Assembly (NCBI GenBank): GCA_038087875.1
Contig: CM075994.1
Location: 2,110,001-2,174,000, forward strand
DNA from: Malacoraja senta
Taxonomy: Eukaryota
Reading direction: 5' to 3'
DNA: 64,000 bases
Part shown: piece by piece, positions 1 through 64,000 of the stretch
Layout: every line of letters begins with the position of its first letter
Numbering within the stretch: position 1 is the first letter of the stretch
Position numbers and translations under genes: made by a program
Notes under the pieces: generated by a model
The model's database searches: none
What the model was told of the DNA's origin: nothing
Seen by the model: only the letters and a program-made list of their open reading frames with translations

Positions 1-599
1 GGGTAGGAGAGGGGTATGGATTATGTTCCTGACAAAAAAAAGTCACATCTTGGTGTGTTGATCATTTTCCTCCTGTCTTCAAGTTCATTACTAGCAGCTC
101 AGTAAAGCATAAGTTCATTGTAGATTAACTACTGGTACATGTTAATGTGAAAAATAATTCAATTAACTTGTCATTTTATCAAATGTTTTTTATTTCCTCT
201 GGGGGAAGTACATTACTAGCCATGTTTGATGCAAGTATTTCTTTACAATCTCAATTTTTTGCATGTTTTAAGCTGGTAAAACAAATAATAATTAATTTTC
301 TACTTAGTCAATTTAAATTGCATTTATTGTCAAAAGGACAAGTATGGTAAGGTACAGGTATAGTGGGCGTGCAATTTTACAGGCACACAGTCTGACAATG
401 CACAAGACCATTTACACTAAACATAAAGTACACACAATTCTGAGAGTAGAAAAAAAAGTACTGCAAAAAATAAAAAAACATTCATGCAAAACACAGTAAA
501 AAGGTACGGCCATGGTAATCCAAGTGGTGGTCCATAGTGTTCCTTTGTCAAGGTTCAATTAGGGTTGTGTGAGTGGGTTTCTCAAGCTGATGGGTGTTC

Positions 600-865
600 A
601 GCTGATAGCTGCTTCTAATGCTGGTGGAGCATGACTTCATGCTTCTGTACGGCCTGCTCGATAGTACCAGTGACAGAGAGCATGACCTGGATGGTGAGGG
701 TCTTTGATAAATGCTGCTTTCTTGAGGCAGCACCTCTTGTAGATGCTATTTATGGAGGGGAAGACTGTGCCAGTGATGGGCCGGGCCGAGTCCAGCACTT
801 TCTGGAGCCTCTTACATTCCTGTATTGTGGTAATTGTCATTCAAGGGCATGATGCAACCAGTTCT
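600..865 (-). mobile_element. Rex1/Babar-type LINE 3' fragment
   Basis: minus-strand peptide LQKVLDSARPITGT...CLKKAAFIKDPHHPGHAL; a related + strand fragment lies at about 17570-17870. Confidence 0.7.
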
Positions 866-1159
866 CTCTCACTCCCCCCCCCCCCCCCCCCCCGCGCAAT
901 CACTGAAGAAGTGTCCTGACCCACAAAGTCCAAAGATGCTGCCTGACCTGCTGAGTTACTCTGGCAATTTGGCTTTTTTAATCGAACCTGCAAGGATGCC
1001 TTCTACCTTCTAGGCAAAATTTGATCAATTCAGAATTAGCAAACTTTCTACTTCGGATTGATTACCTTTTGTGCAGGCAGTATTTATCTCTAATTCATGA
1101 CTTGAAACTCTACTCACTAGTGTGCATCATTCTGAATTCCACTGTTTCTACTTTGACAG

Positions 1160-1196
1160 AAAAAATCGGAAGATATGCTCTCCCTGTCGTTGTGGG
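1160..1196 (+). CDS. SERAC1: SERAC1 coding exon (human exon 3 equivalent), xKIGRYALPVVVG
   Basis: ttgacag acceptor, gtaagt donor; 37 nt, phase 1/2, joins in frame to the exon at 5832; hydrophobic segment matches the SERAC1 N-terminal region only weakly. Confidence 0.75.
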
Positions 1197-1337
1197 GTAA
1201 GTGCTACTTTTGTGAGAATGGATGTAGAGCCATTTTTTTTAAAAGTTATTCTGTGGAGGGGCCAGTAGTGTAGAGAAAGCAAGGACTCTGCAGAAGGACT
1301 TGGTCAGGTTAGGAGAGTGGGCAGAGAAGTAATGGAT

Positions 1338-3081
1338 AATAGACAATAGGTGCAGGAGTTGGCCATTCGGCCCTTCGAGCCAGCACCGCCTTTCAATGTG
1401 ATCATGGCTGATCATCCCCAATCAGTACCCCGTTCCTGCCTTCTCCCCATATCACCTGACTCCGCTATCTGTAAGAGCCCTATCTAGCTCTCCCTTGAAA
1501 GTGTCCAGAGAACCGGCCTCCTCCACCCTCTGAGGCAGAGAATTCCACAGACTCACAACTCTCTGTGTGAAAAAGTGTTTCCTTATCTCCGTTCTAAATG
1601 GCTTGCCCCTTATTCTTAAACAGTGTACAGGGACCTAATGAGGGTACAGTGGCCCCTGGTTCTGGACTCCCCCAACATCGGGAACATGTTTCCTGCCTCT
1701 AGCTTGTCCAACCCTTAATAATCTTATATGTTTCAATAAGATCTCCTCTCATCCTTCTTAACTCCAGAGTATACAAGCCCAGCCGCTCCATTCTCGCAGC
1801 ATATGACCCGCCATCCTGGGAATTAACCTTGTAAATCTACTCTGCACTCCCTCAATAGCAATAATGTCCTTCCTCAAATTAGGGGACCAAAACTGCACAG
1901 AATACTTCAGGTGTGGTCTCATTAAGACCCTGTACAACCGAAGAAGGACCTCTTTGGTCCTATACTCAACCTCTTGTTATGAAGGCCAACATGCCATTCC
2001 AGGGCTCTCGCTTAACTTTTTTCCCCTGTTGCCAGCCGGGCAACCTTGGCAGCTTTTTAAGTTGCCAAATGACAGTTTAGGTGGTCATTTAAGATGGCTT
2101 GCATGACGTGTGCGATAATGTGCTCGGACGAAGTGCGTAGTTACCAGTCGGAATTATACTCAATGAAGCAATCACATATTATTTCTGCTTCAAAAAAAGT
2201 CACAAACTAAACATATTCACCAATCAAGACATGATATATCCCACAATGACATGCAGCAAAATTATAATACAATATGTCAACTCTTTTTACACATTGCAAT
2301 GAATGCAATTTCTATTAGTTCTTTCCACTTCTAAACAAAAATGTGTTTGGATTATTCCAGCGTATGATCAAACTGTGTCAATAAATCCTGGACCATGGTA
2401 ACATAAATGCGTACGTATAGTTGTGAATGTTACTCATTAAATAACTGCAGTACTGATATTCCATATTAAGAGCATTGATTTGCCGTTAAAATGAATTCTG
2501 TAATAACGTGTCAACGGCAGCAGTGACAATCGAACACTGCGGTTTTAATGTTTCACGTGTTCACAATTTAATTAATCCATCTTTATGGATTAAAACAAAT
2601 AATAACATTGGGAATTAAAACACATTTGATTGCATTCCGTTATCAAACATAGTAAATGTTCGCTCTGAAGACATTTCCAGCACAATAGGGTCAGGGAGGG
2701 GGGTGTGTGTGAATCAGTGCGGGGTGGATAGATGGCGGAGGGGGGGGGGGGGAGTTAGAAGGCAGTCGGTGCAGAATGGATGGATTGAGGCAGGTGAATT
2801 AGTACGTGTTGGTTGGAGTAGGTAAAATTGTGAGGGGGAGAGCACCGGGGATGTCAGTGGTGTTGAATGGGGGGGTTCAGTATGGGATGGAGGGGGTGTG
2901 GCAGGAGAATCAATGCGAGGTGGATAGGGTGATCAGCGCAGGATGAATAGATGGGGGGGGGTAGATGGGGAGGGGAGCACAGGGGATGTCAGTGAGGACT
3001 GAATAGAGGCGGGAATGGGGATCAGTGCGGGATGGAGTGGAGGGGTCCCAGGATTAAGGGAGGGGGTGGAGGGGGCGTACA

Positions 3082-3113
<32 letters not shown>

Positions 3114-4449
3114 GGGGAGCGAGGTGGGGAGGAAGGAAGGCCAGCACTCCTCGGACAACATCACATCGCCCCGCTGCCTTGATCGTTGGGAACTCCTCGC
3201 CACCGCCTCCCTCCTCCGCCAGCCAACTGCAAGGTGCGTGGCCGGGCGGTGCAGCTCAGAGATCCTATAGCTATAGGATCTTTGGTGCAGCTGCTTCTGA
3301 CGCAACGTTTCGTGTCGGCGGCTGTTGTGCGGGGCAAAGATACTAGGTGCGGGGTGAGGAAGGGTCGGAGCGAATGACAGGTCCCGCACAGCGGCAACGA
3401 CAGTGGGTTTACAAGTTGAGGCCCTTATTACGGGGGGCGGGAGGAGGAGATGGAGCCGCTGTCGCAGCTGCCGCTGTTTGGGATCCGACCCTTCCTCACC
3501 CCGCACCTAGTATCTTTGCCCCGCACGACAGCCGTCACCCCCGACACGAAACGTCACGTTCCTTTTCTCCAGAGATGCTGCCTGACCCGCGGAGTTACTC
3601 CAGTTTTTTGTGTCTATCTTCGGTACAAACCAGTATGTGGTTGCCAGGCCGGGCAAAATGACTCGGTGTTTTGGTTGCCCGGCGGCGCTTTGGGTGGTCA
3701 GTGGCACCCGGGCAACCGCTAATTTCGAGCCCTGCATTCGCTTTCTTCACTGCCTGCTGTACCTGCATACTTATTTTCATTGACTGATGAACAAGGACCC
3801 CCCAGATCCCGTTGTACTTCCCCTTTTCCCAACTTGACACCATTTAGATAATAATCTGCCTTTCTGTTTTTGCTACCAAAGTGGATAACCTCATATTTAT
3901 TCACATAAAACTGCATCTGCCATGCATCTACCCACTCACCCAACCTGTCCAAGTCACCCTGCATTCTCATAGCATCCTCCTCACAGTTCACACTGCCACC
4001 CAGCTTTGTGTCATCTGCAAAGTTGCTAATGTTACTTTGAATCCCTTCATCTAAACTATTGAAGTATATTGTAAATAGCTGCGGTCCCAGCACCGAGCCT
4101 TGCGATACCCCACTAGTCACTGCCTGCCATTCTGAAAGGGACCCGTTAATCCCTACTCTTTGTTTCCTGTCTGCCAACCAATTTTCTATCCATGTCAGCA
4201 TTCTACCCCCAATACCACGTGTTCTAATTTTGCCCACTTATCTCCTATGTGGGACCTTATCAAATGCTTTCTGAAAGTCCAGGTACACTACATCCACTGG
4301 CTCTCCCTTGTCCATTTTCCTAGTTACATCTCAAAAAATTCCAGAAGATTAGTCAAGCATGATTTCCCCTTCGTAAATCCATGCTGACTCAGACCGATCC
4401 TGTTACTGCTATCCAAATGTGCCGCTATTTCATCTTTTATGATTGACTC
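1338..4449 (-). mobile_element. CR1 LINE 3' part (RT C-terminus and 3' UTR), split by a DNA transposon at 2000-3734
   Basis: ORF 3719-4237 with SGVSQGSVLGP and FADDTKL; ATTGTCTATT tail at about 1340. Confidence 0.9.
2000..3734. mobile_element. non-autonomous DNA transposon with CAGGGCTC/GAGCCCTG termini and 5-bp TSD CATTC
   Basis: interrupts the CR1 sequence ATGC-CATTC-GCTTTC; homologous copies at 22864-25440 and 35450-35786. Confidence 0.85.
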
Positions 4450-5831
4450 TTATGAATACAAAGTGTGGAGTCATGCATTTTGGTAGTAGGAATAAAGGCG
4501 TAGACTATTTTCTAAATGGGGAGAGAATTCAGAAATCGGATGTGCAAAGGGACTTGGGAGTGGTGGTACAGGATTCCCATAAGGTTAATTTGCAAGTCAA
4601 ATTGGTAGTAAGGAAGGCAAAAGCAATGTGAGCATTTATTTTGAGAGGATTAGAATATAAAAACAGATGTAATGCTGAGGCTTCATAGTGCATTGGTCAG
4701 GCCGCATTTGTATTGTGAGCAGTTTTGGGCTCCATATCTGAGGATGGATGTGCAGGCGTTGAAGAGGATTCAGAGGAGTTTTACGAAAATGATCCCAGGA
4801 ATGAGTGGGTTAACATATGATGAAAATTTGATGGCACTGGGCCTGATTTCGCTGGAGTTTAGAAGAATGAGTGGGGACCTCATTGCAACTTACTGAACAT
4901 TGAAAGGCTTAGATAGATTGGATGTGGAGTGGATGTTTTCACTTGTGGGAAAGTCTAGGAGCAGAGACCAAAGCCTCAGAATAAAAGGATGTACCTTTAG
5001 AAAGATGAGGAGGAATTTCTTTAGTCAGAGGGTGGTGAATCTGTGGAATGCTTTGCCACAGATGGCTGTGGAGGCCGATGGATATTTTTGAGGCGGAGGT
5101 TGACAGATTCTTGATTTGTACGGGTGTCGGGTTATGGGGGAAAAAGTAGGAGAACGGGGTTGAGAGAGAAAGATAGATCTGCCATTATTGAATGGTGGAG
5201 TAGACTTGATGGGCAGAATGGCCTCATTCTGCTCCTAGAACTTATGAACTTATCTTACCATATGTTAGATCATATCTGCGCTGTATAAATCTTAGTGATG
5301 GATTAGTCAAACATTAGGAGAATTGTTCTTGTGGAATTTTCAAAAATACATATGAACTTTTCCAATTGTCATTCAAAAAGGAAGCGCAGTGGCGCAGCTG
5401 GTGGAGCTGCAGCCTCCACAGCACCATAGACCCGGGTTCGATCCTGACCTTGGGTGTTCTCTGCACGGAGATAACACCGAGGTCAGGATCGAACCTGGGT
5501 CTCAGGCGCTGTAAGGCAGCAGATCTACCAGCTGTGCTGCCCATTGTGTGAGCTCATTCTGTGGAACTACTTTGAAACAAAACATTCCCAAGATTCTCTT
5601 TCACATTCTCCGTGCTAGATTTGTGAATTGTGTACATTTATTCAGTGGGAGTACTATGAAACATAGCATTCCCAAAGACTTTCTTCCACATACACCTTGG
5701 GTTACAATATATTTCTATTTCTAATTTATGTATTCAAAGCATAAATATTAGAAACAATTTGGTTGATTTAACTTGGAATTTGTTTGTGGTTAGTACAAGT
5801 GAATTATCTCGTCTTATCTTGTCTCCTTTAG

Positions 5832-5968
5832 TGGGTGCATGTTTATTACGTATGAAATTCTGGCACTGGGAGAAAATGTGACGCTTGATACACAGGCTGT
5901 AGAACGAGAAAAACTGAAATCCTACATCTACATACAGACCGCTCCACAGGAACAGCAAGGGTTGCAAG
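5832..5968 (+). CDS. SERAC1: SERAC1 exon 4, [35 protein letters not shown]...
   Basis: AG/GT bounded, 137 nt; matches the SERAC1 motif TYEVLAL..VTLDTQ.VEREK.KSYIY. Confidence 0.95.
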
Positions 5969-7326
5969 GTGAGAGCTTTGGGTTCACTCTTATTGTTGAA
6001 GATTGAATCTATAAAATTTGTGTCTGGCTTATCCTTGAATGTTGCCATGAACATCACCCTCCCTCCTCTCAAAACCTACCTCCTAAAATCTGTAACGTAT
6101 CTACATGTTCTCCAGAGATGCTGCTTGACCTGCTGAGTTTCTCCAGGAATTTGTCTTTCCTTTACATTTCACTACTCTTTCAAACCTCTTCCCTCCTATC
6201 AACACCCTTTTGTCTCCTTTGGTCCCCTTTTGTCTCCTTTTCATCTCTAGCCTTTTTCCAACCATCTGCCAAACAAATCTTCCCTCGACTGTATCCCCCT
6301 ATCATTTATAGATCTAAAATTCCGGAGTAACTCAGCAGGATAGGCAGCATCCCTGGAGAGAAAGAATGGGTGACGTTTCGGGTCGTGACCCTTTTTCAGA
6401 CTGAAAGTCGTGGGAAACGGAAACGAGAGATATAGACGATGATGTAGAGAGATATAGAACAAATTAATGAGCAGGCTTTGTCCCATCCTCGGCTCTCTTC
6501 CAGCTTTCTCTTCCCCACCACAGTCTAAAGGAGGGTCCTGATACAAAGCTTATGCCTGTCCATGTCCTCCACAGTTACTCCAGCACTTTGTGCTCTATTC
6601 CTAAAATTAGAATTGCCTTTCCAATGAAATAATCTTTTTCATTGTGGAATGAGCTGGTCTGTTGGGTGAAGCAATGATAGAATGGATGATATCTGGGATG
6701 ATACATCTTCAGGGCTGTAATAAGGGTAAGATATACACTGTGAATAGTGGTGCTCTATTATTGGAACAGAAGGACCTTGGTGCACAAGTCCATAGATCCT
6801 TTCTGACCAACATCTCGGGACCCAAACAACCCTTCCACACGAGTCAAACATTAATGTGCTGCATTGTTTAATGAAATTATGTTTCTCCATTCCCAGAGGT
6901 CAATTGACCTCGAAATTGTCCCCGGTGTGCAGGGAATGGATGAGAAAAGTGGATAACATAGACAATGCACCGCCGCTGCCGGGGGAAGGAACAAAGGAGG
7001 ACCCGGCGTGTGAGGACTGCTGAGGGGGGGGGGGGGGGGGAGGAGAGAACGAAGGGGGACCTGGCACGGGGATACCTTGTAAGCGCTCTTTATGGGTGGA
7101 AATTTGCATACCTTGGGTATGCAAGCAAAGAATTTCACTGTGACTTGTCACATGTGACAATAAAGTATTCTTTCATTCATTCATTCAATTAATGGCGATC
7201 GATGGTCCACTGTGCCACCCCTAGTTTTCAATAGATGGTGGTTTAGGACCTCAAGTTTCATCATTATATCTGGTTTTAAAAATCAGCAAATGTACTCTGT
7301 TGAAGATTGGCTTTGTTGCATTTCAG

Positions 7327-7416
7327 AAATTACAAGAAAAGTTCATAAAGGACTGCACAGGGTAGTTAAAAGACTGTTGCAAGCTACAGCAGATATTCTT
7401 TCGTTGCCACTGGATG
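7327..7416 (+). CDS. SERAC1: SERAC1 exon 5, EITRKVHKGLHRVVKRLLQATADILSLPLD
   Basis: tttcag/gtaagt, 90 nt, phase compatible with neighbours. Confidence 0.9.
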
Positions 7417-7487
7417 GTAAGTGAGTCTCAATGTTTTTGTTGTTGCAGCATTAGAATTTAGCATTAGAATTTTTCTTTTAAAATTAA

Positions 7488-7837
7488 CTAGACCAATTGG
7501 GACCCTTTGGGTCCCGTCCCCTCAACGCGCGGTTGCGGGGGGGGGGGGGTGCCTGCGGCGTCACACACACACACTAACCACCCCCCACACACACACACTA
7601 ACCACCCCCCTTGATATTGATATTATTCATTTGCTCCTTTTATCCCATCCCCGCCCTATCCACTCACGCATAGCCCCCAACTCGCAGGCGCATCTAGAGA
7701 GGGAGAGGGGGGGGGTAGAGGTAGAGAGAGAGGGGGCAGAGACTGAGAGGGGGGGGGGTTGACATCACTCGCAGCGCGTGGAAGAAAGGCGCCGTGCCCA
7801 GCAGAGCGAGTCCAGCCGAGTCTTTTGAATAATAACT
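7488..7837 (-). mobile_element. Helitron-like 3' terminus
   Basis: minus strand reads GGGACCC-AAA-GGGTCCC hairpin (7499-7515), 7 nt, then CTAG followed by T. Confidence 0.55.
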
Positions 7838-7875
<38 letters not shown>

Positions 7876-10800
7876 ACACACACACACGAACACACACACA
7901 CGAACACACACACGCGAACACACACACGCGAACACACACACACGCGAACACACACACCCGCGAACACACACACGCGCGAACACACACACGCGCGAACACA
8001 CACACGCGCGAACACACACACGCGCGAACACACACACGCGCGAACACACACACGCGCGAACACACACGCGCGAACACACACACGCGCGAACACACACACG
8101 CACGAACACACACACGCACGAACACACACACGCACGAACACACACACACACGAACACACACACACACGAACACACTCACGAACACACACACGAACACACA
8201 CACACACGAACACACACACACACGAACACACACACACACGAACACACACACACACGAGCACACACACACGAGAACACACACACACGAGCACACACACACG
8301 AGAACACACACACACGAGAACACACACACACGAGAACACACACACACGAGAACACACACACACGAGAACACACACACACGAGAACACACACACACGAGAA
8401 CACACACACACGAGAACACACACACGCACACGAACACACACACGCACACGAACACACACACGCACACGAACACACACACGCACACGAACACACACACGCA
8501 CACGAACACACACACGCACACGAGAACACACACACGCACACGAGAACACACACACGCACACGAGAACACACACACGCACACGAGAACACACACACGCACA
8601 CGAGAACACACACACGCACACGAGAACACACACACGCACACGAGAACACACACGCACACGAGAACACACACGCACACGAGAACACACACGCACACGAGAA
8701 CACACACACTCACACGAGAACACACACACACACACGAGAACACACACACACACACGAGAACACACACACACACACGAGAACACACACACACACACGAGAA
8801 CACACACACACACACGAGAACACACACACACACACGAGAACACACACACACACACGAGAACACACACACACACACGAGAACACACACACACACACGAGAA
8901 CACACACACACACACGAGAACACACACACACACACGAGAACACACACACACACACGAGAACACACACACACACACGAGAACACACACACACACACGAGAA
9001 CACACACACACACACGAGAACACACACACACACACGAGAACACACACACACACACGAGAACACACACACACACACGAGAACACACACACACACACGAGAA
9101 CACACACACACACACACACGAGAACACACACACACACACACACGAGAACACACACACACACACACGAGAACACACACACACACACACACGAGAACACACA
9201 CACACACACACACGAGAACACACACACACACACACACGAGAACACACACACACACACACGAGAACACACACACACACACACGAGAACACACACACACACA
9301 CACGAGAACACACACACACACGAGAACACACGCACACACACACACGAGAACACACGCACACACACACACGAGAACACACGCACACACACACACGAGAACA
9401 CACGCACACACACACACGAGAACACACGCACACACACACACGAGAACACACGCACACACACACACGAGAACACACACACACACACACACGAGAACACACA
9501 CACACACACACACGAGAACACACACACACACACACACACGAGAACACACACACACACACACACACACGAGAACACACACACACACACACACACACACGAG
9601 AACACACACACACACACACACACACGAGAACACACACACACACACACACACACGAGAACACACACACACACACACACACACGAGAACACACACACACACA
9701 CACACGAGAACACACACACACACACACACGAGAACACACACACACACACACGAGAACACACACACACACACACGAGAACACACACACACACACACGAGAA
9801 CACACACACACACACACGAGAACACACACACACACACACGAGAACACACACACACACGAGAACACACACACACACGAGAACACACACACACACACGAGAA
9901 CACACACACACACACGAGAACACACACACGAGAACACACACACACACACGAGAACACACACACACACACACACGAGAACACACACACACACACACACGAG
10001 AACACACACACACACACACGAGAACACACACACACACACACGAGAACACACACACACGAACACACACACGCGAACACACACACGCGCGAACACACACACG
10101 CGAACACACACACGTGCGAACACACACACCCGCGAACACACACACGCGCGAACACACACACGCGCGAACACACACACGCGCGAACACACACACGCGCGAA
10201 CACACACACGCGCGAACACACACGCGCGAACACACACACGCACGAACACACACACGCACGAACACACACACGCACGAACACACACACGCACGAACACACA
10301 CACGCACGAACACACACACACACGAACACACACACACACGAACACACACACACACGAACACACACACACACGAACACACACACACACGAACACACACACA
10401 CGAGAACACACACGCACGAGAACACACACACACGAGAACACACACGCACGAGAACACACACGCACGAGAACACACACGCACGAGAACACACACGCACGAG
10501 AACACACACGCACGAGAACACACACGCACGAGAACACACACGCACGAGAACACACACGCACGAGAACACACACGCACGAGAACACACACGCACGAGAACA
10601 CACAAACACACACACGCACGAGAACACACACGCACGAGAACACACACGCACGAGAACACACACACGCACACGAGAACACACACACGCACACGAGAACACA
10701 CACACGCACACGAGAACACACACACGCACACGAGAACACACACACGCACACGAGAACACACACACGCACACGAGAACACACACGCACACGAGAACACACA

Positions 10801-13800
10801 CGCACACGAGAACACACACTCACACGAGAACACACACTCACACGAGAACACACACACTCACACGAGAACACACAAACACACACGAGAACACACACACACA
10901 CACGAGAACACACACACACACACGAGAACACACACACACACACGAGAACACACACACACACGAGAACACACACACACACGAGAACACACACACACACACG
11001 AGAACACACACACACACACGAGAACACACACACACACACGAGAACACACACACACACACACGAGAACACACGCACACACACACGAGAACACACGCACACA
11101 CACACGAGAACACACGCACACACACACGAGAACACACGCACACACACACGAGAACACACGCACACACACACGAGAACACACGCACACACACACGAGAACA
11201 CACGCACACACACACACGAGAACACACACACACACGAGAACACACGCACACACACACACGAGAACACACGCACACACACACACGAGAACACACGCACACA
11301 CACACACGAGAACACACGCACACACACACACGAGAACACACGCACACACACACACGAGAACACACGCACACACACACACGAGAACACACGCACACACACA
11401 CACGAGAACACACGCACACACACACACGAGAACACACGCACACACACACACGAGAACACACGCACACACACACACGAGAACACACGCACACACACACACG
11501 AGAACACACGCACACACACACACGAGAACACACGCACACACACACACGAGAACACACGCACACACACACACGAGAACACACGCACACACACACACGAGAA
11601 CACACGCACACACACACACGAGAACACACACACACACACACACGAGAACACACACACACACACACACACGAGAACACACACACACACACACACGAGAACA
11701 CACACACACACACACACACACGAGAACACACACACACACACACACACACACGAGAACACACACACACACACACACACGAGAACACACACACACACACGAG
11801 AACACACACACACACGAGAACACACACACACACACACGAGAACACACACACACACACACGAGAACACACACACACACACACGAGAACACACACACACACA
11901 CACACGAGAACACACACACACACACACGAGAACACACGCACACACACACACGAGAACACACGCACACACACACACGAGAACACACGCACACACACACACG
12001 AGAACACACGCACACACACACACGAGAACACACACACACACACACACACACGAGAACACACACACACACACACACACACGAGAACACACGCACACACACA
12101 CACGAGAACACACACACACACACACACGAGAACACACACACACACACACACACACGAGAACACACACACACACACACGAGAACACACACACACACACGAG
12201 AACACACACACACACACGAGAACACACACACACACACACACGAGAACACACACACACACACACACGAGAACACACACACACACACACGAGAACACACACA
12301 CACACACACGAGAACACACACACACACACACGAGAACACACACACACACACACGAGAACACACACACACACACACACGAACACACACACACACGAGCACA
12401 CACGCACGAGAACACACACGCACGAGAACACACACGCACGAGAACACACACGCACGAGAACACACACGCACGAGAACACACACGCACGAGAACACACACG
12501 CACGAGAACACACACGCACGAGAACACACACACGCACACACGCACACGAGAACACACACACGCACACGAGAACACACACACGCACACGAGAACACACACA
12601 CGCACACGAGAACACACACACGCACACGAGAACACACACACGCACACGAGAACACACACACGCACACGAGAACACACACACGCACACGAGAACACACACG
12701 CACACGAGAACACACACGCACACGAGAACACACACGCACACGAGAACACACACACACACACGAGAACACACACACACACACGAGAACACACACACACACA
12801 CGAGAACACACACACACACACGAGAACACACACACACACACGAGAACACACACACACACACGAGAACACACACACACACACGAGAACACACACACACACG
12901 AGAACACACACACACACACGAGAACACACACACACACACACGAGAACACACACACACACACACGAGAACACACACACACACACACGAGAACACACACACA
13001 CACACACGAGAACACACACACACACACACGAGAACACACACACACACGAGAACGCACACACACACACGAGAACACACGCACACACACACACGAGAACACA
13101 CGCACACACACACGAGAACACACGCACACACACACACGAGAACACACGCACACACACACACGAGAACACACGCACACACACACACGAGAACACACGCACA
13201 CACACACACGAGAACACACGCACACACACACACGAGAACACACGCACACACACACACGAGAACACACGCACACACACACACGAGAACACACGCACACACA
13301 CACACGAGAACACACGCACACACACACACGAGAACACACGCACACACACACACGAGAACACACGCACACACACACACGAGAACACACGCACACACACACA
13401 CGAGAACACACGCACACACACACACGAGAACACACGCACACACACACACGAGAACACACCCACACACACACACGAGAACACACCCACACACACACACGAG
13501 AACACACCCACACACACACACGAGAACACACACACACACACACACGAGAACACACACACACACACACACGAGAACACACACACACACACACACACACGAG
13601 AACACACACACACACACACACACACGAGAACACACACACACACACACACACGAGAACACACACACACACACACGAGAACACACACACACACACACGAGAA
13701 CACACACACACACACACACGAGAACACACACACACACACACACGAGAACACACACACACACACACACGAGAACACACACACACACACACACGAGAACACA

Positions 13801-14876
13801 CACACACACACACACGAGAACACACACACACACACACACGAGAACACACACACACACACACGAGAACACACACACACACACACGAGAACACACACACACA
13901 CACACGAGAACACACACACACACACACGAGAACACACACACACACACACGAGAACACACACACACACGAGAACACACACACACACGAGAACACACACACA
14001 CACACGAGAACACACACACACACACGAGAACACACACACACACACGAGAACACACACACACACACGAGAACACACACACACACACGAGAACACACACACA
14101 CACACGAGAACACACACACACACACACACGAGAACACACACACACACACACACGAGAACACACACACACACACGAGAACACACACACACACACACGAGAA
14201 CACACACACACACACACGAGAACACACACACACACACACACACACACGAGAACACACACACACACGAGAACACACACACACACACGAGAACACACACACA
14301 CACACGAGAACACACACACACACACGAGAACACACACACACACACACACGAGAACACACACACACACACACACGAGAACACACACACACACACACACGAG
14401 AACACACACACACACACACACGAGAACACACACACACACACACACGAGAACACACACACACACACACGAGAACACACACACACACACACGAGAACACACA
14501 CACACACACGAGAACACACACACACACACGAGAACACACCACACACACGAGAACACACACACACACACACGAGAACACACACACACACACGAGAACACAC
14601 ACACACACACGAGAACACACACACACACGAGAACACACACACACACACACACACACACGAGAACACACACACACACACACACACACACGAGAACACACAC
14701 ACACACACACACGAGAACACACACACACACACACACACGAGAAACACACACACACACACACACACGAGAACACACACACACACACACACACACGAGAACA
14801 CACACACACACACACACACACGAGAACACACACACACACACACACACGAGAACACACACACACACACACACACGAG

Positions 14877-14920
<44 letters not shown>

Positions 14921-15287
14921 AACACACACACACACACACACACACGAGAACACACACACACACACACACACGAGGACACACACACACACACACACACGAG
15001 AACACACACACACACACACACACGAGAACACACACACACACACACACACGAGAACAAACACACCACACACACACACGAGAACAAACACACACACACACAC
15101 GAGAACAAACACACACACACACACGAGAACAAACACACACACACACACTCGAGAACAAACACACACACACACACTCGAGAACAAACACACACACACACAC
15201 TCGAACAAACACACACACACACACGAGAACAAACACACACACACACACGAGAACACACACACACACACGAAAACACACACACGAGAA

Positions 15288-15322
<35 letters not shown>

Positions 15323-15326
15323 ACAA

Positions 15327-15359
<33 letters not shown>

Positions 15360-15568
15360 CACACCACACACACACACACACATACACACACACACACACA
15401 CAAGAACACACACACACAAGAACAAACACACACACACACAAGAACAAACACACACACACACACACACACACAAGAACAAACACACACACACACACACACA
15501 CACAAGAACAAACACACACACACACACACACAAGAACAAACACACACACACACACACACACACAAGAA

Positions 15569-15607
<39 letters not shown>

Positions 15608-15640
15608 GAACAAACACACACACAAAACAAGAACAAACAC
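7838..15640. repeat. ~7.8-kb compound (CA)n satellite with GAA/GCGCGAA/GAGAA/AAGAACAAA interruptions, in SERAC1 intron 5
   Basis: directly visible; almost no T on the + strand. Confidence 0.97.
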
Positions 15641-16139
15641 AAATAAAGCCTTACTGTTGATGAAATGCAGTGAATACGCGATAATCCCCAATATTTCCAA
15701 TGTTGATATCTGTCTTGACCATTTTGGGTGTTTTTTACGGGTAAGAAAGTACGCATTACGTGTATTGACAGTGTATGCCGGAAGCTGCCATGTCCTCCAC
15801 ATGGATTGAGCTGCTCCGTGCGTCACACCCTTTGACCCGCTGACCTTGCGTGCAACCCCCCTATAGAAAGAGGGCAATGAATGCACTGTCAAGTAAGGTG
15901 CGTAGAAGACATGTCAATTGGTAGCAAAGTTATGCATTCTTGTAGTCTTACATGGGTGTGACCGCACATAAAAAACATTTTTTTCAGCAAAATGGCACCG
16001 TGTAAAAATACTGATTTCCTCAGCAAAATACTGATTTTCAGGTACTAGAATACTGAAATGCTCTGACAAAACTTGGCAACTCTGGTTTACTCTATATAAG
16101 TGACCATCCTTAGATTGTCACACGTACTATGTTTTACAG

Positions 16140-16268
16140 AGAACAACATGAAACCAGAGGTGGACGATGGCTCTGGTTTGTGGCTCCTTTTAAAACGGGC
16201 TCGATCGACAATTAAAGCCGTGCGAGTTCACGCTGTGCAAGAACTGGCAAAGAAACATCACTGGCACG
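16140..16268 (+). CDS. SERAC1: SERAC1 exon 6, ENNMKPEVDDGSGLWLLLKRARS...AVQELAKKHHWH
   Basis: ttacag/gtagaa, 129 nt; WLLL and HHWH motifs. Confidence 0.93.
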
Positions 16269-17124
16269 GTAGAATATTGGACAGATGTCCATAATTACTA
16301 ATCAGTGGATATTAATAAAAGCAGAGTTCAACGATGAAATTGAAAAGCATATAAAGTGCTGGAGTAACTCAGTTGGTCAGGCAGCATCTGTGAAGGACAC
16401 AGATAGGTGGCGTTTCAGGTCGAGGCCTATCTTCCGATTAATTACAGTGGGAGAAGAAAGCTTGAAAACTGGAGAGGCAGGACAAAGTGCGGCAGGCAAT
16501 AGGTAGACACGGGGTTTTTATTTGACAGGCCGGTGGTTGGAACAACAATCAGAGATAAGAACAGAAGGTGTGAGTCAGGTTTGAAGAGTTACGGATTGTG
16601 AAGCCGGAGAGAGGAAAGTAGCCGAGGGGGGTTAGAGTGTGGGTGTGGAAGGGAGAAATAGGTGAGTCCAAATGGGGTACGGGAGAGAAGAGAAGGGGAG
16701 TGGAGAAAGAGAGTGGTGGGGGGGGGGGGGGGGGTCAGGGTTAGTTGAGAGTTACCTAAAATTGGAGAATTACTTCTTTAAAATGTTTTTTAAAGGTTTC
16801 ATGCTTATATTACGACTTTAAAGCTAGCCAGACAAATCTTCTGTGGCTTGGGGACATGAGCAGCTAAAGGGAGGGGCAAGGATTGTTGCATGGAAGCACT
16901 TCATCTACACAGCAGTTTCTGCCTCCCTTGATAACAATAGGAACGGGATATTTCATTTGTGGAAGCTGGGATTATTTGTACAGTAGATGAAGTTAAGCAG
17001 ATATCTAATGGAGGTGACACAATTGGAGCCATGTAGCCATGGATGATGTTAATGTAGTCAAAAAGTAGAGGACCTAAGTTTTGGTTAAAAGAAAGTGCAA
17101 TGGAAATGTATTTCTTCCACACAT

Positions 17125-17392
17125 TGGCACGGTGGTGCAGCGGTAGAGTTGCTGCCTGACAGCACTAGAGACCTAGGTTTGATCCTGACTACAGGTGCTG
17201 TCTGTATGAAGGTTGTACGTTCCCCTTGTGACCACGTGGGTTTTCTCCCACATTCCAAAGATGTGCAGGTTTGTCTGTTTATTAGCCTCTGTAAATTGTC
17301 CCTAGTTTGTAGGATCGAACTAGTGTATGGGTGAATGATGGTCGGTGCGGACTCAGTGGGCCAAAGGGCCTGTTTCCACAATGTATATCTAA
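17125..17392 (+). mobile_element. tRNA-derived SINE (V-SINE/HE1-like); further copies at about 5385-5545, 19305-19600, 26434-27025 (nested), 36600-36750, 50510-50790 (+) and 21190-21495, 30495-30780, 48270-48510, 49668-49820, 60213-60380 (-)
   Basis: A-box GGTGGCGCAGCGG and B-box GGTTCGATCC-like heads, shared core, CR1-like GGGCCGAAGGGCCTGTTTCC tail. Confidence 0.8.
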
Positions 17393-17952
17393 ACATTGAA
17401 TTGTTGCAATTTGCCTGAAAGAGTAGAGGGAGCACGATATATATCCTTGAATAGGAAAATTTGTAAGACTAAATGGTAGGGAAAGTTCTTTGTAAAAGCC
17501 AACATAAACCTAATTATCTGAATGCCCTCCAGTGCTGTTTGAATGAGGACAGCAAGTGATCTCTAATGATTGACTGGTTGCATCATGGCTTGGTACAGCA
17601 ACTTGAATGCCCAGGAGCAGAAAAGACTGCAAAAAAAAAGTTGTGAACACTGCCTAGTCCATCACAGGCTCTGACCTCCTCACCATCGAAGGGATTTATC
17701 GGAGTCGCATTCTCAAAAAGGCTGCCAGCATCATCAGAGACCCACACCATCCTGGTCACCCACTCATTTCACCACTGCCATCGGGAAGAATGTACAGGAG
17801 CCCGAAAACGGTAACGTCCAGGTGCAAGAACAGTTTCTTCCCTACAGCCATCAGGCTATTAAACACTACAACCTCAAATAAGCTCTGAACTACAATAGAC
17901 TATTATTAATATGATTATTACACCACTATTGTTTGTTTTGTGTGTGTGTGTG

Positions 17953-17984
<32 letters not shown>

Positions 17985-18272
17985 CTTGTGAGTATGTATA
18001 TAGACACACTGAACTTTTTTTTCTCTCGTTTATTATATTGTTTACAGTGTACTATTCTGTTATGCTGCAGCAAATATTTCATCGTTTTATCTGGGACATA
18101 TGACAATAAAACACTTGACTCTTCTTGCACAGAAAGGTTATACCACTTACTATCCCTTGTAAATGATTACCGTTTAACTAAAGATCAATCAGGGGATGGG
18201 GAAGTGTAGTGAAATATCAACTTTCCTAGTTATAATAATATCTTTAAATGTGTTCATTTTCTCCATTTGCAG

Positions 18273-18391
18273 ACTACCAATATAGAACTGTGGCCCAGGC
18301 TTGTGATCAGAAAACCAGAATAGGGCTGGCCAGAACGAAAGACATCGACCTTCGCTTCTTTTTACGCCCTCCTTTACTGAAAACAATTGAG
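18273..18391 (+). CDS. SERAC1: SERAC1 exon 7, [34 protein letters not shown]
   Basis: ttgcag/gtcagt, 119 nt; DYQYR..AQACD..T.IGLAR...DLRFFL. Confidence 0.96.
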
Positions 18392-20713
18392 GTCAGTAAA
18401 TCTCTTATTGTATTTTGCCTTGGTTTTAAAATACATTACGTTTTAACGTCTGCAGTAGCAATGACTCTGACGCTAAAGGCGTGATATCATTTGCGAATTG
18501 TAGGCTAACAGGACCTCCTGGAGGAGGCAGTACGGGCCTTGTACTAGGCTAGTGGTAGAGCTAGTAAAGCTGCTTTAGATTCATAGCGCTTTCCCTCGTT
18601 GCTCCCCCTTTGTGATTCCTGCTCTTTGACCATGTCTCTGACCCTGAATTGCTAACACAGCCACAAGTGTTTCCTCAGCACTTGTCCTTGCTGCCATCTT
18701 GTGCCACGTGGCTTCCTGCCCTGTTTCCAGACCTCTCGTTCGGGCCCAGAGTGAGGAAGGATCCCGACCTGAAACGTCACCTGTCCATTCCCTCCACAAA
18801 TGCTGCCTGCCCGCTCAGTTACTCCAGCAGTGTGTTGCACTCAAGAATAAATACAAACAGGAGTTAAGTAAAATTTCACATGGTCATACAACATGGGAGG
18901 AGCCCATTTACCTATTGATTCTATGCTGCCTCTTAGACACTTCCATCAATCCCTTTCCTCTCATTGATTAACTTATTAAATAGAATCATACAGCATGGAA
19001 ACAGGCCCTTTAGACCAACTTGCCCATGTCGACCAAGATGCCCCATTAACACTGGCCCCATTTGCTTGTGTTTGGCCCATATCCCTCTAAATCATTCCAT
19101 GTACCTGTCCTAATGTCTTTTAAATGTTGTTATTATGCCTGTTTCAACTACCTCCTCCGGCGGCTCGTTCCATACACCTACCACCCACTGTGTGAAAAAG
19201 CTGCCCCTCGGGTTCCTATTAAATCTTTCCCCTCTCACCTTAAATTCTCGCTCTCGCCTCCCTATCAACTGCACCCTGATACTTTTACCACTCTAAGGCG
19301 ACATACTGGCGAAGCACTAGAACTGCTGCCTTACAGTGCCAGAGACACGGGTTTGATCCTGACCACGGATGCTGTTGGCACAGTTTGTATGTTCTCCCTG
19401 TGACCGTGTGGATTTTCTCCGGGTGCTTTGGTTTCTTCCGACATTCCAAAGACGTGCTGGTTTGTAGGTGAATTAGCTTTGGTAAAATTGTAAATTGTCT
19501 CTTAGTGTATAGGATCATGTTAGTGTACGGGATGATTGCTGGTTGGCATCGACTCAGTGGGCTGAAAGGCCTGTTTCGATGCTGTATCTTTGAAGTATAA
19601 AGTAAAGTCTAAAGTCACTCATCTACACTCGGGGCAATTTCAGGGACCAATTAACAAATTTTTGGGGATGTGGAAGGAAACCAGAGTACCTGTCTCGGGG
19701 TGAATGTCCAAACTGCACACAGCACCAGGGGTCAGGGTCGCTAGAGCTGCGAGGCAGCAGCCCTCTATCACCCAGATGATGTGAAGATGTGAGTGAGATA
19801 CGTAGAGAGGAAATTAAAGAGTTGTTGAAGACAATTGAGCCATCCATTGTGTACAGATATATGCTAAAGGGAATAACGTTTAGTGCAAGGTTCGTTCGCT
19901 CGTGTGTCAGACGATGTTCTGCCATTGCTTTGCCACAGCCAGTGCCACATCTGTGCCTCTGCGGAGATCGTCCGCAGTGCATGCCTCCCTGCCGCAAGTC
20001 AGCCATTGTCTGTACCTCTCCACAGTTGCACTTATCAGAGTCCTAGAGGCCCCACTTCTTCAGGTTGAGTCCGCAACGCCCCACTCCAGTGCGGAGGCGG
20101 TTTAGGGCTTTCCAGGTAGTACAAGGCAGGTGGTGTCCTGGTGCCTGGTGCAATGTAAGACTATGGAAAGTCAGAAGGAAGGACCTGGCAGGCCACGGCC
20201 TGCCAAGCTGACCCCTGCTCGTCCCCAAGAACCACAGAGGAGGAAGGGGCTGGTGACGGTAGGCGCAAGCGCAAGGACTGGTAAGAGAGTGAGCTGAGGT
20301 CTTGCCTTCTGCGCCCTCAAGGTCGGCTGCGGGAGGCGCTACCTGGGCAGAAAGGCTGAAGGTGGCTGGTCGAGGAGAGGGATGATGGTTCATTGAATGA
20401 TCTGGACAGAGGCGATAGCTGGAGGCGCTGCAGCAGACGGGTTCGCCTGGATCAGGTGCCGTTCCAGGAGACCCAGCGTACGGACCAGACAACCTTGGAG
20501 ATGGCGGGAAAACCTGGCGGCTCTTGCATACGGTCTCTGTGGACTATTTCTCTGCATTTTGTAATAATCAGGGATTGTGCTTATGTATGGCAGTACTTTA
20601 CTGAACTGTATGCAAAAAAATAATTTCACTGTGTGTCTGTACATGTGATAATAATGAGCCATTGAAGAAAGAGTTAACACTTATTTCCTGCCCTGTTTGC
20701 TTCCTGTATGCAG

Positions 20714-20842
20714 GACTCGTATATTGAAGATGAACTTCGACGTCTCCTGGCCTGCCTACCACAGTCTGAAGTGGATCAGTGTGTGCAGTACTTTACCTCA
20801 CTGGCTTTAAGAGAGAGTAATCAGTCTATGTCAGCGCAAAGG
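20714..20842 (+). CDS. SERAC1: SERAC1 exon 8, DSYIEDELRRLLACLPQSEVDQCVQYFTSLALRESNQSMSAQR
   Basis: atgcag/gtaagg, 129 nt. Confidence 0.96.
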
Positions 20843-21010
20843 GTAAGGTTAAAGTATCTGATCTGGTGCTGGCCTTTGTGTTGATAAAGGAGCAACCTTA
20901 GTCTGAAAATCAAGGTGTCAAATTATTTTGAATAGAACTAAAGTACCAGGTGTGAATGCAATGTGGGGATATTTGTATGGCCTCTAACTGTTATCATCAT
21001 TATATAGGAC

Positions 21011-21146
21011 GGGATGGGAGATGCAACCTTCATGTGGTCCACCCTGTTTCGATTAATGCAAACAACCCGACGTGCACAAACAAATAGATCAAATAGAACA
21101 AGTTGACTTACAACTTTAGGCTGTGAACGCCATATGCAAGAAGAAG
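21011..21146 (+). mobile_element. short retroposon, GGG head and (AAG)n tail, 12-bp TSD ATTATATA/CGGAC
   Basis: second copy at 54472-54581 (-) with 13-bp TSD CATTATGGTGCCC. Confidence 0.7.
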
Positions 21147-22192
21147 ATTATATCGGACAGTATAAATTAGGAACCTGATGTAGGTACTTTAGTTGAGAGA
21201 TACAGCATGGAAACAGGCCCTTCTGCCCACTGACTCCATGCCTTTCATCACTCTAGTTCTATGGTTTCCCATTTGTAATCCACTCCCTACATATCCGTTC
21301 CCACTAGTTCTCTGTTATCCCATTTTCTAATCCACTCCCTACACATTAGGGGCAATCGTACAGAGGCCAATTAACTTACGAACCCATGTGATCACAGGAA
21401 TAACCTGCAAACTCCATATAGACGCCACTCAAGGTCAGGATCAAACCTGGGTCTCTGACGCTGTGAGGCAGCAGCTCTACCAACTGTGCTACCGTGAAAA
21501 TTTTGTTTTCTCTGACTCTTAGCCTTCCATTTCCGGCCAAAGGATGTATGTAATTCTTTCTAAACACTTTAGTGTTTAGAAAGAAAAGCATTAGTTTAGT
21601 TTATTGTCAAGTGTACCGAGGTATAGTGAATAGCCTTTGTGTGCTAATCAGTCAGCGGAAAGACTGTACATGATTACAATTGAGCCATCCACAGTGTACA
21701 GATATATGATAAAGGGAATAACGTTTAGTGCAAGGTAAAGTCCAATTAAATATAGTCCAAGGGTCTCGAATGAGGTAGATAGGTCAAGACCGCTCTCTAG
21801 TTGATAAGATAGTTCAGTTGCCTGATAACATCTAGGAAGAAACTGACCCTGAATCTGGAGGTATGTGTTTTCACACTTCTGTACCTCTTGTTTGAGGAGA
21901 GAAGAGGGAGTGACTCGCCTTTAGTTATTTATTATTGATATTGTAATGCAGATGCTGGAACGTTGAGCAAAAATCACAAAGTGCTGGAGGAATTCAGTAG
22001 GTCAGGCAGCATCTCTGGAGATCCATGTTCTCCAGAGATGATCCCTGACCCGCTGAGTTACTCCAACACTTTGTGATGTTTATTCTTAGTTATTTGACAT
22101 GATTATCAATTCTGAATGTTTAAAACGCTTCTCTAGAAAGCCTTTATTGGCATGTAGAGAAAATGGATCAAGTTATTTCCATCTTGTTTCAG

Positions 22193-22306
22193 GGTGGCTT
22201 ATGGTGCTTTGGAGGAAATGGCCTGCCTTATGCACAGAGTCTGAGCTCTGTTCCCAGTGAGAAGGTTGAATCATTTTGTCTGCAAGCTCTCGCTAAACAT
22301 TCTAAG
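22193..22306 (+). CDS. SERAC1: SERAC1 exon 9, [38 protein letters not shown]
   Basis: tttcag/gtaaag, 114 nt; conserved [14 protein letters not shown]. Confidence 0.97.
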
Positions 22307-22863
22307 GTAAAGTTTGTTTATTCTATGAAATATCTAAACTAAGGTGGCTTGATTGTCGTCTTTTCGCTGACTGGATAGCATGCAACAAGAAAGCTTTTCA
22401 CTGTACTTTGGTACATGTGACAATAATAAACTAAACTCACAAAGGTTTGCCTGATCAATTCCTCGAATCCTGTGACTGCTGTATGTGTGGAGAAGGATCA
22501 ATAAGCCAATAGGGTTTATAGGAATGAGAAGACAGCTCATCGACGGGGCTTGAGAGACCTGTTACAGGGACTATGTTTCCCCTGGTCAATGAGACTCGAA
22601 CGAGGGGCCAGAATCTCTGCATACATGCTTTGTTCAACTGGAGCATGATGAGTCTGGGTTTCTCTATCAAGATCAAGTTGTTGAATGTGTTTAATGTTGA
22701 GACAGAAATTTAGAACATAGAACAATACAGCACAAGAATAGGCCCGGATCAGAACATGATGGCGTTAAATTAATTTATTCTGCCTGCCCCTCCACTCCCC
22801 GGGTACCCCTCCACTCCCTACATATCCATGTGATGTCCAAAAAACTCTTAAATGCCACTTTCA

Positions 22864-25440
22864 CAGGGCTCTCACTTAACTTATTTTCCCTGTTGCCAGC
22901 CGGGCAACCTGGGCAGCTTTTTAGGTTGCCAAATGACAGTTTAGGTGGTCATTTAAGACGGCTTGCATGACGCGTGCGATAATGTGCTCGGATGAAGTGC
23001 GTAGTTACCAGTTGGAATTATGCTCAATGAAGTATCTCAACTCTTTTTACACAATGCAATTAATGCAATTTCTATTATTTCTTTCCACTTCCAAACAAAA
23101 ATGTGGTTGGATTATTCAGCATATGATCAACGTGTCAATAAATCCTGGACCATGATAACATATATGCTTAACCATGCACACTACAGATTGATGCAAGCAT
23201 GTTTTCTGTGAAGGACCGAAAATTATGACATGGCCATAGCATGGGTCATTATTGCTATTGGTACAGAAACACTCTCGCTTCCCACATAATTTATCCACAA
23301 CAAAATATACAGGTTGCAAGGAATTTTCTAAAGGCATTTAATGATAATAGCAGTTAAAACAGGTACCATCTGACAGGTTAAACATTACACTAACTAACAA
23401 GAGATGGCCAAAGGACATAAATGCAGCAAATGTTCTTTTGGTAATATATTTAAAGGTGTCAAGACGCCACATTATCGGGCATTCAGATTAGATGTATGTG
23501 TTGTGAACAGCAATGAAGATACCCAGTTTGTAAGATTTAAAAAAAATTGTTGATAAACGCTGTTTCCATCATTCCCACTCAGAATTAACGTTAAAATTTC
23601 AACTGAAATATCTCCTGACCAAATTTGTGATGTATATGACTGACTAGAAGTAAAACCTGGATAAATCCAACATATAGTTGTGAATGTTGCTCATTAAATA
23701 ACTATAGTACTGATACTACATATTAAGAGCATTGATTTGCCGTTAAAATGAATTCTGTAATAACGTGTCAACGGTAGCAGTGACAATCGAACACTGCGGC
23801 TTTAATGTTTTACGTGTTCACAATTTAATTAATCCATCTTTATGGATTAAAACAAATAACATTGTGAGTTAAAACACATTTGATTGCATTCCGTTATCAA
23901 ACATAGTCAATGTTCGCTCTGAAGACATTTCAAGCACAATAGGGTCGGGGGGGGGATGTGAAAGTGCGGGATGGATAGATGGCGGTGGGGGGGGGGGGGG
24001 GGTTGAGAAGGCAATCGGTGCGGAATTAATGGATTGAGGCAGGGGAATTAGTGCGTGTTGGTTGGAGTAGGTAAAATTGTGAGGAGAGAGCGCGGGGGAT
24101 GACGGGTTGAATGGGGGGGATCAGTACAGGATGAATGGGGGTAGACAAAAATGCTGGAGAAACTCAGCAGGTGAGGCGGCATCTATGGAGCGAAGGAAAT
24201 GGGCAACGTTTCGGGTCGAGACCCTTCTTCAGACTGATCCCCCCATTCTTCTTGAATGGGGGGCGATCAGTACAGGATGGATGGGGGGGGATCAGCGCAG
24301 GACGAATGGGCGGATCAGTACAGGATGAATGGGGGGGGACAGTACAGTGTGGATCGGATGGTCTGTGCAGGATGAATGGGTGGATCACTACAGGATGAAT
24401 GGAGGGATAAGTACAGGGTGGATGGGGGGATCACTACAGGATGAATGAGGGAATCAGTACAGGATGAAGGGAATCATTAAAAGATGAATGGGAAGATCAG
24501 TACAGGATGGATGGGGGGAGCAGTGCATGATGGATGGGGGGAGCAGTGCATGATGGATGGGGGGAGCAGTGCAGGATGAAGGGGGGGGGCAGTGCAGGAT
24601 GGATGGGAGGGGGGGGTCAGTACAGATGAATTGGGGGACCAGTGTAGGATTGATGGGGAGTGGCAGGAGAATAGATGGAGGGGGGGGGATGTAGATGAAG
24701 AAGGGAGCACACGGGATGTCAGTGAGGACTGAATAGAGGCAGGAATGGGGATCAGTGCGGGATGGAGAGGAGGGGTCTCAGGATAAGGGGGGGTGGAGGG
24801 AGGCGTACAAGAGAGAGAGAGAGAGAGAAGAAGGGGCAGAGGAGGTGGGAAGGAAGGTCAGTGCTCCTCGGACAACACCGGCATCATCCCTGCCTTGACC
24901 GTCCCTGTCTACCGCCAAGTGCCGCCACTAAAGGGGGAGGCAGTTGGGAACTCCTCGCCACCGCCTCCCCTCCTCCGCCAACCAACAGGAAGGTGCGGGG
25001 CCGAGTGGTGCAGGTGCTTCAGACGGCGGAAGGCCTCTCCTTCCTCCCTCCTCCCGGCCTCGCCGTGCGGGAGGGTTTGTGTTTGAAAGCGCCGTTGGCA
25101 GAGTGGCAGGCAGCGGCCGCTATCATGGTGGGCGGGTTGCAGGAGGAGGAGGAGATGGAGCCGCTGCTGCTGCTGCTGTGCGGGGCCCGTCATTCGCTCC
25201 GACCCTCCGTCACAGCACACTTAGCATCTTTCCCACGCATTACAGCCGTCGCCAACACAAAACGTCACGTTCCTTTTCTCCAGAGATGCTGCGTGACCCG
25301 CTGAGTTACTCCAGTTTTTTGTGTCTATCTTCGATATAAACCAGTATCTGCAGTGCCAAGCCGGGCAAAATGACTCGGCGTTTAGGTTGCCCGGCGGCAC
25401 TTTGGGTGGTCATTGGCACCGGGGCAACCGTTAATTTCTG
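22864..25440. mobile_element. second, longer copy of the CAGGGCTC DNA transposon, containing a G-rich minisatellite (about 24100-24680)
   Basis: colinear homology to 2000-3734; right TIR partly deleted; TSD TTTCA/CTTCA. Confidence 0.85.
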
Positions 25441-26099
25441 CTTCATATCCGCCACCACCACCACCCGCACCCCTGGCAGCGTGCTCCAGGCACTCGCCAA
25501 TGTTTGTGTACAAAAACAATTTCCCTGCACATCTCCTTTAAACTTTGCCCCTCTTACCATAATGCTATGCACTCTAGACTTTGACATTTCCTCCCTGGGG
25601 GAAACAAATTTGGAGAACCCGAAATGGTTCTGACTATCTACACTTTGCTGTGTAACATTGTATTTGAGAAACTCAGTGTGATATTGTGCCACGTTGCTAA
25701 ATTTCCAGTAGTGGGAGAGTCCAGGACCGAAGAGCACAGCCACAGAATAAAAGGACATACCTTTACAATGGAGATGAGGAGGAATTTCTTGAGCCAGAGG
25801 GTGGTGAATCCGTAGAATTAATTGTCATAGAAGGCCATGGAGGTCAAGTCACTAGATATTTTTAAAATGGAGATTGAGAGGTTCTTGATTAGTAAGGGCG
25901 TCAAAGGTTACGGGGAGAAGGCAGGAGAATGGGGTTGAGAGGGAAAGATAGATCAGCCATGATCAAGTCAAGGAGCAGACTTCATGGGCTGAATGGCCTA
26001 ATTCTGCTCCTATGTCATCGTCTTATATGCGTCTTTCTCTGCTAGTTATTCATTCTTCAAGATAAAATTGTTTTTGTTTTACTTTGCATCCAACACCAG

Positions 26100-26262
26100 G
26101 TTCCCAGCCACTGTGATGCCATTGTAACAAACGGAGGCTTGCAGTTACTGCAAAAAATTTATCAGCTGCGTCAAGACTCTCAAAAAATTCAAAGGAACAT
26201 AATTCGGACAATTGGAAATTTGGCTTTAAATGAGCGACTGCACTCAGCCATCGCACAGTCAG
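26100..26262 (+). CDS. SERAC1: SERAC1 exon 10, [23 protein letters not shown]...[17 protein letters not shown]
   Basis: caccag/gtgaca, 163 nt; armadillo-like region NGGLQLLQ. Confidence 0.96.
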
Positions 26263-27162
26263 GTGACAGCATAACTTGACATAATATGCAGATATTCTGG
26301 GTTATTCTGAAAGGAATAGAATTAACCTTGCACGATATGAGCACTCATGAGAACCATTTTACCTTTTTTGATAGCTGCTAGTTTTACTCAATTTTCTTCA
26401 CAATTAGTATTTTCAGAAGGTTAAGAATTTCAAGGGCGGCACAGTGGCGCAGCTGGTAGAGCTGCAGCGTCGCAGCGTCAGAGATCCTGACTTCTGGTGC
26501 TGCCTGTGTGGAGTTTATACGTTCTCCCCGTGACCACATTTGTTTGCTTTGGGTGCTCCGGTTTCCTCCCACATCCCAAAGACTTATGGGACGGCACAGT
26601 GGCACAGCGGTATAGTTGCTGCTTTACAGCGCCAGAGACCCGGGTTTGATCCTGACTATGGGTGCTGTCTGTGCGGAGTTTGTACGTTCTCTCTGACGGC
26701 GTAAGTTTTTTCCAGGTGCTCCAGTTTCCTCCCACACTCTAAAGACGTGCAGGTTTGTAGGTTAATAAGCTTTAGTAAAATTGGCGCGTAGGATAGTGCT
26801 AGTGTACGGGTAATCGCTGGTTGGCGTGGCTTTTGTAATTTGGCTATTTCCGTGCTGTATCTCTAAAGTAAAGCCTAAAGTGTGGGTTTGTAGGCCTCTG
26901 TAAAATTGTCCCTAATTTGAAGGGAGTAGATGGGAAAGGGTATAACATAGAACTAGTGTGAATGGGTGATCAATGGTCAGCATGGACTCGGTGGGCTGAA
27001 GGGTCTGTTTCCGTGATGTCTCTTTTATAAAAAATAAAATAAAAAAAAAAAAAAGTTTTACTAGATATTGTGTAAGCTTTGAAATTGTTGATTGTATTTA
27101 TCAGTATGAGGACATGGCAAAGTGGGATCTGTAAACTAATGGAGAGTGTCTTTGGGTTACAG

Positions 27163-27313
27163 GATGGATTGGCATACTGGCTGAGGTGATGAAATCCCCG
27201 CATGTTATCCAGGCCTCGCATGCTGCAAGAGCTTTGGCGAACCTTGACAGAGACACCATGGAAGAGAAGTACGAAGATGGAGTATATATCCTTCATCCTC
27301 AGTACAGAACAAA
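27163..27313 (+). CDS. SERAC1: SERAC1 exon 11, [50 protein letters not shown]
   Basis: ttacag/gtaaat, 151 nt. Confidence 0.96.
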
Positions 27314-29060
27314 GTAAATGGTGCAGAGATATTGTCGTTTGAAAATAATCACCCTGAACTAGTGCATTTTTTTGTGACAGTATTGCATGCCATGACATGT
27401 TATTGATTGTGCTTTTTTTAAATATTTTTATTTTATTAGAAGTAAGTACAATTGTATACAATCATATTTTCATAATGCATATTATGTACAGCTTATTTTT
27501 ATAATAAAGGAGAAAAAGAAAGAGAAGTTAGATAATGAAAAATAGAAATATGTGAGATATATAGTGTGTGAAAAAGAAAAATAGAGAGTGAAAGAAGAAA
27601 ATTAAGAAATAGAAAATAGAAAAAATAAAATAAAAGAAGAAAAAGAAAAAAAAAGAAGTAAGGAGATCTTATTTATAATCTTGACCATCCCTCGCCCAGT
27701 CACAAATTAGCTTTTACAATTGTGTTGCACCACATGATTCCAAAAAGACGACAAATGGAGACCAACTCGTTGTGAATTGGTCAAATTTATCTATTAGGAG
27801 GAATCGCATTTCCTCAAGACGTGCGGTGTCCAACATACTTGCAATCCACATTTTGAGCTTATTGATTGTGCTTAACTGATGGATAATGTAAGTGAGTGAA
27901 TCTGAACATTTAGTAAGTCTAAATGCACCAGTTCAGATATTATATTACAAGTTAGTGCCTCTAAAGTTGGGTATATTGATGGGAAAAAATGTTGCTAAAC
28001 CTAGCTTAATTTTTAATTGATATGGTAACAGGCAACTTGTCTACAAAAAAAGCACAGGCCTGAACATTTATGTAGCTAGTTACCTGACTTTGAAAGAACA
28101 TTGTGCCATTCTGCTCCCAGTAGGTCATTGCTTTGCAACTTAGTTCAGTTCCTTTAACATATTTATCTTATAATTCACCTCGGTACCGGAGTATGGTCGC
28201 CCCATTACAGAAGAGATGTGTAGTTTTTGGAGAAATGGATGAATGCAGCCTGGATGAGAGGAGAGGTTGGACAAACTTCGATTGTTTTCTCTGGAGCGTT
28301 AGAAGTCGACGGGAGATCTGATAGGAGTATTTGAAATTATGAGAAGCATAGATAGGGTAGACAATCAGAAAACAGACACAGCGCTGGAGTAACTCAGCAG
28401 GTCAGGCAGCATCTGTGGAGAACATGGATAGGTGACATTTTGGGTTTGCACCCTTTTTCCCAGGATGGAAATGTCAAAGACTAGAGACTCGTGTGTTGTT
28501 GATAGACAGCACAAGCTGCAATTGTTCTCTTTAAAACATAGCCGATTGGAAGGAATGGATCACATTTGTGGACGATTCAAGAGTAAGGCGACGCAAAATG
28601 AAGGTGACCAGCAAAAGAACCAAAATGAGCAGAAAAGCTTTCTCAAGCAGCGAGTGTTTGGGGTCTTTGATGCATTGTTGGGCTCATAGTAGGGGTAAGT
28701 TTAGTTGTAACATTTGTATGGGGAGCTGGATGATGTCTAACAGGAAATAATTTGCAGGGAATGAGTAGGGAAGTGGGATGGCTGGATTGTTACTCAGAGC
28801 TGGTATAGACTATGGTCCTTATGGCCACTTTCCATGCTGTAACCATTCTGTGAATGTTTTTCTATCCCCGACGTCCCGATGCAATTCCTTTACAAACAGT
28901 GCTTGTGCGGTGTTAATCATTAAGGGATTTTCTAATGCTGATAAATTGAGTCCTCTGGTAACAACTTTTGAGTTATTTCCTTCAACCTGTCACATTTTGT
29001 CAAACATTTTGAAGCGTTGGTGCAAGTATAGAACAGACACTGATCTGTTTTTATCTTCAG

Positions 29061-29187
29061 TCAGCCAATCAAAGCAGACGTTCTTTTTATTCATGGCCTG
29101 CTGGGAGCAGCTTTTAAAACATGGCGGCAGAAGGATTGCAGTGACATGGAGGATAAGAATGGCGATTACACGGAATGTTGGCCGAAG
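29061..29187 (+). CDS. SERAC1: SERAC1 exon 12, [25 protein letters not shown]...YTECWPK (alpha/beta-hydrolase HGL motif)
   Basis: cttcag/gtacca, 127 nt. Confidence 0.97.
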
Positions 29188-31199
29188 GTACCAGTGAAAC
29201 CTGTCTGGATTATTGGCTTTAATGTCTTTTGTTGCAGCCATTTTCCTCCACTGCTTCCAACCCTCCTTCCCACCTCCCCCCATTCTGTCCTTCCCCACCA
29301 CCTCACCACTTCCATTATCTCCTTGGTCCTGCCTATAAGTGACACAGTATTTTGACGTGAAATGCACATAATAATTTGGTAAAAATAAATCCTTTATTCC
29401 ATGATGACTGTGGTTGAATCACTGATAGGCAGTATAGATTTGAAAGGCAGTGGAGAAGTACTGAGATTGGGTCTGAGCAAAAAGCAATGTACTGGAGGAA
29501 CTCAGCGGACCAGTCAGCATCCATGGAGGGAAATCGATCAATATTGTGTTTTGCTCAAGATCTGCAGTCTCTTGTCTTGGGATTGAGGGACTGCCAGAAA
29601 CTCTCTGCAAAGGCTTTACTCATGATCAACCCATCCTGTCCAGTTATTAATGTAATCAACCTCCAATATTATTTCTGAACAAAATGTATCAAAATAGATA
29701 ATTTCACATTTCCAATGTGAAACTGCATTTGCCTTATCTCTGCCCATTCACTTAAACCATCCATATCCCTTGATTCAAAATGCCCGAGGTACTACGTGGT
29801 CTATCTTATAGAACAGGCTTATATAATCTATGACTTGCACCTCTAATACCCAAGAGCAAAACCATTAAGTTTGTTGCTGGTTAATATTCTGGTTTTCCTT
29901 AAGAAATTTAGTAAAATAATTATTATATTGTACCTTTGTTCATTCCAAAATGACTGCTTTAGAGTCGTGTTATCATACAAAAGTTGACACTGGGCCACTG
30001 TTTCTGCATTAATAGACAAAGCCAAGTATGTACCTCATTCTCCATAGGGCACTTGGATCTCCAGTCACTGAGCTGGGTGTCATGACTTCAATTTGACCAA
30101 AACATTGCTCCCCATGACTAATTCGCACCATGATCCCATCACCCAGTGGTTGCTGGCTGTCACGAGTTCCAGATTAGTCAGGAGATGCTAGGGTAGGTGA
30201 CCAAAACATTTAAACTATTCCTGTAAGGAGGAAAGTGTTTTGTGGGGGAGGGGAGAAAACTTCAGAACTTGTGGCCTGCAGGCAGAAGAGATGACTGACA
30301 ACAGTGGAGTAATGCAATTTGGCGATGAGCAAGTGTCCTCTAGTGCCCGTACCTGGAAGATTACAGATAGGCAGGATGGTGTAATGGAGGGATCCAAAGA
30401 CAGAGATGATCATATTTAAGATCATGGGATAGCAAGTGGTGACTAGTAACCACTGGGTGATGGGTTCTTGGTAGAAATTAGGACATTGGGACTTTAGAGA
30501 TACAGCGTACGAACAGGCATTTCGGCCCACCGAGTCCGTGCCGACCAGCGGTCACCCTGTACACTAGCACTATCCTACATACTAGGGACAAATTACTGAA
30601 GCCAATTAACCTACAAACCTGTACGTCTTTGGAGTGTGGGAGGAAATCGGAGTACTGGAGAAAACCCGCGCAGGTCACAAGGAGGACGTACAAACTCCGT
30701 ACAGAGAGCACTGTGGTCAGGATCAAACCCGGATCTCTGACACTAAGGTAGCAACTCTTCCGCTGCACCACTGTGCCGCCAGTATGGGGAGTAGCATTTT
30801 GGTCGAGCTCAAGTTTATGAAGGTGGAAGAAAAAATTCCACCTGGTGTTGCAATCAGATCCTAAAGTAAAAAAGGTCGTGGGTTAGGATTTTGGCAGCAG
30901 AATTTGAGGCAGGTCCAAATCTGGTTTGCTACAGAGATAAGTTAGGTCATCAAGTTACCAATATTTCAAGTTATAAAATTAAATGCATGTCTTTGTCTTT
31001 GACCACCACTAAAAATGTGAGATTTTTAAATACTGTGAATGTAGTCTTGTAGACAATTATTTTCAGTCGAGCAATTAAACCGAGTGCCACCTGTGGTGTG
31101 TGAGTTTAGAAACCATTGTATAGTTCTGATAGATTTTTTTCGGTTTCAACGGGTTTTTGATTTAATGTGTGCATATTCCTGATTTTTTTTTGCCCTCAG

Positions 31200-31300
31200 G
31201 CATGGTTGGCTGCGGATTGTCCCAGTCTAAGGATATTAACAGTGGAGTACGACACTCAGCTCAGTGACTGGAGATCCAAGTGTCCTGTGGAGAATGAGAG
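31200..31300 (+). CDS. SERAC1: SERAC1 exon 13, [34 protein letters not shown]
   Basis: cctcag/gtacat, 101 nt. Confidence 0.96.
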
Positions 31301-32029
31301 GTACATATGTGGCTTTGTCTATTAATGCAGAAATGATGAGAATCCATATCATGTTCTGATAATGTCTCCAAGGTACTGGCACCAGTAGCTGCCTTTCAAG
31401 TATGGTTATTGGCATTGATGCCAGCAAATGATTGAAGATCTGTCTTGGAGATAATGCTTGTGAAAGGAACTTGGGAGAGCTCCCTAATCTTCCTTGAATT
31501 ATGCATTTGCAGCCTCCTGAACTCAAAGTAAATCTTATTGAAATGTTGAAACAGTAGCTCTTCTGACAGTGCAGAACATCTGAATGGTTGGATTAAATTG
31601 ACCAAGTCTACAATCTTCTGCCCCGTTTCCTACCTACTTGGAGTCGAGGAGTTGCAACATCACGTTTCAGCTGAACAAGATGTTAGCAACATTTGTAGTA
31701 CTATATACAATTCTAGTTGCCCTACTATAGGAAGGATGTCATTAAATTGGAAAGGGTGTAAAACAATTTACGAGGATGTTACCAGTTCTGAAGAGTTGTA
31801 AGGATAGGTTGGGACTGTATTCCCTGAAGTGTAGGAATCCGAGGGGTGTTTAGTTTAGAGATACAGCGCAGAAACGGGGTCTTCGGCCCGCCGAGTCCAT
31901 GCCGACCAGCGTTTTTAAGCAATTCATTCAGTTGACATTTTATGTCAATGACCTTTCATCAGAATTTAAAATTTTAAACAATGCTGTAAATTTGAAAGCT
32001 AACTTGCCTTGCGTTTTGTTTTGATCCAG

Positions 32030-32127
32030 GAAATCCTTGGCCTACAGAGGCCGGGAGCTACTGACTAAACTGAAGGCTGCGGGTGTTGGGGATAGGCCGG
32101 TAGTATGGGTGGCACATAGTATGGGAG
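32030..32127 (+). CDS. SERAC1: SERAC1 exon 14, [32 protein letters not shown] (lipase nucleophile elbow HSMGG)
   Basis: atccag/gtaagg, 98 nt; serine-active-site motif. Confidence 0.97.
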
Positions 32128-33504
32128 GTAAGGACTTTATAACATCAACAGCTTTTTATCTCTTTCATCATTGCCAATCCATAGAGCCCCTTTTAATCAC
32201 AAAACCATGATGGATTAGTACAGGTGGAAGCTCATCCGGTGGACTCTTCGTTCCATTCCTCAACTCCATCTCCACAGCTCTAGTTTCTTACCCCTTCACC
32301 CACTCCCTTTTTTAAATATTAGTATTAAATCTGCTTTTGTCACCCTCTCACCACTATCATAGCGACTATGTTTTTTAAAATGTTCTCACTCATTGTGTTA
32401 TATAGAAAGTGGTCCTGAGCTTCTAGAAAGTGACCCTGAGCTACTATCTACATCACTAAAGACCCTCGGACTATCTTTAATCAGACTTTACTGGACTTTT
32501 ATCTTGCATTAAACATTATTCCCTTCATTGTGTACCTCTACACTGTGGATGGCTTGGTTGTAATCATGTATAGTCTTTTCACTGACTGGTTAGCATGCAA
32601 CAAAAAGCTTTTCACTACCTCGCTACACGTGACAATAAACTAAACTAAGATATTCAATGAAACACCAGTAAAGGGAGGTACCCATTTGATAACCCCAATG
32701 ATATATTGGCATCTACACGCCTAGCTTTTGTTGTCCCACAGTTTAACTGTGTTAAGGCATTTTAGATTCTCAGGGATTGGGTTTCTTGGTTAAACATTTA
32801 GCTTGTGTGTGTTTGTTAACATGTAGATAGCTTATTACTGAATATGAAGTTAGTTATTGTCCTATAGCATCAATGTGCATAGGTAGTTTAGATACTACTT
32901 TGGCAATGAACTTGGTTCTCTTGTGTGGGAATTGTGGGAGGAACTGAGCTGTGCTCCATTTTGTCTTTCTACATGGGCAACACTTCATTCTGTGGGAATG
33001 GAACTTTACTCTAGTGAACATACCCTTCAGAGCTAGGCTAAACGTGCCTGGTGCCAGCGGCCCATAGAATCTAAAACTAGTTTGTTAAACACAATGAAGA
33101 GCTTGTGAACTCAAGGTTACTCCTAGACACCCTAATCATCCCACATAGATAGAGAAGCCTAGTTTTTCAGAAAGTTACTGAATGTTGGATTAGAATAATT
33201 AACCTTGTAAACAGATGTACATGACTAACCTTGCTTTTATGCTATCAAAAATGATATAAAGACACTGCATGCTTTGAATCTGTGGAACAGTCTTTTGCTC
33301 ATCTGTTCTCCTTGACTGACACGTTTTTGTTAACAAAGAAGTTAACATTTCGCACAAATTATTCCGACACTTGGTTGAGTGCTTATTCTGGTGTTATAGC
33401 ACAAATGCTTTGTTTTAATAGTAATTCAGCATGTATGAGTGTTACTAGCAAACTCCATTTCTGTTGTCCCTGCATTTAACTTTTGCAATCCTTTTCAATT
33501 GCAG

Positions 33505-33687
33505 GCTTGCTGGTCAAAAAGATACTTTTAGATGCTTCGGAGGATCCTGAAATGAAGTCAGTGGTTCAGAATACCCAAGGGATTGTATTTTACAGTGTAC
33601 CTCACTGTGGATCTCACCTGGCTGAGTACTCTGTGAATGCTCGTTTCCTACTATTCCCTTCTGTTGAAGTCATGGAGTTGAGTAAAG
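33505..33687 (+). CDS. SERAC1: SERAC1 exon 15, [61 protein letters not shown]
   Basis: ttgcag/gtgaga, 183 nt. Confidence 0.97.
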
Positions 33688-33754
33688 GTGAGACTGCCTT
33701 GTCTCAACAAATTCTGGTTTTGTTCTGTCGGTCACTATGCACATCATTTGACGT

Positions 33755-34230
33755 TTGAATTTTGGGCCCCATATCTGAGGGGGGGGGTTGTGCTGGCGTT
33801 GGAGAGGGTCCAGAGGTGGTTTATGAGAATGATCCCAGGGATGATTGGGTTAACGTATGATGAGCGTTTGACGGCACTGTGCCTGTACTTGCTGGAGTTT
33901 TGAAAGATATGGGGGGACCTCATTGAAGCTTACCAAATATTAAAAGGCCTGGATAGAGTGGATGTGGAGAGGATGTTTCTACTAGTGGGAGAGTGTAGGA
34001 CCAGAGGACACAGCCTCAGAATAAAAGGACGAACCTTCAGAAAGGAGATGAGGAGGAATTTCTTTAGTCCGAGGGGGGCTGAATCTGTGGAACTCATTGC
34101 CACAAATGGCAATTGTCACATAGAAAACTGAGTTGCAGGGATGTGGATCATAGGCAGGCAGAAGGGATTTTATTTTAGCGTAATGTTCGGCAGACATTGT
34201 GGGCCGAAGGATTTGTTACTGTGCTGTACT
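33755..34230 (+). mobile_element. CR1 LINE 3' fragment (others at about 25700-26020, 28190-28350, 31715-31850, 58980-59410, 61088-61400)
   Basis: FWAPYL...LERVQR..MIPGM.GLTYDERL; RTRGHSLRIKG. Confidence 0.75.
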
Positions 34231-35304
34231 GTTCTATGTTCTATGATGGGTTTATTGAAAAGTAGGAGTAAACCTGAGCTGAGAAAGAGCCTAAGGTGCT
34301 TGAGAAAATCCAATGTGAGCCATCTGCTGTCCTAAGTGCTATCCCTGCAGTGATCCCACCATTGAATACTGGAAGGAAAAATGAAAGGATGGAATCAACA
34401 GCTTGAGAAATTGTGAGTTCAGATATGAGCAAGACAAGGTGGTGAAATTCAGTGGGAGAATGTAGATAAGGCATGTTGGTCAGCATGGGCAGGTTGGCCT
34501 CAAGGGCCTGTTTCCACACTGTATGACACTGACTAGAGAATATGGAGGAAATAATAGGGAGAATTGGAAAAAAGGTGCTGACCAGAATCATTTTTTTTTT
34601 AAATTTTTTGATCTTTTTAAAGTTAGTAATTTTAGTGCTACAACACTTTTTGGTAAAGTCACATCTGTTTGCAGCATTATTACTTAAATCTAATTCAGTT
34701 AATGATCTTCAGTCTTTCAATTACAAAGTACGTGCTATAACACCAGAATAAGCGCTCAATCAAGAAAACGAAGCGCAAAGCCAAAGTACTATCTAAGCTG
34801 ATTATGCAAACTTATGCTAAGGACAATAATTAACAAGCACATTAAAATAAAACTGATTGTGTAGATGCAAGTATATCATTGGGGTTATCAAGTGGTGTTC
34901 ACAGGTGTATCGTTGAGTTGGGCCCACGACACCTCGGGAAGGTTCAACAGTTAGTTCTGGCTTCCCAGAACGACGCCCCTCAATACCTGGTCTCATCACC
35001 TATGCTACCAGTTTCTACTAATTAAAATAAACTATAGACGATTAATTTACTCTTGACAAATGCTAAACAGTTCCACTTATTCTAACCCATCATTCAACTC
35101 GTAGCACCAGAAATATCACATATCAGTGATGTCAGTCTTTCATATATGGGATGTCCAAAGAATGCTGAAAATTCACTTTTGCAGGATTTCCTTTTATAAT
35201 GTATTGAATTGGAATAATAAGCTAATTAGATTTGTCCACTAAAATCAAGAACTGGTAGAGATTAATTGTCAGTGGTTAATTTAACTTTCAATATTCTCTT
35301 GTAG

Positions 35305-35448
35305 ATTCGCCGTCTTTGACAGAACTGAATGATAATTTCACCAAGTTGATAAAGGAACAAGAAGTTAACGTTCTGAGCTTTGGAGAAAAGCTACCAACAA
35401 ACATTGGCAGTATGATCAAACTACACGTGGTACCTCTCAATTCAGCAG
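35305..35448 (+). CDS. SERAC1: SERAC1 exon 16, DSPSLTELNDNF...LPTNIGSMIKLHVVPLNSA; non-canonical GC donor
   Basis: ttgtag acceptor; 144 nt; homology and frame require the junction after TCAGCAG, which is followed by GCAGGA. Confidence 0.9.
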
Positions 35449-35449
35449 G

Positions 35450-35786
35450 CAGGACTCTCACTTAACTTTTTTTCTCTGTTTCTAGCCGGGCAGCTTTTTA
35501 AGTTGCCAAATGACAGTTTAGGTGGTCATTTAAGACGGCTTGCATGACGCGTGCGATAATGTGCTCCAGTCGGAATTATGCTCAATGAAGCATTTACATA
35601 TTATTTCTGCTTCAAATAAAGTCACAAACTAAACATATTCACCAATCAAGACATGATAAATACCACAATGACATGCTGTAAAATTATAATACAGTATCTC
35701 AACTCTTTTTACATGTTGCAATGAATGCAATTTCTATTATTTCCACTTCCCAACAAAAATGTGGTTGGATTATTCAGCGTATGGTC
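35450..35786. mobile_element. third (left-end only) copy of the CAGGGCTC DNA transposon, starting at intron-16 position +2
   Basis: CAGGACTCTCACTTAAC...GTTGCCAAATGACAGTTTAGGTGGTC aligns to 2000 and 22864. Confidence 0.88.
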
Positions 35787-36230
35787 AACCTCGGTGAGAC
35801 CAAGCGCAGGCTTGGCGATCGCTTCGCACAAAACCTCCACTCATCGCAATAACCAACCTGATCTCCCGGTGGATCAGCACTTCAACTCCCCCTCCCATTC
35901 CGAATCCAACCTTTCTGTCCTGGGCCTCCTCCATGGCCAGAGTGAGGCCCATCGCAAATTGGAGGAACTGCACCTCATATTTAGCTTGGGTAGTTTACAC
36001 CCCAGCGGTATGAACATTGGCTTCTCCAATTTCAGGTAGTCCTTGCTTTCTCCCTTCTTCCCCTCCCATTCCTAGCTCTCCCACAGCCTACTGTCTCAGC
36101 CTCTTTCTTTCTTTTTCCGCCCCCACCCCGGACATCAGTCTGAAGAAGGGTCTCGACCCGAAATGTCTCCTATTCCTTCGCTTAATAGATGTTGCCTCAG
36201 ATTTTCACCAGCTTTTTTGTCCTCCACCCA
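35787..36230 (+). mobile_element. Penelope-like element 3' fragment (GIY-YIG tail plus hammerhead-like motif); others at about 37697-37970 and an RT fragment at about 40060-40400
   Basis: GETKRRLGDRFA, PVDQHFNSPSHS, KLEELHLIFSLGSLHPSGMN; homologous to 46545-47375. Confidence 0.75.
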
Positions 36231-38581
36231 TTCACACAACTTCTGTTATCCCACTTTCCTCACCCGCTCCCTACAGATTAGGGGCAATTTTACAAAGACA
36301 AGTTAACCTACAAAGCCAATGCATCTTTGGGATGTGGAAGGAAACCCGCACGCTGCAGGGAGAATGTGCAAATTCAACACAGACAGTGCCTGAGGACAGG
36401 ATCGAACACAGATCTCTGGCGTGTGAGGCAGCAAGTCTACCAGTTGTGCCATTATATTTTGTTTTCCAACACACAAAAAATTATACATTGATAACTTTGG
36501 TTACTAAAAAAAAGAAACTATTCATTTTCAGTCTTAAATCTCTAAGTGACGCTATGTCCCCCTTTACAGCTACTATATGTTTTAATTCAGTTCAAGACTA
36601 TGGGGCAGTACATTGGCCATAAAGTTGCTGCCTAAAAGTCCCAGAGACCCGGAATTGATCCTGAATATGGGTGCTGTCTGTATAGTTTGCTCCTTTTCCC
36701 TTTGATCGCATGGGTTTTCTCCGGGTGCTCTTGTTTCCTTCCACATTCCAAATTTTTCAGACCCAAGCCAAAACGTAATATTTTCCCCTTGTCCAGAGAT
36801 TCTCTGACCTGTTGAGTTATTCCAGCTTTTTGTGTCTTATCTTCAGTTTAAACTAGCATCTGCAGTTCCTTTCTACAGACGCAATACTATACGATAGAAC
36901 TTTATTAATCCCAGGAGGGAAATTGTGTGTGTGTGCATATTATACACACACACACATATATATATTTATAGTTATATATTCATATATAAATATACACTGT
37001 TGTTTTCTCGTTTATAACATTGTTTACAGAGTAGTATGTTTACATATTCTGTTGTGCTGCTGCAAGTAAGGATTTCATTGTTCTAACTGGGACGTGAGAG
37101 AATAAAACACTCTTGACTCACGTCACTAATGTGTGGGATAGAACTAGTGTACGGGTGATCGGTGCTGGGGCGTGGACTCGATGGGCCGAAGGGCCTGTTT
37201 CCACGCTGTATCTTTAAATTAAACTAAAAACACTAAAACCAGAGGGAGTCTAAAGAAGGGTCTCTACCCGAAACGTCACCCAATTTCTTCTATCCAGGGA
37301 TGCTGGCTGCTCCATGGAGTTCCCTCGCACAATTAAAGCATGGAATAGTCTTCACCCTACCATAGTTACCCAACCAGATGCAACTAAATTTAAGGTAGCT
37401 CTTTTTTCCCCAAGAACCCTTTTTTGCTTAAGTTCAAGTCAAGAGTCAAAAGAGTTTTATTGTCATGTGTCCCAGATAGGACAATGAAATTCTTGTTTGC
37501 TGCAGCACAACAGAATATGTAAACATAATACAGAACAGGAGATAAAAGTTCAGTGTGTGTATATACCATAGACCATATATATACACAATAAATAAACAGA
37601 TAAAGTGCAATAGGCTGTTATTGTTCAGAGTTTGGAGTTTGGTGGTGGACCCTCCAACACCTCCTGTTTAAATTCCATTTGGAATATTTTTGGAGAACCA
37701 GGAAACCAAGAAGCAACCTGACCTCCCGGTGGCTCAGCACTTCAACTTCCCCTCCCATTCCGTATCCGACCTCTCTGTCATGTGCCTCCTCCATGGCCAG
37801 AGTGAGCACCACCGGAAATTGGAGGAACAGCACCTCATATTCCGCTTGGGGAGTCTGCATCCTGGTGGCATGAACATTGAATTCTCTCAATTCTGTTAGC
37901 CCTTGCTGTCTCCTCCCCTTCCCAGCTCTCCCTCAGCTCTCGGGCTCCTCCTCCTTTTTCCTTTCTTCTTAGAACGAAATGGGGATATGAAAACTTTGGA
38001 TTAAAACAAAATATATTTATTTGAGGTGAATTGTGTTCAACTAAGTGGATCAAGTGCGTGGGAATAATAGTACATTTGGGGAGACATGAGAATCAAAAAC
38101 AGCATGCATTGATTTATTTTGTCATTTCAAAGTTGACAAGTGTTTTATTGATGTTGTACACAGGGGTTCAGTGAATTGGACTTGTAGAGGCCATGATTGT
38201 TGGAAGCTGCTTGAAAAAACCCCGGCCGGGAACAGATGACCTCAGGAAGAGTGGAGGATTTCACTAATTTCAAGAATCTAAGCATTTCTCCCCCCCCCCC
38301 CTCCCCTTCCCACCTACTAGTTCCACTGTTCTCATCCTTGTTTCCCTGTCGTTAGCACATCTTCCCCAGCCAACAATGGGCCATCATGAACTCCACCCTT
38401 CATGAGGTCATCTGTTGCTTGTCCTGCTTTGTTCTGACCTTCTGTATATTTCAGTTTGAAGAAGGGTTCCAACCCAAAACGTCACATATTTCTTTTCTCC
38501 AGAGATGCTGCCTGCTCTGCTGAGACTCCAGCATTTTGTGTCCATGATGTGTTTTTAAACATGTTTATTCATTACCAAGGT

Positions 38582-39251
38582 TGTGAATGCCTGGATCTAA
38601 TCTTACCTCAAGTCTGGTTCAGTAAAAGAAACTGAGTGGAACACTGAAGTCCAAACCCATCTTTATTTGTATACACACTGCAGGGAAGGTCTCGAAACCA
38701 CTCATGCGAGCCCACATTAGCCTCGTGCAAACAGAACAGACGCACCCAAACAAATTACACACACTTTTATACCCCTAAACGAAGGCGGGGACACTAAGTA
38801 CGATGGGGAGGCCCCCCCTAAATGCCAATCACTACTTAAAGATAAGAAAACACATTAAGAAGCACTTACTCTGTTAAATTACAAACAATGTATACAAAAA
38901 CCTTTTAGCAGCTAGATACTAAGTGTAAACAGATAATCCGCTATCCACAGGCTTAGGTTCAGCATCTGTTCAACAGAACCTAGACCTAATGGCATCAGAG
39001 AAGCCACAAGAACAGAAACCACCTGGAGTCTTGCAGAAACCTAGACGTAATGGCACCAAGGTGTCACAAAAGCAGAAGCTACTTGAAGTTATTCCGGAAA
39101 TCCAGACTCGATGGTACCAACTAGGTGGACATGGACCTCTTGCACCTTGTGTTTTGTCACCTCCGCCAGCTCGACCTTACTCACAGGCACTGTCAGCTAT
39201 TTTGCAAAGCACCATCCATCAACCATTTCCCAAAGTATCCATATTCTTACA
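38582..39251 (-). mobile_element. solo-LTR-like insertion (TG...CA) with 10-12 bp TSD
   Basis: flanks CATTACCAAGGT (38570-38581) and CATTATCAAGGT (39252-39263); minus-strand TATAAAAG 38764-38771 and AATAAA 38662-38667. Confidence 0.65.
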
Positions 39252-39326
39252 CATTATCAAGGTTATTTGTAGCTACTCTGTAATGCGTATAACTTTAACA
39301 CTTAATTTTTTTTAATTCTTTTTCAG

Positions 39327-39463
39327 ATTTGGGGATCGGGGATTTTATTCCACTGGACGTTAATCATCTGGATATTTGCAAACCCAGAAACAGAGACTCC
39401 TTCATATATCAGCACAGTTTGAAATTTATAAAAGATGCTCTGGCACAAGAACTCAAAAGTTGA
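39327..39463 (+). CDS. SERAC1: SERAC1 last exon, [49 protein letters not shown]
   Basis: tttcag acceptor, TGA at 39461-39463; DLGIGD..P.DVNHL.ICKP motif. Confidence 0.97.
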
Positions 39464-39620
39464 ATCACTTCCTTATTCGGACCACTCCAAAGTGCCAAAG
39501 TTTTGACATGTAAATGGATCCTACCTTCCATGGTGCATTCTAGTATAATTTCTTCCTTTAAACAAAGCTTTGAAAATATCAAGAATGATAACATTCAAGG
39601 ATTAATTTAATATTGTATAT

Positions 39621-39626
39621 AATAAA
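39621..39626 (+). terminator. candidate SERAC1 polyadenylation signal AATAAA (second candidate at 40033-40038)
   Basis: AATAAA 158 nt after the stop codon, followed by GT-rich sequence. Confidence 0.45.
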
Positions 39627-40999
39627 TGACTATGTATTCTGTGGGTTTACTCATGTCAGGCTAACAACTTTCAAATAGGTATTTTGTTTGAAGTTTAAAA
39701 TAATAGATAACCATGTATAAAAATGTCGCTTCAAAATTGCAATAAGCAAAACATTTATTTATTATTGACTGGAACTATTGGATTAATTTAACTTTGCGCT
39801 GTGACTTGCCTATTTTGTAATGTTAAAATTTTAATTTACTTAATTTACATTACATCGCATCGTTTTCTCCTAGAGCTGTCTTTGTTGTACCTAATTTGGT
39901 ATAAACTATTTGGCAGACAGTATAAGATACCTGTTTATAAAAAATATTTAACTAGGTATGTCAAGGTAAAAAATATTTAACTAGGGTTGTAGTTAACCTT
40001 CCAACACTTAGAATTGTTTTTTTCCCGATGGTAATAAACTAATGTACCTGTTCATTGATATTAGTCCAACACTCTTTGATGCAAAGGTGTAGCCATAGGC
40101 ACTTACTTGAGCCCCAGCTATGCCTGTCTTTTTGTTGGTTGCATCAAACAGTCCTTGTTCCAAAGATATCATGGCCTAATTCCCCAACTCTTTCTCTGCT
40201 ACATCAATGACTGCATCGGGCCTGCTTCCTGTGCAGAACTGATCAACTTTACTCCTAACTTCCATCATACCCTCACATTTACTTGGATTACCTCAGACAC
40301 ATCTTTTCCCTTTCTCTATCTCTCTGTCTCCATCACAAGAGACAGACAATGGACTGATGTCTACTACAAACCCACTGACTCCCAGTTATCCTGACTACAT
40401 CTGTAGAGAACATGTTGACTGATTGCATCATGGCCTGGTTTGGCAACTTGCCCACTGCCCTTTACCTCACCTGAGTGGATCACAATCGAGACGGGTGTGG
40501 GCCACATTATACGACCGCCCTCCCAGATGGTGACAGGCACTGCTGCTCGAAGCTGGCCACCCCCATTGGACCAGGCACCTGCCATTCTGACAAATCAATG
40601 TTCCTCCAACTGATTTGTGTTTCGCAGATTCCAGCAGTTCAGTCTGTCTTGGGATTGTGGAACTGCCTGGATCTCTCTGTAAAGACTCCTCATATGATCA
40701 ACCCATCCATTCCAGCTCTTAATCTAATCAACCTACCGAAATAGTTTCCAATGCCTATACATCCTTCCTTAAATTAGGTATTCAATAGGAGACACATTAC
40801 TCTGGAAGTTGACACTGGCCCACGTCAAGAGATGCTAGGACTATTCAAAGGTTTCAAATATCTGTTTATTGTCACATGTACCAATTAAGGTACAGCGGAT
40901 TCTTCATTGTGATGGGAGGCAATAAAGTCTTATAAAGTTCAAGTTCTTTCACAATAAACAATATTCTGTTAACTTTCTAAATTACCTACTGCACCCCAT

Positions 41000-43900
41000 C
41001 CTTCCAAGGGGTTCTTCCAAAGATTCCAAGGGGAGTAAGGGGCGACCGTGGCTGACAAGGGTCGTCAGGGACAGTATAAAAATAAAAGAGAAGTACAATG
41101 TAGCAAAGATGAGCGGGAAGCAAGGGGATTGGGTAATGTTTAAAGAGCAACAGAAGGCTAACTGAAAAGACAATATGGGGAGAAAAGATGAGGTATGAAG
41201 GTAAGCTAGCCAAGAATATAAAGAAGGATAGTAAAAGCCTCTTTAGGTATGTGAAGAGGAAAAAAATAGTTAAAACCAAAATTGGACCCTTGAAGACCGA
41301 AAAAGGTGAATTTATTATGGGGAACAAGGAAATGGCATTTGAGTTGAACAGGTACTTTGTTCCGTCTTCACTAAGGAGGACACAAACAATCTTCCTGATA
41401 TAGTAGTGGCCAGAGGATCTGGGGTGACGGAGGAACTGAAGGAAATCCACATTAGGCAGGAAATGGTGTTGGGTAGACTGATGGGACTGAAGGCTGATAA
41501 ATCACCAGGGCCTGATGGTCTGCATCCCAGGGTACTTAATGAAGTGGTTCTAGAAATCGTGGATGCATTGGTGATAATTTTCCAATGTTCTATAGACTCA
41601 GGATCAGTTCCTGTGGATTGGAGGGTAGCTAAAGTTATCCCACTTTTTAAGAAACGCGGGAGAGAGAAAACTGAATTATAGACCAGTTAGCCTGACATCG
41701 GTGGTGGGGAAGATGCTGGAGTCAATTATAATAGATGAAATAGCCGCACATTTGGATAGCAGTAACAGGATCAGTCCGAGTCAGCATGGATTTACGAAGG
41801 GGAAATCATGCTTGACTAATCTTCTGGAATTTTTTGAGGATGTAACTAGGAAAATGGACGAGGGAGAGCCAGTGGATGTAGTGCACCTGGACTTTTAGAA
41901 AGCATTTGATAAGGTCCCATATGTAGATGACAGGTGCATGTACCTTTAACATAGTGACCTCACCACCACTAACCACTCCCCACATCACTAGTATAATTAC
42001 AACCTTCCCACCCAGTGCTCTCTCTCTGGTTCCGGTGACAGACCACGAACAGCTAGGGCAGTAAAGTATGTGTATCATGAATAAACAGTAGTAAAGACAC
42101 AGTGTGTTATGACTCCTCTTTACATGGTGTCAGTGTCGTACCTTTGCGCCTCCAGTTTACCGGGTTTTCTTTCCTTTGACCCGTTTCCCCATTGTGTTTT
42201 TTAATCTCCCGTGCCATGGCTACTTCTTGCCGTAAACCCGATATGCTGGTCTTCGACTCGGACATTGCCCATCGGTGGGGTGTCTTTAGACGTGACTTCC
42301 AACACTACGTCACGATCGCCCATCGTGCTGCCACCCCTGCTACACGGGCTTCTCTGCTTCTCAACCTGGCTGGTCCCGATGCCCTAGAACGGGCTGAGTC
42401 GTTTGTCTATGGTGCAAGTGAAGATGCTCGGGACCCGGTATGTCTTATGGCTAAGTTTACCGCAATGTGCGACATCCCCACTAACTGCATTCTAGAGCGG
42501 TTTAAAATGTTCACCCGGCGTCAGATCTCTGGAGAGTCAATCGATAACTATATTGCCGCGTTGCGTCACCTGGCATTGCAGCCTGGACACGCTGACCCCC
42601 GATCAACTGACCTGGGACATTTTAGTGTATGGTCTTCAAGATGAAAAACTAAGGGCTGAACTTCTGCGGAAGCACGACCTGTCTTTAGCCGAGGCTCTGC
42701 ACGCCTCCCGCATGGCTGAGGCTGTCGCCTCGGCGGTGTCGTCTGCTGATCATGACATTAACATTGCCAGTGTTGCTGGCCGCCGGCGGAACGCTGGCCC
42801 GCAACGGCAACGGGAGTCCCCTGCACCCGGGGGTAGCAGCCCACAGCGGTGCCCCAACTGCAACTTTACCTCCCATCAGTCTAATGTGTGCCCTGCACTG
42901 GGGAAAAACGTGCAACATTTGCAGGAAATTGAACCATTTCTCTGCCGCCTGTCGCTCCCGTGGGAAGCCAATTCCTGCTCCTCGCCGAATGTTAAACAAC
43001 CTTGCTCGAGCTGATAGCGTGCTTGGTTCACAGTTCCAGCCTGATGAACTCCCTTTGTCTGATACAAGTTCCTCCCAGGGGGAGACCAGCATATTTTCGG
43101 TGTTGGATGCACCTGCACTGATAACAGACCCTTCGGTTCGCGTTAATGTCAACGTCTCGACCTTCAACGCCAAACTCGGCATGGGGGCCGTGACCAATGT
43201 AATGTCAATAAGCCTCTTCAAGAAGATAAGGACTGATGAGAAAGTTACTCCCGATAACTCCCTGTTGCATGCCTACGGGGGAAGCGTGCTCGTTCCAGTG
43301 GGGAGGGCTACCCTGCACTGCAAGGTACTGCATGCCTCTCGGCCCCTCACTTTTTATCTACTGGATACTAACAACATCACCCTGTTGGGTGCTCGGGCAT
43401 GCCAGGACCTCGGCTTGTTCTCTTTCCACCGTGATATCCACCAGGTGCGGACCCTTATGAACCCCCTGCGCGAATACCCTGACCGTTTTGATGACAAGCT
43501 GGGCAAGCTGCCCTGCAGCTACAAGATCGTTGTCGACTTCGGTGTTGAACCTATGATCCGTCCACCACACCGCGTCTCCTTCGCCATGAAGGACAAGGTG
43601 GAGTTAATGCTGCTCAACATGGTTACCATGGGCATCCTGAAGGAGGTGAGCGAACCCACCCGGTGGGTCTCAACCATAGTTGTTGCTGCGAAAAAGGACA
43701 AAAGTGAAATTCGCATTTGCATCAACCCCAAAGACCTGATGGTGCTTAACGTCAACATTGTGCCTTCCCAGCAGATGCAGTCCCTGGTCAGCAACACTGC
43801 CAAGGATCCTGCCCTGCAGCAGCTTGCCGACGTCATCAGGCAGGGCTGGCCAGACCGTCGTTCATCCTTGCCGCCTGGAGTCGTGCCCAATTCCTGGTCC

Positions 43901-46545
43901 GTGACGAGCTCGTGCTGCACGACGGCGTGGTCGTGAAGGGACACAAGGTCGTCGTGCCTGCTGCCCTGCGGGACCAATACTTTCAGACCGCCAACCCGCG
44001 GTCACCCTGGGGCCGAGGCCACCCTGTCTCAGGCCCAGAGTTTGTTCTACTGGCCCAGCATGGCCCAAGACATCCGGGAGAGGGTCTCCGCTTGCTCTGT
44101 CTGCAATAGCCTCGCTCCCCATCAGCAACGGCAGCCGCTTCTGCAACAGCCTGCCCCCGAGCTGCCCTGGATGACCGTCGCCGCTGACATTTTTGATTGG
44201 CGTGGCAAGCATTTCCTGGTTCTTGTGGACTCGTACTCCAGCTGGTTCGAGGTTGACCAGCTGCACTCCCTCACCTCTTCGGCCGTTATCGGGAGGCTGC
44301 GCCGCCACTTCGGAACCTTTGGCACCCCGGCAAATCTTCAATTGGACAACGGCAGCCAGTTCTCGAGTGTCAAATTTCGGAGTTTCGCTGCCAGCTGGAA
44401 CTTCCGACACTATACCAGCAGCCCGGAGTACCCTCAAAGCAACGGCTTGGCAGAGCGCGCTGTCCGCAGTGCTAAGGACTTGCTGGAACATTGTAGACTG
44501 TCCCATTCTGACTTTTACCTGGCCCTCCTCAACCTTCGAAACATTTGCCGCGACACTGCCTTGGGCTCCCCAGCACAACGGCTGATGTCTCGCACTACGA
44601 GACCTCCGATCCCGGTGACCCAGCGGTCCCTCGTTCCCTCTGTTCTCCAGCCCGCTGCTGTCCAGGAGCTCATTGCCCTCAAACAAGATATCCAAAAGCG
44701 CTCCCACGACAAGTCCTGCCGTCCCCTCCCACCTCTGTTCCCTGGCCAAGTCGTCCGGATGCAGTCCCCCTCCGGTCACCCCAGGCTTGCCATCGTCGTC
44801 GGTACTGCTGGTTCGCCGCGGTCCTATCTAGTCGACCATGACGGTACTATTTACCGCCGGTCCCACCAACATCTGCGGTTTGTTAACGAGCCCCCACCAC
44901 CGCCTGCAGACCCCTTTTCCCCCCCACTGTCTGCCACGTTGCCTGCCCCTCCAGCCTGTCCTCCGTCGCCTGCCCGTCTTCCCGCTACTGCTCCTGCTTC
45001 CCCTGCTCCGTCTCCGTTTTCTCTTTCTCCTCCCGATTCCCCGGTTCTCTCACCCGCGCCTGCTCCTACTCATGTTCCTCCTGCAGATGGGGGAGATGGC
45101 GAGCTGCGTAACCGGTCCGGGCGGGTGGTCAGGCCGCCTGTCCGTTATGGTGATTTTGCTTAACTGTTTGCTCACCTGCTCGTAGCGTATGAGACGTGGT
45201 CGCCCTGTCACTACGGTATTGCTTTTTATTTCCAAGGGGAAGGATGTAGATGACATGTGCATGTACCTTTAACATAGTGACCTCACCACCACTAACCACT
45301 CCCCACATCACTAGTATAATTACAACCTTCCCACCCAGAGCTCTCTCTCTGATTCCGTTGACAGACCACGAACAGCTAGGGCAGTAAAGTATGTGTATCA
45401 TGAATAAACAGTAGTAAAGACACAGTGTGTTATGACTCCTCTTTACACCACATGGGAGATTAGTGGGCAAAATTAGGGCACATGGTATTGGGGGTAGAGT
45501 GCTGACGGATAGAAAATTGGTTGGCAGACAGGAAACAAAGAGTAGAGATTAATAGGTCCCTTTCAGAATGGCAGGCAGTGACAAGTGAGGTACCGCAAGG
45601 CCCAGTGCTGGGACCGCAGCTATTTACAATATACATCAATGATTTGGATGAAGGGATTCAAAGTAACAGCAAATTTGCAGATGACATAAAGCTGGGTGGC
45701 AGTGTGAACTGTGAGGAGGATGCTATGAGATTGCAGGGTGACTTGGACAGGTTGGGGGAGTGGGCAGATGAAGTTTAATGTGAATAAATGTGAGGTTATC
45801 CACTTTGGTATCAAAAACAGGAAGGCAGATTACTATCTAAATGGCGTCAAGTTGGGAAAAGGGGAAGTACAACGTGATCTGGGGGTCCTTGTTCATCTGT
45901 CTATGAAAGTAAACATGCAGGTATAGCAGGCAATGAAGAAAGCGAATGGCATGTTGGCCTTTATAACAAGAGGAGTCGAGTATAGGAGCAAAGAGGTGCT
46001 TCTGCAGTTGTACAGGGCCCTAGTGAGACCACACCTGGTGTATCGTGTGCAGTTTTGGTCCCCTAATTTGAGGAAGGACATTCTTGCTATTGAGGGAGCG
46101 CAGCGTAGGTTTACTAGGTTAATTCACGGGATGGCGGGATTCATATGCTGAGAGAATGGAGCGGCTGGGCTTGTACACTGTGGAGTTTAGAAGGATGAGA
46201 GGGGATCTTATTGAAGCATATAAGATTGTTAAGGGTTTTGACACGCTAGAGGCAGGAAACATGTTCCTGATGTTGGGGGAGTCCAGAACCAGGGGCCACA
46301 GTTTAAGAATAAGGGGTAAGCCATTTAGTACGGAGACGAGGAAACACTTTTTCTCAGAGAGTTGAGTGTGGAATTCTCTGCCTCAGAGGGCGGTGGAGGC
46401 AGGTTCTCTGGATACTTTCAAGAGAGAGCTAGATAGGGCTCTTAGAGTCAGGGGATATGGGGAGAAGGCAGGAACGGGTGATGATCACATTGAACGGTGG
46501 TGCTGGCTCGAAGGGCCGAATGGCCTACTCCTGCACCTATTGTCT
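41000..46545 (+). mobile_element. CR1 LINE ORF2 3' half, split by a Gypsy element
   Basis: [37 protein letters not shown] | PQGPVLGP, FADD; frameshifted. Confidence 0.9.
41922..45447 (+). mobile_element. Ty3/Gypsy LTR retrotransposon, internally deleted; LTRs 41922-42124 and 45245-45447
   Basis: 203-bp TG...CA LTRs with 4 differences; PBS TGGTGTCAG; PPT AAGGGGAAGGA; TSD CCATA/CCACA; gag with CCHC knuckles, degenerate protease, RT start, DDE integrase (ORF 44042-45163). Confidence 0.95.
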
Positions 46546-47375
46546 ATCCCATCCCCCCACTCACAACAAGTGCAGAGTCCCCCTAGTCCTCACCTTTCAT
46601 CCCACCAGCGGTCACATACAAGTGATCCTCCGTCAGTTTCGCCACCTCCAACGTGACCCCACCACTCGCCACATCTTCCCATCTCCCCCCATGTCTGCCT
46701 TCCGCAAAGACCGCTCCCTCCGTAACTCCCTTGTCAATTCTTCCCTTCCCTCCCGTACCACCCCCTCCCCGGGTACTTTCCCTTGCAACTGCAAGAGATG
46801 CAACACTTGTCCCTTCACCTCCCCCCTCGATTCCATTCAAGGACCCAGTCGTTCCAGGTGCGACAGAGGTTCACCTGCATCTCCTCCAACCTCATCTATT
46901 GCATCCGCTGCTCTAGATGTCAGCTGATCTACATCGGTGAGACCAAGCGGAAGCTTGGCGATCGTTTCGCCGAACACCTCCGGTCGGTCCGCAATAACCT
47001 ACCTGACCTCCCGGTGGCTCAGCACCTCAACTCCCATTCCGTATCTGACCTCTCTGTCCTGGGTCTCCTCCATGGCCACAGCGAGCAACACCGGAAATTG
47101 GAGGAAATGCACCTCATATTGGGCAGTCTACACCCTGGGGGCATGAACATTGAATTCTCCCAACTCTGCTAGCCCTTGCTGTCTCCTCCCCTTCATCAGC
47201 CCTCTGGTTGTCTCCTCCCCTCCCCCAGCCCTCGGGCTCCTCCTCCGCCTTTTTTCCTTTCTTCTCCCCACCCCCTATCAGTCTGAAGAAGGGTTTCGGC
47301 CCGAAACGTTGCCTATTTCCTTCGCTCCATAGATGCTGCTGCACCCGCTGAGTTCCTCCAGCATTTTTGTGTACC
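46545..47375 (+). mobile_element. Penelope-like retroelement 3' end, GIY-YIG endonuclease
   Basis: CKRCNTC; FTCISSNLIYCIRCSRCQLIYIGETKRKLGDRFAEH; CTGAAGA-A-GGG..CCC-GAAAC motif at 47283-47310. Confidence 0.88.
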
Positions 47376-47519
47376 TATTGTCTATTATCCTTGTCTTTTG
47401 CGAATAACGCATTAGGAGACTTGATGCACTGCAATTTCACATGGTGTAGATAATTTGCTTTCTTTATTATCGAAATAGACAATTTTACACTTTTCTATGT
47501 GAAACTGCATCACTTAGGC

Positions 47520-47900
47520 CATCTACGTCCCGCTGGTGTCACATGGTGCAAATATCCTGCCATTTTGACCAATCCTGGGCGGGCTCGCCTCTCGGCCCCT
47601 TCCGATTGGCTGGGGGCGGGGCGTCTCGGGTAATGGTGAATGCGGATCAAAATCGGCCGCTCTCCGCGCTTCAAGTATTGGTGAGTGCGGATCACAGTGG
47701 CCGCGGGCGGCGGGTGGGATGCACTGGGACTTCCCTTGGGCGGAGACGCGTACCCCGGTAGCCGCTGTTGTGGTGCCGCCGGTCGGGCCCGGTGCTGCTC
47801 GGCGCCGTCTGCAGCCGCGTCTCGCTGAGGCCACCACTGGGCGTAGCCTGACCGGTCTTTGTGCTGGGGCAACGGGAAAGAAGCCGGAGATGCTTCATCT
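47520..47900 (+). promoter_or_regulatory. GTF2H5: GTF2H5 CpG-island promoter and non-coding exon 1 (donor TTG|GTGAGT after 47680)
   Basis: CpG-rich; YY1-like GCCATTTT 47559-47566, CCAAT 47569-47573, ATTGG 47605-47609, GC box GGGGCGGGGC 47613-47622; consensus donor. Confidence 0.75.
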
Positions 47901-48644
47901 GAACTGTGAACTCCAGACCTCAGTCCGAAGAAGGGTCTCGATCCGAAATGTCACCCATTCCTTCTCACCAGAGATGCTGCCTGTCCCGTTGAGTTACTCT
48001 AGCATTTGTGTCTATGGTGTAAACCAACATCTACAGTTCCTTCCACACATTTCATTTACCTACTTTGAAGAAGTTCTCCTATCTCTGACGAGAATTCGGC
48101 AACACCCTCCATCACGTCGCCTAATCCTTTTCATCAGAGATGCTGCCAAACCCGCTAAATTACTCCAGCATGTTGTGTCTTTTTGTATAACAGGAAAGAG
48201 ATTCTTGGGCAATCAGTCCAATCCCTTCATGATCGCTGGCACTTTCTGAAAACTCTGGCCCTCCGGCGCGCCGACCCGCAATCCCCGCACACTAACTATC
48301 CTAGACCTACACACACAAGGGACAGTTATAGCAAAGCAATTAACCTACAAATCCATTCGTTTTTAGAGCGTGGGAGCAAACCGGAGATCCCGGAGAAAAC
48401 CCACGCAGGTCACAGGGAGAACGTACAAACTCCATACAAACAACACCCGTAGTCAGGATCGAACCCGGGTCACCTGCGCTGTAAGGCTGCAACTCTACCG
48501 CTGTACCACTAGGAGTTGAGAGTAAATTCTAGGTTACTCGACCTCAGGCCTTTCAGCTTGAATGGCACCAGGAGGAACATGTGGAGATAGACAAAAATGC
48601 TGGAGAAACTCAGCGGGTGAGGCAGCACCTATGGAGCGAACGAA

Positions 48645-48758
48645 ATAGGCAACGTTTCGGGCCGAAACCCTTCTTCAGACTCGATAGGCAACGTTTTGGG
48701 CCAAAACCCTTCTTCAGACTCAATAGGCAACGTTTCGGGCCGAAACCCTTCTTCAGAC
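48645..48758 (-). repeat. three tandem 39-bp units of the Penelope-associated hammerhead-like motif
   Basis: ATAGGCAACGTTTCGGGCCGAAACCCTTCTTCAGAC at 48645, 48684 and 48723. Confidence 0.85.
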
Positions 48759-49525
48759 ACTAACACTCCCTATGTGGAGAGTGGTGTGGCGGATGAGGGG
48801 GCAAAGTGCATGAATATATTGTTTGCATCCTGTGGCCCAGTGAGATCAGGTAAGACAACCCAGAGATTTATGGTGGCTGAGTTAAGAGAGGACACCACTC
48901 ACTCCTCCAGGTATGGTGTTCTTTGCATCTTTCTTCCTTTTTGCTCTCTCAAAGGCCCTGCTCCACTCACCTGCCCACCCATCCCACTATAAATAAAGTG
49001 AATAGATTATTTGTGAAACAATGTACAGACACTTATTACATTATGGTATGCGTTTTCAGGCAGAACTTTACAACAAAATATACTTTTTTTTGGCTTTAAC
49101 TTGCGCAATTTTCAACGCATCTGTAATAGCAAGTTAAACTTTTGGTGTAGTTCTGAAGTCATCAATGTTGACCGTATTACATGAATTGCTTATTGTGTAA
49201 TTAGTTTGCATCTTCAGTAGAACATATTATTTTCCAGTACTGATGACTTTGTTTCATCAGTTATTGATTCTGCAAGTCTATCTATGGTTGCTGACTGACT
49301 TGCTGAATGTTTCCACCATTTTCTGTTTTTATCTCAGTTTTCCTGGATGTGTTTTTTTGATATACTTGATTGCAAAATCTAATTGGAATGGTCCTGTGCA
49401 TTGTCTTAATCACTGTATTGATGTAAGAACTAAGTATGTAAATTCTGTTTCTGATCTTCAGTTTAGAAGACTTGCTGGTACATCTATAATCTGATCTTCA
49501 GTCATATTTTCGAGTTTCAATAAAG

Positions 49526-49560
49526 ATGGTTAATGTCTTGAAAGGCGTTCTCGTTGAATG
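49526..49560 (+). CDS. GTF2H5: GTF2H5 (TFIIH p8/TTDA) first coding exon, MVNVLKGVLVEC
   Basis: ATG at 49526, gtaact donor; near-identical to the vertebrate TTDA N-terminus. Confidence 0.97.
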
Positions 49561-51076
49561 GTAACTATAAACCTTTGAATTTTAAAAACACAATTGTATT
49601 TCGTTGTCTTAAGTAAAACGCCTCTTGTAGTGTCAAATTAAGATATAATGTTAACTAATTAATTAGTGTGTGGGAGGAAACCGAAGATCTCGGAGAAAAC
49701 CTACGCATGTCATGGGTAGCACGTACAAACTCCGTACAGACAAGCACTTGTCGTCAGGATCGGACCTGGGGCTCTGGCGCTGTAAAGCAACAAGCCTATC
49801 GCAGCGCCACCATGCCGCCCATCTGTCTTAATCCGTCATAAATGTGTAACAACTTAATTTTAAACATTAACCACCACCCCTTCCCTAGCTCTAGAGTCTT
49901 CCACAAGATCAAAAATCTTAGCCACATCCATTTTGAGAAGATTCCTTGGTATCTTATTTAAATCAAAACCTTGCTCTCCTAAATTCCCATGAATATCAAC
50001 ATTGCATGTTCAACCGTTCTTCATAAAACAACACGTCCTTGTAAATATTCTATGAATTGTTAACAACTCATTAACATCCTTAAATAAGATTGGTGCTCCT
50101 TATATGGGCTCATCAATGTCATCTATATAAACATAGAACACAAAGTACAGCACAAGTACAAGTCCTTCGGCTGAAAATATCTGTGCCAAATATGATGCCA
50201 AAATAACTAATGTGCCTGCCTACACATGGTCCATATTCCTCTATTGCTTGCATATACATATGCCTATCCAAAAGCCTCTTAAATGCCACAATTGTATCTA
50301 CTTCATCCTCCATCTAAAAAAAACCCCTGCTCTGCACATCTCCTTTAAATATCATCCCTCTTATCTTAAAGCTATGCCCTCTAGTCTGGGGAAAAAGGTT
50401 CTGTCTACCCTAATTATACCCCTCATAATTTTATACGTAAGCATAACCTTCCAGATCGGCAATAAACCTTCCTGATCGGCATAACCTTCCTGATTCAGCA
50501 ATAAACCTTGGGCGGCATGGTGGCGCAGCGGTAGTTGCTGCCTTCAAGTGCCAAAGACCCAGGTTTGATCCTGATTACAGGGACTGTCTGTACGGACTGT
50601 TCTCCCCGTGACCTGATGGGTTTTCTCCGGTTTCCCCCCACTCTCCAAAGACGTACAGGTTTGCTGGTTAATTTGTTTGGTATAATTGTAAATTGCCCCA
50701 TGGATAGTGTAAGTGTGTGGGGATCGCTGGTTGGCACGGAATCGGTGGGCCGAAGGGCCTGTTTCTGCGCCGTATCTAAACTACACTAGACTAAATAAAT
50801 ATTTATTTCCTAATTACTCAGTACATGTGTTCTTAACCTTTTGTCAATCTTACAGTAGGACACCAAAATCCCTCTATATTTCAGATCTCTGCAATCTCAC
50901 CATTAAGATCGCACTGTTTCATTTTTCCTACCAAAATGCATATTGTCCCATTTCCTACTTTTATAATCTAATCATATCCCTCCTAGTATCCTCTTCTACA
51001 TGTTTCTACATTTGTTTGTTGCATACTGAATTGATGTGATATTAATATTGATGCAATCATTGTTTTTTGTTTATAG

Positions 51077-51257
51077 TGACCCAGCCATGAAGCAGTTCCT
51101 GTTGTACTTGGATGATACAAATGCTTTGGGGAAAAAATTTATAATACAGGACCTTGATGAAACTCATTTATTTGTCTTGGCTGAGGTGGTCCATGTCTTA
51201 CAAGAAAAAGTTGGAGACTTAATGGATCAGAATTCATTTCCATTGACGCAGAAGTAA
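51077..51257 (+). CDS. GTF2H5: GTF2H5 second coding exon, [63 protein letters not shown] (71 aa total)
   Basis: ttatag acceptor, TAA; 35+181=216 nt. Confidence 0.98.
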
Positions 51258-54200
51258 AGTCATGTGATTAAAGAGCTTGAGCTGCTTAAGAAATTAATCA
51301 ACACTTCAATGATCAGCTGTTGCAAATAGCCTGGAAGAAGTTATTTGGAAGTGGTGCATGTAGAAGACTTTTACTTTAGAATAATAATATTGATTCAAGT
51401 GCACCCAGAAAGTAACTGCTGTTGCTGGCAGTAACTAGATTCACCATGGGGTATTAGAAGATATGTGAACTTGCTTTGGACTGATTGACCACATGTTGCG
51501 AGGAAGCTTGCAAAGTTAAAAAGCCATTTGGCAGAACATGTACACTCCACCTTGCCATGGGGCCTAATCCATCCATAGAATCATGGTCCCCCTCAAATGA
51601 ATTCAAACACTTCCAATTTATGTTTGTATTCCAATGTATACTTTTGATGAATTATCACATTCATCATTCCTCCATTTACCTTTTGCTTACCATATGGAGT
51701 GTGCCTATACAGGTCAACAGGCATTAAAAAATATTTTTTGCCTTTAAAAAAAAAAAAAAACCTCTATACCCATTGTGTAGTTTTATAATTGGTAAATTTC
51801 ACAATATATAAAAAAAACATTATGTGGAAAGAACTGCAAACTTGGAACACCCAAACTCAGAATCAGAATCACACTTCATTCGCCAAGTATGTTTTGCAAC
51901 ATACGAGGAATTTCATTGGCCAGGTCAGTCGTACAAAAGTAACAGATCACTTCAAAAACACAATTTAACATGAACATCCACCACAGTGACTCCTACACAT
52001 TCCTCACTGTGATGGAAGGCAAAATGAAGTTCAAGTCCTTCCCTTAATTCTTCCTCGGTCGTGGGTCTCGAGCCCCCGTTGACGGGATGATCTTAACTCC
52101 CGTAGCCGGCGGCGTTCGGGCCCTCTGCGTCGAGGCGATCTGCTCCCGCATCGAGGGGATGTCAGCTCTCCCGCACTGGACGATCGAACCTCGCAGCGGG
52201 GCTGGTCGAACCTTCCGCAACGTTGGAGCTCCCGACTAGCCTCTCCTGAGACTGCGAGCCCTTGATGTTAAAGTCCGCAGTGGGAGCGAACCCAGGCAAG
52301 GGATCAGCTCCGATGTTATGTCCACGCCCCGCGGTGGGGTTCACGACAGTCCGAGGAGGCTTCCAGCTCTATCGATGGTAGGCCGCAGAGCCCGGAGAAT
52401 GTGATCCGAAAATTGATCACATCTCCAGGAAGGTAAGAACCTGAAAAAAAGTTTTCCCCAATCCCCTCCCCCCTTCCCCCACATAAAACAAACCGAAGAA
52501 CATTAAAAACATAACTTTTAACAAACTAAAAAATAACAAAAGAATGAAAAAACGCAGACTGCCGGCAGGGCAGCCATCTCGCTGGCGTCCCTGGTGATCT
52601 GTAGTATAATATTGATTCAAGTGCACCTGGAAAAACTTATTAAACACCTCTGTCATATCTTACTTTACTATTTAATCCAGAATTCACTTTGGATTGATGC
52701 ATTCATTTTGTAGCGCATATCAAAAAGTAGCAACGAAATATATATTTTTCTTTATGACTTCAATTTCTTTGATTGATTTTTCTGTTTGGAAGGTAGCAGG
52801 TGGCCTGCTCCTGAACATGTAACTCTGATATAATTTTAACATCCTCGTGCAGTAGTACGTCCCAACATTAAGATGGGTTCTTGTAGCCTTGCAAGAGTTA
52901 TGTGATGCTGCATCTCCCTCACTCTTAAATATTTTGCAGCCTGCCTATCGTTCAGCATTGTTTTTAGCCACAAACAGCAACATCTGTGTTCATCTTCCTG
53001 AAGTAAACCTGAAGACTATCCTGCTTGTGAGAATTGATAGCTACAGTGCTCTCCATAATGTTTGGGTCAAAGACCGATCATTTATTTATTTGCCTCTGTC
53101 TCCACAATTTGAGATTTGTAATAGAAAAAAATCACATGTGGTTAAAGTGCACATTATCAGATTTTAATAAAGACCATGTTTATACATTTTGGTTTCACAC
53201 TAGAAATTACAGCAGTGTTTATACATAGTCTCCCCATTTCAGGGCACCATAATGTCTGGGACACCGCAAAGTCATGTCAAAATGAAAGTAGTCATGTTTA
53301 GTATTTTGTTGCATATCCTTTGCATGCAATGACTGCTTGAAGTCTGCGATTCATGGATATCACCAATTGCTGGGTGCCTTTGGTGATGCTATGCCAGGCC
53401 TGTATTGCAGCCATCTTTAGCTTATGCTTGTTTTGGGGGCTAGTCCCCTTCAGTTTTCCCTTCAGCATATAAAAGGCATGGTCAATTGGGTTCAGATCGG
53501 GTGATTGACTTGGCCACTCAAGAATTGACTTTTTTAGCTTTGAAAAACTTTCTTGCTTTAGCAGTATGTTTGGGATCATTGTCTTGCTGCAGAACGAACC
53601 GCCAGCCAATGAGTTTTGGGGCATTTGTTTGAATGAGCAGATAGGATGCGTCTATACACTTCAGAATTCATTATGCTACTACCATCAGCAGTTGTATCAT
53701 CATTGAAGATAAGTGAGCCAGTACCTTCAGCAGCTATACATGCCCAGGCCATAACACCCCCACCACCGTGTTTCACAGATGAGGTGGTATGCTTTGGATC
53801 TTGGGCAGTTACTTCTCTCCTCCATACTTTGCTCTTGCCATCACTCTGATATAAGTTAATCTTCATCCACAAGACCTTTTTCCAGAACACTGGTTGCTCT
53901 TTTAACTACTTCTTGACAAACTGTAACCAGGCCATCCTATTCTTGTGGCTAACCAGTGGTTTGCATCTTGCAGTATAGCCTCTGTATTTCTATTCATGCA
54001 GTCTTTTGCAGACAGTGTTCATTGACAAATCCGCACCTAACTCCTGAAGTGTGTTTCTGATCTGTCGGACAGGTGTTTGGGGATTTTTCTTTATTATAGT
54101 GAGAATTCTGTCATCGGCTGTGGAGGTCTTCCTTCGCCTACCAGTCCCTTTGTGATCAGTAAGCTCACCAGTGTTCTCTTTCTTCTTAATGATGTTCCAA

Positions 54201-54720
54201 ACAATTGAGTTTGATAAGCCTAAGGTTTGGCTGATATCTATTAACAGTTTTATTCTTGTTTCTCAGACTCATAATGGCTTCTTTGACTCATTGGCACAAC
54301 TTTGGTCATCATGTTGATAAACAACAATAAAAGTTTCCAAAGGTGATGGAAAGACTGGAGGAAAGACTAGGTGCTGAGAGCTCTCTTATACCTGCATTAA
54401 GGAGGCAATTAAACACACCTGAGCAATTACAAATGCCTGTGAAGCCATGTGTCCCAAACATTATGGTGCCCTTCTTCTTCTTGCGTATGGCGTGCATTTG
54501 GTTGTATTTGTATTGTGCATGCCGGGTTGATTGCATTCGTCGAAACAGGGCGGACCACGTGAAGGTTGCAATCTTCCACCCCATTATGGTGCCCTGAAAT
54601 GGGGGGGGGGGGGGACTATATAAACACAGCTGTAATTTCTACATGGTGAAACCAAAATGTATAAAAATACCCTTTAATAAAATCTGACAATGAACTTTAA
54701 CCACGTGTGATTCTTTTTCT

Positions 54721-57700
54721 CTTCTTTTTAAGCCCTTTGCTCCTCTAGGGAGCATAGGCCATTGACAAATGTCCTCCACCTCACTCGGTTGTTGGCTGTT
54801 CTTTCGAGATCTCCCCGGTTGTCTGTCTGTCTGGACACCTCTTCTCCAGCTGTTCCTGGGGCGACTTCTTTTCCCTTTTCCTTGGGGGTTCCATTTCAGG
54901 GCTTGTCGGGTGATGTTTGTGGCAGGTTTCCTGAGGGTGTGTCCAATTCAACTCCAATTTGTAAGTCAATGGGCTCCTGGTTTGTTCTTTTCCGCAGGTC
55001 CACATTGCTTACTTTGTCTCTCCACCAGATGTTAAGTATTCTCGTAAGGCAGGTGTTAATGAATGGCAGGTAAAAAAAATAAAAATCAGGGAAGGTAGTG
55101 CATCCATGGATAACAAGGGAAATCAGGGGTAGTATCAAAACAAAAGATGAAGCGTACAAATTAGCTGGAAAAAGCAGCCTACCAGAGGACTGGGAGAAAT
55201 TCAGAGTCCAGCAGAGGAGGACAAAGGGCTTAATTAGGAAAGGGAAAATAGATTATGAAAGAAAACTGGCAGGGAACATAAAAACTGACTGCAAAATCTT
55301 TTATAGATATGTGAAGAGAAAAAGATTAGTTAAAACAAATGTAGGTCCCTTGCAGTCAGAAACGGGTGAATTGATCATGGGGAACAAGGACATGGCAGAC
55401 CAATTGAATAACTACTTTGGTTCTGTCTTCACTAAGGAAGACATAAATAATCTGCCGGAAATAGCAGGGGACCACGATGGAGGAACTGAGTGAAATCCAG
55501 GTTAGCCGGGAAGTGGTGTTAGGTAAATTGAATGGATTAAAGGCCGATAAATCCCCAGGGCCAGATAGGCTGCATCCCAGAGTACTTAAGGAAGTAGCCC
55601 CAGAAATAGTGGATGCATTAGTGATAATTTTTCAAAACTCTTTAGATTCTGGAGTAGTTCCTGAGGATTGGAGGGTAGCTAATGTAACCCCACTTTTTAA
55701 AAAGGGAGGGAGAGAGAAAATGGGGAATTACAGACCAGTTAGTCTAACGTCGGTAGTGGGGAAACTGCTAGAATCAGTTATTAAAGATGGGATAGCAGCA
55801 CATTTGGAAAGTGGTGAAATCATTGGACAAAGTCAGCATGGATTTATGAAAGGTAAATCATGTCTGACGAATCTTATAGAATTTTTCGAGGATGTAACTA
55901 GTAGAGTGGATAAGGGAGAACCAGTGGATGTGTTATATCTGGACTTTCAGAAGGCTTTCGACAAGGTCCCACATAAGAGATTAGTATACAAACTTAAAGC
56001 ACACGGTATTGGGAGTTCAGTATTGATGTGGATAGAGAACTGGCTGGCAGACAGGAAGCAAAGAGTAGGAGAAAATGGGTCCTTTTCAGAATGGCAGGCA
56101 GTGACTAGTGGGGTACCGCAAGGCTCAGTGCTGGGACCCCAGCTATTTACGATATATATTAATGATTTGGACTAGGGAATTGAATGCAACATCTCCAAGT
56201 TTGCGGATGACACGAAGCTGGGGGGCAGTGTTAGCTGTGAGGAGGATGCTAGGAGGCTGCAAGGTGACTTGGATAGGCTGGGTGAGTGGGCAAATGCATG
56301 GCAGATGCAGTATAATGTGGATAAATGTGAGGTTATCCACTTTGGTGGCAAAAACAGGAAAGTAGACTATTATCTGAATGGTGGCCGATTAGGAAAAGGG
56401 GAGATGCAACGAGACCTGGGTGTCATGGTACACCAGTCATTAAAAGTAGGCATGCAGGTCCAGCTGGCAGTGAAGAAGGCGAATGGTATGTTAGCATTCA
56501 TAGCAAAAGGATTTGAGTATAGGAGCAGGGAGGTTCTACTGCAGTTGTACAGGGTCTTGGTGAGACCACACCTGGAGTATTGCGTACAGTTTTGGTCTCC
56601 TAATCTGAGGAAAGACATTCTTGCCATAGAGGGAGTACAGAGAAGGTTCACCAGATGATTCCTGGGATGTCAGGACTTTCATATGAAGAAAGACTGGATA
56701 GACTCGGTTTGTACTCGCTAGAATTTAGAAGATTGAGGGGGGATCTTATAGAAACGTACAAAATTCTTAAGGGGTTGGACAGGCTAGATGCAGGAAGATT
56801 GTTCCCGATGTTGGGGAAGTCCAGAACAAGGGGTCACAGTTTAAGGATAAGGGGGAAATCTTTTAGGACCGAGATGAGGAAAACTTTTTCACACAGAGTG
56901 GTGAATCTCTGGAATTCTCTGCCACAGAAGGTAGTTGAGGCCAGTTCATTGGCTATATTTAAGAGGGAGTTAGATGTGGCCCTTGTGGCTAAAGGGATCA
57001 GGGGGTATGGAGAGAAAGCAGGTACAGGATACTGAGTTGGATGATCAGCCATGATCATATTGAATGGCGGTGCAGGCTCGAAGGGCCGATTGGCCTACTC
57101 CTGCACCTATTTTCTATGTTTGCAGCCTGTTTGTAGGGCATTTTGTTGTTTACCATGTCTCTGATCCATACAGCGTCACCTGTTTCACATTTGAGTTAAA
57201 GATGTGTATTTTGGTGTTGATTGAGGTGTGTTTTGAGCTCCAGATCTTCCTGAGCATGTTAAACATCACCCTAGCCTTATTGATTCTACTTTTTATGTCT
57301 GCCTCTGCCCCTCCGGTGATGTCCACAACACTGCTTGGGTATATGAATGTTTCTACCTCCTCTGGAGCAGTGCTGTGCATAAGGATAGGGTTGCTGGTTT
57401 TGGAGTGTCTTTCCTGTATTGGGTGTAAGACCACGTCTTATTGCAGCTTGTGAGAGTCTGTCCATCTTCTACTGCATTTGTATCTGTGTGTGTGTGAAAG
57501 GAGAGCTATGTCGTCTGCAAAGTCAAGATATTATAGCTGCTCCCATACTGTTCACTGAATTCCATTTGTTTTCCCTTCAGTTGTTTCCATCATGATCCAG
57601 TCGATTGCCAGGAGGAACAGGAATGGTGACAATAGACATCCCGTTCTGACACTAAAGCTCTGAGAGAGCTGGTCTGCATGCATAACTTTGCATGAGGTTC

Positions 57701-58487
57701 CATCATACGAGTTCTTGATTAATTTTGTGATCTTGTTGGGAATTCCATAGTGGTCCATTAGGTGCCATAGTGTTGTCCTGTCTAAGCTGTCAAATGCTTT
57801 CTCAAAGTTGATGAAGTTGATGTACAGGGACGTGTTCCATTCAATGATGATGTGAAATGTTGCTATGTGGTCAGTGCATGAGCAATCCTTCCTGAATCGT
57901 GCTTGCTGGTCCCGTAGCCTCTTGTCTACAGCTTCCTGAAGACGGTTGAGGATGACCCGGTTGAGGTACCCTCAACCGCGTTATCCCTCGGTAATTGCCA
58001 CATTTTCTTAGGTCACCTTTTTTTTGGCAGTTTCACAATGTACCCTTCTGCCCATTCTGTGGGTGTCTTTTCCTCTTCCCAAATTCTCCCAAAGAAGCCA
58101 TGTTGATGAGTCTATATCTACTTTCATGGCTCAGGCGGAATATTGTCAGGGCCAGCAGCCTTGCCAGTTTTCTGTTGCTTGATTGCAGCCTTTATTTCTG
58201 ATTTTGTTGGTCTGTCACACTTATTTGTAGAGGTATCCTGGCTTTGGGAATATGTGTCTGTACAGCCGGTGGTGGCCTGCTTAGGACTTCTTCGAAATGT
58301 TCTACCCATCTGTCGAGCTGCACCTCCTGGGTTGAAAGCAGTTGACCGTTCTTGTCTGTAATTGGTTTATTACTATGCAAATATGTCCCGGACAATTTCC
58401 TTGTGATGGTATATAACTCCCTCTTGTTCCTTTGTCTCTGCAATTTCTGCCTCTTTGGCTAGCCTCTCCACCTGTGTTTTCTCTGTG
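54721..58487 (-). mobile_element. RTE-clade LINE, split by a CR1
   Basis: KAAGPDNIPPE, GCLLSPFLFLLAIDWIM, RINKARVMF, LYGSETW, FINTCLTRILNIWW. Confidence 0.85.
55066..57117 (+). mobile_element. young CR1 LINE ORF2 3' part
   Basis: long RT ORFs 55098-57035 ([32 protein letters not shown]), few disablements, TTCTATGTT tail. Confidence 0.92.
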
Positions 58488-61400
58488 CTCTTTTTTCTAT
58501 TACAAATCTCAAATTGTGGAGTACAGAGGCAAATAAATAAATGATGGGTCTTTGTCAAACATGGAGGGCACTAAATATTTGACGAGAAAACTGACAATGA
58601 TTATATATCATAGTGGTTTATCTTATCGTGGAATGGCACAACAAAGAAACCCATTTGGCCCATTGTATCTGAGCTGTTGTGTTCCAGAACAACTTGCCAG
58701 TTCCATATATTTATTCACGCCTTAACTCTGCACTCCCACACTTGATCCAAATGCAATAATGTAACAGTGTACAATTATAAATTAAAAGCACAAGATTGTA
58801 AATCTGCCTTTCCATACCATGTTCAATGATTGTGGAGTTGCTGCAAGCTGTGTATTCTGTGATTTGAGATAGTCTGGAGCTGCATGTTTTGGGCCAGTAG
58901 CATAGGTCTGCACACTGCAGTTGGGCAGTCAAGTAGGCATTCAGGTAGAACCAGGACTCTTGCTCATAGAAAGGAAATTATGAAAAGATTTACGAGGATG
59001 GTGACAGGACTCAAGGACCTGAGCTATAGGGAGTGGTTAAGCAGGCCAGGTTATTTCCTTGGAATGCAGGAGGATGAGGGGTGATCATATACAAGTGTGC
59101 AAAATCATGATGAATAGATCTGGTAGACGCACAGAGTCACTTGCCCAGAGTAGAGGGATCGAGAACCAGAGGACATAGGTTAAGGTGAAGGAGGGATAGA
59201 TTTAATAGGAACCTGATGGGTAACTGTCACGCAAAGGATGGTAGGTGTATGGAATGAGCTGCCGGAGGAGGTAGTTGAGGCAGGCACTATCACAATTTGC
59301 AACATTTAGACAGGTACCTGGACAGAATAGGGTCAGAGGATGGGATTAGTATAGATGGGACATGTTGGTCGGTGTGGGCAAGTTGGGCCACTGCATCTGT
59401 TTCCATGCTCTATCATATTTTAAAGTGGCATAAGCAACTGCAAATTTTGGAATGTGGCAAAAAAAAGGTGAGCTGCTGCTGGAACTCAGTGGTTCAGGCA
59501 GTTCACTACATGTGATGGCAAGAAACGAATTAGAAGCATCTTTTTAAAAAAGACAGAGCTGGGTGGAGGGTGATAGGTGGGAACAGTACAGAAGAGTATA
59601 CCCGTAGCACCATTCATATATGGATTATCAAATTTCTTATTATAACATAAATTGCTACATCTTTGTGAAAATGCTAATTTAATCCCTGTAGATTGATAGG
59701 AGAAAATGCAATTGATTTGTGCTACCCTACTGCCAGAGTAAGAGACAGCAGATTGACATGGGTTAATTCATCAATACAAATTGTAACTAATTCTGATTTA
59801 TATCCTATGACCCCACACGAGCCATTTGCAGTCTGAAAGATTTTATGTCAGTAAGATTTTCTTTGTCATGCTATTGGTGCGTTATTAATGTGCACCTTGT
59901 TTAAATATATTCCAAAATTCAGGAAGATTAACGAGAGTAATATTTTCCATTTGTAGTTTAAATACATCTCTAATCTAAGGATCATCAATAAATGACATAA
60001 ATGTCTAACTAAATGATTAACCCTCTGAATGATTCAGTGTGGACTATTCACCCGAGACTTCAAAGAACTGCATCTGCATTTGGTATTAAGTTCTCTTTAT
60101 GTTTGCCAATTAGCAAACCGATCGTGAGATATTTTCCATGTGCAGATTACAAAGGTAAAAATCAGAGGGAGCATGTTGAGCATGCAACATTAATTGAATT
60201 GCTTGAAAGAAACAGGCCCTTAGGCCTACCGAGTCCACGTCAACCATTGATCACCCGTCTTTGGAATTTGGGAGGAAACCAAATCTGGAGGAAACCTACG
60301 CAGCCACAGGAAGAACATGCAAACTCCACATAGAGGGCAAATGAGGTCCGGGTTGGCTGCAGCTTTACCAGATGCGCCACCTCTTACCCTTGTTTTCCCT
60401 AAAAGAAACATTGCATGATAAAACATACTGCTGAAAATAAATATCCTGGCCTACACTGGTATCCCATCCGAGATAGACAAGCTCACAGGCAATTATGCCA
60501 AGCAGAATGAGTTTGTGCTACCACACACATTACCGTTTGGACGGTGCTCAGCAAAGACTTCCAACACAAGCAGTTGGCATGTAACCACAAAAATATCCCC
60601 ACATAGGCATGTGAGATTTCTTCTGACAGCTGCTGTGATGTATGGGAGCAGAGTTACCAGCTGCTCCGAGACAAGGGATACTACTGACAACGTCGACTAT
60701 AAGACGCAGGAGCAGAATTACGCAATTCGGTCCATCAAGTCCACTCTATCACTCAATTGTGGCTGATCTATATTTCCCTCTCAAACCTATTCTCCTGCCT
60801 TCTTGCTGAAACCTTTGACCCTCTTACCAACATGACTGAGGACATTTCTCAGAAACCAAAGGAGTGATGCTGGAAACAATGCTATATCATTGATTGAGGT
60901 GTACAAAACTATGAGGGACAGAGACAGTAGGAAACATCCCCATCAGCCAGGTCTCAATCTGGGTTTAAGGTAAGGGAGAACAAGTTTAGAGAAGATTTAT
61001 TTCATCCAGATGGTTAGAATCTGAAGAACGATTAGCTCCAACCACAACCCCTTTACTATGATTCACCCCCTCCAATATCTTTATCAACATGTTCCCAATG
61101 TTGGGGGAGTCCAGAATCAGGGGCCACAGTTTAAGAATAAGGAGTAAGCCATTTAGAACGGAGACGAGGACACACTTTTTCTCACAGAGTGGTGAGTCTG
61201 TGGAATTCTCTGCCTCAGAGGGCAGTGGAGGCAGGTTCTCTGGATGCTTTCAAGAGACAGCTAGATAAGTAGCGGAGTCAGGGGATATGGGGAGAAGGCA
61301 GGAACGGGGTGCTGATTCGGGATGATCAGCCATGATCACATTGAATGGCGGTGCTGGCTCGAAGGGCCGAATGGCCTACTCCTGCACCTATTGTCTATTG

Positions 61401-61669
61401 TAACCAAAGATACTAGAGGAGCTCCTCTAGTATCTTTGATTGTAACTCAGGTACCTTTACTCCCATGTTGAATCTTTACTCTTTTGTTGTATTTTAACCC
61501 CCCCCCCCCCCCTCCTCCCTCCTCCATCCTTGTAAATGTATATCTCCTCCTGTAACTTTCTTCCCTCCTTACCCTTATCTTCTTCCCCATATCCCACCGC
61601 CCCCTGATCTTTCTCCCCATCGTGAAGACCCTCAAGTCACCGCTTTAGCCCTCTAGTATCTTTGCTTTC

Positions 61670-62720
61670 GCCTACAACAGGCGCGCCGCGGCGGGAGCGC
61701 GCACGCCGCTGCCCCACGCGAGACTCGGCCGCTGCGACAGGACAGCGGACGGGAGATGCACCGGGACGGGGGTGCAGATCATCTTTGGTGCAGATTCCTC
61801 CACACCGCTTGTTCTCGCCTATCTCCCATTGAATGACCGGGACGCTTGGTTGCAAGGAGTTCACGCGTGGAACCTTCCGCTCGCGCCGGCGGGTCCAACG
61901 TCCGCGATCCCGCAGCGCGTTTGCGAGCAAAGCGCTGCACTCCCTCGAGCGTCACCGGGCCTAACGGCCGCGCGGTTGCTGGAATAGTCGGAGTTGGCGC
62001 GCCGGTAGGTCCGGCCGTTGCTAGGAGAGGGAAGTCCTGCCTCCCTCTCGCGGACGCCGCGTTTAACAGCCGCGCTTGATGCGCGTGACGCGACAGCGCC
62101 CGCCCGCTTCGTCAGCCCGCGCGTGCGCGGAAGCGCATTCCGGATTCCGGCCGCCTTCAATGGGCAGCGGCTTCGGGTCGGGGTGAAAACGGTCGTCCTG
62201 TTGCTGCTTTGCCGTCTCTTCCCCACCCGCCCCGTCACTCCCGTGTCCGTGCCGCGGGGGCTACAGGCGCGCTGTCTCCGTCACTTCCCAGACCAGGGCT
62301 CCCATGCTGCTGCTCCTGCTCCTATTACTCCAGGCCGCCTGAGAGGCAAAGCCCGCCCCGGCGTTTGATGAGCCGCCGCCCCGCAGCCAGGCACCCGGGC
62401 CGCGGGCTTAGCGGCATGTTCGCGGCGGTGGAGCAAGGCCCGGTGGTGTGCAGCGACTCCAACATCCTCTGCCTGTCGTGGAAAGGCCGGGTGCCCAAGA
62501 GTGAGAAGGAAAAGCCGGTGTGCCGCCGGCGCTGCTACGAGGAAGGCTGGCTGGCCACCGGCAACGGCAGGGGGGTGGTCGGCGTGACTTTCACCGCCAG
62601 CCGCTGCAGGAGGGAGCGCGGCAACCCGCAAAGGATCAACTTCAACTTGCGAGGCCACAACAGCGAGGTGAGCCCTTCATCAGAGCCGCATGCCCCGAGG
62701 CCTCGGCCCGGGTGGGGGGC
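61670..62720 (+). promoter_or_regulatory. TULP4: TULP4 CpG island / promoter / 5' UTR
   Basis: dense CpG; ETS-like CGGAAG and TTCCGG, NRF1-like GCGCGTGCGC and a TGACG half-site around 62080-62150. Confidence 0.75.
62416..62667 (+). CDS. TULP4: TULP4 (tubby-like protein 4) first coding exon, MFAAVEQGPVVCSDSNILCLSWKGRVPKSEKEKPVCRRRCYEEGWLATGNGRGVVGVTFT...QRINFNLRGHNSE
   Basis: 252 nt ending GAG|GTGAGC; matches the TULP4 N-terminal WD40 region; remainder of the gene is outside the window. Confidence 0.97.
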
Positions 62721-63330
62721 AACAGGCCCTTGGGGGTTGTCTGACCAACATCACCCACTCAGCAGGTGTGACGCCCTGGTCCCTCGTCTGCCCACTGTTC
62801 TATCTCCCTTTCAAACCCGTTCCTTTTCCATCTAGTTGGCCCAAGGCTTCTCTTACTGCATCTTCACTTGCCATTAGTGTCAAGTGTTCACTGCTTTGGT
62901 ACAAAACAAAAGATGTTTTGTTGCGCCTGATAGATAGGAAACATGAAAGGGATGGTTCTCGGGGTTGCTGCTTAATATAGAACAGAACAGGAGAAAGGCC
63001 CTTCAGCCCACAATGTCTGTCCAGCATGATGTCAAGTTAAACTAATCTCTGTCTGCATGTGATCCATGTCCCTACATTCCCTGCATATCTATAAGCCTCT
63101 TAGATGCCACTATTATATGTGCTTCCACCACCACCCCTTGACAGTACTTTCCAATCACCCATCAACCACTGCAAAAACAAAAGCTTGCCCTCCACATCTC
63201 CTTTAATCTTTCTCCCCTCACAGTAAAGCTATGGTCTCCAGTCTTTGATATTTTCATCCTGGTGAGAGGTGGGGGGGGGGGGGTCCTACTGTCCACACTA
63301 TCTGTGCAACATGATTTTATGTACTTCTAT

Positions 63331-63530
63331 NNNNNNNNNNNNNNNNNNNNNNNNNNNNNNNNNNNNNNNNNNNNNNNNNNNNNNNNNNNNNNNNNNNNNN
63401 NNNNNNNNNNNNNNNNNNNNNNNNNNNNNNNNNNNNNNNNNNNNNNNNNNNNNNNNNNNNNNNNNNNNNNNNNNNNNNNNNNNNNNNNNNNNNNNNNNNN
63501 NNNNNNNNNNNNNNNNNNNNNNNNNNNNNN
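63331..63530. other. assembly gap (200 N)
   Basis: run of N. Confidence 1.
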
Positions 63531-64000
63531 GTTGAGGTTCTTGTTGAGGTAGGAGTTGATATCCACCATAACTAACCTCTCAAAGCACCTCATCACCACA
63601 GACGCTAGTGCCACCGGTTGATAGTCATTGAGGCACGTCACCTTACTCTTATTGGGCACCGATATTATTGATGCCCTCTTAAAGCAGGTGGGTACCTCAC
63701 ACCTCAGTAGTGAGGTTGAAAATGTCCGCAAAAGCCCCAGCCAGTTGGTCTGCACAGGTTTTGAGAACTCGACCGGGTATACCATCAGGTCCAGGCACTT
63801 GCCGAGTTTCACCCCGCTGAAGGATCTTCTTATGTCGGCCTCTGTGACTGTAACTAATACCATCAGGGCGTATGGGGACTCGGGAAGGCACATCAGTGTT
63901 CTCCCTATCAAAACGTGTGTAGTACGCATTGAGCTCGTCAGGGAGTGATGCTTCGCTGTTTGAGCTGTCTCTTGGTTTCACGTTGTAGGAGGTGATGGCA
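63531..64000 (-). mobile_element. Rex1/Babar-type LINE RT fragment
   Basis: PGPDGIPGRVLKTCADQLAG; VPTCFKRASII.VP.KSKVTCLNDYQPVALASVVMRCFERLV. Confidence 0.85.

Follow-up and report, generated by a model that had tools for sequence, protein, structure and literature searches.

The SERAC1 locus

The window analysed here, a stretch of 64,000 nucleotides from Malacoraja senta, contains on its forward strand the SERAC1 gene, which was recognised because an exon adjacent to the one discussed below, used as query, retrieved 42 proteins at E<=1e-10, nearly all of them named SERAC1. Fourteen coding exons combine to an open frame of 605 amino acids with 12 GT donors and a single GC donor, the latter in the last intron. 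The 12 other mapped introns among these exons are of the GT-AG type, and an additional SERAC1 exon (1160-1196) has a GT donor, too. A preliminary description of this DNA had called all other exons intact, which holds for the exons named here. The frame differs at 9 of 605 positions from the Amblyraja protein, at 11 from Leucoraja, at 21 from Rhinoraja, and at 54-71 from other rays, which points to a skate as the host. A search of the PDB returned armadillo-repeat matches only. The end of the gene is organised as follows, with a slash marking exon ends:

35305..35448, forward strand: penultimate coding exon of SERAC1, 144 nt, phase 1 at its end, 48 of 48 amino acids the same as in Amblyraja SERAC1
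35446..35456, forward strand: GC donor CAG/GCAGGACT, positions -3 to +1 being host bases and +2 onward transposon bases
35449..39326, forward strand: last intron of SERAC1, GC-AG, 3878 nt, skipped by contigs X17 record 11 and X20 record 24
35463..35465, forward strand: TAA inside the transposon, stopping any read-through (...SAGRTLT, then stop)
39327..39464, forward strand: last coding exon of SERAC1, 46 codons plus stop, protein identical to Amblyraja

The penultimate exon, which we take to be exon 16 in the human numbering, occurs once in the genome and is covered with 0 differences by contigs from three probable RNA runs. It ends in TCA GCA G (TCAGCAG), followed by G at 35449 and C at 35450, and the intron thus starts with GCAGGACT; the acceptor TTTTCAG/ATT lies at 39326/39327, and the last exon opens with ATT TGG GGA at 39327. 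This exon end and the resulting site CAG/GCAGGA had been proposed previously and are borne out by the letters as well as by a phase test, in which each in-phase GT and GC of the stretch 35395-35800 was tried: 35448 is the sole donor that leads to the full-length protein (...VVPLNSA-DLGIGD...ELKS). According to the same proposal, nearby GT dinucleotides in the exon have the wrong phase; of the sites tried, 35406 (GC) and 35409 (GT) are in frame but would delete 14 and 13 amino acids, respectively. All donors downstream of 35448, up to 35800, take in the TAA at 35463-35465. The motif across the last-exon junction is kept in 68 of the 81 SERAC1 proteins fetched, the other 13 being shorter or alternative models. 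The last exon presumably carries the catalytic histidine, as a predicted role.

Several side observations concern the same gene. The in-frame upstream site at 35406 reads TTG/GCAGTA, and the Heterodontus isoform P0017 is spliced at the corresponding position and lacks 14 amino acids. A short-period CA-rich satellite of about 8 kb (7730-15650) occupies most of an 8.7-kb SERAC1 intron. An inverted copy of 83 nt at 30001-30081 matches, at 91.6%, the final part of the SERAC1 exon at 31200-31300 and the start of the next intron; this copy lies in the intron just upstream and could base-pair with exon 31200-31300 in the pre-mRNA.

A hAT5-like transposon begins at the second intron base

The last intron contains a copy of a transposon family that is represented three times in the window:

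2000..3734, forward strand: complete family copy, CATTC duplicated on both sides
22864..25438, forward strand: third family copy in the window, right terminus frayed
35450..37716, forward strand: non-autonomous hAT5-like DNA transposon, 2267 bp of a composite subfamily of about 2.8 kb, last 450-500 bp (approximately) and right terminus missing
35445..35449, forward strand: GCAGG, expected left copy of a 5-bp target-site duplication (last four exon bases and intron +1), as judged from the 5-bp duplications of the family
35782..36220, forward strand: Penelope-like/SINE-like segment inside the transposon, common to the subfamily copies, 75% like window 46925-47370
37711..37970, forward strand: Penelope-like fragment at the break-off point of the transposon copy, 95-98% to the best other copies

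The bases after G 35449 read CAGGACTCTCACTTAAC, starting at 35450. Alignment with the copies at 2000 and 22864 places the first base of the element at 35450, and the same holds against 38 of the 38 other loci checked, many of which have unrelated flanks, while 25 of the 38 have the same or a nearly identical flank and are not independent. The proposal that the element lies between intron +1 and +2 is thereby confirmed. Only its terminus had been noted, however, and the insert in fact extends over 35450-37716 (2267 bp), a region collinear with the loci L136, L137, and L138 at 86-89%. Two other delimitations were discarded: a 375-bp stub, which was overturned by the collinearity of these nearest relatives with 35450-37716, and an element start at 35446 followed by a later doubling of CAGG, since SA-D is conserved at the exon end and a dead GG stage would be required. 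Compared with the majority of four relatives, the SERAC1 copy differs at 68 of 2160 sites (3.1%), and it carries several private deletions.

Complete copies of the family have the terminal inverted repeats CAGGGCTC...GAGCCCTG, of which the SERAC1 copy retains the left one only. Target-site duplications were surveyed at 20 fetched loci, 17 with both ends and 3 without a pair. Among the 17 complete copies, 13 are flanked by exact 5-bp duplications (12 independent cases, as two share flanks), two by 6-bp duplications, one by a 4/5 match, and one by none. An 8-bp duplication, as in other hAT elements, was therefore rejected as the rule for this family, and GCAGG is the expected duplication at SERAC1 because those of the family are mostly 5 bp long. 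Within the subfamily of about 2.8 kb, a composite with captured retroelement pieces, L136, L137, and L145 have 5-bp duplications and L143 has one of 8 bp, and 6 of 10 right ends show no exact duplication; the complete members are L136 (2813 bp, CATAC twice) and L137 (3019 bp, CGCAC twice). Transposase remains were found in L189, where positions 798-8447 (7.65 kb) are bounded by both family ends and contain broken frames that match DUF4371 and Dimer_Tnp_hAT above cut-off; it is the one locus among 30 hAT-domain loci examined in which a family end is present.

Families of hAT elements with 5-bp duplications have been named hAT5 (PMC12730594, citing Repbase Reports 2007). With its 5-bp duplications, terminal inverted repeats, and transposase remains the SERAC1 element family appears hAT5-like, an assignment by these features and not by a tree. 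The likeness to the group as presented in PMC12730594 consists in the hAT transposase of one family member and in the mostly 5-bp duplications, whereas some copies of the SERAC1 element family differ from it by duplications of 6 or 8 bp.

Genome-wide, at least 2109 exact left ends of the family exist. The three copies at 2000-3734, 22864-25438, and 35450-37716 all lie on the forward strand in introns of one gene, as compared with a genome-wide density of about one per 0.9 Mb for exact left ends, and may reflect local hopping. Many subfamily copies, at the loci L002-L004, L014-L033, and L035-L040, have one common left flank ending in ACACCTTG, so the element seems to have been amplified within a larger repeat there, and inverted nested element ends (palindromic double copies) occur in L072 and L054/L055. 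The L189 region (798-8447) also has a LINE-like frame nested within it and is flanked by a 6-bp repeat; together with the 8-bp duplication of L143, this repeat suggests that duplication length may vary in the family.

At its other end the SERAC1 copy is incomplete. Neither its right end nor a second GCAGG, both of which had been reported as not visible, is present in the intron or elsewhere in the window, and at 37716 the transposon sequence gives way to the Penelope-like fragment. The similarity of this fragment to its best other copies (95-98%), compared with 92-94% between subfamily copies, weakly hints that the right end may have been lost later than the insertion. As the second copy of the duplication is missing, a plain insertion is indistinguishable from an insertion plus a deletion. 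The internal segment at 35782..36220, which we assume to be Penelope-derived, resembles a region of the window (46925-47370) containing a frame that matches GIY-YIG, and it holds a competing GT site, TCG/GTGAGA, at 35793.

Use of the GC donor

The GC donor at 35448 likely works, as judged from selection on the gene and from RNA contigs of relatives, because the transposon copy has diverged by 3.1% yet the single-copy gene shows few private changes. Relative to Amblyraja, 9 amino acids are changed, 4 of them unique to the window, among 605, where approximately 43 changes would be expected under neutrality; the last 119 amino acids contain 0 private changes against 8.4 expected, and the last exon 0 against 3.3 (P about 0.04), all expectations being rough estimates from the 3.1% copy divergence with three quarters of changes taken as non-synonymous. 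The 14 residues that splicing at 35406 would remove are unchanged, as is the entire last exon.

The junction 35448^39327, for which a check in RNA data had been suggested, is indeed present in contigs from 2 of the 4 probable RNA runs examined, both from relatives. In X17 record 11 and X20 record 24, a single contig covers 35303-35445 and resumes at 39324 with zero letters between; the offset of 35445/39324 equals 35448^39327 because CAG occurs on both sides. A contig of X18 reaches the same exon end, and among its pieces listed none bridges to the last exon; the contigs of X15, probably a DNA run, do not cover the exon. Word shares in further DNA runs were left out of account, as the repeat drives them. 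X20 differs from the window at 4 of 183, 0 of 143, and 7 of 268 positions plus 2 gaps and thus represents a relative, not the same species. These contigs fix the position of the junction but do not prove the use of GC: with an estimated neutral divergence of roughly 4-6% between the pair, the relatives have been separate for about as long as the element has been in place and may have retained GT. An intronic contig, X17 record 14, was considered as an orthologue of the SERAC1 copy and set aside as uninformative, as it equals the subfamily majority (12 substitutions and 19 gap letters versus 11 and 18).

With U1 from the same genome, the GC donor forms a duplex of -6.0 kcal/mol, which lies within the range of the GT donors of the gene (-3.2 to -10.1 kcal/mol, 4 of 12 pairing more weakly), although such energies leave out pseudouridine and the catalytic cost of a C at +2. 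The gene's weakest donor is AAA/GTAAAT at 27313 (-3.2 kcal/mol), a GT site that pairs less well than the GC one. The GT site at 35793 inside the element pairs more strongly (-8.3 kcal/mol) and could leak into a truncated product. According to PMC12805630, only 15-18% of +2T>C changes leave a working donor, and working GC donors mostly fit MAG/gcaagt. The SERAC1 site matches this consensus at -3 to +1, +3, and +5, but differs by G at +4 and A at +6 (-6.0 versus -9.3 kcal/mol for the consensus GC site). The similar CAG/GCAGGT is listed as a used cryptic GC donor of human ELN (PMC3167603, Table 1).

It is nevertheless conceivable that the GC site is poor or unused, that transcripts are spliced at 35406/35409 or read through, and that the gene is hypomorphic, the haplotype rare and defective, or the assembly in error. 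The deviations at +4 and +6 would fit such an explanation, as would the Heterodontus isoform P0017 spliced at the equivalent of 35406. However, an insertion with 3.1% divergence and several private deletions is old, unlike a fresh defective allele; the residues lost via 35406 and the last exon are unchanged, in line with the motif kept in 68 of 81 proteins; and a misjoin is unlikely to produce a collinear 2.27-kb copy that begins precisely with its first base. We consequently regard a poor or unused site, or an artefact, as very improbable.

The ancestral donor

The composition of the donor before the insertion is suggested by protein models of other species that appear to read through the exon end. 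The Stegostoma isoform ends with SAG-IV and a stop and the Callorhinchus isoform with SAG-IKISLNWV and a stop, which corresponds to ATH at intron positions +3 to +5 and hence to no G at +5. A model from the snake Candoia (SAG-LTF) has no ATH, so that ATH occurs in 2 of 3 read-through-like isoforms, all of which come from annotation and might represent alternative last exons. Among 8 cluster members no skate read-through isoform was found. In the ATH context the calculated duplex energy is -4.5 with GC and -7.2 with GT; the present site has -6.0. As the shark and chimaera isoforms suggest, the ancestral donor was likely a GT site of modest strength, because ATH at +3 to +5 pairs at only -4.5 with C at +2 while working GC donors are mostly near consensus. 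A plain T>C change in such a donor would likely have broken it, whereas the element supplied a G at +5.

Human SERAC1 has an intron at the same point. The variant c.1822_1828+10delins is listed as affecting a canonical splice site, with a predicted loss of the last 45 residues, and was homozygous in 6 of 14 patients (PMC5847115); where PMC4903158 and PMC12192223 mention it, the variant is only named. The variant locates the human intron at the corresponding point and shows its importance: the human counterpart causes MEGDHEL upon loss of this donor. The letters of the human donor at the last intron are not stated in the SERAC1 papers and supplements searched. The intron position is common to sharks and chimaera, whose isoforms diverge at SAG, and to human (last 45 amino acids), so no new intron position was created, as would be the case for an introner.

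These data also bear on the question whether the donor was GC already before the insertion, with the element merely swapping +2 onward for like bases. Glycine is encoded by GGT and GGC alike, so that the read-through isoforms cannot reveal +2, and some used GC sites lack a G at +5, for example AAG/GCAACT (PMC3167603). On the other hand, GC donors make up less than 1% of introns (PMC2490688; PMC12805630), two distant cartilaginous fishes have ATH at +3 to +5, which gives only -4.5 with C at +2, and the human splice site is classed as canonical (PMC5847115). An ancestral GC donor thus seems very unlikely to us.

Origin of the present donor

Taken together, we consider it probable that a hAT5-like transposon starting at +2 turned a likely GT donor, through its terminal CAGG, into CAG/GCAGGA, which is likely now spliced. 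The element starts at 35450. Its insertion would have occurred after ...GCAG/G with duplication of GCAGG, by which the old, T-led donor would have been moved about 2.8 kb downstream. The new site would have retained CAG/G and the A at +3 and gained the G at +5 from the element, and U1 could still have paired with it. Exon definition would have favoured this near site over an exon of about 2.9 kb, and the insertion may consequently have been tolerated and fixed. The right end and the old donor are missing today and the Penelope-like fragment lies at the break, which suggests that both were lost later. Splicing at 35448^39327 would then yield full-length SERAC1, as selection and the RNA of relatives indicate. 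The transposon-made conversion of GT to GC put forward in the preliminary description is thus supported by the element boundary, the duplications of the family, the sole full-length donor, selection, the junction in relatives, and the isoforms; for two steps in it, the use of the GC donor in this species and a GT at +2 immediately before the element arrived, the evidence is indirect and we infer them.

Alternatively, the element might have landed deeper in the intron, and an adjacent deletion driven by the transposase, or another deletion ending at the terminus, might have removed the old donor from +2. The GC donor would still be element-made, but the GCAGG duplication would never have existed. 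Rearrangement by transposon ends has precedents, as alternative transposition by Ac ends is known. The missing right end and second GCAGG agree with such a course, and ends of this family seem to be rearranged often (no exact duplication in 2 of 17 complete copies and at 6 of 10 right ends). It requires two events, however, and after a microhomology deletion between both CAGG motifs a single CAGG and a GG donor would remain, whereas two CAGG are present. We therefore deem a deletion unlikely, if somewhat less so than a site that is unused or was GC before, and favour direct insertion at +2.

Accident or process

Both ends of the element begin with CAGGG, and a GC site could therefore arise in either orientation. 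In the genome, 37 of 2109 exact left ends (1.75%) are located after AGG, compared with 1.56% by chance, and 36 right ends follow AGG. Targeting of splice donors by the element was thus rejected, the AGG-preceded ends being near chance. At 60 of the 73 sites (51 distinct flanks) no host exon was detected before the AGG-preceded ends in a scan of 35 upstream frames of >=30 amino acids, a weak test for short exons; domain matches in those 35 frames were to reverse transcriptase, endonuclease, and transposase. The locus L203 was dismissed as a second case, as its flank is a repeat and its match to NDUF_B5 (E 0.05) falls below the cut-off. Assuming 100,000-200,000 donors and 2,109-5,000 copies, 0.1-0.5 landings per genome are expected by chance. 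One case is what tolerance alone gives, and the SERAC1 insertion is a rare accident and not a targeted process.

A broader, rather doubtful possibility is that transposons ending in CAGGG are pre-adapted donor-repair kits in either orientation, which after AG/G write GCAGGG with a G at +5 and turn weak GT donors into fixed constitutive GC donors. They might then constitute a second route to GC-AG introns that recurs in cartilaginous fishes and other animals. If this were true, insertion could convert weak GT donors beyond the reach of point changes.

Relation to known systems

Conversions from GT to GC are common: in primates and rodents 298 such events stand against 40 reversals, and they have been attributed to drift in strong contexts or to selection for alternative splicing (PMC2490688, Churbanov et al. 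2008). As in these conversions and in the rescue of +2T>C changes (PMC12805630), an existing GT-AG intron at SERAC1 likely became GC-AG at the same position with the protein unchanged. The conversions described in PMC2490688 are, however, point changes in an already strong context, whereas the SERAC1 insertion exchanges everything from +2 on at once and likely provides a G at +5, which seems to have been absent from the old site. GC donors can thus arise by wholesale replacement of the intron start and not only by T>C in a strong context.

In introners, splice sites, often with GC, are assembled from the ends of the element and the duplications (Gozashti et al., 10.1101/2022.06.06.494994; PMC11282704). 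The SERAC1 element resembles them, as described there, in being a non-autonomous DNA transposon with terminal repeats, an expected target duplication, and a splice site that is part element and part host. Introners, in contrast, occur in many copies and form new introns in exons, while at SERAC1 the intron is ancestral, the acceptor belongs to the host, and no second genic case was found in the flanks scanned. Human genes likewise contain GC 5' splice sites derived from transposons, in exons of MIR, Alu, and LTR origin (Kralovicova et al. 2011, PMC3167603). The likeness is a GC donor within transposon sequence, but the exons or donors compiled there come from MIR, Alu, or LTR elements, whereas in SERAC1 a constitutive ancestral exon keeps its end and only +2 onward derives from a DNA transposon terminus.

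In maize, the hAT-type elements Ds and Ds1 are spliced from transcripts, and donors in their end regions soften the effect of insertion. The donors of Ds lie inside the element as cryptic GT sites, and splicing is usually imprecise. Both systems involve donors provided by hAT-type ends, but at SERAC1 the original exon boundary is restored exactly. The literature searched, which omits most subscription papers, contained no case of an existing vertebrate donor whose bases from +2 on had been replaced by the end of a DNA transposon. As GT to GC conversion and transposon-derived splice sites are already known, SERAC1 is a one-off case of a known idea and not a new mechanism, and its reach, with one locus and an unchanged protein, is modest unless it recurs. 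It nonetheless provides a natural case in which an insertion at a highly constrained place, donor +1/+2, survives in a single-copy gene, and it shows for annotation that a repeat adjoining an exon need not signal a broken gene.

Neighbouring sequences

Downstream of SERAC1, positions 42180-45180 contain an LTR-type retroelement with broken gag/integrase-like frames, as recognised by eye from the translations. Further on, a GC-rich open frame at 62089-62832 reads MFAAVEQGPVVCSDSNILCLSWKGRVPKSEK... and resembles a first coding exon, presumably of a TULP4-like gene.

Follow-up and report, generated by a model that had tools for sequence, protein, structure and literature searches.

The window analysed here, a 64-kb stretch of Malacoraja senta DNA, contains three short inserts, (a), (b) and (c), upstream of TULP4. 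Such inserts, each between 8-bp direct repeats (TSDs), had been put forward in the original prediction, and all three were present with their flanking 8-mers at the coordinates given earlier (Table 1). The 34-bp palindrome of (a) was perfect and both of its flanking 8-mers were identical, as were those of (c); the 8-mers of (b) differed by one mismatch. The gene was recognised by its first coding exon, the best named match of which was skate TULP4a, with 87–96% to other vertebrate TULP4. A Pfam search with the 84-aa exon gave no match and an Atlas search gave WD40-like leads only, and the TULP4 identity rests on the protein match to skate TULP4a. RNA evidence was looked for at the TULP4 locus and none was listed. 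A CpG island started at ~ 61650, with (b) and (c) inside its 5′ edge and (a) ~ 200 bp outside. The CTATTGT tail of a high-copy repeat, which we take to be a CR1-like LINE, overlapped the left TSD of (a).

Table 1. Positions of footprints and neighbouring features in the 64-kb window.
Feature	Position	Strand	Description
Footprint, sister end type (fourth)	3249..3292	.	28-nt insert 3257-3284, identical 8-mers, inside a multi-copy repeat
Footprint (fifth)	3327..3526	.	12-nt single arm, 8-bp TSD; mirror copies 3335-3346 and 3507-3518
High-copy repeat, 3′ end with CTATTGT tail	61200..61401	+	depth in millions in all four runs
Footprint (a)	61397..61446	.	TSD 61397-61404, 34-nt palindromic insert 61405-61438, TSD 61439-61446
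Footprint (b)	61643..61672	.	TSD 61643-61650, 14-nt single arm 61651-61664, TSD 61665-61672
CpG island	61650..62700	.	GC 0.64-0.71, CpG o/e 0.7-1.4 (150-bp bins)
Footprint (c)	61772..61795	.	TSD 61772-61779, 8-nt insert 61780-61787, TSD 61788-61795
TULP4 first coding exon	62416..62667	+	100% over 84 aa to skate TULP4a

A detector of inserts that are flanked by 8-bp repeats and end in the terminal 7-mer returned five footprints in the window, with a mirrored pair taken as one: the three at TULP4 and two near 3.3–3.5 kb. Applied to 179.6 kb of evenly spaced genome stretches, the same detector met 38 terminal 7-mers, none with an exact 8-bp repeat and three with a one-mismatch, low-complexity repeat. 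Because none of the 38 background 7-mers had an exact repeat, the inserts are not a product of chance. A control at random positions (12.6% exact repeats) was discarded, as it was swamped by the satellite at 8–16 kb of the window. The DNA at 8001–16000, ~ 8 kb of a simple tandem repeat almost without T, had an AT skew near 1 and a strongly negative GC skew.

The flanks of the fourth footprint recurred at L126, L131, L135, L139 and L140, and an empty paralogous site was located at position 25033 of the window. The fifth footprint consisted of mirror-image copies, one in each arm of an inverted-repeat element (3290–3560). The 12-nt footprint and its TSD are found in both arms of this element, so the excision came first and one arm was later copied from the other.

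The footprint family and its parent element

The terminal 15-mer had 2,564 matches in the genome, compared with 25 matches of the reversed sequence used as a control. Two-armed short inserts, with each arm of at least 11 nt, occurred at 524 places, sister-type short inserts at 372 and the exact 34-mer of (a) at 99, these numbers being places and not events. Many footprints ride within other repeats, and raw match counts were therefore rejected as event counts; the 150 fetched sites represented 115 flank contexts, and 15 copies of the 34-mer only 10. Exact flanking repeats were present at 80 of the 115 independent sites, all of them 8 bp long, as predicted, and at 103 of the 115 when up to one mismatch was allowed. 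The target site was palindromic, with T at position 2 and A at position 7 in 76% (n = 72). Empty, ungapped paralogous sites with a single 8-mer were found for 22 of 136 events among the examined loci.

A CpG-island-like stretch lay within 500 bp of 44 of 92 single-copy sites, compared with 22 of 178 background windows (p = 5e-10), although many of these sites are CpG-rich repeats and the comparison was made without TSS annotation. For these two reasons we do not claim the promoter preference that had been proposed; what stands is a bias to CpG-rich targets. We also observed five different inserts (L166, L220, L222, L225 and L228) at one position of a short repeat, with a GTTTAAAC-like TSD. The high-copy repeat, many paralogues of which are empty, has a hotspot for insertion at this position.

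Searching with the GTP-binding domain of P transposases (PF21788) yielded 150 scored transposase matches among 312 candidates. Eight of the 20 stretches around PF21788 matches contained complete elements of 5.0–7.9 kb, with the footprint termini at both ends and a perfect 8-bp TSD; their pairwise identity was 95.9–98.8%. Non-autonomous copies with TSDs measured 595 and 1,732 bp. The transposase copies, several of them with open frames of 769–790 aa, were 87 to 99% identical to that of L079. THAP, HTH, RNase H N and C, and the GTP-binding domain scored above the cut-off, and five of five frames matched the expected families; in L079, THAP is on a separate upstream exon and the main frames comprise HTH, RNase H and the GTP-binding domain. 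The only PDB match was the Drosophila P transposase (6p5a, E 1.8e-43). In the alignment to 6p5a, with the residue list taken from PMC7776569, D230, D303 and E531 were all identical (3/3), and so were seven of the eight GTP-contact residues, the exception being K400, replaced by R; GTP dependence of cleavage and strand transfer is predicted from these conserved residues.

The nearest database proteins were 70–80% identical to the transposase, and the named matches included two from Leucoraja erinacea (83% over 13% of the query). These two, P0074 and P0075, are annotated as TRIM55-like and combine a THAP domain, the 83%-identical piece and a B-box, a fusion that is possibly an exon capture or a gene-model artefact. 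A gene model from Merluccius polli (P0055) contains a stretch that matches 27% of the transposase at 61% identity, and is, judging from its sequence, a related P family in a teleost.

The complete elements thus carry what the original prediction had anticipated, namely long copies with these TIRs that encode a THAP-domain transposase of the P/THAP9 superfamily. No hAT transposase was found between the TIRs and the Pfam matches of the main frames were P-type only, so the concern that the termini might belong to a hAT or other non-P enzyme did not materialise. The TIR itself measures about 32 bp rather than the 17 nt first assumed. With the transposase domains, the TIRs enclosing the transposase gene and the 8-bp TSD, the parent is to be classed, on protein, TIR and TSD, as a P-superfamily member. 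The element copies were 96–99% identical and had long open frames; the family would have been mobile recently, and is only possibly so at present.

The autonomous elements L076–L094 (e.g., L079 at 2205–2317 and 9034–9079) contained footprints of their own family in the subterminal regions, in one of which a 5-bp unit was expanded to two or three copies. These footprints are self-insertion and excision recorded in the parent. At L086 7861–7873, another 12-nt arm stands immediately between the element end and the flank, forming a nested or extended terminus, and how end variants arise may show there.

Footprint arms and end variants

The 34-mer of (a) had been described as exactly 17 + 17. The real terminus has a C at base 18, so the 34-mer can equally be 18 + 18 with an overlap on GC, and the earlier description is one of two equal readings. 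Footprint (a) likely consists of two 18-nt arms that share a 2-nt GC overlap. We inspected every one of the 35 same-type inserts that exceeded 34 nt: nine were blunt 18 + 18 36-mers, six were 18 + 17 35-mers, and one more differed from the 18 + 18 36-mer by a CpG-type change, with no 37- or 38-mer among the 35. The longer inserts contained re-copied pieces of the outer TIR. Five of the nine 36-mers (L222, L223 and L287–L289), with perfect TSDs, had A at base 17 in one or both arms and C at base 18. Since these 36-mers keep C at base 18 beside A at base 17, this C came from the element and was not copied from the partner end.

The latter result bears on a fixed 17-nt stagger as in Drosophila, in which repair polymerases would synthesise base 18 onward with the partner end as template. 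Such a stagger agrees with the 17 + 17 parse of the 34-mer at its 99 places, and with a 25-mer joined at base 17 that was found at 19 places. Nevertheless, it is largely refuted by the blunt 18 + 18 36-mers, some with a partner A at base 17 that is unable to template C, and by the 20-nt arms of sister ends with their 38- and 40-mers; we regard it as very unlikely. A at base 19 had 37 matches in the genome, 19 of which were places of a recurrent 25-mer. The partner arm or CpG decay can account for each of these cases, but the 37 would also allow an occasional 19-nt overhang.

Footprints of the sister ends included GC-overlap joins of 36–38 nt, blunt 20 + 18 joins (38 nt; L278–L280) and 20 + 20 joins (40 nt; L281–L283), the blunt ones with 0–1 mismatch in the TSD. 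Arms passing the 20-nt boundary (22–37 nt) made up 4 of the first 100 among 187 matches. The table of arm lengths peaked at 18 and 20, and is illustrative rather than an unbiased distribution, being made from chosen patterns and first-listed places. Hence the proposed cap near 17–19 nt agrees with our data insofar as the arms are capped, but the cap lies at 18 nt on this end type and at 20 nt on the sisters. The conserved 17-nt cut does not agree with these caps, from which the footprints suggest longer staggers.

A longer overhang might be masked by trimming back to the GC microhomology. A single stagger of 20 nt or more at all ends, trimmed back to the self-complementary GC and thereby mimicking a sequence-set cut, would suit the observations that GC-microhomology joins are the commonest long products and that a few arms overshoot. 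We consider it quite unlikely, as blunt joins free of microhomology stop exactly at 18 on 18-type ends, with the 37- and 38-mers missing from the 35, and as none of the 37 arms with A at base 19 reaches base 21, even though an AG overlap with the partner would be available at bases 20–21.

Identical inserts recur at many places, as would be the case if they were minimal MITEs transposed as 8–40-bp units; internal deletions from aborted gap repair are the related option, and the rare long arms of L290 and L291 fit the latter. However, the inserts cover a continuous size range with asymmetric and mixed arms, their recurrence is partly passive, as seen from the few flank contexts of the 34-mer, the inner TIR is absent, and a sharp cap is not expected from aborted repair. 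An origin of either kind is hardly credible. In the inserts L216, L220, L225 and L228, and in others of 39–56 nt, the joint contained templated insertions in which pieces of the TIR were copied again. Templated insertions of this sort are expected of polymerase-theta-type end joining.

The arms stop where an inner segment of constant sequence and 14 bp begins. In sister ends, 19 or 20 bases precede the same inner 14-mer, and 16 of 16 end variants combined an outer part of 18, 19 or 20 nt with the 14-bp inner part and repeated bases 3–7 just after the proposed nick position; these proportions are pattern-selected, because the pattern demanded both the 14-bp inner part and the 5-mer repeat. A 595-bp element between TSDs had one 18-type and one 20-type end (L009, L014), and the transposases behind a 20-type left end were 97% identical to the 18-type one (L083, L085). 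The hybrid-ended elements, the hybrid footprints and the 97% identical enzymes behind both end types lead us to attribute both distances to one enzyme. Separate transposase subfamilies for the 18-, 19- and 20-type ends, every one cutting at a fixed stagger of its own, would be in line with the 87 to 99% range of identity to L079 and with a CCTATAG end type that has no assigned enzyme. The 18 + 20 footprints and hybrid-ended elements, which imply both distances in one excision, together with the near-identical enzymes, make such subfamilies exceedingly improbable.

Proposed cleavage and comparison with known P systems

We propose, with a probability of roughly 0.8, that the inserts are end-joined donor sites left by excision of a skate P-superfamily transposon, the inner nick of which would be set before the 14-bp inner segment. 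In this scheme, the transposase would cut one strand at the terminus and the opposite strand immediately ahead of the constant 14-bp segment of the TIR, so that each flank would keep an overhang of 18, 19 or 20 nt, according to the end variant. The HTH, by binding the inner 14 bp, would position the inner nick, which would not be counted from the terminus; with the nick fixed relative to this segment, length variants of the outer part translate into the three overhang lengths. Repair would proceed by blunt joining (36, 38 and 40 nt), by GC microhomology (34, 36 and 38 nt) or after trimming (8–33 nt). The strand cuts are thus deduced from repaired products, in contrast to the directly observed parent elements, P transposase, TSDs, outer-TIR footprints with their 18/20 boundary, and empty sites.

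According to the excerpt of a review (PMC7776569), the Drosophila transposase makes one cut at the 3′ end and another 17 bp into the 31-bp TIR, which leaves a 14-bp inner part, and its HTH touches the TIR in the inner half. The same excerpt describes the transferred strand as looping out, disordered from −14 to −18, and then pairing with the 5′ portion of the opposite strand. On this wording we base a prediction for the skate family, in which the 5-mer at bases 3–7, repeated after the inner nick, would enable the looped-out transferred strand to pair again with the cut strand at its 5′ end, the loop absorbing the 0–2 extra bases. The variable outer bases would, by analogy, coincide with the disordered loop of the Drosophila structure. 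The inner 14 bp of the Drosophila TIR is double-stranded after cleavage, and the putative skate counterpart has the same length in the 16 pattern-selected ends. We lean slightly towards the full scheme, i.e., a skate P family with one transposase, 18-, 19- or 20-nt overhangs set by the 14-bp register, a duplicated 5-mer for fold-back, and recent, possibly continuing, mobility. If it is correct, the “17-nt rule” is a loop length and not a ruler, and the skate family is a candidate vertebrate P system able to integrate.

The Drosophila melanogaster P element (6p5a) and the skate family share the domain order, the D/D/E triad, seven of eight GTP contacts, the 8-bp TSD, a TIR of about 31–32 bp with a 14-bp inner part, and a bias to CpG-rich, open-type regions. 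They differ in the outer part, which is 18–20 nt and variable within one family in the skate as compared with a stagger of 17, in the 7.6-kb size of the skate element and its unrelated TIR sequence, and in the skate scars being fixed in the genome and shared between species. Long donor overhangs were shown for Drosophila P, the donor of which keeps two 17-nt 3′ overhangs according to the consulted part of bioRxiv 2022.05.24.493293, and are suggested by the footprints for the skate family. In the portions of the literature consulted for this comparison, a long stagger is given for Drosophila only. What is new relative to Drosophila P is the stagger length and its variability; the P superfamily itself is known.

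Among vertebrate relatives, zebrafish Pdre2/zfTHAP9 is P-like and has TIRs and an 8-bp TSD, as does the skate family. The excerpt of PMC10983969 gives for Pdre2 a 13-bp TIR, which differs from the skate TIR, and about 50 related sequences with one full-length gene, compared with the 150 scored matches in the skate; it contains no stagger length for Pdre2. The same excerpt reports that the zebrafish THAP9 enzyme excised but did not integrate, whereas the skate family offers intact-looking vertebrate P transposases. Domesticated THAP9 of amniotes shares the P-type transposase fold and, in the part of PMC7776569 available, has neither TIRs nor multiple copies; the skate family has both, and the single-copy state typical of domestication was not found. 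A search by title found no paper about P elements of skates or about P footprints in vertebrate genomes, and one with TIR words returned unrelated papers only; Repbase or Dfam may already catalogue the family. The hAT transposons have 8-bp TSDs and short TIRs in common with the skate elements, which contain no hAT protein. Footprints of hAT elements are generally made of flank bases, not TIR bases.

According to the excerpt of PMC7776569, it is not known how the strands of the P element are cleaved, nor in which order, and the end-variant scars bear on this step. As read from the footprints, the scars would indicate a long stagger in a vertebrate germline that shifts with natural end variants. 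They also represent a large natural set of germline end-joining products.

Ages of the three TULP4 scars

The scars can serve as presence/absence markers among skates. In the orthologue comparison, the run X10 lacked exactly 16 nt from 61771, corresponding to insert (c) plus one TSD, whereas X3, X7, X12, X15 and X17 span (c) with no gap among the indels listed. This was the only clean orthologous empty site, seen for (c) in one of the six other organisms compared. X10 may have kept the ancestral state, or it may have lost the sequence later, which could have occurred by deletion between the 8-mers. For (b), X7, X10, X15 and X17 read C at 61647, which makes its two 8-mers identical. X12 was tried as an orthologous empty site for (b) and was not counted, its deletion being 29 nt and not 22; the empty sites looked for among orthologues were thus obtained for (c) and, as absence, for (a), with none that is clean for (b).

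The orthologous contigs of X3 and X12 start aligning at 61439, exactly at the right TSD of (a), and are preceded by 34 and 19 unfitting letters, respectively, from which we conclude that (a) is absent from both. Footprints (b) and (c) are common to several related organisms. Local hopping had been listed among the habits of P elements in the original prediction. As (b) and (c) are old and shared and (a) is younger, the scars differ in age, pointing to a reused hotspot rather than one local-hopping burst.
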